From Microcystis aeruginosa NIES-843 (GTDB taxonomy: Bacteria; Cyanobacteriota; Cyanobacteriia; Cyanobacteriales; Microcystaceae): DNA of 32,000 nucleotides. The stretch lies in NCBI RefSeq assembly GCF_000010625.1, contig NC_010296.1, forward strand, positions 5,310,001 to 5,342,000. The letters run 5' to 3'. A program made the translations under genes and the position numbers. This document shows positions 1 through 32,000 of this stretch, piece by piece (position 1 is the stretch's first letter; each line of letters starts with the position of its first letter). Under the pieces are notes generated by a model. The model did not search any database. It saw only the letters and a program-made list of their open reading frames with translations, and had not been told where the DNA came from.

Positions 1-78
1 TGACCAACATCCGGGTAAACTGGGACACCAAATTGCATAACCTTCTTCGCTTTGTTTGAGTCGAACTTGATAGCGCAT
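1..78 (-). CDS. HicB-like (UPF0150) antitoxin, N-terminal part only; gene runs off the left edge
   Basis: Minus-strand ATG at 78 followed by 26 in-frame codons to the window edge: MRYQVRLKQSEEGYAIWCPSLPGCWS. This is the typical HicB-family N-terminus (EGGY..xPxLPGC). It is absent from the ORF track because the window truncates it. Confidence 0.5.
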   Translation of the reverse strand, partial: MRYQVRLKQSEEGYAIWCPSLPGCWS

Positions 79-151
79 AAATAGTTACTGTAGTATTTGC
101 TAGAGTAGGAGCATTCCATTTGAGATAATTTATCTATCTCTTTATACTAAA

Positions 152-529
152 CTAATGTGTATTAAGCCAGTGGCTTGCTTGTTCTACAAATACTGTGGCG
201 TATTCTAAGGCAATTTTTGTTTGTTCCCTAGTTATTTCAATAACTTGATCATAATCTCCTAATTGTCGTAAATCATAGGTAATTCTTAATGCTTTTGATA
301 GTTCTAATGATAATTCACCTGTTTGAATAAAATGTTGAGAAAATTGCTGTCGTACCCCTCGATGACTGCGAGTATTGATATTTTTAACTATTAACAGAGC
401 TTGGACTGTACAATAAATGGCATAATAGCAACGAGAAATACAAGCACGATAATAATTTTTTTCAAGTAATAGGGTGGCCGCTTCTAATTCTTCATTAGCT
501 TGATTGATATAGGACGAAATTTGGTTCAC
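152..529 (-). CDS. HEPN-domain protein, toxin partner of a HEPN/MNT TA pair
   Basis: 125-aa helical ORF with a candidate Rx4-6H HEPN motif (RQQFSQH). It has a 4-nt overlap with the upstream nucleotidyltransferase gene, the canonical MNT-HEPN operon layout. Confidence 0.8.
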   Translation of the reverse strand: MNQISSYINQANEELEAATLLLEKNYYRACISRCYYAIYCTVQALLIVKNINTRSHRGVRQQFSQHFIQTGELSLELSKALRITYDLRQLGDYDQVIEITREQTKIALEYATVFVEQASHWLNTH

Positions 530-852
530 AGGACAATCCCTTCTCGGCGAATATTGTCCATTAATGGGGTTTGTCGATGAACAAAGTCTTCATCGGCGAT
601 GGGAATCAAAGAAATGAAGGTATTATATTTAAGGTCTAGTTGAGTAGCGATGTCTGCCATCCGAATCACTTCATCTCCAGGGGAAATGGGCCCCTTTAAT
701 ACGACCATAATATCAATATCTGAGTCCTCATTGGCGTTACCCCGCGCTTGTGAACCAAAAAGGATGAGTTTTACTAACCGTTTTCCATAAAACTTTGCTA
801 ATTCTTGGCGAAATTCTTGTAGTATGGGCATTAGGATTTGTAATTGAGCCAT
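526..852 (-). CDS. Minimal nucleotidyltransferase (MNT), antitoxin partner of the HEPN protein
   Basis: LFGSQARGNANEDSDIDIMVV matches the GSxxRG...DxD signature of the pol-beta-fold minimal nucleotidyltransferases. It is translationally coupled to the HEPN gene. Confidence 0.85.
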   Translation of the reverse strand: MAQLQILMPILQEFRQELAKFYGKRLVKLILFGSQARGNANEDSDIDIMVVLKGPISPGDEVIRMADIATQLDLKYNTFISLIPIADEDFVHRQTPLMDNIRREGIVL

Positions 853-1037
853 GATTTTATTACTTAGAAATTATTTTTTGTAATAAATTGTATTGATGGA
901 TGTCACTTATTCACTATTTTATCGGATTTTTGCGATTGCGTAGGGAGTGTGGAAAGATGGGGAGGAATGCGATCGCCAATGAAATGTGGATGGGTCATTC
1001 ATTCGACGGCTCATAGCGTTCTAAACTTTTAATAAAA

Positions 1038-1259
1038 TCATCGTTTTTCTTCTCGCCATGCTGCTTGACGGATAGATTCAGGGGTGATATTTCTGTTTTC
1101 CCACAATCCTGCTAGGGCAAAGAAGTCTTGCTCGTTATCAGATAATGTTGTTTGATCTTCGATGATTTCTACAGAGTCAACAAAATCTAAAGCAGTTAAA
1201 ATTTTAGAGAGTGTTTCTGCTTTTTCTTGGTCACGAATGTGTACGATTAGTTGTTTCAT
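1038..1259 (-). CDS. Small hypothetical protein, possibly an orphan antitoxin-like protein
   Basis: 73-aa ORF lying between two TA pairs. The C-terminal FFALAGLWENRNITPESIRQAAW resembles tails of small cyanobacterial antitoxin-like proteins as I recall them. No adjacent toxin ORF is present. Confidence 0.35.
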   Translation of the reverse strand: MKQLIVHIRDQEKAETLSKILTALDFVDSVEIIEDQTTLSDNEQDFFALAGLWENRNITPESIRQAAWREEKR

Positions 1260-1286
1260 GGTAGTTTATTTTGCATTGATTTGGTA

Positions 1287-1781
1287 TTAATGATCATTGT
1301 CTAATTCTGTTTTTAGCCAATTAAGAATCGGAGAACTAATACGAATTCCATAATCAACTAACTGTTGTGATAAATCTAAAATTTCTTGTTTAGATAGATA
1401 ACCTGCATAAAAACCAACCAAGAGAATTCCTAATGTTCCTTTGACGGGTAATTCCATAGCTTTGGCAACTCTTCTTGCTAATTTCTCATCTATAATTACC
1501 CAGTCTGGTTTGATTGAAATTGCCAAGAGAATAACTTCTAATTCTCCTCGATCTAATCCTAGTAATAGCGGTTCAAGAGGAGATGATGATGCAACTTCTT
1601 GAGCTTGAATCCAATTGGCATTTTTGAGTTCTTTTGCCCCCGGTTTATTATCTCCAGCGATGACAATTTCTTGATAAACTGCCCAAGGAATAATCACTTC
1701 ATTAAATAGCTGATTAAGAAGATCTAATTGATTAATCAAAGATAAGGCGATGATCGGTGTAGAATTAACAATTATCTTCAT
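1287..1781 (-). CDS. DUF3368-type PIN-like nucleic-acid-binding protein (putative toxin)
   Basis: 164 aa. The N-terminus IIVNSTPIIALSLINQLDLL and overall length fit the DUF3368 PIN-like family. It overlaps the upstream UPF0175 gene by 17 nt, the usual pairing for this family. Confidence 0.7.
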   Translation of the reverse strand: MKIIVNSTPIIALSLINQLDLLNQLFNEVIIPWAVYQEIVIAGDNKPGAKELKNANWIQAQEVASSSPLEPLLLGLDRGELEVILLAISIKPDWVIIDEKLARRVAKAMELPVKGTLGILLVGFYAGYLSKQEILDLSQQLVDYGIRISSPILNWLKTELDNDH

Positions 1782-2055
1782 TCTCTTTGATTTTTTTGGC
1801 TAATTTACGGCTGGTTTGTATTTCTGATTCCCATTCTTCTGCTGTGTAATCAATAATGGAAAAACCATACTCAGAGAGAAGTGTATAAAATGTATATTTA
1901 TCGCATCCTAATACTTGTGCGCCGATTCCTGCTGAAATTTTTCCTTCTTGATAAAGATGCCCTAATGTATAAATTATGACTTTACGAGAGAATGCTTCTT
2001 TTTCTTCTCTGGCAGCAATGAGGAGTTCTTCGGGAAATGTTACATTAATGCTCAT
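1765..2055 (-). CDS. UPF0175-family antitoxin-like protein
   Basis: 96 aa with LGHLYQEGKISAGIGAQVLGCDKYTFYTLLSEYG, a UPF0175-like HTH region. It lies upstream of and overlaps the DUF3368 gene. Confidence 0.7.
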   Translation of the reverse strand: MSINVTFPEELLIAAREEKEAFSRKVIIYTLGHLYQEGKISAGIGAQVLGCDKYTFYTLLSEYGFSIIDYTAEEWESEIQTSRKLAKKIKENEDNC

Positions 2056-2166
2056 GAGTGTTTAAAAATAATTTGTTTTTCTTGATTTTAGCAAGAATAA
2101 TAGATCTATTCACCATCGCTTTTTTGACTCGAAGCTGGAGATTGTGGTTAAAACGAGACAGGGCAA

Positions 2167-5100
2167 TCACTTCCACCAGCGGCTGACTTCTCTAATTGCT
2201 TGATGGACTTCTCTGAGGGCGACCACTCCACCAAAATGAAGGATTAAAGGGACTAAGTTGGGAATAGTTTCGAGGAAATGAGGACGAGTGAGAGTACCCA
2301 AAGCCTGAAGGGTATTTTCCCAGAAAGATAAGTCAACATTAGCAGGGGTTAAGGTGGCTGTTAATGCTTTTAATGCCTCTGCACGGTCGGATTCAGACCC
2401 AATCCCTCTGGCAGCTTCTAAAGCTTCCGGTAACGCTTGTGGTAAATAGGGAGCTAACCCGGTCAATACCCTTGCACGGTATTTTTCATCCTTAATGGCT
2501 CTGGCAGCTTCTAAGGCTTCGGGTAACACTTCTGGTAAATAGGGAGCTAAACCTATCAATGCCCAAGCACGGTAGTATTCATTCCCAATCCCTCTGGCAA
2601 TTTCTAAGGCTTCGGGTAACAAACTTTCCGGTAAATGGGGAGCTAACCCGGTCAATACCTCCGCACTCCCAATGGCTCTGGCAACTTCTAAGGCTTTGGG
2701 TAACAAACTTTCCGGTAAATGGGGCGCTAACTCGGTCAATATCTCTACACGGTAGGATGGATAACCGATGTGGCTGGCAACCTCTAAGGCTTCGGGGAAT
2801 ACTTCCGGTAAATAGAGCGCTAACTCGATCAGTACTGGTGCAAGGTATTCTTCACCCCCAATCCCTCTGGCAACTGCTAAGGCTTCCGGTAACACTTCCG
2901 GTAAATGGGGCGCTAACTCGATCAATGCATAAGCACGGTATTTTTCATCCTTAATTGCTCTGACAGCCGCTAAAGCTTCGGGTAACACTTCCGGTAAATA
3001 GGGGGCTAACCCGGTCAATGCCTTTGCACGGGAGTCTTCATTCCCAATCCCTCTGGCAACTTCTAAGGCTTCGGGTAACAAACTTTCCGGTAAATGGGGA
3101 GCTAACCCGGTCAATGCCCAAGCACGGTAGTATTCATTCCCAATCCCTCTGGCAATTTCTAAGGCTTCGGGTAACAAACTTTCCGGTAAATGGGGAGCTA
3201 ACCCGGTCAATACCTCCGCACTCCCAATGGCTCTGGCAACTTCTAAGGCTTTGGGTAACAAACTTTCCGGTAAATGGGGAGCTAACCCGGTCAATGCCTT
3301 TGCACGGTCGGATTCAGACTCAATCGCTCTGGCAGCTTCTAAGGCTTCGGGTAACAAACTGACCGGTAAATAGGGGACTAACTTTCTCAATACCTCTGTA
3401 CGGTAGGATTCAGACCCAATGGATCTGGCAATTTCTAGGGCTTCAGATAAGATTTCCGGTAAATAGGGAGCTAACCTTGTCAATGCCTCTGCACGGTGGT
3501 CTTTATCCCCGATCGCTCTGACAGCTTCTAAGGCTTCGGGTAACAAACTTTCCGGTAAATGGGGAGCTAACCCGGTCAATGCCGAAGCGCGGGCGGATTC
3601 AGACTTAAAGACGCGGGTAATTTCTAAGGCTTCGGGTAACAAACTTTCCGGTAAATGGGGAGCTAACCCGGTCAATGCCGAAGCGCGGGCGGATTCAGAC
3701 TTAAAGACGCGGGTAATTTCTAAGGCTTGGGGTAACAAACTTTCTGGCAAATAGGGAGCTAACCCGGTCAATGCCCCCTCGCTCCCAATCGCTCTGGCAA
3801 TTTCTAAGGCTTGGGGTAACAAACTTTCGGGTAAATAGGGAACTAACTTTCTCAATGCATCTGCATTGGCGTCGTCATCCCTAGAATTCCTAATTGCTCT
3901 GACAGATTCTAAGGCTTCAGGCAACATTTCCGGTAAATAGGGTGCTAACCATCTCAATGCCGAAGCACGGTCGTCTTCATCCTCAATCCCTCTGGCAATT
4001 TCCAAAGCTCTCGGTAACAAACTTTCCGGTAAATGGGGCGCTAATCCTCTCAGTGCCCATGCACGGTCGTCTTCATCCTCAATAGCTCTGGCAAATTCTA
4101 AGGCTTCGGGTAGCACATTTTCAGAGAAATGGGGAGCTAACCTTGTAAATCTCTCTGCAAGTGAAGATTGATAATCATTGGCACTGACAAATTCTAAGGC
4201 TTCGGGTAACACTTCCGGCAAATAGGGAGCTAACCCTCTCAATGCCGAAGCACGGTAGTATTCAGTCCCGATCGCTCTGGCAATTTCTAAGGCTTCGGGT
4301 AACACTTCTGGTAAATGGGGAGCTAACCCGGTCAATACCTCTGCACGGGAGGATTCATTCCCAATCTCTCTGGCAATTTCTAAAGCTTCGGGTAACAAAC
4401 TTTCCTGTAAATGGGGCGCTAACCCGGTCAATACCCTTGCACGGGAGGATTCATTCCCAATCTCTCTGGCAATTTCTAAAGCTTCGGGTAACAAACTTTC
4501 CGGTAAATAGGGAGCTAACCCGGTCAATACCTCTGCACGGGAGGATTCATTCCCAATCTCTCTGGCAATTTCTAAAGCTTCGGGTAACAAACTTTCCTGT
4601 AAATGGGGCGCTAACCCGGTCAATACCCTTGCACGGGAGGATTCATTCCCAATCTCTCTGGCAATTTCTAAAGCTTCGGGTAACAAACTTTCCGGTAAAT
4701 AGGGAGCTAACCCGGTCAATACCTCTGCACGGGAGGATTCATTCCCAATCTCTCTGGCAATTTCTAAAGCTTCGGGTAACAAACTTTCCTGTAAATGGGG
4801 CGCTAACCCGGTCAATACCCTTGCACGGGAGGATTCATTCCCAATCTCTCTGGCAATTTCTAAAGCTTCGGGTAACAAACTTTCCGGTAAATAGGGAGCT
4901 AACCCGGTCAATACCTCTGCACGGGAGGATTCATTCCCAATCCCTCCGGCAATTTCTAAAGCTTCGGGTAACAAACTTTCCGGTAAATGGGGCGCTAACC
5001 CGGTCAATACCCAAGCACGGTAGTATTCATTCCCAATCCCTCCGGCAATTTCTAAAGCTTCGGGTAACAAACTTTCCGGTAAATGGGGCGCTAACCCGGT

Positions 5101-7437
5101 CAATACCCTTGCACGGTAGTTTTCAGACCCAATCCCTCTGGCAATTTCTAAGGCTTCGGGTAATAAAGTAGGGGGAAGATAGGGAGTAATTTTCTCTAGT
5201 CCTTCGGCTTGCTTGCTAGAATCTTGACTTTGCCGTACATAAACCAATCCCTGAGCAGGTGTCCATATTTCATGTTTAATCAGTGCCGCAATTAATTCTG
5301 GTGGAATATTAGTCGCCAAACTATTGAGGGAAGTGGTGATCAAAGCGTAACGCACCTGTAACCCCATAGACTGACCGGAATTGTTGGCAAAATCAGCTTC
5401 CGCCAGTTGCCAAGCTTTAACAACATCCTTGATAAAAATCGCCGTTTTCGCTTCTTTCTCGCATTTGCTATACCAGCCATTACCTCCTTCCGCGGTTTCC
5501 TCCCTCAGTAATTGATGAATCTCTTCAATTTTTCTTGCCTTTTCTAAATGCCAAATCAATTGATTGTAAATATAGCCATCATCCTCTAAACTGTGCCATA
5601 AACCATTTTTAGTCTGTTTTTTGTACCTGCTTAAAAGTTGCCGATTAGCTTCAGAAATTGATAAGCCCAACCCCGGTAATTGATAATCGCTTTCAGAATG
5701 GGGAGAGGCTTGTAAAAGATTACGCGCTAGATCGTGTAAGAGGTCATGGACACGATAACTGACGGTTTGTTCACTAGAAACCCCTGTTAATAATAAGGCT
5801 TTACTGCCTAAATGTCTGAGGGTTTTCTTAGCTTCCGTGAGCCGACAATCCCATAAAGTGGTTGCCATTTTTTCCGTAATTGTCACATCATCGGGTAAGA
5901 CCCCTAACCAGGTAAACTGTTGTAATCTTTGGGGCAATAACCGTTTTAAGCTGAGATTAAAAGAAGCGATTAAACTATAATTTTTACGCTTTTCTTGATT
6001 GGTTGCGTCTTCCGCTTCTAAGCGATCTAAAATTTCTAAATTAGTGATTTCTGCCCGTAAATCTTCAATTAATTCAGTCCAAGAAATATTATCTTCAATT
6101 TGTGCCGCGGTTAACTCTAATGCCAACGGTAAATAACCGACAATTTTGGCGATAATTTTGGCTTGTTTCTGGTCTTCTAAAGTTAATTCACGCTGTAGAT
6201 GACTCGACAATAACGCCAAAGATTGAGTCTCCGTCATGATGTCCAAATCATAACGAATCGCTCCGCTTACTCGGGCTTCTCTTGTCGTTACCAACAATTT
6301 ACAGCCATCCCCCGCCACTCGAAACGGTTCCACATCCTCCGCGTTCCAGAGATCATCCACTACTAATAAAGCCTTTTTATCTGCTAATAAAGTTCTTAAT
6401 TGTAAGGATGCCGCATCAATACCAGTCGGCATAAAATGATAATCTCCTAATGATTGTATCCACTGATGAAGAAAGGATAAAATATCCGGTTGTTGCCCTA
6501 AAGTTGCCCAGAAAATGCCATCAGGAAAAAAAGCTTGAACCTCTTTCTCCTGTGCTAATGCCGCCGCTAAAGTGGATTTACCAATCCCTCCTAATCCATA
6601 AATAGCAATAATAACTAAGGTTCCTATTTCGGTTTTTTCTTTAGATAACAGAAGTTCCTTTAATTTAACAATAACCTCTGGACGTTCGACAAAATACCTC
6701 GGTTTAGGAACAGCTTGATTGCGATAGGAAGAAGATTTTAAAGAAGCGGATATAACGGGTTTAGGTTCAGGATCAATATCATGTTTTTCTAATATCTCAC
6801 ACCATTCGGTATTTTTATAAACCCTGGCCAAAGATTCAGCTTCTAAAGATGCCCGACGATCTATACTTAGCTGTTTAGATTGTACCCCAATCACTAACCC
6901 ATGACAAACAATTGCTGATCCCGATGTTCCTTGCCAAGGTGACTGATCTTCTGCTAATTTTTCTAATTGTTCATCGGTGGGTTGTATGTCTTGACTATCT
7001 TTAATATTTAATAACAACCGGTTATAAGGCGCACGATTAGCTACATCAATAGTTCCCTCAATATGTAACCCTGTGGCGTATTTTATACCATCTTCAGAAT
7101 ACCGTAAAAATAGAGGAAAGCCCAAAAAGTCAAATTTAACTTTTTGGGTGCTACTCGCATCAGGTAACAACCCAAAACCTACAGGATCACAAGTTTCGAT
7201 AGTTTCTGGTAATTCTACTAATGCTATATCGATATTATCTGGTGCTTTCCAAATTACTTGAGCGTCTATATCCTGCTTATCAGAATAGTCTGATGCTGAT
7301 CTAAATCGTACTTGACAGTCGTTACTATTATCAAATAGATGCCGACAAGTTAAGAGTAAACGTCCCCCAATTCGATAGGCAGTGCCATACTTAGGGGCAA
7401 CAATTTCTAAAGCGCGATCGGGTTGGAATTGGGGCAT
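2167..7437 (-). CDS. STAND NTPase: N-terminal trypsin-like serine protease, NB-ARC (Apaf-1/R-protein type) module, ~30 x 32-aa helical solenoid repeats
   Basis: 1756-aa uninterrupted ORF.
- Protease: candidate triad H33 (LLLTCRHLF), D70 (NIDIALVEL), S172 (WQGTSGSAIV).
- NB-ARC: Walker A GLGGIGKST (aa 281-289), Walker B LLVVDDLW (aa 357-364), LLVTTR, GYLPLAL (GLPL-like), VHDLLHDLA (MHD-like), then an Apaf-1-like helical region (YIYNQLIWHLEKA).
- Repeats: aa ~750-1696 are tandem repeats with consensus LPEALEIARxIGxExxRAxxLTGLAPxLPESL. Confidence 0.9.
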   Translation of the reverse strand: MPQFQPDRALEIVAPKYGTAYRIGGRLLLTCRHLFDNSNDCQVRFRSASDYSDKQDIDAQVIWKAPDNIDIALVELPETIETCDPVGFGLLPDASSTQKVKFDFLGFPLFLRYSEDGIKYATGLHIEGTIDVANRAPYNRLLLNIKDSQDIQPTDEQLEKLAEDQSPWQGTSGSAIVCHGLVIGVQSKQLSIDRRASLEAESLARVYKNTEWCEILEKHDIDPEPKPVISASLKSSSYRNQAVPKPRYFVERPEVIVKLKELLLSKEKTEIGTLVIIAIYGLGGIGKSTLAAALAQEKEVQAFFPDGIFWATLGQQPDILSFLHQWIQSLGDYHFMPTGIDAASLQLRTLLADKKALLVVDDLWNAEDVEPFRVAGDGCKLLVTTREARVSGAIRYDLDIMTETQSLALLSSHLQRELTLEDQKQAKIIAKIVGYLPLALELTAAQIEDNISWTELIEDLRAEITNLEILDRLEAEDATNQEKRKNYSLIASFNLSLKRLLPQRLQQFTWLGVLPDDVTITEKMATTLWDCRLTEAKKTLRHLGSKALLLTGVSSEQTVSYRVHDLLHDLARNLLQASPHSESDYQLPGLGLSISEANRQLLSRYKKQTKNGLWHSLEDDGYIYNQLIWHLEKARKIEEIHQLLREETAEGGNGWYSKCEKEAKTAIFIKDVVKAWQLAEADFANNSGQSMGLQVRYALITTSLNSLATNIPPELIAALIKHEIWTPAQGLVYVRQSQDSSKQAEGLEKITPYLPPTLLPEALEIARGIGSENYRARVLTGLAPHLPESLLPEALEIAGGIGNEYYRAWVLTGLAPHLPESLLPEALEIAGGIGNESSRAEVLTGLAPYLPESLLPEALEIAREIGNESSRARVLTGLAPHLQESLLPEALEIAREIGNESSRAEVLTGLAPYLPESLLPEALEIAREIGNESSRARVLTGLAPHLQESLLPEALEIAREIGNESSRAEVLTGLAPYLPESLLPEALEIAREIGNESSRARVLTGLAPHLQESLLPEALEIAREIGNESSRAEVLTGLAPHLPEVLPEALEIARAIGTEYYRASALRGLAPYLPEVLPEALEFVSANDYQSSLAERFTRLAPHFSENVLPEALEFARAIEDEDDRAWALRGLAPHLPESLLPRALEIARGIEDEDDRASALRWLAPYLPEMLPEALESVRAIRNSRDDDANADALRKLVPYLPESLLPQALEIARAIGSEGALTGLAPYLPESLLPQALEITRVFKSESARASALTGLAPHLPESLLPEALEITRVFKSESARASALTGLAPHLPESLLPEALEAVRAIGDKDHRAEALTRLAPYLPEILSEALEIARSIGSESYRTEVLRKLVPYLPVSLLPEALEAARAIESESDRAKALTGLAPHLPESLLPKALEVARAIGSAEVLTGLAPHLPESLLPEALEIARGIGNEYYRAWALTGLAPHLPESLLPEALEVARGIGNEDSRAKALTGLAPYLPEVLPEALAAVRAIKDEKYRAYALIELAPHLPEVLPEALAVARGIGGEEYLAPVLIELALYLPEVFPEALEVASHIGYPSYRVEILTELAPHLPESLLPKALEVARAIGSAEVLTGLAPHLPESLLPEALEIARGIGNEYYRAWALIGLAPYLPEVLPEALEAARAIKDEKYRARVLTGLAPYLPQALPEALEAARGIGSESDRAEALKALTATLTPANVDLSFWENTLQALGTLTRPHFLETIPNLVPLILHFGGVVALREVHQAIREVSRWWK
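2350..5195 (-). repeat. Intragenic tandem repeat array (96-nt / 32-codon unit, ~30 copies) encoding the C-terminal solenoid of the STAND protein
   Basis: - Three perfect 192-nt copies at 4321-4512, 4513-4704 and 4705-4896.
- A near-exact 2 x 96 nt duplication at 3539-3730.
- A 166-nt exact duplicate: 2559-2724 equals 3114-3279.
- All remaining units are recognisably related. Confidence 0.95.
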
Positions 7438-7476
7438 AACTTATCGGATTGATGTAACCTATTCTTCTGGGATGGC

Positions 7477-7502
7477 GATGGGTTACGCTTCGCTAACCCA
7501 TC
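7477..7502 (-). repeat. Small GC-rich stem-loop in the trypco2-STAND spacer
   Basis: gatgggtta (7477-7485), loop cgcttcgc, taacccatc (7494-7502): a perfect 9-bp stem. It resembles a dispersed cyanobacterial hairpin repeat family from memory; the family assignment is not verified. Confidence 0.6.
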
Positions 7503-7555
7503 CTACAAATTAACTGCTTTGGGGGCAAGCATTGCGTCCCTAGGGGTATAAAATT

Positions 7556-7858
7556 CTAATCGGGAATATCATCACTTCCTGTCTTGATAGGTCCTCCATC
7601 TTTCCCAATGGGTTTAAGGGGAATTTTAATTCTATGGGTTATCGTATCTTTATTGGTGACACCCCCACCCATTTCTACTACCCAAAATTTCAGCCCACCT
7701 TTGCCTTCTTTCGACTGCTCAACCACAAATTGAACCTCTAATTCAATTTCACCCACTTCAAAGCGAATCTGCTCACCCTCAGAGGCTAAAATAGATTTAC
7801 TGAGTTCAACCCGCAATGCTTCTAAGGTTTCTCGAAGTCCAACTTTATTGATGTCCAT
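7556..7858 (-). CDS. trypco2-like (trypsin co-occurring domain 2) small protein
   Basis: 100 aa. LRETLEALRVEL...IRFEVGEIELEVQFVV...GGLKFWVVEMGGG...THRIKIPLKP matches my recollection of the trypco2 family pattern (RFElgpvELEf...FWVv..gG...tHrvkl.L.P). It lies immediately upstream of and co-oriented with the protease-STAND gene. Confidence 0.7.
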   Translation of the reverse strand: MDINKVGLRETLEALRVELSKSILASEGEQIRFEVGEIELEVQFVVEQSKEGKGGLKFWVVEMGGGVTNKDTITHRIKIPLKPIGKDGGPIKTGSDDIPD

Positions 7859-8089
7859 AATTCTCTAGTTATTTTTGAAGGATGCAGACCAAAACCCTTT
7901 CAATTCTATCGTTTTTCTGAAACTTTAGGGCGGACGGATTGCCTTTATCCAATTGATATAATAGCCCAACCCGATCGCTAAGGTAAGCGCGGGTTGGGAA
8001 AAGACATCGACCTAATATTATCTCAAGACTAAAATGACAAATTGAATTAGCATCGAGCTATTTTGCTAATACAAGGTGTCAAAATAAAA

Positions 8090-8734
8090 CTAAGGGGCTA
8101 AACGTTGCCTTTGCCAACTGCCATCTTCTTGACGATAATAACAGAGACGATCGTGGAGACGACTGGGGCGACCTTGCCAGAACTCGATTAAACTAGGAAT
8201 TAGGCGAAAACCGCCCCAATGAGGAGGACGGGGAACTTCACGACCCGCATATTCTTCTTTTAGTTCTGTCAGGCGTTTTTCGAGGATATCTCGCCCAGAA
8301 ATCACTTCACTTTGATTGGAGGCCCAGGCCCCTAAACGGGATTCCCAGGGACGGACAAAAAAGTAATTATCCGATTCCTCCTCGCTGATTTTTTCTACAG
8401 TTCCCTCGATCCTAATTTGCCGTTGCAATTCTCCCCACCAAAACACTAGGGCCGCATTGGGATTAGCGATTAATTCCTGTCCTTTGGCGCTGTGGTAGTT
8501 GGTAAAGAGAACAAAACCGCGAGGATCGAAGTCTTTTAACAGTACCATGCGGGCCCGGGGTTTACCCTCCGGGGAAATAGTGGCTAAAGTCATAGCGTTG
8601 GGTTCCAATCTTCCCGAAGATACCGCCCGTTCTAGCCATTGTTTAAATACAATGAAAGGATCGGCAGATGTTTCTGACTCTAGCAATTCTTCGAGATTGT
8701 AGTCCAAGCGCAGGTCAGCGATCGATATGTCCAT
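8090..8734 (-). CDS. pdxH: Pyridoxamine 5'-phosphate oxidase
   Basis: 214 aa. EPNAMTLATISPEGKPRARMVLLK, ALVFWWGELQRQIRIEG and the C-terminal IEFWQGRPSRLHDRL...RLAP are hallmark PdxH motifs. Confidence 0.93.
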   Translation of the reverse strand: MDISIADLRLDYNLEELLESETSADPFIVFKQWLERAVSSGRLEPNAMTLATISPEGKPRARMVLLKDFDPRGFVLFTNYHSAKGQELIANPNAALVFWWGELQRQIRIEGTVEKISEEESDNYFFVRPWESRLGAWASNQSEVISGRDILEKRLTELKEEYAGREVPRPPHWGGFRLIPSLIEFWQGRPSRLHDRLCYYRQEDGSWQRQRLAP

Positions 8735-8785
8735 GGTTTTGCTTGCTAAATTCTATCCTTTGAGATCCTACAAGATTCTACAATC

Positions 8786-9556
8786 ATGACTATCACCTCG
8801 GCCAGTGACGCGATCGCATCTCTTTTAGAAATGGCGGAACAGGGAGAAATTGACCCCTGGGATGTGCAGGTTATTGATGTGATCGATCGCTTTTTGGCAG
8901 AATTGGGGTTATTAAATGATCTAGATTTAGCCATGGCCCAAGCTAATTTACCCCAATCGGGACAGGCTTTTTTATGGGCTTCCATGTTAGTTTTATTTAA
9001 GGCTGATACCCTAGAAAGATTGTCTTTAGACCAGCAAGAAGAAAGTCTGATTGATGAGGAAATTAGCGAGTTAGAACGGGAATTAAGAACTTTACCCCGT
9101 TATCTAGAAAATCATATTCGCCGTCGTACTGCTGCCCCACCACCGCGAAAAAGACGGGTAACTTTGCAGGAGTTAATCACTCAATTACAACAGATTGCCC
9201 TAGAGATTGAAGCTTTACCGAAACTGCCTGTAGTTGTCCCGAAACCCCGGCCTCAATCCCGACGGGAAGCGGTACAAATTATCACGGAATTGGCCCACCA
9301 AGAAAACCTGACGGAATTGGCAGCGGAACTGGACTTTTTTTTGCAGAGAAAGTTTTTTCAATTGGAGAAAAAGGAGATAGAGTTTGAGTATTTATTAGAT
9401 TTATGGCAAGCAGAAAAGCCCTCTAGTCACTCGGCAACACAGGAAAAGGTGGCGATTTTTTGGGCTTTACTTTTACTGGCTTCTCAATCAAAAGTGGAAT
9501 TAAAACAAGAGGATTTTTATCAGGATTTGAGTATTTCTTTAATTAGGGTTTGCTGA
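8786..9556 (+). CDS. scpA: Segregation and condensation protein A (kleisin)
   Basis: 256 aa. The N-terminal AIASLLEMAEQGEIDPWDVQVIDVIDRFL is the conserved ScpA N-terminal motif, and length and charge pattern fit. The last codons and the stop lie inside a dispersed repeat. Confidence 0.75.
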   Translation: MTITSASDAIASLLEMAEQGEIDPWDVQVIDVIDRFLAELGLLNDLDLAMAQANLPQSGQAFLWASMLVLFKADTLERLSLDQQEESLIDEEISELERELRTLPRYLENHIRRRTAAPPPRKRRVTLQELITQLQQIALEIEALPKLPVVVPKPRPQSRREAVQIITELAHQENLTELAAELDFFLQRKFFQLEKKEIEFEYLLDLWQAEKPSSHSATQEKVAIFWALLLLASQSKVELKQEDFYQDLSISLIRVC

Positions 9557-9797
9557 AAAGCTTTTTCGTGGGGGTAGGGTGTGGGGTGTAGGGTGTAGGG
9601 TGTGGGGTTTTACCGATTTTCAGGTGGTCAACTACCTAATTTTCAGGGAAAAAGTACCTGAATTTTCCCCCCGATCACTCCAATGGTAGGCACTTTTTGA
9701 AGGAAAAAAAGTCTAAAAGTCTTACCCAACAAGGTTTTTAGATTTATTCAGCCAACCCTAATTAGGGTTGGCTGAAAAGCTTTTTCAGCCAACCCTA
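9541..9797. mobile_element. MITE-like element(s) with terminal inverted repeats of the aattagggtt[t/g]gctgaa family
   Basis: - Left end aattagggtttgctgaa (9541-9557) versus inverted right end ttcagccaaccctaatt (9747-9763), 1 mismatch.
- The 27-nt left-end sequence recurs directly at 9760-9786 (1 mismatch).
- A further inverted arm lies at 9786-9797.
- There is a perfect 28-nt palindrome at 9748-9775.
- A solo copy lies at 19814-19834. Confidence 0.6.
9570..9606 (+). repeat. G-rich (GGGTGT)-like tract with G-quadruplex potential
   Basis: Six G-runs of 3 or more G separated by 2-4 nt: gggggtagggtgtggggtgtagggtgtagggtgtgggg. It lies just after the scpA stop, inside the MITE-like element. Confidence 0.6.
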
Positions 9798-9811
9798 GAT
9801 ACCTTACTATC

Positions 9812-11296
9812 TTAGCGGGTTAAGGCCGCGCCTCTTTCGTACAAAGTGCGGGCATAATCGGTCCAAGTACCTTGGCCCCAATAACGGAAACAACTGGTTT
9901 GCACGAGCAAATTATAAAGCAGTGCCTCCAGATAATCGGGCCGTCGGGTGAAGCTAGGATCCGCCTGTACTAAAAGATCATATTTCTCGTGGAATTTAGC
10001 GCTTAATTGGTTCATCGGTTCGAGAACATTTTCGTAACCGCGCACCCAACTGAGATCATTGGTCCAAGATGCCCCATCCATGGTAAAACGGTGGTCGGAC
10101 TGTTTTAACTCAGCGATCGCCTGTTCCACTGCTTCTGGGGTAGCGGCATCGGGATTAACTCGCTGCCAGATTTTATGCTGGTGTACGGCTTGAATTGGGG
10201 GATAATCTTGGGGATTAACGCCAGCGGCCTCGATTAACTCCAGATATTCCGTGCCGTTAAATCCTGCCACAGTGGAACCCCCCTGCATTTCCCGCCAAGG
10301 ATTGGGAAAATCGCGAGGAAATTCATTCATCATCACGCCACCATTTTCACCGTCGGCAATCTGGGAACCTAGGGAAGGAACCCAAACGCCGCCGATTTGC
10401 TGTTTACCGCGGCATTTGGCCTCGTGGTAGGGTTGCATTTGGGCGACTAATTTGGTGTCGGAACCCTGGGTTTTAATCAAAGCAGTAATCGCAATCACTT
10501 CCCCGCGAGAATTACGGGCCACCAGGCGATTAGGAATATATTTTTGTTCCTGACTCAATCCCGAACCGTCGAGATTTTCCACCGAGTGTTCCTGTACCAA
10601 TAACCAACGATAGCCGCATTCTTTCAGGGCTTTAATATACTCGTAGAGGGTATCGGGATGGTTAGGAAGGTGCATTTCCGGGGGAGAGAACCCTTTGACT
10701 CGTTTCAGGGCATCGGGGCCAAAAATCGAGGCAAAATAGGTTTGCCATGCTTGCATCTGTAATTTTAGATCGGGAATCGGTGTGGAAGGAGCCACCGCAT
10801 GACTCCACATCGTCCCCAACCATTCCACATAGGGTTGATATTGACTGTTACAGGTGATTAATTTGAGTTTATCGAGGATATCCTGCCGTCCCATCTGTAC
10901 CAAACCCCAGAGGAGATTGCCGGAATAATCGAGCATAATCCGGGGATTACAGCCTTCCGCCACCAATTCCGGGATAAAATCGCCCATGCGACTGTAACAC
11001 CAGGCAAAAACGCTGGCATTATGGTTATCACCATCCCCCTGATTCTCGAACATATGCTGGAGATTGCAGATTAATTCACCATTAACACCCGCGGGGATGG
11101 TGGGTTGGTGCATATGCAAGGCACAGGCAAAACCAGCCTTGATATGGTCTAATTGGAGATTTGTTGTCGGTAAAAAGATCGGATCATCGTGATTAACAAT
11201 CGCTGCGATTTCCTGTTCCCAACCGCAAATAGTCGGTAGTCCGGGGCGGATTTCCGTGATAGCGTTCGATTTCGATGATACGGGTGTAGCGATCAT
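9812..11296 (-). CDS. Glycoside hydrolase family 57-like protein
   Basis: 494 aa. ALHMHQP (GH57 region I HxHQP), GYRWLLVQEHS (WxxE nucleophile-region-like) and IADGENGG (DGE-type acid/base region). Confidence 0.65.
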   Translation of the reverse strand: MIATPVSSKSNAITEIRPGLPTICGWEQEIAAIVNHDDPIFLPTTNLQLDHIKAGFACALHMHQPTIPAGVNGELICNLQHMFENQGDGDNHNASVFAWCYSRMGDFIPELVAEGCNPRIMLDYSGNLLWGLVQMGRQDILDKLKLITCNSQYQPYVEWLGTMWSHAVAPSTPIPDLKLQMQAWQTYFASIFGPDALKRVKGFSPPEMHLPNHPDTLYEYIKALKECGYRWLLVQEHSVENLDGSGLSQEQKYIPNRLVARNSRGEVIAITALIKTQGSDTKLVAQMQPYHEAKCRGKQQIGGVWVPSLGSQIADGENGGVMMNEFPRDFPNPWREMQGGSTVAGFNGTEYLELIEAAGVNPQDYPPIQAVHQHKIWQRVNPDAATPEAVEQAIAELKQSDHRFTMDGASWTNDLSWVRGYENVLEPMNQLSAKFHEKYDLLVQADPSFTRRPDYLEALLYNLLVQTSCFRYWGQGTWTDYARTLYERGAALTR

Positions 11297-11563
11297 AATT
11301 TTTCAGGCGAATAGATTGAGATAGTTTGTCCCCACTCTCCCAGGGACAACTTTGTTTACTGGCAACAGGTCACTCTTGACTGTTCACTGCTAACTGAGCT
11401 AAGAGTGCGGACTTGATCCTATCCCATTTATACTGGGAGTAACCCTCTCCAGACACAAGCCTTCGTAACTCGTTAAAAATCAAGATGATTCTTTACTGAA
11501 CTTAACCGATCCTCGCACTATGATACAAACAACTATCCGCCCTTTTACCTGTAAATTTTAACC

Positions 11564-12871
11564 ATGTTCTCGGCGACTACCGAAATTCTTGTTATCTTCT
11601 TCCTGATCCTCCTCAATGGAGTCTTTGCTCTCTCGGAAATTGCCATTGTCTCGGCCCGCAAAGTCCGTTTAGAACAATTAGCCAGAGATGATCGAAGGGC
11701 GGCGGTGGCCTTAAAATTGGCCAATGATCCCAATCAAATTTTATCGACGGTGCAGATTGGCATTACCCTAGTGGGTATCTTTGCCGGGGCCTACGGAGGA
11801 GCTAATTTATCGGTCAGTGTGGCGCAATTATTGGCCCAAGTTCCTGTTTTAGCCCCCTACAGTCAAGCTTTGGGATTAGGATTAGTGGTGTTAATTATTA
11901 CCTATCTATCCCTAGTGGTGGGGGAATTAGTGCCGAAACGGTTAGGTTTAAGTAATCCTGAAAAAATCGCTATCCTCGTTGCTGATCCTCTGAATAGGTT
12001 ATCAAAAATTGTTTCGCCCATTGTCCATCTTTTGAGTCAATCGACTAATCTGATTCTCGGTTTGTTGGGGATTAATACTAATAACAATGATTCCCCAATT
12101 ACGGAAGAAGAATTGAAAATTATGCTTAAACAGGGAACCGCAGCGGGAACCTTTGAGGAAGCAGAACAGGATATGGTGGAAAGGGTGTTAGGATTGGGCG
12201 ATCGCCGAGTAAGCCAGATTATGACCACGCGCCCAGATATTATTTGGCTAGATTTGGAAGATAGTGCCGAAATTAACCGCCAGAAGCTAATTGAGAGCAA
12301 TCATAACCGTTTTCCTGTGTGTCAGGGCAGTTTAGATGAGGTTTTGGGGGTAATCGAAGTCACAGACTTATTGGCAGATTGTTTAACCGGTGAAAGTTTC
12401 GACCTGACGAAGGATTTACAACAGCCGCTTTTTGTGCCGGAAAGCACTAGGGGTTTAAAGGTTTTAGAATTGGTGCAGCAAAGTGGTCATCATATTGCCT
12501 TGGTAGTGGATGAGTACGGGGTAATTCAAGGATTGGTGACGCGCAAGGATATTTTAGAGGCAATTGTCGGCGATTTACCCCAATTAGATAACATTGAAGA
12601 TGCTCAGATCGTGCAGCGGGAAGATGGTTCTTGGTTGATCGATGGTACAGTGGCGATCGAAGATTTTAAAGAGTTATTTGAAATCAGTGAATTACCGGGG
12701 GAAAAACAGGGCAATTATCACACTTTAGGTGGTTTTATTATTACCCATCTTGGCAGGATTCCGGGGGCTGCCGATCATTTTGAATGGCAAAGGTTGCGCT
12801 TGGAAGTGGTGGATATGGACGGTAATCGTGTCGATAAGGTGTTAGTCACGCTATTGTTAGATGATTTGTAA
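11564..12871 (+). CDS. CNNM(DUF21)-CBS-CorC_HlyC family transporter-associated protein (hemolysin family)
   Basis: 435 aa. N-terminal membrane DUF21 region (LILLNGVFALSEIAIVSAR), then a CBS pair (RRVSQIMTTRPDI..., HHIALVVDEYGVIQGLVTRKDILEAIVG), then a CorC_HlyC tail (REDGSWLIDGTVAIEDFKELF). Confidence 0.88.
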   Translation: MFSATTEILVIFFLILLNGVFALSEIAIVSARKVRLEQLARDDRRAAVALKLANDPNQILSTVQIGITLVGIFAGAYGGANLSVSVAQLLAQVPVLAPYSQALGLGLVVLIITYLSLVVGELVPKRLGLSNPEKIAILVADPLNRLSKIVSPIVHLLSQSTNLILGLLGINTNNNDSPITEEELKIMLKQGTAAGTFEEAEQDMVERVLGLGDRRVSQIMTTRPDIIWLDLEDSAEINRQKLIESNHNRFPVCQGSLDEVLGVIEVTDLLADCLTGESFDLTKDLQQPLFVPESTRGLKVLELVQQSGHHIALVVDEYGVIQGLVTRKDILEAIVGDLPQLDNIEDAQIVQREDGSWLIDGTVAIEDFKELFEISELPGEKQGNYHTLGGFIITHLGRIPGAADHFEWQRLRLEVVDMDGNRVDKVLVTLLLDDL

Positions 12872-12907
12872 GTAATTGTTAGTAAACATCTAGATTTTTT
12901 CAAGCTT

Positions 12908-13726
12908 GTGAAGACCGATACAATTTTTTATCAACTCTTGCAAACCTTTCCGGGGTTAATTTTTGAATTACTGGGAGAATCAACCCAGAAAGCTGAAAAT
13001 TATCAATTTTCCTCCCGAGAAATCAAAGAATTAGCGCGTCGTTTTGACGGTATTTTTTTACCGACCACAGCAGCACCGGAACTAATGATTTACTTTGTTG
13101 AAGTGCAATTTCAGGATAAAAGTGATTTTTATTGGCGATTTTTAACAGAAATTGTCATCTATCTCAATCAGTATAAACCCGTTCAGGATTGGATAGCTGT
13201 AGCTTTATTTGCCTCCAGGGATCTGGATAATAACTTTCCCTATCAACTGCGGGGATTTGAGATAACGGGACAGATCAGACCTATTTATTTAGATGAATTA
13301 ATCGATAGTCCGGCTCCGTCTCTGGGTTTAGGAATTATTCAGTTAATTGTCGCTACACCCCAATTAGCACAGCAACGAGGAAAACCACTTTTAGAAAAAG
13401 CGATCGCTGAAATTGATGATCTAGTTTTCCAGCAAAAAGTTGTAGAATTAATTGAAAGAACCTTAGCCTATAAATTTACTAATCTTAGTCGTGCGGAGTT
13501 AGAAGCTATGTTCGGATTAGATGATCTCAGACAGACTCGACTTTATCAAGAAGCTAAACAAGAAGGTCGTGAAGAAGGTCGTGAAGAAGGTCGTGAAGAA
13601 GCTAAAACTGAAGCGATCGCTGGTTTACTAGCTTTAGGTTTAAGTATAGAACAGATTGCCACTGCTTTGCAATTAGAACTTACCAAAGTACAAGAGACAG
13701 CGGCCAAATTATCCCCCCCAAATTAG
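12908..13726 (+). CDS. Rpn/YhgA-like PD-(D/E)XK recombination-promoting nuclease family protein (DUF2887-type)
   Basis: 272 aa with a GTG start. MKTDTIFYQLLQTFPGLIFELLG, FDGIFLP...YFVEVQFQ (a D...ExQ nuclease-like core), and a C-terminal GLSIEQIATALQL HTH-like tail. Paralogue of 21009-21806. Confidence 0.75.
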   Translation: MKTDTIFYQLLQTFPGLIFELLGESTQKAENYQFSSREIKELARRFDGIFLPTTAAPELMIYFVEVQFQDKSDFYWRFLTEIVIYLNQYKPVQDWIAVALFASRDLDNNFPYQLRGFEITGQIRPIYLDELIDSPAPSLGLGIIQLIVATPQLAQQRGKPLLEKAIAEIDDLVFQQKVVELIERTLAYKFTNLSRAELEAMFGLDDLRQTRLYQEAKQEGREEGREEGREEAKTEAIAGLLALGLSIEQIATALQLELTKVQETAAKLSPPN

Positions 13727-13761
13727 AAGGATAAATTATTAGGTTTCTCCCTGACTTTACC

Positions 13762-15108
13762 CTATTCATTCATATTACGATAGGTAGCCACTGCCGAGGG
13801 AGAAATGCGATTGAGATAACGGAAAATCCAATATTTTAAGACTGTATCCAAGATAACGGGAAAAGTGGCGATAAAGAGAAAATTAAACTGGCGATTTTCC
13901 GGTAAACCGAAATGACGACTTAATCCTTCTAGGATCACTTCCCAACCGTGGGGAGAGTGGAAACCGACAAATATATCGGTAAAGAGAATAATTAAAAAAG
14001 CTTTAGCTGAATCGCTAAGATTATAGAGAATGCCATCCAGAAAAGACTTGACAATCTCGATTTCCCGACGACTAAAAGCGACAACAAAACCAAAGGCAAT
14101 CAGGGAACAAATATCGGCGAAAATATTAGCGATCGCATTTAAACCTCGTTGGCGAAATTCTTCACTTAGTACCGCGGCTTTTTTGGTAATTTCTCCCTCG
14201 ATTTCTTCGTTAGATAATTTGGGTGCTAAACCAATCATACCTCGAAAATGTAAAGCTTCCTCAAATCTTCTCAATTCCGAAAAAGCTTCTTCTTCTAAAT
14301 CCTGATTGATAAAAATAAACTGTTCCTGTTGTTGGAAATATTTATTAACCAAGGGGGTAATCAGGAAAGTTTTGGTTAATTGCTGGGTCAACAAAGGAAC
14401 AATAATTAACAGTAAAATAAACTTGAGGGAAATGGCTGTTTTATAACGAGAATTGCGAAATTTCTTTAAAACTGCCTCCTCCGATTCCTCCGCTTGGGGA
14501 TCAATTTCCTGTTTAATGCGATTAAAAGTATTGACAAAAGAACGGGGTAAAACCCCCGGTTTTTCCGTAGCTTTTTGGGATTTATTACTTTTGATTATTT
14601 CCTCATCTTCAATACTACCCGCTGCTAAAAAAGAGCGATTTCTAGAAGTCTTATTTTTGGCTGTTTCCTGCTCAAAATTTCTGTTCTGGATACTTTTGGG
14701 AACATCTTGAATATCTTCTTGCCAATAATTATCTTGATATTTTCCGATAATACTATCGATAAACTGAAGTTTTTTCAGACAAACATCTGTGGTGACAGTA
14801 ATCACCCCATTATTAATTGTCGGTTGATTAGGTCCGAAAGTATTAACGATTGATCGACTAGCTTTAAACTCCGTCAATCTGACTTTAATTTTTTGCAGAT
14901 AACCTTTAACTTCTGCGATAAAATAGGAATTAGTGCTGCTGCCATAATTCGAGAATTCATTCGCCACTTTTCGCCCTTGAAAATGCTTGTCTTCTATCTC
15001 CTTAATCTTCAAAGCTGCATGATAAGCCTCATCTAAAGAACGTTCAGGAGTTTGTAATAACCATTGATTAACACCTTGCAAAATCCGATTAAGATTCATA
15101 GGAAACAA
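13762..15108 (-). CDS. pxcA: Proton extrusion protein PxcA (CemA family)
   Basis: 448 aa. The C-terminal HSPHGWEVILEGLSRHFGLPENRQFNFLFIATFPVILDTVLKYWIFRYLNRISPSAVATYRNMNE is the conserved CemA/PxcA domain. The long N-terminal extension is typical of the cyanobacterial form. Confidence 0.9.
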   Translation of the reverse strand: MFPMNLNRILQGVNQWLLQTPERSLDEAYHAALKIKEIEDKHFQGRKVANEFSNYGSSTNSYFIAEVKGYLQKIKVRLTEFKASRSIVNTFGPNQPTINNGVITVTTDVCLKKLQFIDSIIGKYQDNYWQEDIQDVPKSIQNRNFEQETAKNKTSRNRSFLAAGSIEDEEIIKSNKSQKATEKPGVLPRSFVNTFNRIKQEIDPQAEESEEAVLKKFRNSRYKTAISLKFILLLIIVPLLTQQLTKTFLITPLVNKYFQQQEQFIFINQDLEEEAFSELRRFEEALHFRGMIGLAPKLSNEEIEGEITKKAAVLSEEFRQRGLNAIANIFADICSLIAFGFVVAFSRREIEIVKSFLDGILYNLSDSAKAFLIILFTDIFVGFHSPHGWEVILEGLSRHFGLPENRQFNFLFIATFPVILDTVLKYWIFRYLNRISPSAVATYRNMNE

Positions 15109-15177
15109 TTACTTCCACAAGGGAGAAAAGCTAGAGTACCGATCAGTCATCTTAACAAATACAATCCAGAAAAAACG

Positions 15178-17298
15178 ATGTCAATCATACCAATTTGGAT
15201 CGAAGGTGGGACTCGATCGGGAAAAACCACCGCTTTAGTCGGGGAATTTCGGCGCTGGGTTGTTTCTCAACTTCAGTCCCAGGATTCATTGTATCTCGAT
15301 CGACCGAAATCATCGCCCCTTCCCCGCTCGATCTTAGTTTTCGCTGCCAACGATGATAATAAACGGGAATTAGCCGATCAATTAGCCCTTGCTGTTAGGG
15401 GTAGCTATCCGATTCTCTGCAAAACCCCTTTAGGTTTTCTCACCGATGAAGTCATCCTGTTTTGGCCGTTAATTTTCGAGTCTTTAGGGCTAAAAGCGCA
15501 ATTTCCCCGCCGATTACGCCCAGAAACGGAACAGGAACTCGCCACCCGTCTCTGGCAACCAGCGATCGCTGAATTCTTCCAGCCTACTAGCATAAATGAA
15601 TATCGTTTCGTCCGTCAAGTTCTCGATTTGTTACAATTAGCCGGCGCTAGTGGTGTTCCCGCAGAAAAGATACCCGAAAGATTAGCCGACGGATTATCAG
15701 AAACAGATTTAAAACGAGTTTTAGCGATTAATGAGCAGGAAACACCAGAAAAAGTGGGAGAATTAATCATTCAATGGCGTGATTGGTCTCTAGAACGTGG
15801 TTTATTAAGTTATGGTATCATCTACGAACTCTATTGGCGCTATTTATTTCCTGATAGTCGTTATCAGCAGCAACTATTAAAACGCTTCCGGGGAGTTTTT
15901 GCGGACGATGTGGACGATTATCCGGCTATTGCCAAGGATTTACTCAGTTTTTTCCTCGATCATGATTGTTTTAGCGTTTTTACCTACAATCCCCAGGGAA
16001 AAATTCGCTTAGGATTAACTGCCGATCCCGATTATCTGCAAAAATTAGCGGCACGCTGTCAAATTATGTCATTATCTACCACCGACGGGTTAGCTGCTCA
16101 GTTTAGCGAGACGGTTCTCTCCTTAATCAGCGACGGTAACTATCTTGGCAATCTTCCCGATCAATTCATCTCCCTGCAAACCACCTCTCGCGCCGAATTG
16201 TTACGGAAGACAGCCACCGCTATTATTCAAGCAGTCAAGCAAGGAGCAGTAAAACCCGAAGAAATCGCCGTTATTGCCCCCGGTTTAGACGAAATCGCCC
16301 GTTATAGCCTGATGGAAATTTTAACCGGTGCCGGGATACCCGTTCAACCCCTCAACGAACAACGACCCCTGATCAGTTGTCCTCTGATTCGGGCATTATT
16401 GACCCTTCTCGCCCTTGTTTACGCAAATTTGGGGCGTTTAGCCCCCCAAGAGGCCATAGCGGAAATGCTGGTGATTTTTAGCCGTTATCGCTGGGATGAA
16501 GAAGAGAATTTAATTCCCGATATCGATCCAATCCGCGCCGGATTAATTGCCGATCATTGTTATCAAGTGCATCCGGAAAATCCTCGTTTATTAGCGATCG
16601 AAACTTTTCCCCGTTGGGATCGCTTAGGACAAAAAGCTTGTACTGCCTACGAAAGAATTTGTCACTGGATCGAAGGGATGAAAAAACGGCAGCAGCAAGC
16701 GAAACTTTTCCCGATTTTTGTCTTAAATCAAGCGATCGAAGAATTATTAAACGATGGGGAAAATTTGCCCTTCGATCACTTGGCAGCTTTGCGAGAATTA
16801 ATGGAAACTGCCCAACATTTTTGGGAGATCGATCGGCGTTTGCGTGAGAGTGAACCCTCTTTTCAAAGTCCCAGCGAAACTATTAGTCAGTTTATCCAAC
16901 TTTTGCGCCGTGGTACAATTACCGCTAATCCCTATCCCGTGCGACAATTTATTAAATCTTCCTCAGCAGTTACCCTAGGCAATATCTTTCAATATCGCTC
17001 TTTTCGTTCTAGTCATCGTTGGCATTTTTGGCTAGATTGTTCCTCCCCACTCTGGGAACAAGGAGGTGCTGCTACTCTTTTTGCTGCGCCAATTTTTTGG
17101 CGAGAAAGTCCCTATCAACGCTGGACAACAGAGGCAGAATTAGAGGAAAATCAGGCACGTTTACAGAGAGTTTTAAGGGATTTATTAGCAAGGGTAAGCG
17201 AAAAAGTTATCCTCTGTCACAGTGATTTAGGAGTATCGGGAACCGATCAAACCGGACAACTTTTATCCTTAGTACAAGCGGCAAAAGAATATGATTAA
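15178..17298 (+). CDS. Conserved P-loop protein, UvrD/AddB-like helicase-nuclease superfamily (predicted)
   Basis: Walker A GGTRSGKTT close to the N-terminus and a Walker-B-like VFADDVDDYP. I prefer the ATG at 15178 (MSIIPIWIEGG) because the track start at 15064 overlaps the divergent pxcA 5' end. The function is inferred from motifs only. Confidence 0.5.
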   Translation: MSIIPIWIEGGTRSGKTTALVGEFRRWVVSQLQSQDSLYLDRPKSSPLPRSILVFAANDDNKRELADQLALAVRGSYPILCKTPLGFLTDEVILFWPLIFESLGLKAQFPRRLRPETEQELATRLWQPAIAEFFQPTSINEYRFVRQVLDLLQLAGASGVPAEKIPERLADGLSETDLKRVLAINEQETPEKVGELIIQWRDWSLERGLLSYGIIYELYWRYLFPDSRYQQQLLKRFRGVFADDVDDYPAIAKDLLSFFLDHDCFSVFTYNPQGKIRLGLTADPDYLQKLAARCQIMSLSTTDGLAAQFSETVLSLISDGNYLGNLPDQFISLQTTSRAELLRKTATAIIQAVKQGAVKPEEIAVIAPGLDEIARYSLMEILTGAGIPVQPLNEQRPLISCPLIRALLTLLALVYANLGRLAPQEAIAEMLVIFSRYRWDEEENLIPDIDPIRAGLIADHCYQVHPENPRLLAIETFPRWDRLGQKACTAYERICHWIEGMKKRQQQAKLFPIFVLNQAIEELLNDGENLPFDHLAALRELMETAQHFWEIDRRLRESEPSFQSPSETISQFIQLLRRGTITANPYPVRQFIKSSSAVTLGNIFQYRSFRSSHRWHFWLDCSSPLWEQGGAATLFAAPIFWRESPYQRWTTEAELEENQARLQRVLRDLLARVSEKVILCHSDLGVSGTDQTGQLLSLVQAAKEYD

Positions 17299-17328
17299 GG
17301 ACTAGAACAAAATTAACTTCTTGGTTAG

Positions 17329-17390
17329 GAGAGGCACTCAGGCAATAGGCAATAGGCAAAAGGGGAAATAAATAATCAGTTTTTAATAAC
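17329..17390 (+). repeat. Dispersed intergenic repeat, copy A
   Basis: gagaggcactca...ggaaataaataatcagtttttaataac. Its reverse complement recurs at 25509-25556. The centre carries 2+ copies of the heptamer ggcaata that copy B lacks. Confidence 0.7.
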
Positions 17391-17395
17391 TAGAT

Positions 17396-17596
17396 TTAGT
17401 ATAAGGCCTTTTGGGGTTGTGAATTAAAAGCTACCACCCCCGAACCACAAAAGGGTTCTATCCAGTGATCGCAGTTTTGCTGATCCGCTAAACTTTTGAT
17501 TGATGATACCAGTTTAGTTTTGATACCTTGACATTTAATCGTGGGAACAATGACGTTTTTTTCATTAACAACTAATAGAGAATTACATGAATACAC
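17396..17596 (-). pseudogene. Truncated Dam-type N6-adenine DNA methyltransferase (N-terminal ~60 aa only)
   Basis: PTIKCQGIKTKLVSSI...WIEPFCGSGVVAFN aligns with the Dam N-terminus (lKWaGGK...l..I....vEPFxGxGxVxxN, motif I). The ORF stops about 15 residues after motif I, with no downstream continuation. Confidence 0.6.
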
Positions 17597-17981
17597 TGGG
17601 GGAAACCTTGAAAATCTCTCCTAAAATTTTCCCTTGAGCTTTACTAATCGATCGCTTGCCATTAACAATCTCAGAAACCACACCCTTAGAACCAATTTTA
17701 CCAACTAAATCAGCTTGTTTCATGTTGTTAGCTGACATTAAGTGTAATAATACTTCCTGCGGTGAAGCTGGTTCGGGTTGAGGTTGTCTGGCATCAAAAT
17801 CCTTAATAATTGTCGCCATTAATTTAACCATTGCGGTTTCTTCTGGTAGTCGATCCTGTTTACTAATTAGATTAATCAGAAGATGACGCGCTTGCTCATA
17901 TTCTTCCTCATTTTCAATAATCTTGGGTTGAAATTTAGTCAACAGTTGATTATAAGTATTGTCATCAAGTGCTAGGGTCAT
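17583..17981 (-). CDS. HigA-type XRE-family HTH antitoxin-like protein (orphan)
   Basis: 132 aa with a C-terminal HTH (KIGSKGVVSEIVNGKRSISKAQGKILGEIFKVSPSVF). This closely parallels the E. coli HigA C-terminus (IGSKSMVSRVLSGKRKLTLEHAKKLATRFGISPALF) in both sequence and architecture. No HigB-like ORF is adjacent. Confidence 0.7.
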   Translation of the reverse strand: MTLALDDNTYNQLLTKFQPKIIENEEEYEQARHLLINLISKQDRLPEETAMVKLMATIIKDFDARQPQPEPASPQEVLLHLMSANNMKQADLVGKIGSKGVVSEIVNGKRSISKAQGKILGEIFKVSPSVFM

Positions 17982-18027
17982 TTTTCTTTCGGTTAGACTG
18001 AACTTTTTAGGTGTGTTACTACTTAAC

Positions 18028-18840
18028 TTAAACCAGCGATTTTAACCAACTGTACCAAGCATCTAAACCTTCTCCTGTGGTAGCGGAAACTTGAAAAACT
18101 TTCAGATTGGGATTAACTTGATAGGCATAATCTAAACAGCGATCGAGGTTAAAATTAACGTAGGGTAGTAGGTCTATTTTTGTCAAGATCATGACTTGAG
18201 AAGCGTGGAACATATAGGGATATTTAATCGGTTTATCTTCCCCTTCGGTGACGGAAAGAATGACGACTTTGGCATTTTCTCCCAAATCAAATAAAGCAGG
18301 ACAAACTAGATTACCGACATTTTCGATCATGACTAAAGAATTCATCGGTGGATCGAGTTCGATTAATCCTCTCTCTACCATTGATGCTTCTAAATGACAA
18401 CCTGTTCCGGTGTTAATTTGGATAACCTGACAACCGGTTTCACTAATTTTTTGGGCATCATTAGCTGTTGCTTGATCTCCCTCAATGACACTGATAGGAA
18501 TAGCGGTTTTTAAATCGGCAATTGTGCGAGTTAACAGGGTAGTTTTTCCCGAACCGGGGGAAGAAACCAGATTAAGGGCAACAGTTTTTCTCCCCTTCAA
18601 CCAACCGCGATTTTGTGCCGCTAACAGATTATTTTTTGCCAGCAGATTTTGCTCAACTTGGAGAATGCTACCATGAATTTGAGCGTGAATTTCCGCGGGA
18701 TGATGGGGATGCTCATGCTCGTGATCGTGATGGCTATGACTAATAACAGTACCATCGGCTAAAATATGTTCATGGGTTCCCGTTTGCGGATTAGTTAGCG
18801 TCACTTCCGAGTTATCAGAACAACCACAGGTTACACACAT
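18028..18840 (-). CDS. hypB: Hydrogenase nickel incorporation GTPase HypB
   Basis: 270 aa. N-terminal MCVTCGCS metal site, His-rich tract HSHHDHEHEHPHHP, G1 SSPGSGKTT and ENVGNLVCP. Confidence 0.95.
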   Translation of the reverse strand: MCVTCGCSDNSEVTLTNPQTGTHEHILADGTVISHSHHDHEHEHPHHPAEIHAQIHGSILQVEQNLLAKNNLLAAQNRGWLKGRKTVALNLVSSPGSGKTTLLTRTIADLKTAIPISVIEGDQATANDAQKISETGCQVIQINTGTGCHLEASMVERGLIELDPPMNSLVMIENVGNLVCPALFDLGENAKVVILSVTEGEDKPIKYPYMFHASQVMILTKIDLLPYVNFNLDRCLDYAYQVNPNLKVFQVSATTGEGLDAWYSWLKSLV

Positions 18841-19175
18841 AAGGATTCTGTCTCCAACGATTTGAGATTTAATTCTTGACCCTGTAAAATGACTATATTG
18901 CGACTACCACATCGATCGCAGATTCCGTAGGGATATTCTAGTTCTAGCTCATTTCCGCAATCTTGGCACTGTCCTAAACCAGAAATTTCCAGAATCTCTA
19001 ACATTGCCCCCTCTACATTAGTACCTTGACAACAGGTATCAAAACAAAAAGCGATCGATTCTGGCATAATTGCCGTTAGTTTACCAATCTCTAACACCAC
19101 GCGCCTAACTTTCATTCCTCGCGAGTGTTCTAAAGCAAGTTCGATAATATTTTGGGTGATTCCTAGTTCGTGCAT
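18831..19175 (-). CDS. hypA: Hydrogenase maturation nickel metallochaperone HypA
   Basis: 114 aa. MHELGITQNIIE N-terminus (MHE Ni site) and CQDCG...CDRCGS zinc motif. It overlaps hypB by 10 nt. Confidence 0.95.
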   Translation of the reverse strand: MHELGITQNIIELALEHSRGMKVRRVVLEIGKLTAIMPESIAFCFDTCCQGTNVEGAMLEILEISGLGQCQDCGNELELEYPYGICDRCGSRNIVILQGQELNLKSLETESLCV

Positions 19176-19178
19176 TTT

Positions 19179-19446
19179 CAGTTATCAGTTATCAGTTATC
19201 AGTTATCAGTTATCAGTTATCAGTTATCAGTTATCAGTTATCAGTTATCAGTTATCAGTTATCAGTTATCAGTTATCAGTTATCAGTTATCAGTTATCAG
19301 TTATCAGTTATCAGTTATCAGTTATCAGTTATCAGTTATCAGTTATCAGTTATCAGTTATCAGTTATCAGTTATCAGTTATCAGTTATCAGTTATCAGTT
19401 ATCAGTTATCAGTTATCAGTTATCAGTTATCAGTTATCAGTTATCA
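19179..19446. repeat. Perfect heptanucleotide tandem array (CAGTTAT) x 38
   Basis: Counted directly: the first unit starts at 19179 and the 38th ends at 19444, followed by a partial 'ca'. The array begins 4 nt upstream of the hypA start codon. It is STRR-like. Confidence 0.97.
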
Positions 19447-19572
19447 AGGAAATTTCAACTAAAACCCCAAAACCCCAACTATTTGAGGGTTCAAAACAGC
19501 AAAAATAAGGATTAAATTGCCTAAAATCTGTAAATAGACCATTTAATTGATTATTATTCATTTTTAATTCTC

Positions 19573-19796
<224 letters not shown>

Positions 19797-19832
19797 CTAA
19801 CCCTAACAACAAACTTTTTCAGCAAACCCTAA

Positions 19833-20951
19833 TTAACATATTCTCGGTAATTGTTCACCGACTAACATATCGAGAATTCTGTTAGTGCCGAAAGGGGTTT
19901 TTAAGTAAACTAAATTGGGGGGAGAAGCGACGACTTCCCCGATAGAAGCGGCATTTTTACCGTCAGGATGGGAACGCATCACTGCTAAAACGCGATTTTC
20001 CGCCTCCGGAGGCACGACAAGGACTAATTTGCCCTCATTTGCCAGATAAAGCGGTTCTAAGCCCAATAATTCGCACATTCCTCGCACTTCTTCCCGGATG
20101 GGGATCGCCGTTTCCTGCACCTGTATTCCCACCCCTGAACTTTGGGCAAATTCGTTTAAAACCGTGGCTAATCCGCCTCTAGTGGCATCCCGCATCGCTT
20201 TAACTTGCGGGCAAACGGCCAGAATTGCAGAAATTAAAGAATTCAGGGCTTGACAATCGCTTTCGATTGTGCATTGTAGGTCTAATTCGCCCCTGGCAAT
20301 CAGAATGGCGGCACCGTGATCCCCCAGAAAACCGTTAATCAAAATGCGATCGCCAACTTGTAAATTATTCGCCCCGGAATTGATTCCGGCCGGAATTACT
20401 CCGACTCCAGAGGTGTTAATAAATATTTGATCCCCTTGTCCCTTGAGAACGACTTTTGTATCCCCGGTGACGATTTTTACCGCTGCTTTTTCGGCGGCTA
20501 TTTTCATGCTGGTAACGATGGTTTTTAGGATGTCAATAGATAAACCTTCTTCGAGGATAAAACTACAACTGAGATAGAGAGGAATTGCCCCACCGACAGC
20601 CAAATCATTAACGGTTCCATTGACTGCTAAACTGCCAATATCACCCCCCGGAAAGAATAGAGGAGAAACCACATAGGAATCGGTGGTAAATGCCAAGCGC
20701 TCGCCTATTTTAGCCAAATCTTTAATCTCAAATCGGGCTTGATCTTCAAGGGGTGCCAGTAAGTTATTATCGAAGTTACTAACGAATATCTCGTTAATTA
20801 AATCCCGCATTGCTCTGCCACCGCTGCCATGGGAGAGAGTGATATTTGTGTCGGTAATTTTTGTTTTTTTTAATTTTAAAGAAGCTGAAGGAGTGCTAGT
20901 CATAGGTGAGGTAGTAAGTTTTCGTTTTGGGTAGTCGGTGGCCGATAGCAA
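19833..20951 (-). CDS. hypE: Hydrogenase expression/formation protein HypE
   Basis: LSHGSGGRAMRDLI near the N-terminus, an AIR-synthase-like body, and the invariant C-terminal PRIC. The true start may be the internal Met at 20903 (MTSTPSAS). Confidence 0.93.
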   Translation of the reverse strand: MLSATDYPKRKLTTSPMTSTPSASLKLKKTKITDTNITLSHGSGGRAMRDLINEIFVSNFDNNLLAPLEDQARFEIKDLAKIGERLAFTTDSYVVSPLFFPGGDIGSLAVNGTVNDLAVGGAIPLYLSCSFILEEGLSIDILKTIVTSMKIAAEKAAVKIVTGDTKVVLKGQGDQIFINTSGVGVIPAGINSGANNLQVGDRILINGFLGDHGAAILIARGELDLQCTIESDCQALNSLISAILAVCPQVKAMRDATRGGLATVLNEFAQSSGVGIQVQETAIPIREEVRGMCELLGLEPLYLANEGKLVLVVPPEAENRVLAVMRSHPDGKNAASIGEVVASPPNLVYLKTPFGTNRILDMLVGEQLPRIC

Positions 20952-21008
20952 ATTAGGTTACACTTTATCTTGATGAAAAACGCTGTCATAGCTTACTGCT
21001 AGATTATC

Positions 21009-21806
21009 TTAATGGGTTTCTGGTATTTCTCGCACTTTTTCTACAGTTAAGTCCAAGGCTTGAGCAATTTGTTCTACCGTTAAACCTAAAGCCAATAAAC
21101 GCGGCACAGATTCCAGTTTACCTTCCAGTTTACCTTCCAGTTTACCTTCCAGTTTACCTTCTTCTCGAACGTCTTGAAAATAACGGGTTTGTTTCAGTTC
21201 ATCTAAACTAAACATGGCTTCTATCTCCCGGCGACTTAGACGTGGTAATTTATAGATAAGGATCGTTTCTATTAATTGTAGGAAGTTTTGCGGTTGGGTA
21301 AATTCAGTTCGCACTCGTTCAATAAGTTGTTTGGCTGTTGCCACTGCTTGATTTTCTTTAGCAATAATTAATTTTATAGTGGCAATACCGAGGGAATCTT
21401 GATTAATATCATCTAGTTCATCTAAATAGATTCGCGTCACTCTCCCAGATGTCAATAAGTCTTGATAACGTACAACCTGATCTGATTCTACCCGACGATG
21501 GGGATAAATGACCACCCCGCGCCAATCATTGTTAAAAGCAGTTTTACTGAGATATAAGAAGATTTCAGCAAAGAAACGGCCATAAAAATTCTGATCATCT
21601 TGAAATTGCACCTCGCAGAAATAAATAGGAATGCTAGGATCGGTAATATTGGGCAAAAATACGCCATCAATACGAAAAGCTAGTTGCTTGATTTCGACGG
21701 AATCAAAGCGGTAATTCTCGGCTTCTCCGGGGGAAAGGTTGATTAATTCAAAGAAAATTGACGGATAAGATTGAAAAAGATCATAAAAAATACTGTCGGT
21801 TTTCAT
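21009..21806 (-). CDS. Rpn/YhgA-like PD-(D/E)XK family protein (DUF2887-type), paralogue of 12908-13726
   Basis: 265 aa. MKTDSIFYDLFQSYPSIFFELI, IDGVFLP...YFCEVQFQ, (EGKL)x4 repeat, and an LLALGLTVEQIAQALDL tail. Confidence 0.75.
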   Translation of the reverse strand: MKTDSIFYDLFQSYPSIFFELINLSPGEAENYRFDSVEIKQLAFRIDGVFLPNITDPSIPIYFCEVQFQDDQNFYGRFFAEIFLYLSKTAFNNDWRGVVIYPHRRVESDQVVRYQDLLTSGRVTRIYLDELDDINQDSLGIATIKLIIAKENQAVATAKQLIERVRTEFTQPQNFLQLIETILIYKLPRLSRREIEAMFSLDELKQTRYFQDVREEGKLEGKLEGKLEGKLESVPRLLALGLTVEQIAQALDLTVEKVREIPETH

Positions 21807-22052
21807 GCCCGGACTTGTGGTGTAAACTATGCAAAAATATAGAGATAGAGAGTTTTCCTACTAATTAGCCTGATTATAGCAGTTATCTTTGCCAAAACAA
21901 ATGCTAAAAGCTGGTCTGCAAAAAGCTAATAGCTAAAATAACTGACAACCGATCGAGTCTAAACATCTCCCCCATGTCAGGGCGCTATAGCTGACAATGA
22001 GTCGCTATAATAGAATTCGCCGATCGCTAACTTCTCCCTCGGTAAAATTTCT

Positions 22053-22946
22053 ATGACTGGAAGACTGAACAAGCTACAACAAGATTTAAAGAACATAGAA
22101 ACGGAAGTGGCAAATTTAGCCGAAAGAATGCGAGAAAAATACCGAATTTATCTTGATTTACTCGGTGAATCTCTCTATAAACAGGCGATCGGGGCAGTGT
22201 ATTATATCTGTACCCGTTACTATGGGGGGGAATTTCTGGCCCTCTCCCACAGCAATCGTCAGAAACTACAAGAGGAGATCAAAGCTCTAGGACAAGAGGC
22301 TAAAGCCAGTTTACAGCAATTGGGCGAGCAGAGCTTCGAGCGAGGGGCATTTTCAGGGGTAGGATTCTCTAAAAGTCCAGCAGAGACAGTTAACACCCCA
22401 GATTTCTGGAAACTTTTTCTAGACAAACGGGAAAATCTAGCCGCAACTGGAGAGATTAATAACCCCGATATTTTACTTTATTGTTGTCGAGTGCTGGAAA
22501 AAAACTGTGTCGAGATTCTCAATCATCTCTCTAAACAAATTAATCAGCAACTACAAAAAGCTTATATTCTTCCCCCTCATCTACCCAGTCAAATTATCGA
22601 TATGGCAATTCAAGCGGGAGAAGAAGGACAATCCCTAGGTGGAGGAAATAATATGTTAAACATTCTAGTGGAAGCTAAAAACCCTGAACCAGAGGAAGAA
22701 AAAGATGAAGATGAAGATGATGGGGATGAGCATGATTTTTCAAGTGGCAAAGTCACTAAAGTAACGGCGATTCATCTACGAATGGCTGAACTGGAATTTG
22801 CTGATACGCGCTTAAGTGTGGAAAGAAATCAAATTCGCTCCCTTTGGGAACAATTAAATCGTCTAGGGGAACAATATCATCGTATTCGCAAAGAATATAC
22901 TATCGCTCAAGCGGAAGCGGCATGGCGCAGTAGTTGGTACGATTAA
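22053..22946 (+). CDS. Hypothetical coiled-coil protein with acidic tract
   Basis: 297-aa ORF with no overlap conflicts. Heptad-like N- and C-terminal segments and an EPEEEKDEDEDDGDEHD tract. No family recognised. Confidence 0.55.
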   Translation: MTGRLNKLQQDLKNIETEVANLAERMREKYRIYLDLLGESLYKQAIGAVYYICTRYYGGEFLALSHSNRQKLQEEIKALGQEAKASLQQLGEQSFERGAFSGVGFSKSPAETVNTPDFWKLFLDKRENLAATGEINNPDILLYCCRVLEKNCVEILNHLSKQINQQLQKAYILPPHLPSQIIDMAIQAGEEGQSLGGGNNMLNILVEAKNPEPEEEKDEDEDDGDEHDFSSGKVTKVTAIHLRMAELEFADTRLSVERNQIRSLWEQLNRLGEQYHRIRKEYTIAQAEAAWRSSWYD

Positions 22947-23013
22947 TCAGTTATGATCAAACAGGGGTATCAGGGAAGCATAATACTGGGAAATTTGGAA
23001 TCAAGAGGCAATT

Positions 23014-25482
23014 ATGAAAGGGGAAATACCCGACTGGGTGAGATTACAAAAAGCCTTATCTGTAGAAGCGGAAAAAGGTTATCCCGATCTTCAGGGAAAT
23101 CAATACCGTTTTAGCGAGTTTTTCTGTCTTAGTTTCGGGGATAATCCTCCCGTGGGAATTTCCACCAGTGAGAGAAATCGCTGGCGAGAATTAGCCCAAA
23201 AATTTGCCCAATATTACCAGTTTAATCCCAGACAAAGACAACAATTAGTCACCGAAACTCGCAATTTTTTACAACAATTACGGCAAACTTTAGAAGCAAC
23301 CCCCACCCCAAAAGAACCAGCTGTGGCGAAAATTATTAATACCACTCCCATCACGGCAAAGGCTATTTCTCCACGGCAAGTTACCCTCGAACAACCCTTG
23401 AAATATCTAGCGGAAGTGGGAGAGAGAAAAGCTGGTCTTTTAGAAAAATTAAACCTCCACAAAGTTGAAGATTTATTATATTATTATCCCCGGGATCATA
23501 TTGATTACAGTCGTCAAGTCAATATCGCCAATTTAACCGAGGGGGAAACAGTAACTTTAGTGGGGAATGTCAAGCGCTGTAATTGTTTTACTAGCCCCAA
23601 AAATACCAAGTTAGCTATCTTTGAATTGCTCTTACAGGATCGCACTGGACAGATAAAATTAAACCGTTTTTATGCGGGAACTCGCTATACTAATCGTGCT
23701 TGGCAAGAAGGACAAAAAAAACTCTATCTGGTGGGTTCGGTGGTGGCGGTTAGTGGTTTAGTCAAAGCGGGTAAATATGGGTTAACTTTAGAAAATCCTG
23801 AATTTGAACTATTAGACAGTTCTGGGGCAAGTATTGAGTCCTTAAAAATCGGGCGTATTCTGCCGGTTTATCCCCTCACCGATGGAGTACCCGCCGACCT
23901 AATTAGAAAGGCTGTAGTCGCCGCTTTTGGGGCAGTAGAGGCGATAAAAGATCCCTTGCCTTTCGGTCTAAGAAAACAATACGGATTAATCGATTTAAAA
24001 ACAGCAATTACTAACATTCATTTCCCTAATAATGCCGAGATTCTAAGTCAAGCGCGACGGCGATTAGTCTTTGATGAATTCTTCTTTTTACAATTGGGGT
24101 TTCTGCGGCGGCGGCAACAGTATCGTCAGACACAGAAAAGTGCTATTTTTAGTGCTAAGGGTCAACTAATTGATCAATTTAATCAGATAATTCCCTTTCA
24201 ATTAACCAATGCTCAAAAACGAGTTATTGAGGAAATTTTAGAGGATTTAGATTCTAGCACCCCGATGAATCGTCTTGTGCAGGGGGATGTGGGTTCTGGC
24301 AAAACAATTGTCGGAGTTTATGCCATTTTAGCGGCTCTACAATCCGGTTATCAAGCAGCATTAATGGCTCCCACGGAAGTTTTAGCAGAACAACATTATC
24401 GTAAGTTAGTTAGCTGGTTTAATCTCTTACATTTACCCGTAGAATTATTAACTGGTTCCACAAAAACTGCTAAACGGCGAGAAATTCACGCCCAATTGGA
24501 GACAGGAGAATTACCACTTTTAGTGGGAACTCATGCCCTAATTCAAGATGCAGTTAATTTCCGCAAATTGGGGTTAGTTGTTATTGATGAACAGCATCGC
24601 TTTGGGGTACAACAAAGGGCAAGATTATTAAGTAAAGGAGAGTCTCCCCACGTTTTAACCATGACAGCAACACCGATTCCCCGTACTTTAGCTTTAACCC
24701 TGCATGGGGATTTGGATGTGAGTCAAATTGACGAATTACCCCCCGGCAGACAACCGATTCAAACCACCGCTTTAAATGGGAATCAAAGAAGGGCTGCCTA
24801 TGATTTAATTCGGCGTGAAATTGCCCAAGGCAGACAAGCTTATGTGATTTTTCCCTTGATTGAAGAATCGGAAAAATTAGATGTTAGGGCTGCGGTGGAA
24901 GAATATCAAAATTTATCAGAAAAGATTTTTCCCAATTTTAATATCGGTTTACTCCATGGTCGCATGAGTTCCGCCGAAAAAGAGGAAATCTTAACAGCTT
25001 TTCGCGATAATATTCTGCAAATTATTGTCTCAACTACGGTTATCGAAGTGGGGGTGGATGTTCCCAATGCCACGGTGATGTTAATTGAAAATGCCGAACG
25101 TTTTGGCCTTTCACAATTGCATCAATTACGGGGGCGCGTGGGCAGAGGTTCCCATCAATCCTATTGTTTACTTTTAAGTGGCAGTAATAGCGCTAATTCC
25201 CGTCAAAGATTAACGGTTTTGGAACAATCCCAAGACGGCTTTTTTATCTCGGAAATGGATATGCGATTTCGCGGTCCGGGGGAAGTTTTAGGACAACGAC
25301 AATCGGGTTTACCAGATTTTGCCCTCGCTAGTTTAGTCGAGGATCAAGAGGTGTTAGTTTTGGCAAGAGATGCCGCCGAAAAAATTATGTTAGATGATCC
25401 CCATTTAATCACTTTGCCCAATTTGAAACAAGCCTTAGAAGCTAAATATCAACGGATGTTGGGAGCGGATATTTTAACTTGA
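23014..25482 (+). CDS. recG: ATP-dependent DNA helicase RecG
   Basis: 822 aa. Wedge/OB region, then helicase motifs GDVGSGKT, VIDEQHRFG, TATPIPRT and QLHQLRGRVGRG. The long N-terminal extension is as in cyanobacterial RecG. Confidence 0.95.
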   Translation: MKGEIPDWVRLQKALSVEAEKGYPDLQGNQYRFSEFFCLSFGDNPPVGISTSERNRWRELAQKFAQYYQFNPRQRQQLVTETRNFLQQLRQTLEATPTPKEPAVAKIINTTPITAKAISPRQVTLEQPLKYLAEVGERKAGLLEKLNLHKVEDLLYYYPRDHIDYSRQVNIANLTEGETVTLVGNVKRCNCFTSPKNTKLAIFELLLQDRTGQIKLNRFYAGTRYTNRAWQEGQKKLYLVGSVVAVSGLVKAGKYGLTLENPEFELLDSSGASIESLKIGRILPVYPLTDGVPADLIRKAVVAAFGAVEAIKDPLPFGLRKQYGLIDLKTAITNIHFPNNAEILSQARRRLVFDEFFFLQLGFLRRRQQYRQTQKSAIFSAKGQLIDQFNQIIPFQLTNAQKRVIEEILEDLDSSTPMNRLVQGDVGSGKTIVGVYAILAALQSGYQAALMAPTEVLAEQHYRKLVSWFNLLHLPVELLTGSTKTAKRREIHAQLETGELPLLVGTHALIQDAVNFRKLGLVVIDEQHRFGVQQRARLLSKGESPHVLTMTATPIPRTLALTLHGDLDVSQIDELPPGRQPIQTTALNGNQRRAAYDLIRREIAQGRQAYVIFPLIEESEKLDVRAAVEEYQNLSEKIFPNFNIGLLHGRMSSAEKEEILTAFRDNILQIIVSTTVIEVGVDVPNATVMLIENAERFGLSQLHQLRGRVGRGSHQSYCLLLSGSNSANSRQRLTVLEQSQDGFFISEMDMRFRGPGEVLGQRQSGLPDFALASLVEDQEVLVLARDAAEKIMLDDPHLITLPNLKQALEAKYQRMLGADILT

Positions 25483-25508
25483 TTTAGATGTTCAGTAATC
25501 AGTATCCA

Positions 25509-25556
25509 GTTATTAAAAACTGATTATTTATTCTCCGTTTTGCATGAGTGCCTCTC
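25509..25556 (-). repeat. Dispersed intergenic repeat, copy B (inverted relative to 17329-17390)
   Basis: The reverse complement reads gagaggcactcatgcaaaacggagaataaataatcagtttttaataac. It shares the 12-nt left end and the ~27-nt right end with copy A. Confidence 0.7.
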
Positions 25557-25621
25557 TTGATATGTAGCCCATACTCAAGGGATGGCCGTATTACTTCCGA
25601 TTTTATCACTCAATCCAAGCT

Positions 25622-25675
25622 TTTGGGGGGTTCTACCCCCCAAACCCCCCGTTGGGGGCGTGGCGCCGCCCCCAA
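25622..25675. terminator. Two consecutive GC-rich hairpins between convergent recG and hoxY (possible bidirectional terminator or REP-like element)
   Basis: Hairpin 1: tttgggggg (25622-25630), loop ttcta, ccccccaaa (25636-25644). Hairpin 2: ttgggggcg (25652-25660), loop tggcgc, cgcccccaa (25667-25675). The motif cccccaaacccccc occurs twice. Confidence 0.4.
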
Positions 25676-25910
25676 ACCCCCCGCGCATTAGTTTTTCGGT
25701 GGGATGCTTACACGCGGCTGCTGACACATCTGTAATAATTTAGGAGTCACTGATAATTGCTGATTGTCGGTATTTCTACAAATGTGAGATGCACCCAATC
25801 AGTAATCAGTAAACAGTAATCAATAATCAGCGAAAAGACAGCAGCAAACTGGCATTTGATGAGGCTCACTTAATACATACTGCTCACTCAAAACTTAAAA
25901 CTCAAATCTT

Positions 25911-25959
25911 ATAACTGATAACTGATAACTGATAACTGATAACTGACGACTGATAACTG
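25911..25959. repeat. Short heptamer array (ATAACTG) x 7, reverse complement of the 19179-19446 unit
   Basis: Five perfect ATAACTG units (25911-25945), one ACGACTG variant and one more ATAACTG. It lies 7 nt downstream of the hoxY stop. Confidence 0.9.
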
Positions 25960-25965
25960 ATTCAA

Positions 25966-26514
25966 TTAACCAAATTTAATCATTTCTCGCCCTGCCATCA
26001 CGGGTAATTCCCCTTTTAAAATCGGAATCAATGTCTCGCGAATTCTGTCCGCATCGGGGGGACAACCCGGCATAAAAATGTCGATGGGAATGACTTGATG
26101 GACGGGCAGCACTTGATCTAATAATTCGGGAACGATACCGGGTTCTTCTGGTAGTTGAGGTGTGTTATCTCCTAACTCTAAATAAGCTCTTTTTAGCACG
26201 GGATCAGCAGTTCCCAACATATTCCGCATAGCGGGAACGTTAGCAGTCACAGCGCAATCACCAAAAGAAACGACGGTTTTGGTATTTTGGCGGACTAGAT
26301 GAATTAGTTCTAAATTATCCTGATTAGCGATCGCTCCTTCCACTAAACAGACATCGACATTTTCGGGATAGGTTTTCAGATCGCAGCCGACGGGACTATA
26401 CACCACGTCAACTTTTTCGGCTAATTCTAACAGCCATTCATCCAAATCGAGGAAGGACATATGGCATCCCGAACAACCGGCTAACCAGACAGTAGCGAAG
26501 CGAATTTTACTCAT
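25966..26514 (-). CDS. hoxY: Bidirectional [NiFe] hydrogenase small subunit HoxY
   Basis: 182 aa. MSKIRFATVWLAGCSGCHMSFLDLDE (proximal cluster Cys motif) and FMPGCPP near the C-terminus. Length is typical of HoxY. Confidence 0.9.
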   Translation of the reverse strand: MSKIRFATVWLAGCSGCHMSFLDLDEWLLELAEKVDVVYSPVGCDLKTYPENVDVCLVEGAIANQDNLELIHLVRQNTKTVVSFGDCAVTANVPAMRNMLGTADPVLKRAYLELGDNTPQLPEEPGIVPELLDQVLPVHQVIPIDIFMPGCPPDADRIRETLIPILKGELPVMAGREMIKFG

Positions 26515-26590
26515 AATTTTAATTTCTTGGTTGGTATTGTTGGCTGAGTTGCAATTTGGTCAAAAGGATCAAACGAAAAGAAATACTCTT

Positions 26591-27052
26591 TTAAGCTATT
26601 TTTGCCTCCCGGATAAACTCTTGCATTTTTTCCTCAAAGAAAGGAGCTATATCTAGATTTTTCCAGTCTTTAAGTAGCTCAAAAATAATCGCCTCCGATG
26701 CAAAATTTCCCGTATAGGAAATAAAAGAAAAAGGACGTTTGCCGAAATTGAGCAAACAGCTTAAAATCGTGCAATGGTCTTTTACTCCAAAACCAAGAGA
26801 ACAGGTTTTATCTCGATCTTTTACTCGCCAATTATCAGCACTTTTGGCATAAATATCTAGGGCAACCAAAGCGGAATCCACCTCTCTAGAATATTTAATT
26901 AAGAGCGAATACAAAACCCTAGGCTCTTGACTGACATCAGACAAAATTTCAATTATCCGACAAGGAATACTAGAAAATTGCGCCGTCAAATTGGAGAGAG
27001 ACTGACACATTTCTAGGGCTTGCAGAAATTGCGATTCGGGTGATGTGGTCAT
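26591..27052 (-). CDS. Hypothetical protein (unknown family) within the hox cluster
   Basis: 153-aa ORF starting 2 nt after the stop of the upstream 131-aa ORF. No recognisable motif. Confidence 0.5.
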   Translation of the reverse strand: MTTSPESQFLQALEMCQSLSNLTAQFSSIPCRIIEILSDVSQEPRVLYSLLIKYSREVDSALVALDIYAKSADNWRVKDRDKTCSLGFGVKDHCTILSCLLNFGKRPFSFISYTGNFASEAIIFELLKDWKNLDIAPFFEEKMQEFIREAKIA

Positions 27053-27054
27053 AA

Positions 27055-27450
27055 TTATCTTGTTTGCTGAATTGAATCAGACCAAGGATATTGTTTTTGT
27101 GCCAGTAAATGCGCTTGTTGCTGCGAAAAGCCTCGATTAATCACTAAGTCAGATTCGTAGATTTCATGATTGAGAAACATCTGATCAAGATTATTCCCTT
27201 GAGCGCCAGCGAGTCTTCGCCAAGCTGCTACCATTAAACCTTCGGGAAAAAATTGATATCGAGACACTCCCGATCCAAAAGCATAATCCTTGGCGCGTCG
27301 GATATCGATCTCCGATATTTCGTATTGGGCAGCAATCCCTAGGATATCTTGATTATTATCCATAATCTGATCATATTCCTCCCTTACCTTGGCGGTTAGT
27401 TTCTGCTCGTAGATATCTAAATGCGCCCATCGATCACTATCACCCTCCAT
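27055..27450 (-). CDS. Hypothetical protein (unknown family) within the hox cluster
   Basis: 131-aa ORF starting 8 nt after the hoxU stop. It contains a conserved-looking AAWRRL...LNHEIYESD...AHLLA segment, but I cannot assign a family. Confidence 0.5.
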   Translation of the reverse strand: MEGDSDRWAHLDIYEQKLTAKVREEYDQIMDNNQDILGIAAQYEISEIDIRRAKDYAFGSGVSRYQFFPEGLMVAAWRRLAGAQGNNLDQMFLNHEIYESDLVINRGFSQQQAHLLAQKQYPWSDSIQQTR

Positions 27451-27458
27451 TGATTACT

Positions 27459-28175
27459 TTAACGCGTCCATTGGTGTTGAGTCCTAGCATTAACTAAAAA
27501 TTCCAACTTCGAGCGATCTTCCTCTTTTTCAGAAACGGCGGAACCCTTGCGGAATATCGCCCCGGTTGGACAAGCGGCAACACATTTGCCGCAGGAAGTA
27601 CAGGCGGAAACGCTGCCCCAAGGCTGATCCATTCCCGCGATAATTTTATCTTTTTCGCCGCGATAAGCCAGATCCCAAACGTGCGCCCCTTCAATTTCAT
27701 CGCAGACTCGCACACAACGGGTACAGAGAACACAACGATTATGATCGATACCAAAAAGATGATGGGAAATATCCACTTCTCGCTTGGGAAAACGGTAGGG
27801 AAAACGACTATGATCCATACCCACTTCGATGGCTAAATCTTGCAATTCACAGTTACCATTAGCCACACAAACCGCACAAACGTGATTGCCTTCAGCGAAT
27901 AATAATTCCACTGTCATGCGGCGATATTCTTTCAGTTTTGGGGTATCGGTGTGAACCACCATTCCTTCCGCCACTTCCGTTACACAGGCAGGTAATAATT
28001 TATTAATACCTTCAATTTCTACCAAACATAAGCGACAGGCAGCCACTTCGGAAACCCCATCGAGATGACAGAGGGCAGGAATTTTTATTCCTACCTGACT
28101 AGCTGCTGCGAGAACTCGCGAACCTGCTTCGATCGCTACATCTTTGCCATCAATGCTTAAAGTGATTACGGACAT
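27459..28175 (-). CDS. hoxU: Bidirectional hydrogenase diaphorase subunit HoxU (2Fe-2S/4Fe-4S, NuoG-N-like)
   Basis: MSVITLSIDGKDVAIEAG...ACRLCLVEIEG and multiple CxxCxxC clusters. The start at 28175 gives 238 aa and has an AAGGAG Shine-Dalgarno about 8 nt upstream. The track start at 28217 adds 14 unlikely residues. Confidence 0.92.
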   Translation of the reverse strand: MSVITLSIDGKDVAIEAGSRVLAAASQVGIKIPALCHLDGVSEVAACRLCLVEIEGINKLLPACVTEVAEGMVVHTDTPKLKEYRRMTVELLFAEGNHVCAVCVANGNCELQDLAIEVGMDHSRFPYRFPKREVDISHHLFGIDHNRCVLCTRCVRVCDEIEGAHVWDLAYRGEKDKIIAGMDQPWGSVSACTSCGKCVAACPTGAIFRKGSAVSEKEEDRSKLEFLVNARTQHQWTR

Positions 28176-28260
28176 AAAAATTATTCTCCTTGAGGATAAT
28201 ATCCCTCTCCTTCCCATAGGCCACGGTTTGTGGCCAAGGGTGGGATTTTTACAGAAAGTT

Positions 28261-29889
28261 TTAACCTAGACAATCGGCTAAGTCTTTTGCGGGGGTGGTA
28301 ATCGGCTGCAGGTGATAGGTATCGGAGAGGAATTTGAGGACGTTGGGGGAGATAAATGCCGGTAAAGTTGGTCCCAGACGGATATTTTGCATACCTAGAT
28401 GTAGCAGGGTGAGCAGTACAGCGATCGCTTTTTGTTCGTACCAAGAGATAATTAGGGAGAGGGGTATCTCGTTGACGCTAACGTTAAAAGCGTTGGCTAA
28501 TCCTAGGGCGATTTTGATGGCACTATAGGCATCGTTACATTGTCCCAAGTCCATTAGCCGGGGTAATCCTTCGATACTACCTAATTGTTTGTCGAAAAAG
28601 CGGAATTTTCCACAGGCAAGGGTTAAAACGATGCAATCTTCGGGAACTTGTTCCACGAATTCGGTGTAGTAATTGCGATCGGGTTTTGCCCCATCGCAGC
28701 CCCCAACTAGGAAGAAGTGACGGATTTTACCCTGTTTAAGGGCATTAACCACCGTATCAGCGACACTGAGAACGGTATTGTGGGCAAATCCTACCATTAC
28801 CTGCCGAGGTTCGCTTATTTCAGTAAATCCGAGCAATGATTGCGCTTTAGCAATCACGGGACTAAAATCGATCGCACCGTCCACTGTTTCTAAGCGGTTA
28901 ATATGGGCATAACCCACAGGTCCGAGGGTAAAGAGTTTACTTTCATAGTTTTCGTGGGGGGGCATGAGACAATTAGTAGTTAAAACTATTGCCCCCGGAA
29001 ACTTAGCAAATTCTTTAGTTTGATTTTGCCAGGCGGTGCCATAATGACCGTAGAGATGGGGATATTTTTCTTTGAGTTTTGGATAACCGTGGGCGGGTAA
29101 TAATTCTCCGTGGGTATAGACTGTTATCCCAGTATTGGCAGTTTGTGCCAGTAAAGCCGCTAATTGTTTAATATCATGGCCGGAGACTAAAATGGCTTTA
29201 CCTAAACGTGGATTTAAGGGAACATTTGTCGGTATGGGATGACCGTAGGTTTCGGTATGACCTTGATCTAATAATTCCATGGCCCGCAGGTTTGCTGCCC
29301 CAACTTTTAGACAGATTGCCACCCAATCATTCAGGTTTAAATCACTGCGATCAATTGCCACTAAAGTCTCTTGGATAACCTGATAAACTGAGTCATCCTC
29401 TTGACCTAATTCCTGAGCGTGGAAAGTATAGGAAGCAAGACCTTTAACTCCGTAGATAGCGGTTAACTTTAGGGAAAAAATATCGAGGTCTTGTACTTTT
29501 TCAATTAGTTCTAAGGATACTTCTTGACCTTGACTGACTAGGCTCTCATTAAAATTAGGCTGATAGTTAGCAAGTGCAGACCAGTCCAGCGATCCCAATT
29601 GTGCTTTTAAATTTTCCCGAATCTCTAAACAACGCTGAATATAATCGGTAAAACGTCTTTGATCGAAGTTCACATTGGTCATGGTGGCGAAAAGCGACTC
29701 GCAGGTAAAAATATCGGCTTCGCGAGTAGATATTGCCGCTTCTTTGGCTTTTAAAACCACCGATGCTAATCCCCGCAGACAATAAACTAATAAGTCTTGA
29801 ACGGCGTTGACTTCGGGACTTTTTCCACAGGCTCCCCACTGATGACAACCATTACCACTAGCGGTTTGTTCGCATTGTTCACAAAACAT
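28261..29889 (-). CDS. hcp: Hybrid cluster protein (hydroxylamine reductase)
   Basis: 542 aa. N-terminal MFCEQCEQTASGNGCHQWGACGK cysteine motif and a conserved Hcp body (GHDIKQL, TNCLMPP, LGQCNDAYSAI). Confidence 0.95.
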   Translation of the reverse strand: MFCEQCEQTASGNGCHQWGACGKSPEVNAVQDLLVYCLRGLASVVLKAKEAAISTREADIFTCESLFATMTNVNFDQRRFTDYIQRCLEIRENLKAQLGSLDWSALANYQPNFNESLVSQGQEVSLELIEKVQDLDIFSLKLTAIYGVKGLASYTFHAQELGQEDDSVYQVIQETLVAIDRSDLNLNDWVAICLKVGAANLRAMELLDQGHTETYGHPIPTNVPLNPRLGKAILVSGHDIKQLAALLAQTANTGITVYTHGELLPAHGYPKLKEKYPHLYGHYGTAWQNQTKEFAKFPGAIVLTTNCLMPPHENYESKLFTLGPVGYAHINRLETVDGAIDFSPVIAKAQSLLGFTEISEPRQVMVGFAHNTVLSVADTVVNALKQGKIRHFFLVGGCDGAKPDRNYYTEFVEQVPEDCIVLTLACGKFRFFDKQLGSIEGLPRLMDLGQCNDAYSAIKIALGLANAFNVSVNEIPLSLIISWYEQKAIAVLLTLLHLGMQNIRLGPTLPAFISPNVLKFLSDTYHLQPITTPAKDLADCLG

Positions 29890-30332
29890 AAGTTTTCTCT
29901 CTTTTTTCAGTGGATTGACAGATTGTTGCGATTTTTTTCTACTAAATTTAATTCTGCTTTTTTGAAAGTTAGTTATCGGCCCTCACCCAGCAAGAATTAT
30001 GGATTTTACGACTGGAAAGCTTGTCTTGACAGCCTCTACTCTCTGAACTATGTTTTTATTCTCTCACTTTTTTTGCCGGTTGGGTTCTGATTTTAGATTT
30101 CCTCAAGAATTACTGATTAAACAATTATTTAGTTGTCTTAAGTAAATTAAGTATTTTTGGTGATTTTTATGATATAATGAGCGATATTTTCGATTTTTAG
30201 GTGGGTGTTTGCCAGTGTCATAGCAATCGGTCTCCTGATTAGGATAGAAAGTTGGAAATTAAGAGTTATTATCGCCTAACTGTGATGATGGGATTGCTTT
30301 CGACATAGATAGTCATCTCTTTTTTTATTTAC

Positions 30333-30435
30333 TTAACTTAGCAATGATTGAAACCGCTCATCTCCCCGAATCTGCTCAAAATCTTTATCTGTTTTCGCCA
30401 TATCCTGATACTTGACATCAAGACTGATGAACGAT
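30333..30435 (-). pseudogene. Possible remnant of the C-terminus of a TPR-type protein
   Basis: The minus-strand frame reads ...LDVKYQDMAKTDKDFEQIRGDERFQSLLS*. This resembles the common D.DF..IR.D.RFQ.LL ending of TPR proteins. The frame is closed by a stop about 34 codons upstream. Confidence 0.25.
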
Positions 30436-30499
30436 TTATTTTATTAGTGGTATTCCGATATCTTTGCAGATTTTATTAGCGAGAATATCCCTAATTTCC

Positions 30500-30653
30500 G
30501 TATGTCTTGGAATCGCAGATCTTTTATTTAATTGGGGGTTAAACCACCAAGAATGGCTAGGACTTGCTGAAAAAGTACGGGCGAAGCATTCGGATAGAAA
30601 ATCTCCGGTTTCACCGATAGGTTATTGTCCGAATGCTTCGCCCCTACAGGACG
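30500..30653 (+). repeat. 154-nt repeat element, copy 1 (contains a 15-bp-stem hairpin)
   Basis: The first 79 nt are identical to copy 2. Arms gggcgaagcattcgg (30579-30593) and ccgaatgcttcgccc (30629-30643) flank a 35-nt loop. Confidence 0.9.
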
Positions 30654-30776
30654 CGGGCCGATGAAGACGCAAGGTTTTGAACGACGATTCTCTCAAAATC
30701 TTGCACCTGTGAGAGCAAAACAGAACCCTAAAACTCTTACCTCGTCTATATTTAACATTTATTCAGCAAGTCCTAT

Positions 30777-31163
30777 CTACCAATCTATCTGAACAGGATA
30801 TTTTGCTAATATTGAATCATGGCTAATCAGTCTAGCATTTTCAAGATTAGCTTGAGCAACTAACAAGCGGTCAAATGGATCTTTATGGATGTTAGGTAAA
30901 GTATTTAAAGCTAAAACGTGGCTGACTGTAATTGATAAAAGTCCAATTTGGTTAGTTTCCTGCTGAGTATTAATCATTTCTGCTAAAGGTATCTTGAGTG
31001 ATAGTTTACCTAGTTGTAGTTTGATTTGCATTTCCCAAATACTTGTAATACTAAGTAATAGCGTATTACTAGGATCTCTACACAGTTCTAAAGCTCTTTG
31101 AGAGAGTTTTTCTGGTTCGCTATCCCACCAAATAAATGTATGGGTATCTAAAAGAAATTTCAT
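30777..31163 (-). CDS. vapC: PIN-domain VapC-family toxin
   Basis: 128 aa. MKFLLDTHTFIWW N-terminus, ...DPFDRLLVAQA..., a typical VapC/PIN pattern. It has a 4-nt overlap with the upstream antitoxin gene. Confidence 0.85.
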   Translation of the reverse strand: MKFLLDTHTFIWWDSEPEKLSQRALELCRDPSNTLLLSITSIWEMQIKLQLGKLSLKIPLAEMINTQQETNQIGLLSITVSHVLALNTLPNIHKDPFDRLLVAQANLENARLISHDSILAKYPVQIDW

Positions 31164-31423
31164 GATTCACCTGTCCAAAATTCTTCAGGAAGTGGCTCAT
31201 CAAAATCTTCGCTAGTCCCAATTTTTCCAGCGTGTAGTCCTGGTTGTCGTAACTTAGGAGAAGGAGTTTCAGACGTTGTTTTTTCAGTATCTCCCCAAGG
31301 AATTAGACGAGCTACAGGCTTGTTTCCTTCGGTTATAATAATTTCAGTATCTACCTTTATTAAGGCAAGTAGTTCTTGTAAAGTTAACTGTACTTGATTG
31401 AGATCAATAGTTTTGTTTGACAT
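31160..31423 (-). CDS. VapB-type antitoxin (Phd/YefM-like N-terminus with DFDEPLPEEFW tail)
   Basis: ELLALIKVDTEIIITEGNKPVARLIP and a C-terminal SEDFDEPLPEEFW. I prefer the Met at 31423 (87 aa); the track ORF extends to 31486. Confidence 0.75.
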   Translation of the reverse strand: MSNKTIDLNQVQLTLQELLALIKVDTEIIITEGNKPVARLIPWGDTEKTTSETPSPKLRQPGLHAGKIGTSEDFDEPLPEEFWTGES

Positions 31424-31553
31424 GAATAATTTTCTCTCTTTATTTACTTCACAAAATAAAACAGGATTCAGTGATAACTGCCTCACAAGTTAATAAAGGT
31501 TTGGCAACTTTTTCCCATTGCTGAATTGCCCAATTGTGATAATTATCACTCCG

Positions 31554-31707
31554 GTATGTCTTGGAATCGCAGATCTTTTATTTAATTGGGGGTTAAACCA
31601 CCAAGAATGGCTAGGACTTGCTGAAAAAGTACGGGCGAAGCATTCGGGCAATAACTTATCGCTGAAACCGTAGATTTCCTATCCGAATGCTTCGCCCCTA
31701 CAGGACG
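31554..31707 (+). repeat. 154-nt repeat element, copy 2
   Basis: Arms at 31633-31647 and 31683-31697. The 35-nt loop is the reverse complement (30/35 identities) of the loop in copy 1. Confidence 0.9.
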
Positions 31708-31729
31708 TGATCGATAAACTGTTTGCGTT

Positions 31730-31942
31730 TCATACAACAATTTTCTCTTCTTGGTAGTTTCCCCTAGTAGCGGCAATTGCTTCCTGTTTATTCAATTCTA
31801 ATGCTTCACTAAGAGTAATTTTTAGGCTTTCTAATAACTGATCACGAGATGCTTCTTGACAGTTAACTTCCGGAATTTCTTCTATCCAACCAATCCACCA
31901 ATCTCCGTCTGGCTGAATGATAGCTGTGTAGGTGTTAGTCAT
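31730..31942 (-). CDS. HicB-family (UPF0150) antitoxin-like protein
   Basis: 70 aa. YTAIIQPDGDWWIGWIEEIPEVNCQEASRDQLLESLKITLSEALE fits the short HicB-like antitoxin family. AAGGAG lies 7 nt upstream of the ATG. Confidence 0.75.
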   Translation of the reverse strand: MTNTYTAIIQPDGDWWIGWIEEIPEVNCQEASRDQLLESLKITLSEALELNKQEAIAATRGNYQEEKIVV

Positions 31943-32000
31943 AGAATATCTCCTTAGCTAAAATACAAATATATATTATTATACTCGATTTAGGAAACTC

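Follow-up and report, generated by a model that had tools for sequence, protein, structure and literature searches.

Two co-oriented genes on the minus strand of the Microcystis aeruginosa NIES-843 chromosome, one short and one very long, raise the question of whether they work as a single module and, if they do, what the short gene does and what the long one senses. They lie in a 32,000 nt window (the whole stretch of DNA that was analysed, NC_010296.1 positions 5,310,001 to 5,342,000). An earlier note, made from the letters alone, had described two minus-strand genes separated by 118 nt, and both ORFs were found exactly where it had placed them. The features of the pair, in window coordinates, are:

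7556..7858, minus strand: Trypco2/Pepco gene, 100 aa (Pfam PF19631), encoding a predicted latent pore-forming toxin
7784..7837, minus strand: N-terminal helix of Trypco2, aa 8-25, with the hydrophobic stripe L8/L12/L15/L19 (AF2 model and alignment)
7559..7600, minus strand: predicted cleavage region and removable tail of Trypco2, aa 87-100, DGGPIKT/GSDDIPD (family alignment)
7438..7555, minus strand: 118 nt intergenic spacer between the Trypco2 and protease-STAND genes
2167..7437, minus strand: trypsin/NB-ARC/repeat gene, 1756 aa, intact ORF
6763..7437, minus strand: trypsin-fold serine protease domain, aa 1-225, candidate triad H33/D70/S172 (Pfam, AF2, Foldseek)
6055..6666, minus strand: NB-ARC (AP-ATPase clade) STAND NTPase, aa 258-461 (Pfam PF00931)
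5506..5913, minus strand: winged-helix/Apaf-1-like helical region, aa 509-644, with the MHD-like VHDLLHD (weak Pfam matches)
2338..5169, minus strand: sensor array of 30 tandem repeats of about 32 aa, aa 757-1700 (Tandem Repeats Finder and anchor-motif splitting)
2167..2337, minus strand: non-repeat C-terminal cap, aa 1701-1756 and the stop codon (read from the translation)

The gene pair is real and intact. Neither ORF is disrupted over 5.3 kb, and the catalytic and NTPase motifs are all present. Wherever the pair is intact in Microcystis the spacer is 118 nt, and in other genera it reaches about 390 nt. A scan of the 118 nt spacer for promoters and terminators found no terminator-like sites and no promoter-like matches above chance, and the two genes are probably co-transcribed.

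The 100 aa protein belongs to the Trypco2 family, as the earlier note had recognised from its sequence pattern. The match to PF19631 covers profile positions 1-78 of 78 (E=5e-24; 84.8 bits against a cut-off of 24.2). No NCBIfam model (release 20), which the note had suggested searching, matched the small protein; close Microcystis homologues, which are 93-95% identical, carry the NCBI name 'trypco2 family protein'. The family is large, with 1335 clusters at 50% identity (E<=1e-3), and includes SsPepco of Streptomyces subrutilus, which matches PF19631 itself (E=5e-18) and is 32% identical to the Microcystis protein (BLASTP E=4e-8). SsPepco and SsAvs4 form an experimentally characterised pair (Evans et al., bioRxiv 10.1101/2025.11.14.688446), and the view in the note that a protease NB-ARC protein with a Trypco2 partner lacked experimental characterisation has thus been overtaken since 2025. 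SsAvs4, the neighbouring trypsin-STAND, activates SsPepco by removing its C-terminal tail. Cleavage is after I97 and truncation at I97 is toxic; the SsPepco barrel is a 9-10-mer, and the toxicity triggered by portal proteins requires both Pepco and the catalytic serine (Evans et al.). Of the roles that had been offered for the small Microcystis protein, namely substrate or pro-toxin, inhibitor, or adaptor, it is the substrate or pro-toxin that matches its Streptomyces homologue.

Features of SsPepco that matter for killing can be sought in the Microcystis protein by alignment. The N-terminal helix (aa 8-25) is the only element with a pLDDT above 50 in an AF2 monomer model that has a pLDDT of 47 and no confident barrel. 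L12 and L19 align with L10 and L17 of SsPepco, and both columns are conserved as hydrophobic in 141 family members. In SsPepco, toxicity is abolished by L10R alone, and by L17R as part of a triple mutant, the only form in which L17R was tested (Evans et al.). The Eisenberg hydrophobic moment of the helix is 0.20 against 0.24 for shuffled sequence, which is not significant, and that of SsPepco itself is only marginal.

The motif of the predicted cleavage region is also conserved. When 141 diverse Trypco2 proteins and SsPepco were aligned with MAFFT, the cleaved I97-R98 position of SsPepco fell opposite T93-G94 of the Microcystis protein. The aligned P1 column contains V49/I35/T34/L12 and the next column G46/S39/A19, making P1 in the family beta-branched and not strictly Ile; the P1 isoleucine has been described as 'highly conserved' and activation as strictly position-dependent (Evans et al.). 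The family shares this motif, D-G-x-P-[VLI]-x-[VIT]/[GSA], at the position that is experimentally cleaved in SsPepco, and a charged tail containing Pro and Gly comes after it. The predicted tail of the Microcystis protein, GSDDIPD, is 7 aa long (43% charged, 14% Pro) and follows Thr93, whereas that of SsPepco is 20 aa long and follows Ile97. Because the aligned P1 residue is Thr93, the tail is only 7 aa and activation of SsPepco depends strictly on position, the exact site is uncertain; cleavage is predicted from the alignment to be after T93, with I91 as an alternative.

The N-terminus of the 1756 aa protein is a trypsin-like protease with its candidate triad at H33, D70 and S172, the residues that the earlier note had named. 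Over aa 18-189 it matches Trypsin (PF00089; E=5e-6, above the cut-off) and falls just under the cut-off for Trypsin_2 (27.3 against 27.6 bits). The AF2 model has a pLDDT of 75 and a pTM of 0.79, with residues 160-171, the loop just before S172, below 50. When the model was used to query the PDB with Foldseek, 673 matches were returned at E<=1e-3, and the best 50 of these were all trypsin/chymotrypsin-fold (PA-clan) proteases or inactive paralogues. The domain has the double beta-barrel PA-clan fold, His-Asp-Ser in the canonical order and a GxSG motif. Among homologues H33 and D70 are invariant, S172 is nearly so, and G170-T-S172-G173 is conserved. The SsAvs4 protease aligns with it (E=3e-11), placing H34/D82/S170 opposite H33/D70/S172.

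The protease is followed by a complete NB-ARC module of the Apaf-1 and plant R-protein type (PF00931, E=2.5e-21). All five motifs quoted in the earlier note are present (GLGGIGKST at 281, LLVVDDLW at 357, LLVTTR at 381, GYLPLAL at 434 and VHDLLHD at 563), and they supply Walker A K287, Walker B D361/D362, the TTR sensor 1, the GxP motif and the MHD-like motif. Downstream, the APAF1_C match is marginal (23.2 against a cut-off of 22.8 bits) and the APAF-1-like_WHD match (E=0.005) is under its cut-off. With its profile match, these motifs and a winged-helix/helical domain, the module belongs to the AP-ATPase/NB-ARC clade of STAND NTPases. Among solved structures, those closest to it in sequence are AfsR (2e-22), Apaf-1 (4e-18) and plant NLRs, and the alignments with AfsR and Apaf-1 span aa 244-576. 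An AfsR-like transcription regulator was considered and rejected; the NCBIfam match covers the NB-ARC part only (87 bits against a cut-off of 1430) and the protein has no DNA-binding domain.

This NTPase is where the Microcystis and Streptomyces pairs part company. It is of the Apaf-1/AfsR type and not the Avs4 type. Compared with the first 399 aa of SsAvs4 it showed no similarity beyond the P-loop (E=1.8), no Avs structure was found among its PDB sequence matches, and searches of PADLOC-DB v2, the PDB and the SsAvs4 fragment revealed no homology of the NTPase and sensor to Avs4 or to catalogued AVAST proteins. As the NTPase is not Avs4-type, the trigger and stoichiometry of SsAvs4 are not transferable to the Microcystis pair.

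The remainder of the protein is largely repeats. Tandem Repeats Finder reported a 96 nt unit in 26.4 copies with 81% matches at 2667-5167, and a 288 nt period that extends to 2372. Splitting on an anchor motif gave 30 units of 28-35 aa with the consensus SLLPEALEIARGIGNExxRAxALTGLAPHLPE, in agreement with the approximately 30 tandem 32 aa helical repeats counted previously. Within the array, no curated Pfam repeat family exceeded its threshold (TPR_12 15.7 against 30.1 bits; ELYS borderline; HEAT none), and the only PDB sequence match was a weak, low-complexity-type match to CagY. In contrast, a Crocosphaera relative has canonical HEAT_2 repeats. The array also differs from the portal sensor of Avs4. 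Units 4, 6 and 8 are 100% identical in DNA, as are units 5 and 7. The repeats are evolving fast, and variability between units is concentrated at repeat positions 12, 15, 18 and 21. At positions 12/15/18/21/22, which were chosen post hoc, pN/pS is 2.68, against 0.70 elsewhere; the substitution pattern thus points to purifying selection on the framework positions and an excess of replacements at a few others. The cap that follows the repeats is 73-84% identical in homologues that differ in repeat number.

The pairing of the two genes is conserved. A narrow Trypco2 alignment yielded 17 related loci, and in 12 of them a trypsin-domain gene lies 3' of Trypco2 on the same strand; the 12 come from Microcystis, Crocosphaera, Snowella, a Synechococcales MAG, an uncultured-bacterium MAG and Streptomyces. 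Every contig examined that carries the identical Trypco2 also carries a trypsin-domain gene after it. The pairing thus passes the gene-neighbourhood test that had been proposed for it. As the census comprised 17 loci, the broad co-occurrence of Trypco2 and trypsin domains rests on the literature. Kaur, Burroughs, Iyer and Aravind (eLife 2020, PMC7159879) define Trypco2 by its position next to trypsin-like peptidase domains within conflict systems.

What is joined to this conserved unit is not constant. Across the loci, Trypco2 and its protease are combined with NB-ARC, nSTAND5 or NACHT NTPases and with different repeats, a modularity also described by Evans et al. (bioRxiv 10.1101/2025.11.14.688446). 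In Microcystis BLCC-F210 the homology breaks at approximately aa 225 of the protease. In other Microcystis genomes this chromosomal slot, the pdxH/toxin-antitoxin slot, is occupied by four kinds of allele, namely arrays in which fewer repeat motifs occur, a STAND/sensor cassette of a different kind, a truncated Trypco2 and protease-only remnants. Strains that share an identical toxin gene differ in their NTPase-sensor cassettes, which have been swapped, enlarged or lost, and the locus shows presence/absence polymorphism among strains.

The surroundings are less informative. One flank contains toxin-antitoxin-type pairs, HEPN+MNT and UPF0175+DUF3368. Housekeeping genes and two copies of DUF2887 make up the opposite flank and those other large window ORFs that match a Pfam family; two further large ORFs have no match. 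The defence-island context proposed earlier is only partial, and weaker than had been implied. PADLOC, another check that the earlier note had suggested, placed the pair in none of its models; the matches in PADLOC-DB v2 were weak and confined to the protease domain and the P-loop region.

Taken with the Streptomyces precedent, these observations make it likely that the two genes form a cell-suicide defence module of the Pepco(Trypco2)/protease-STAND kind in Microcystis. The order of effector, NTPase and repeat sensor in the earlier note stands, as do its domain calls and two-gene organisation. We infer each biochemical step of the mechanism. Trypco2 would be made as a latent toxin, probably already assembled into a 9-10-mer beta-barrel as its homology to SsPepco suggests. 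The 30-unit array of the NLR-like 1756 aa sensor would then bind a trigger, most likely a cyanophage protein, and binding would free the NB-ARC NTPase for nucleotide-dependent oligomerisation, a step that follows established knowledge of STAND proteins and Apaf-1. The oligomer would gather the N-terminal trypsin-like domains and so activate them, and the protease would trim the short acidic Trypco2 tail at or near GGPIKT93/G94SDDIPD. The trimmed barrel would permeabilise the membrane, and the infected cell would be killed or arrested.

The same protease-activated pore could serve a purpose other than phage defence, such as programmed cell death or kin and colony discrimination, Microcystis being colony-forming, or a response to an endogenous stress signal, with the array sensing a self or allelic protein in the manner of fungal het-locus NLRs. 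We regard this as unlikely, though several observations fit it. High polymorphism between strains is expected for allorecognition as much as for immunity, the pair fits no defence-database model and has housekeeping genes on one flank, such conflict systems have been tied to multicellular or aggregating bacteria (Kaur et al. 2020, PMC7159879), and Evans et al. raise stress-response roles for related modules. Set against these, anti-phage loci typically show presence/absence polymorphism and have toxin-antitoxin-type neighbours, as this one does, a phage protein activated each of 14 tested STAND (Avs) families, and the sole tested homologue is triggered by phage portal proteins (Evans et al.).

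Two further alternatives concern the parts. Trypco2 might not be the killer at all but an inhibitor, chaperone or adaptor of the protease, with other host or phage proteins as the substrates through which the protease would kill or regulate. The Thr in place of a conserved Ile at the aligned P1 position, a tail far shorter than that of SsPepco, an AF2 monomer without a confident barrel and the persistence of truncated Trypco2 alleles in several genomes could all be read in this way. However, the helix, the strand core and the cleavage-region motif are conserved in 141 members, the Microcystis protein included, and deletion of SsPepco abolishes toxicity while truncated SsPepco kills alone (Evans et al.). 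Truncated alleles occur where the protease gene has also been lost, and they therefore look like decay and not an alternative function. We consider a non-killing Trypco2 quite improbable. Decay of the NIES-843 locus itself, with the long array a product of slippage or assembly that has no sensing function, is very improbable. Identical units in the array, the many partial homologues in the databases and the clearly degraded alleles in several sister genomes are what it would predict, but here both ORFs are intact with every catalytic and NTPase motif, the cap beyond the repeats is conserved and the framework positions of the repeats bear the signature of purifying selection.

The preferred reading, a protease-STAND module that kills through Trypco2, does not describe a new kind of system, as a 2020 survey had already predicted the pairing and the characterisation of a homologous pair followed in 2025. 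Like that pair, it has the Trypco2 gene just upstream of, and co-oriented with, a gene for a trypsin-STAND-helical-repeat sensor; its host is a cyanobacterium. What is new relative to SsPepco-SsAvs4 is the Apaf-1/AfsR-type NTPase, the distinct repeat sensor and Thr93 in place of Ile97. In the material drawn on from Kaur et al. (PMC7159879), Trypco1 and Trypco2 are defined within vWA-MoxR (VMAP) ternary systems, and the conflict-system toolkit to which they belong also includes EAD adaptors and AP-ATPase STANDs that have repeat sensors. Relatives of the NB-ARC described here carry EAD4, and relatives of the protease carry EAD1 or EAD9. Unlike the VMAP systems, the pair has no adjoining vWA or MoxR gene and is therefore a stand-alone, two-gene protease-STAND version.

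Outside the Trypco2 systems, a close parallel is with the Apaf-1 apoptosome and the bacterial Apaf-1-like STANDs; the nearest bacterial relatives of Apaf-1 are those of cyanobacteria (Lee et al., bioRxiv 10.64898/2026.01.04.697583). The NB-ARC and winged-helix/helical region are shared, and by analogy so may be the logic in which a sensor-driven oligomer activates a protease and leads to cell death. The sensor differs, being alpha-helical repeats and not WD40 propellers; a trypsin-like serine protease, fused to the NTPase, takes the place of a recruited or fused caspase; and the predicted death effector is a small pore protein. Removal by a neighbouring protease of an inhibitory C-terminal segment from a membrane-permeabilising protein would also be analogous to the bacterial gasdermins and EACC1. 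Their folds are unrelated to that of Pepco, and gasdermin and EACC1 oligomerise only after cleavage, whereas Pepco is pre-assembled before it (Evans et al.).

A bolder joint reading, which is possible though we hold it only tentatively, is that the array is a naturally hypervariable NLR receptor and that its Trypco2 partner belongs to a clade with a Thr-Gly cleavage site and a 7 aa tail. The array variation lies between tandem units and between alleles. It may have arisen by unequal recombination of units that are almost identical and by the swapping of complete NTPase-sensor cassettes in one fixed slot, and if the array is such a receptor, replacements would cluster on a single face of each unit. 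A scan of the flanking genes and of the other large ORFs of the window detected no reverse-transcriptase domain, and diversification by a DGR of the type described by Dore et al. 2023 was therefore rejected. If this reading is true, the array would be the bacterial equivalent of the hypervariable, internally conserved repeats found in fungal NLRs and would keep track of cyanophage proteins in blooms of Microcystis, and the Thr-Gly site and 7 aa tail would point to a protease specificity unlike the published Ile rule.

Among toxic freshwater bloom-formers Microcystis is the main one, and the way in which its blooms collapse is influenced by its interactions with cyanophages. The locus is a probable abortive-infection module for which protease-licensed pore formation provides a published, testable mechanism, and the polymorphism of its chromosomal slot makes it a handy natural system for the diversification of bacterial NLR-type sensors.

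As the earlier note had claimed, two co-oriented minus-strand ORFs lie exactly 118 nt apart in the window. The 100-aa protein is a member of the trypco2 family to which it had been assigned, with Pfam Trypco2 (PF19631) covering it end to end (E=5e-24). All of the motifs quoted for the 1756-aa protein and the candidate triad residues H33, D70 and S172 were also found where they had been placed, and approximately 30 tandem repeats of about 32 aa are present. The features of the pair are as follows.

Features of the Trypco2/protease-STAND pair
7556-7858, minus strand, Trypco2 gene (100-aa ORF; Pfam PF19631)
2167-7437, minus strand, protease-STAND gene (1756-aa ORF)
aa 18-189 of the 1756-aa protein, trypsin-type domain (PF00089, E=5e-6, above cut-off)
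aa 258-461 of the 1756-aa protein, NB-ARC NTPase (Pfam, E=2.5e-21)
aa 757-1700 of the 1756-aa protein, tandem repeat array (30 anchor-defined units, 28-35 aa each)

In Pfam, Trypsin_2 scored slightly below its cut-off for the 1756-aa protein, and the Apaf-1 winged-helix and helical-domain signals were weak. The NCBIfam check suggested in the earlier note returned no model matching the 100-aa protein, and the PADLOC check found no class for the pair in PADLOC-DB v2. The window belongs to Microcystis: proteins of this genus share 93-95% identity with Trypco2, and up to 99% with the first 700 aa of its partner. The spacer contains a hairpin-capable sequence (GGGTTAGCGAAGCGTAACCC; 6-bp stem, 8-nt loop; window 7480-7499, minus strand) that is unlike an intrinsic terminator because it lacks a T-run.

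An AF2 model of the protease (aa 1-240; pLDDT 75, pTM 0.79) matched 673 PDB entries at E<=1e-3, and the best 50 were all trypsin/chymotrypsin-fold proteases or inactive paralogues. H33 and D70 do not vary among homologues, and S172 hardly does; the loop ahead of S172 was modelled with low confidence. Sequence searches assign the NTPase to the AP-ATPase type, with AfsR, Apaf-1 and plant NLRs as its top-ranking relatives of solved structure. In Moorena, close relatives of the NB-ARC domain have an EAD4 adaptor instead of a protease, and relatives of the protease also occur free-standing, as Trypsin-EAD1 and Trypsin-EAD9 proteins. Both patterns agree with the set of adaptors described by Kaur et al. 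(2020; PMC7159879), who had defined Trypco1 and Trypco2 as neighbours of trypsin-like peptidases.

The earlier note knew of no experimental characterisation of such a pair, but a homologous one has been characterised by Evans et al. (preprint, November 2025; 10.1101/2025.11.14.688446), who rename Trypco1 and Trypco2 'Pepco'. In Streptomyces subrutilus, SsPepco is paired with SsAvs4, in which a STAND sensor is fused to a trypsin-like protease. Toxicity is triggered by a phage portal protein and depends on the protease serine as well as on Pepco. The latter assembles constitutively into nonamers and decamers of beta-barrel architecture that withstand heat and SDS, and the protease cuts a tail of ~2 kDa off SsPepco after Ile97. 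SsPepco ending exactly at Ile97 is lethal, moving the end by one residue gives no toxicity, and L10R in the N-terminal amphipathic helix abolishes it. Pepco-protease was the most abundant protease-effector module in their survey, prevalent in Actinobacteria and cyanobacteria and fused to diverse sensors. The preprint text names the SsAvs4 catalytic mutant S151A, while its Table S1 sequence has Asp at residue 151 and the GxSG serine at position 170 (S170); the label was probably carried over, as S151 is correct for VcAvs2.

SsPepco and aa 1-399 of SsAvs4, taken from Table S1 of that preprint (10.1101/2025.11.14.688446), were compared with the window pair. SsPepco matches Pfam Trypco2 (E=5e-18) and is 32% identical to the window Trypco2 (E=4e-8). 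The protease domains are 26% identical (E=3e-11), with H34/D82/S170 of SsAvs4 opposite H33/D70/S172. We assign the pair to the Pepco-protease module family with very high confidence. Beyond the P-loop, the 399-aa SsAvs4 fragment has no likeness to the window NTPase, and the window protein appears SsAvs4-like in its working, yet is no Avs4.

In an alignment of 141 diverse Trypco2 proteins and SsPepco, window L12 and L19 correspond to SsPepco L10 and L17, both in conserved hydrophobic columns, and window T93|G94 aligns with the cleaved I97|R98. The hydrophobic moment of the window helix did not exceed that of shuffled sequences (0.20 versus 0.24). The surrounding family motif is D-G-x-P-[VLI]-x-[VIT]|[GSA]. 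The P1 column (V49/I35/T34/L12) is beta-branched, not strictly Ile, and is Thr in the Microcystis clade of the window protein. Because the aligned P1 is Thr and the predicted tail, GSDDIPD, is only 7 aa (43% charged) versus 20 aa in SsPepco, we only infer cleavage at or near T93|G94; an alternative predicted point is after I91. Beyond this site, a proline two residues from the C-terminus (P99 of the window protein, in an [ILV]-P-[DE] motif; 7559-7564, aa 99-100) is shared by 100 of the 112 diverse Trypco2 proteins aligned there, and might help the protease to dock. The Trypco2 monomer model was poor (pLDDT 47), which is unsurprising for an obligate-oligomer subunit, and lends no support.

The repeats (consensus SLLPEALEIARGIGNExxRAxALTGLAPHLPE; 96-nt unit, 26.4 copies in Tandem Repeats Finder) matched no curated Pfam repeat family above threshold, and no solved structure in sequence searches. 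The unit is predicted from its sequence to form a helix-turn-helix solenoid. Units 4, 6 and 8 are 100% identical in DNA, as are units 5 and 7, and a 192-nt double unit has therefore been amplified very recently. Amino-acid variability is focused on positions 12, 15, 18 and 21. At positions 12/15/18/21/22 pN/pS is 2.68, versus 0.70 at the remainder, with similar pS (0.18 and 0.22); since these positions were picked after the variability was seen, the contrast can be taken as suggestive but not as a formal test. DGR-driven diversity was ruled out, as the window ORFs scanned include no reverse transcriptase.

Scanning one genome per species gave 17 related loci, and in 12 of these a trypsin-domain ORF starts ~30-390 nt downstream of Trypco2 on the same strand, which bears out the proposed conservation of the pairing. 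What lies behind the protease varies.

Domains behind the protease in related loci
L002-L005, L009 (Microcystis, Crocosphaera, Snowella): NB-ARC, Pfam-confirmed in L005 and L009, assigned by DNA homology to the window gene in L002-L004
L013 and near-identical neighbour L014 (Streptomyces): NB-ARC and TPR
L012 (Crocosphaera MAG): NACHT and canonical HEAT repeats
L017 (Streptomyces): NACHT
L001 (Microcystis sp. BLCC-F210): nSTAND5 and other repeats

The pair lies between pdxH and scpA upstream and HEPN+MNT and UPF0175+DUF3368 pairs downstream. The 'defence-island-like context' proposed earlier was overstated: apart from these toxin-antitoxin-type pairs, the other Pfam-matched large ORFs are housekeeping genes (CemA, hydrogenase maturation, RecG, hybrid-cluster protein) and two DUF2887 copies. 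The latter (12908-13726, plus strand, E=5e-69; 21009-21806, minus strand, E=2e-83) flank, in inverted orientation, a ~7-kb block with CemA and hydrogenase-maturation-type genes. ORFs 9812-11296 (minus; 494 aa), 15064-17298 (plus; 744 aa) and 22053-22946 (plus; 297 aa) matched no Pfam family under the thresholds applied. In two related contigs whose strains carry the same Trypco2, an extra PhdYeFM-ParE pair lies between the STAND gene and UPF0175/DUF3368 (L018:12888-13398, L019:12827-13337). It is absent from window 2056-2166, and the toxin-antitoxin cluster is therefore itself variable.

The flanks of the slot are shared with other Microcystis genomes: identity is 96-98% both on the left (scpA and pdxH, as far as Trypco2 codon ~80) and on the right (toxin-antitoxin cluster, window ~2102 to 1032). 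Between these flanks the DNA differs, and four kinds of allele were seen. The first has a 100% identical Trypco2 and a shorter partner (1477 or 1445 aa; 19 repeat anchor motifs) than the window (1756 aa; 30); identity to the window drops along the partner, from 88-91% in the protease to ~82% in NB-ARC and 68-77% in the helical region. In the second (L001), L001:6847-12265 is 94-96% identical in DNA to window 1760-8009 over a stretch that starts upstream of Trypco2 and reaches protease residue ~225, then an unrelated nSTAND5 and repeat cassette spans the protease/NTPase linker to just beyond the stop codon, and homology resumes ~65 nt past it (window ~2102). The position of this break indicates that the NTPase-sensor part was exchanged as a cassette at a domain boundary. 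In the third, Trypco2 is truncated after residue 81 (...IKIPL+SFCQ) and the protease-STAND gene is absent. Four genomes carry this 85-aa form (L006:3220-3477; L007:7001-7258, with the same coordinates in L008 and L010), 96-99% identical to the window up to residue 81, and COP23 and signal-peptide-bearing CHAT-domain genes occupy the vacated space. It looks like a recombination scar, though functional pairing with the CHAT protease is possible. In the fourth, a protease-only stump (L020:8422-9207, 261 aa; L021:4208-4855, 215 aa) comes after an intact Trypco2 of 100% identity; in L020 the stump is followed by a Uma2-family gene and small ORFs. Stumps of the 261-aa form are common in databases (proteins P0357, P0359, P0360, P0363). 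In M. ichthyoblabe, where the slot lacks a STAND gene, a 188-nt copy (87% identity) of the STAND 3' end (window 2165-2352) sits beyond the toxin-antitoxin cluster (L007:12486-12673) and may be a remnant or a piece of a paralogue elsewhere. Conflict loci typically vary in this way, by presence/absence and by cassette, and the variation shows frequent loss of the system.

By homology with the Streptomyces pair, the repeat array would bind a trigger, probably a cyanophage protein, and the NB-ARC domain would then oligomerise. Once clustered, the trypsin domains would remove the short acidic tail from Trypco2 barrels that are already assembled, cutting at or near T93|G94, and the trimmed barrels would permeabilise the membrane. 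We consider it likely that this tail-cleavage and pore mechanism applies here. Less probably, Trypco2 could be an inhibitor or adaptor; toxicity of the Streptomyces pair needs Pepco itself, and the aligned cleavage motif is shared across the family. The phage trigger is that of the Streptomyces pair. A role in cell death outside phage defence, or in allorecognition, is a less likely rival explanation, which the slot variation would also fit. It is also less likely that the locus is an inactive remnant, and stumps and truncated forms do occur at this site in other strains; the window allele has both full ORFs and the candidate triad.

This kind of module is already known, and the window locus adds one more instance. 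Its own features are an Apaf-1-type NTPase with an unclassified, fast-changing repeat sensor, Thr at the aligned P1 with a very short predicted Trypco2 tail, and alleles that turn over in a slot-like manner, in a cyanobacterium of ecological importance.

Follow-up and report, generated by a model that had tools for sequence, protein, structure and literature searches.

The minus strand of the window (the whole stretch of 32,000 nucleotides of Microcystis DNA that was analysed) encodes a STAND/NLR-like protein whose C-terminal sensor array contains perfectly repeated blocks, and the sequence supports a very recent tandem amplification of a two-unit higher-order repeat (2 × 32 aa, 192 nt) as their origin. 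The array follows a trypsin-like protease and an NB-ARC NTPase, the gene is paired with a Pepco gene, the number of units differs between alleles, and variation within the unit clusters at a few positions. We consider it probable that the higher-order repeat was recently amplified in register, that the array undergoes turnover, and that sensing by the solenoid would act through the protease to open a Pepco pore. Coordinates are window positions throughout, and the analysed gene and its array lie entirely on the minus strand.

The original prediction had drawn attention to three 192-nt segments (4321–4512, 4513–4704 and 4705–4896), and direct comparison showed them to be the same base for base. 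Each position from 4318 to 4750 is identical to the position 192 nt further on, which gives perfect 192-nt periodicity over 4318–4942 (625 nt, 3.25 copies). A fourth copy, said to diverge after about 47 nt, first differs at 4943, 47 nt past 4896. Each segment encodes two 32-aa units, the quoted peptides being those of the minus-strand translation, and the 96-nt halves of the 192-nt unit are separated by five base differences in four codons, three of them non-synonymous. DNA identity is 100% among units 4, 6 and 8 and among units 5 and 7, and is 93–100% across units 3–9 (223 aa), which exceeds the threshold of >85% over at least 100 aa used by Dyrka et al. (2014). At the protein level, the exact self-match spans 144 aa at an offset of 64. 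Because the other array units average 80% DNA identity, the 433-nt exact self-match is not attributable to chance.

Two further duplications were described correctly. The near-exact 2 × 96-nt duplication at 3539–3730 has halves (3539–3634 and 3635–3730) that differ once, with C/G at 3633, and the 166-nt block at 2559–2724 recurs at 3114–3279, 555 nt away, the exact block being in fact 169 nt long. Tandem Repeats Finder, which had been proposed as a check, returned one array (2667–5167, period 96, 26.4 copies, score 2474), with a period-288 row spanning 2372–5167. The observation of exact repeats is confirmed in every detail.

Table 1. Features of the STAND gene, its repeat array and the neighbouring gene (window positions)
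Feature	Position	Strand	Basis or remark
Whole STAND/NLR-like gene, 1756 aa	2167..7437	-	ORF list, translation, Pfam
Trypsin-like serine protease domain, aa 18-190	6868..7386	-	Pfam Trypsin, Trypsin_2
NB-ARC nucleotide-binding domain, aa 258-461	6055..6666	-	Pfam NB-ARC
Putative winged-helix and APAF-1-like helical domain, aa 509-644	5506..5913	-	Pfam APAF1_C
Array of 30 tandem units, aa 760-1701	2335..5160	-	Unit parse, Tandem Repeats Finder, AlphaFold2, Foldseek
Perfectly 192-periodic tract, two-unit higher-order repeat x3.25, units 3-9	4318..4942	-	Exact-match run
Units 16 and 17 (2 x 96-nt duplication; single mismatch, Q/E at unit position 2)	3541..3732	-	Single copy in L008
Exact 169-nt block, upstream copy (unit 21 plus some of unit 22)	3111..3279	-	Equals 2556-2724, offset 555
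Exact 169-nt block, downstream copy (unit 27 plus some of unit 28)	2556..2724	-	Exact match
Non-repeat C-terminal cap, aa 1702-1756, ...LILHFGGVVALREVHQAIREVSRWWK	2170..2334	-	Translation, homologue C-termini
Trypco2/Pepco gene, 100 aa, putative protease-activated pore effector	7556..7858	-	Pfam PF19631

In gene order, the product comprises a trypsin-like protease, an NB-ARC NTPase, 30 helical units and a C-terminal cap. The protease region scored 26.8 bits against Pfam Trypsin (cut-off 20.6) and 27.3 bits against Trypsin_2, and inspection of the translation, without structural superposition, located the putative triad motifs TCRH(33)L, D(70)IALV and GTS(172)GS, all three of which are kept in 54 of 56 homologues with a complete N terminus. 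Judged by this score and these motifs, the protease appears to be catalytically competent. The nucleotide-binding domain matched PF00931 (NB-ARC; E=2.5e-21, 76.5 bits against a cut-off of 23.5) and carries a Walker A motif (GLGGIGKST) and a Walker B motif (LLVVDDLW), a combination that places it in the NB-ARC (AP-ATPase) clade of STAND NTPases. The APAF1_C match that follows is barely above its cut-off (23.2 against 22.8 bits) and that to APAF-1-like_WHD is below it (17.4 against 27); alignments of AfsR and APAF-1 to the gene product reach aa 576. The cap is conserved in the wider sensor family, with the consensus ...LGGxxAxxExxxAIxDVxRWWP.

An exact-protein look-up of the 1756-aa product returned no record, and a megablast of the N-terminal part of the gene against plasmids gave no match. 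PADLOC found no Avs or NLR model at E≤0.01, only weak matches in the protease region (HamA1 and RT-Protease_XI), and the protein lacks the match to Avs models that would mark it as Avs4, the portal-sensing antiviral STAND group. Plus-strand ORFs within the array (2559–2954, 3018–3362 and 4242–5171) are best regarded as shadow ORFs, left open on the antisense strand of a repeat with few stop codons.

The repeats had been assigned to the sensor domain of a STAND protein, in agreement with an array that is modelled as an alpha-solenoid and has the Trypsin, NB-ARC and APAF1 helical domains N-terminal to it. Its 30 units (the count as assembled) are 28–35 aa long, mostly 31–32, and together with the solenoid model they correspond to the C-terminal superstructure-forming repeat sensor of STAND proteins. 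The AlphaFold2 model of the array has a mean pLDDT of 81, with blocks of about 90 or above over the perfect tract, and DSSP assigned two helices of about 13 and 14 residues to each unit; as in HEAT proteins, the paired helices of the predicted model are antiparallel and stacked as a solenoid. The best Foldseek matches were HEAT solenoids (mTOR, RanBP5, MMS19, CAND1 and SF3B1; E 1e-9 to 1e-6), with low TM-scores of 0.2–0.3. When the repeat region was searched by itself against Pfam at E≤10, no HEAT model and no credible family emerged, only sub-threshold matches to TPR_12 and mTOR_dom; the array thus lacks the HEAT-family Pfam match by which HEAT repeat proteins are recognized in sequence. Each unit is predicted to contribute one helix-turn-helix to a HEAT-like alpha-solenoid that is presumed to sense the ligand. 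The repeat makes up about 4,900 clusters at 50% identity.

Across 90 distinct units, entropy peaks at unit positions 12, 14, 15 and 18. Variable columns have pN > pS and framework columns pS far above pN, figures that, like the overall pN/pS of about 0.86, are descriptive, being drawn from paralogous units under gene conversion. Where units are nearly identical, their differences are mostly non-synonymous. The original prediction spoke of a rapidly diversifying sensor; the clustering of unit differences at a few positions with pN > pS is consistent with this description, which falls short of formal proof.

Repeat number was expected to be polymorphic between strains, and comparison of orthologues bears this out: there are 30 units in the window, 15 in the metagenomic allele L008, 2 in L009 and 10 in NIES-102, and the count, far from invariant, ranges from 2 to 15 in 23 end-to-end homologues. 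Unit number and order are polymorphic between alleles and the units appear to evolve in concert, with the caveat that L008 and L009 are metagenome contigs that MEGAHIT assembled from short reads, where strain chimeras are possible. L008 is nearly identical to the window allele, from which it differs by nine SNPs, all within a 5' patch (nt 87–222), with no substitution anywhere else in what the two alleles share, be it the repeats, the cap or the 280 nt compared downstream. Relative to the window, it has lost 672, 84, 96 and 555 nt in register, and the exact homology at the respective breakpoints is 14–49, 30, 107 and 169 nt. Exactly 3 × 192 nt of the 192-periodic tract are missing, as are the 555 nt that separate the 169-nt blocks. 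All 15 units of L008 match units of the window, 14 of them with no mismatch; the other is a hybrid that joins the head of unit 2/3 to the tail of unit 9. L009 combines an N terminus that is 99.5% identical with only its two units and a diverged 3' end. The syntenic orthologue L010, in the complete genome of Microcystis viridis NIES-102 (AP019314.1), has units that are nearly identical to each other and of a sequence type differing from that of the window, with a 258-nt exact self-repeat. Mean unit identity is 93% within the NIES-102 gene versus 82% between NIES-102 and the window, and such an excess of within-gene over between-gene identity is the pattern expected of concerted evolution.

We considered whether L008 might be the window allele simply collapsed at k=141, and rejected this as the sole explanation: the window allele lacks 252 of the 141-mers of L008, and the L008 product has none of the 'AREIGNESS' units that a minimal traversal of the repeat cycle would retain. 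The junction k-mers specific to L008 fall at nt 2274–2539 and 2828–3093 of its gene. All k-mers of L008 of length ≤31 are present in the window allele, so a mis-join from a low-k assembly round could have contributed to it. Among its gaps, only that of 555 nt, with its 169 nt of shared homology, could be explained as simple collapse.

The gene that lies directly upstream, also on the minus strand, encodes a product that matches PF19631 (Trypco2; E=5e-24, 84.8 bits, cut-off 24.2), and the same pair of genes is found in L009 and in NIES-102. A Trypco2-domain gene beside a trypsin-like peptidase gene is the arrangement of a Pepco/Trypco2-protease module. The Microcystis protein has an amphipathic-looking N-terminal helix and a tail rich in Pro and charge (...HRIKIPLKPIGKDGGPIKTGSDDIPD). 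Pepco (Trypco1/2) adjoining a trypsin-fused Avs4 STAND becomes toxic when its C-terminal tail is cleaved (bioRxiv 10.1101/2025.11.14.688446). Compared by its description with the published SsPepco case, the tail here (...HRIKI/PLKPIGKDGGPIKTGSDDIPD) would fit as a charged, Pro-rich tail with an Ile before a putative cleavage site. By homology, the pair would constitute a protease-activated pore module driven by the STAND sensor.

We infer a mechanism in which recombination shapes the sensor, and ligand binding leads through proteolytic activation to cell death. The array would turn over by homologous recombination or replication slippage with its units in register, gaining and losing whole units and making neighbours alike; unequal crossing-over, slippage and gene conversion are indistinguishable from the present data. 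Such in-register turnover would explain why alleles on nearly the same background differ in unit number and order. Those point differences that last would lie chiefly along a single face of the second helix and in the loop between the two helices, the presumed ligand surface. Homology suggests that a foreign protein, probably from a cyanophage, would be bound by the solenoid, whereupon the NB-ARC module would oligomerise and the N-terminal protease would cut the C-terminal tail off the adjacent Trypco2/Pepco protein. The latter would then form a membrane-permeabilising beta-barrel, resulting in abortive infection.

We entertained the possibility that the assembler created the three perfect copies or counted them wrongly, the true count being fewer or more. 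An accompanying warning about assembly of this region was justified, since 31 of the 80 closest homologues have a proper start and end inside the array. Moreover, the 433-nt exact self-match exceeds short-read length, unit counts are lower in the closest alleles, L008 and L009, the exact protein is without a record, and the amplified unit type has no match elsewhere, in that two patterns specific to the higher-order repeat (62 nt and 38 nt) revealed no second copy in JGI metagenome contigs. However, the 32-kb window is unbroken through this array and two long heptamer arrays, and the reading frame stays open across 1756 aa. In the finished genome of NIES-102, the orthologous locus likewise contains a perfect repeat within the gene, and 28 of 149 diverse family members have internal stretches of 32 aa or more that recur exactly. 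The L008 junction 141-mers that are missing from the window allele also indicate separate sequences, neither collapsed from the other, and we judge an artefact to be quite unlikely.

Were the repeats real but neutral, they would have arisen incidentally as slippage occurred in a solenoid that tolerates it, with unit number and sequence having no role in recognition or adaptation. This reading, which we consider unlikely, draws on the tolerance of solenoids for unit insertion and deletion and on an overall pN/pS near neutrality, but it must contend with variation that is strongly position-specific, hypervariable at positions 12, 14, 15 and 18 against a framework in which pS predominates. Reading frame and unit register are, in addition, preserved in all 23 complete homologues, and sensors of this type occur joined to many different effectors and NOD modules, as would be the case for a functional recognition module. 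Far less probable is that an old identity has been kept by gene conversion or by purifying selection on DNA or protein, with no recent duplication. Perfect identity is also a product of gene conversion, and rare ancient repeats are held similar by purifying selection (Hu et al. 2017, PMC5587647), but synonymous sites are the same too (0 differences in 433 nt), and the absence of exactly three copies from the sister allele L008 fits copy gain or loss. Such an old identity differs only in degree from recent amplification, because conversion and unequal exchange are outcomes of one recombination process. A DGR-type mechanism, considered by analogy, was set aside, the ORFs scanned having revealed neither a template/variable-repeat pair nor a reverse transcriptase.

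Between the window allele and L008, four or five unit-level events stand against zero substitutions in about 3.6 kb. On a tentative and less likely reading, in-register recombination between near-identical units would alter the length of the sensor and the order of its units much more quickly than point mutation does. This would be diversification at the population level, comparable to that of fungal HET/NWD loci and a different route from the DGR-driven hypermutation of other cyanobacterial STAND sensors. Microcystis is a toxic bloom former whose strain dynamics are thought to be shaped by phage pressure. On the same tentative reading, the array would be a contingency-type innate-immunity locus, a bloom would carry a standing repertoire of NLR-like receptor variants against cyanophages, and prokaryotic STAND proteins would have in the 32-aa sensor repeat a major recognition module that still lacks a name. 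The locus provides a PCR-sizeable marker of how receptors diversify in a bacterial NLR-like system; for the effector arm, the Pepco pore and its proteolytic activation, there is now experimental support from a homologous system. For annotation, the 32-aa repeat is a widespread sensor module for which current domain libraries, Pfam included, hold no model. Because genes of this family are systematically fragmented or shortened when assembled from short reads, surveys of defence repertoires will under-count and mis-size them.

The Streptomyces subrutilus Avs4 system resembles this locus in having a Pepco/Trypco gene directly upstream of a STAND gene with an N-terminal trypsin-like protease, a helical-repeat sensor, and, putatively, a Pro- and charge-rich Pepco tail preceded by Ile. 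Unlike in that system, the NOD here is NB-ARC/APAF-1-like, with no PADLOC Avs match, and the sensor consists of regularly arrayed 32-aa repeats, near-perfect copies among them; Avs4 senses phage portal, whereas the ligand of the Microcystis protein is only presumed and the host is a cyanobacterium. The core of NB-ARC and putative winged-helix and helical domains is shared with AfsR and APAF-1, the best solved relatives (E=2e-22 and E=3e-18, respectively). APAF-1 adds a CARD and WD40 propellers to this core and AfsR a SARP DNA-binding domain and TPRs, where the Microcystis protein has a protease and a HEAT-like array.

In the middle repeat region of Helicobacter pylori CagY, in-frame recombination between direct DNA repeats frequently changes repeat number and function. 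In-frame recombination between direct repeats would likewise alter repeat number in the Microcystis array. CagY is, however, a type IV secretion component and not a STAND sensor, and we rejected homology to it: the phmmer match in a PDB sequence search was weak (E=0.004), with no single stretch significant, and is best explained by shared helical periodicity.

Highly repetitive WD40 and TPR regions are known from prokaryotic NLR-like proteins of cyanobacteria and actinobacteria (Hu et al. 2017, PMC5587647), and high internal repeat conservation has been reported for bacterial NLRs as well (Dyrka et al. 2020, bioRxiv 10.1101/2020.01.06.895854). In common with the Microcystis gene, these proteins occur in multicellular or colonial bacteria and show 80–100% internal identity and a low dS between units that is read as recent duplication. 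Our locus differs in its repeat class and adds allele-level evidence of unit gain or loss on one haplotype. In fungi, high internal repeat conservation and repeat reshuffling are documented for the HET-E/D/R and NWD genes of Podospora anserina (Dyrka et al. 2014, PMC4986451). The likeness extends to a STAND protein with a C-terminal repeat sensor, units >85% identical over >100 aa, allele-variable unit number and order, concerted evolution and about four variable positions per unit. Where the fungal NLRs have WD40, ANK or TPR repeats and HET or HeLo effectors, the bacterial gene has a HEAT-like two-helix unit with no Pfam model, and a protease with a Pepco pore. High internal repeat conservation in NLR-like sensors is thus already documented, and the Microcystis locus is a further case; like fungal NLRs, bacterial solenoid sensors may retune their specificity by repeat reshuffling, a question that this locus makes testable.

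Base-by-base comparison bore out the original prediction of three perfect higher-order repeats in the sensor region of the STAND gene, as 4321-4512, 4513-4704 and 4705-4896 are identical at every position. Perfect 192-nt periodicity extends over 625 nt (4318-4942, 3.25 copies) and the next copy first mismatches at 4943, matching the proposed divergence of a fourth copy after ~47 nt. The two other duplications that had been proposed were also recovered: the near-exact 2 x 96-nt pair (3539-3634 versus 3635-3730) carries a single mismatch at 3633, and the exact 166-nt block (2559-2724 and 3114-3279) lies within an exact match of 169 nt (2556-2724 and 3111-3279). Tandem Repeats Finder, the suggested check, returned a single array at 2667-5167 (period 96, 26.4 copies, 81% matches, score 2474). 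Because units elsewhere in the array average only 80% DNA identity, the 433-nt exact self-match is not due to chance.

Each 192-nt repeat encodes, as predicted, two 32-aa units, A (…RAEVLTGLAPYLPESLL) and B (…RARVLTGLAPHLQESLL). The halves differ by 5 bases in 4 codons, 3 of which are non-synonymous (E/R at position 18, Y/H at position 26 and P/Q at position 28). Within the tract, which units 3 and 9 bound, one sequence is shared by units 4, 6 and 8 and another by units 5 and 7; GG -> RE at positions 8 and 9 is the sole difference of unit 3 versus unit 5. Antisense ORFs on the plus strand across the array (2559-2954, 131 aa; 3018-3362, 114 aa; 4242-5171, 309 aa) are most likely shadow ORFs arising from a periodic sequence poor in stops; gene callers could mistake them for genes.

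Among solved structures, AfsR and APAF-1 are the nearest relatives of the N-terminal 759 aa. The translation contains Walker A (GLGGIGKST) and Walker B (LLVVDDLW) motifs, together with protease motifs (TCRHL, DIALV and GTSGS) that are kept in 54 of 56 N-complete homologues. By the sequence criteria tested, the protein is classed as an NB-ARC STAND; Avs4 membership was rejected, as PADLOC models did not assign it there.

Features of the STAND locus and of other repeats in the window
Feature	Position	Strand	Details
STAND gene ORF, 1756 aa	2167-7437	-	ORF list and translation; encodes the repeats
Trypsin-like peptidase	aa 18-190		Pfam
NB-ARC	aa 258-461		Pfam, E=2.5e-21
APAF-1 helical domain	aa 598-644		Pfam
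Repeat array	aa 760-1701		30 tandem units of 28-35 aa (mostly 31-32)
Trypco2 domain protein gene	7556-7858	-	E=5e-24; directly upstream of STAND gene, same strand
HEPN	152-529	-	adjoins MNT nucleotidyltransferase
MNT nucleotidyltransferase	526-852	-	adjoins HEPN
DUF2887 paralogue	12908-13726	+	E=5e-69; AAGAAGGTCGTG x3.5 at 13560-13601
hypA	18831-19175	-	
Heptanucleotide array	19178-19446		TCAGTTA x38.4, 100% perfect
Heptanucleotide array	19570-19795		CTCCTGA x32.3, 92%
AIR-synthase-related hypE-like gene	19833-20951	-	
DUF2887 paralogue	21009-21806	-	E=2e-84; TTCCAGTTTACC x4.2 at 21111-21161

The units (consensus PEALEIARGIGxExxRAxALTGLAPHLPESLL), which are followed by a non-repeat C-terminal cap, matched no Pfam model even at E<=10, and HEAT family membership by sequence was rejected accordingly. 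A confident single-sequence AlphaFold2 model of aa 690-1756 (mean pLDDT 81, with the perfect tract in 10-residue blocks of about 90 or more) is helix-turn-helix throughout, with two helices per unit. Its top Foldseek matches in the PDB are the HEAT solenoids mTOR, RanBP5, MMS19, CAND1 and SF3B1, at low global TM-scores that are expected because the superhelical pitch is uncertain. Given the helical model, these matches and the lack of a Pfam model, the predicted sensor is a HEAT-like alpha-solenoid of a repeat type without a library model.

Among the units of the STAND gene, pN exceeds pS at alignment columns 6, 11, 12, 17, 18, 21, 22, 25 and 34 (positions 6, 11, 12, 14, 15, 18, 19, 22 and 31 in 32-aa unit numbering), and pS greatly exceeds pN at framework columns A3, L4, A17, L20, L23, A24, L27 and P28; overall pN/pS in the array is ~0.86. 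Position 9 is also highly variable, with six residue types and pS slightly above pN (0.55 versus 0.44). Across 90 distinct 32-aa units from Microcystis homologues, entropy is maximal at positions 12, 14, 15 and 18, followed by 6, 9, 11 and 22. The unit model places a loop at positions 10-12 and the second helix at 13-26. Since the variable residues are spaced 14/15, 18, 21/22, this periodicity suggests that they share one helical face, opposite a conserved core of R16/A17, L20, L23/A24 and L27. A stripe of ligand-binding residues running along the solenoid would fit this pattern, which is descriptive and does not formally test for positive selection.

Comparison of orthologues agreed with the predicted polymorphism in unit number: the window allele has 30 units as assembled, the longest observed, whereas the metagenome contig L008 has 15, the orthologue in the complete genome of Microcystis viridis NIES-102 (AP019314.1) has 10 and a second metagenome contig, L009, has 2. 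In NIES-102 the units are of another sequence type (…EIARGIG[DN]EDYRA[RS]ALTGLAPHLPEVL) and contain a 258-nt exact self-repeat. They are near-identical among themselves (mean 93%) versus 82% identical to window units, which is a signature of concerted evolution, in a finished genome. The anticipated assembly problem is also visible: of the 80 closest homologues, 31 begin normally and end inside the array, several being 'partial' per source, and 23 are complete end to end (2-15 units, 878-1322 aa).

L008 (ENA MEGAHIT k141 contig, sample ERZ27268121) encodes 1287 aa, and every unit matches window units, 14 of the 15 with 0 mismatches and the remaining one as a hybrid of a unit 2/3 head and the unit 9 tail. 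In-register gaps of 672, 84, 96 and 555 nt separate it from the window allele, with exact breakpoint homologies of 14-49, 30, 107 and 169 nt, respectively; the largest could correspond to removal of unit 2, together with that of exactly three 192-nt copies via exchange between units 3 and 9. The simplest account of such dynamics would be homologous recombination or slippage between units in register, with which the breakpoint homologies (14-169 nt) are compatible. Collapse of the window allele in a k=141 de Bruijn graph was rejected as the sole origin of L008, because 252 141-mers of L008 are absent from that allele and L008 has no 'AREIGNESS' unit. A mis-join carried over from a low-k assembly round is possible, as every L008 k-mer of length <=31 also occurs in the window allele. 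Outside the repeats L008 differs from the window by 9 SNPs, all at gene nt 87-222; the other ~2 kb, the cap and the 280 nt of downstream sequence compared carry none. L009 (sample ERZ27268116) shares the upstream synteny and a 99.5% identical N-terminus; its cap is 82% identical and its downstream DNA unrelated. This contig is a recombinant, or else a chimera, whose breakpoint falls within the array. SNPs that separate the window allele from its two closest alleles, L008 and L009 (9 and 12, 7 positions in common), all fall in gene nt 22-222 (window about 7216-7416), with none in the following ~2 kb. Such clustering points to recombination over a short patch that encodes the N-terminus of the protease.

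A phmmer search with aa 1047-1756 against 1.84 billion cluster representatives matched 4929 proteins at E<=1e-3 and 1255 at E<=1e-30, mostly of 1000-2300 aa. In a sample of 30, the repeat and cap are fused to NB-ARC (12), AAA_16 (10), NPHP3_N (8) or NACHT (4) NTPase modules, and trypsin (5), caspase (3) and Mrr nuclease (1) are among the effectors at the N-terminus. Exact internal repeats of >=32 aa occur in 28 of 149 representatives and of >=64 aa in 4, none equalling the 144 aa of the STAND gene; perfect internal duplications are therefore recurrent in this sensor family, with the STAND gene an extreme case. Short-read assemblies probably under-represent them.

Homologues come from Microcystis, with N-terminal parts 70-99% identical. 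The locus is syntenic with NIES-102, where the order is CNNM, 494-aa ORF, ScpA, PNP oxidase, Trypco2, STAND gene and toxin-antitoxin genes. The position of the 494-aa ORF (9812-11296, -) is conserved in L009 and NIES-102; at the thresholds applied, Pfam recognised neither it nor the 744-aa ORF at 15064-17298 (+). Directly downstream, the STAND gene is followed by toxin-antitoxin-like pairs (152-852 and 1287-2055, -). The 164-aa ORF at 1287-1781 (-) is the counterpart, by length and position, of a DUF3368-annotated gene downstream of the NIES-102 STAND gene, which there has UPF0175 upstream. An additional Phd/ParE pair separates the NIES-102 STAND gene from these genes, so the downstream flank is variable.

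Elsewhere, two long heptanucleotide arrays between hypA and the hypE-like gene resemble the short tandemly repeated sequences of cyanobacteria. They too are liable to change length and to be mis-assembled, and they probably give rise to the plus-strand ORFs 19156-19515 and 19170-19508 as artefacts. Two DUF2887 paralogues each carry a short perfect 12-nt tandem repeat.

In conflict systems of multicellular prokaryotes, trypsin-like peptidases are partnered by Trypco1/2, as defined by Kaur et al. 2020 (PMC7159879). Encoded upstream of a trypsin-fused Avs4 STAND, the same protein, named Pepco, forms beta-barrel oligomers; on sensor activation the protease cuts it after a conserved Ile, and removal of a ~2-kDa C-terminal tail renders it toxic, probably via a membrane pore (2025 preprint, 10.1101/2025.11.14.688446). 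The C-terminus of the predicted Pepco at this locus (…HRIKIPLKPIGKDGGPIKTGSDDIPD) is compatible with this description. By analogy, a likely activation sequence would be ligand binding by the solenoid, NB-ARC oligomerisation, Pepco cleavage, and membrane damage with abortive infection.

Taken together, our results support the interpretation of recent amplification in a STAND sensor. Fungal NLRs are described as having strongly conserved internal repeats that vary in number and order, evolve in concert and have a few positions each under selection (PMC4986451). Bacterial NLR-like proteins, among them cyanobacterial ones, have been noted to behave in this way in their WD40 and TPR repeats (10.1101/2020.01.06.895854; PMC5587647). 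That a bacterial NLR sensor diversifies at a high, contingency-like rate in bloom populations is a tentative and rather unlikely extension. The window repeats are a clean, extreme case of a known phenomenon, with an effector mechanism experimentally supported in a homologous system. Relative to known NLRs, what is specific to the STAND gene is its HEAT-like 32-aa unit without a library model, its predicted Pepco-protease effector and the allele-level evidence for gain and loss of units on one haplotype.
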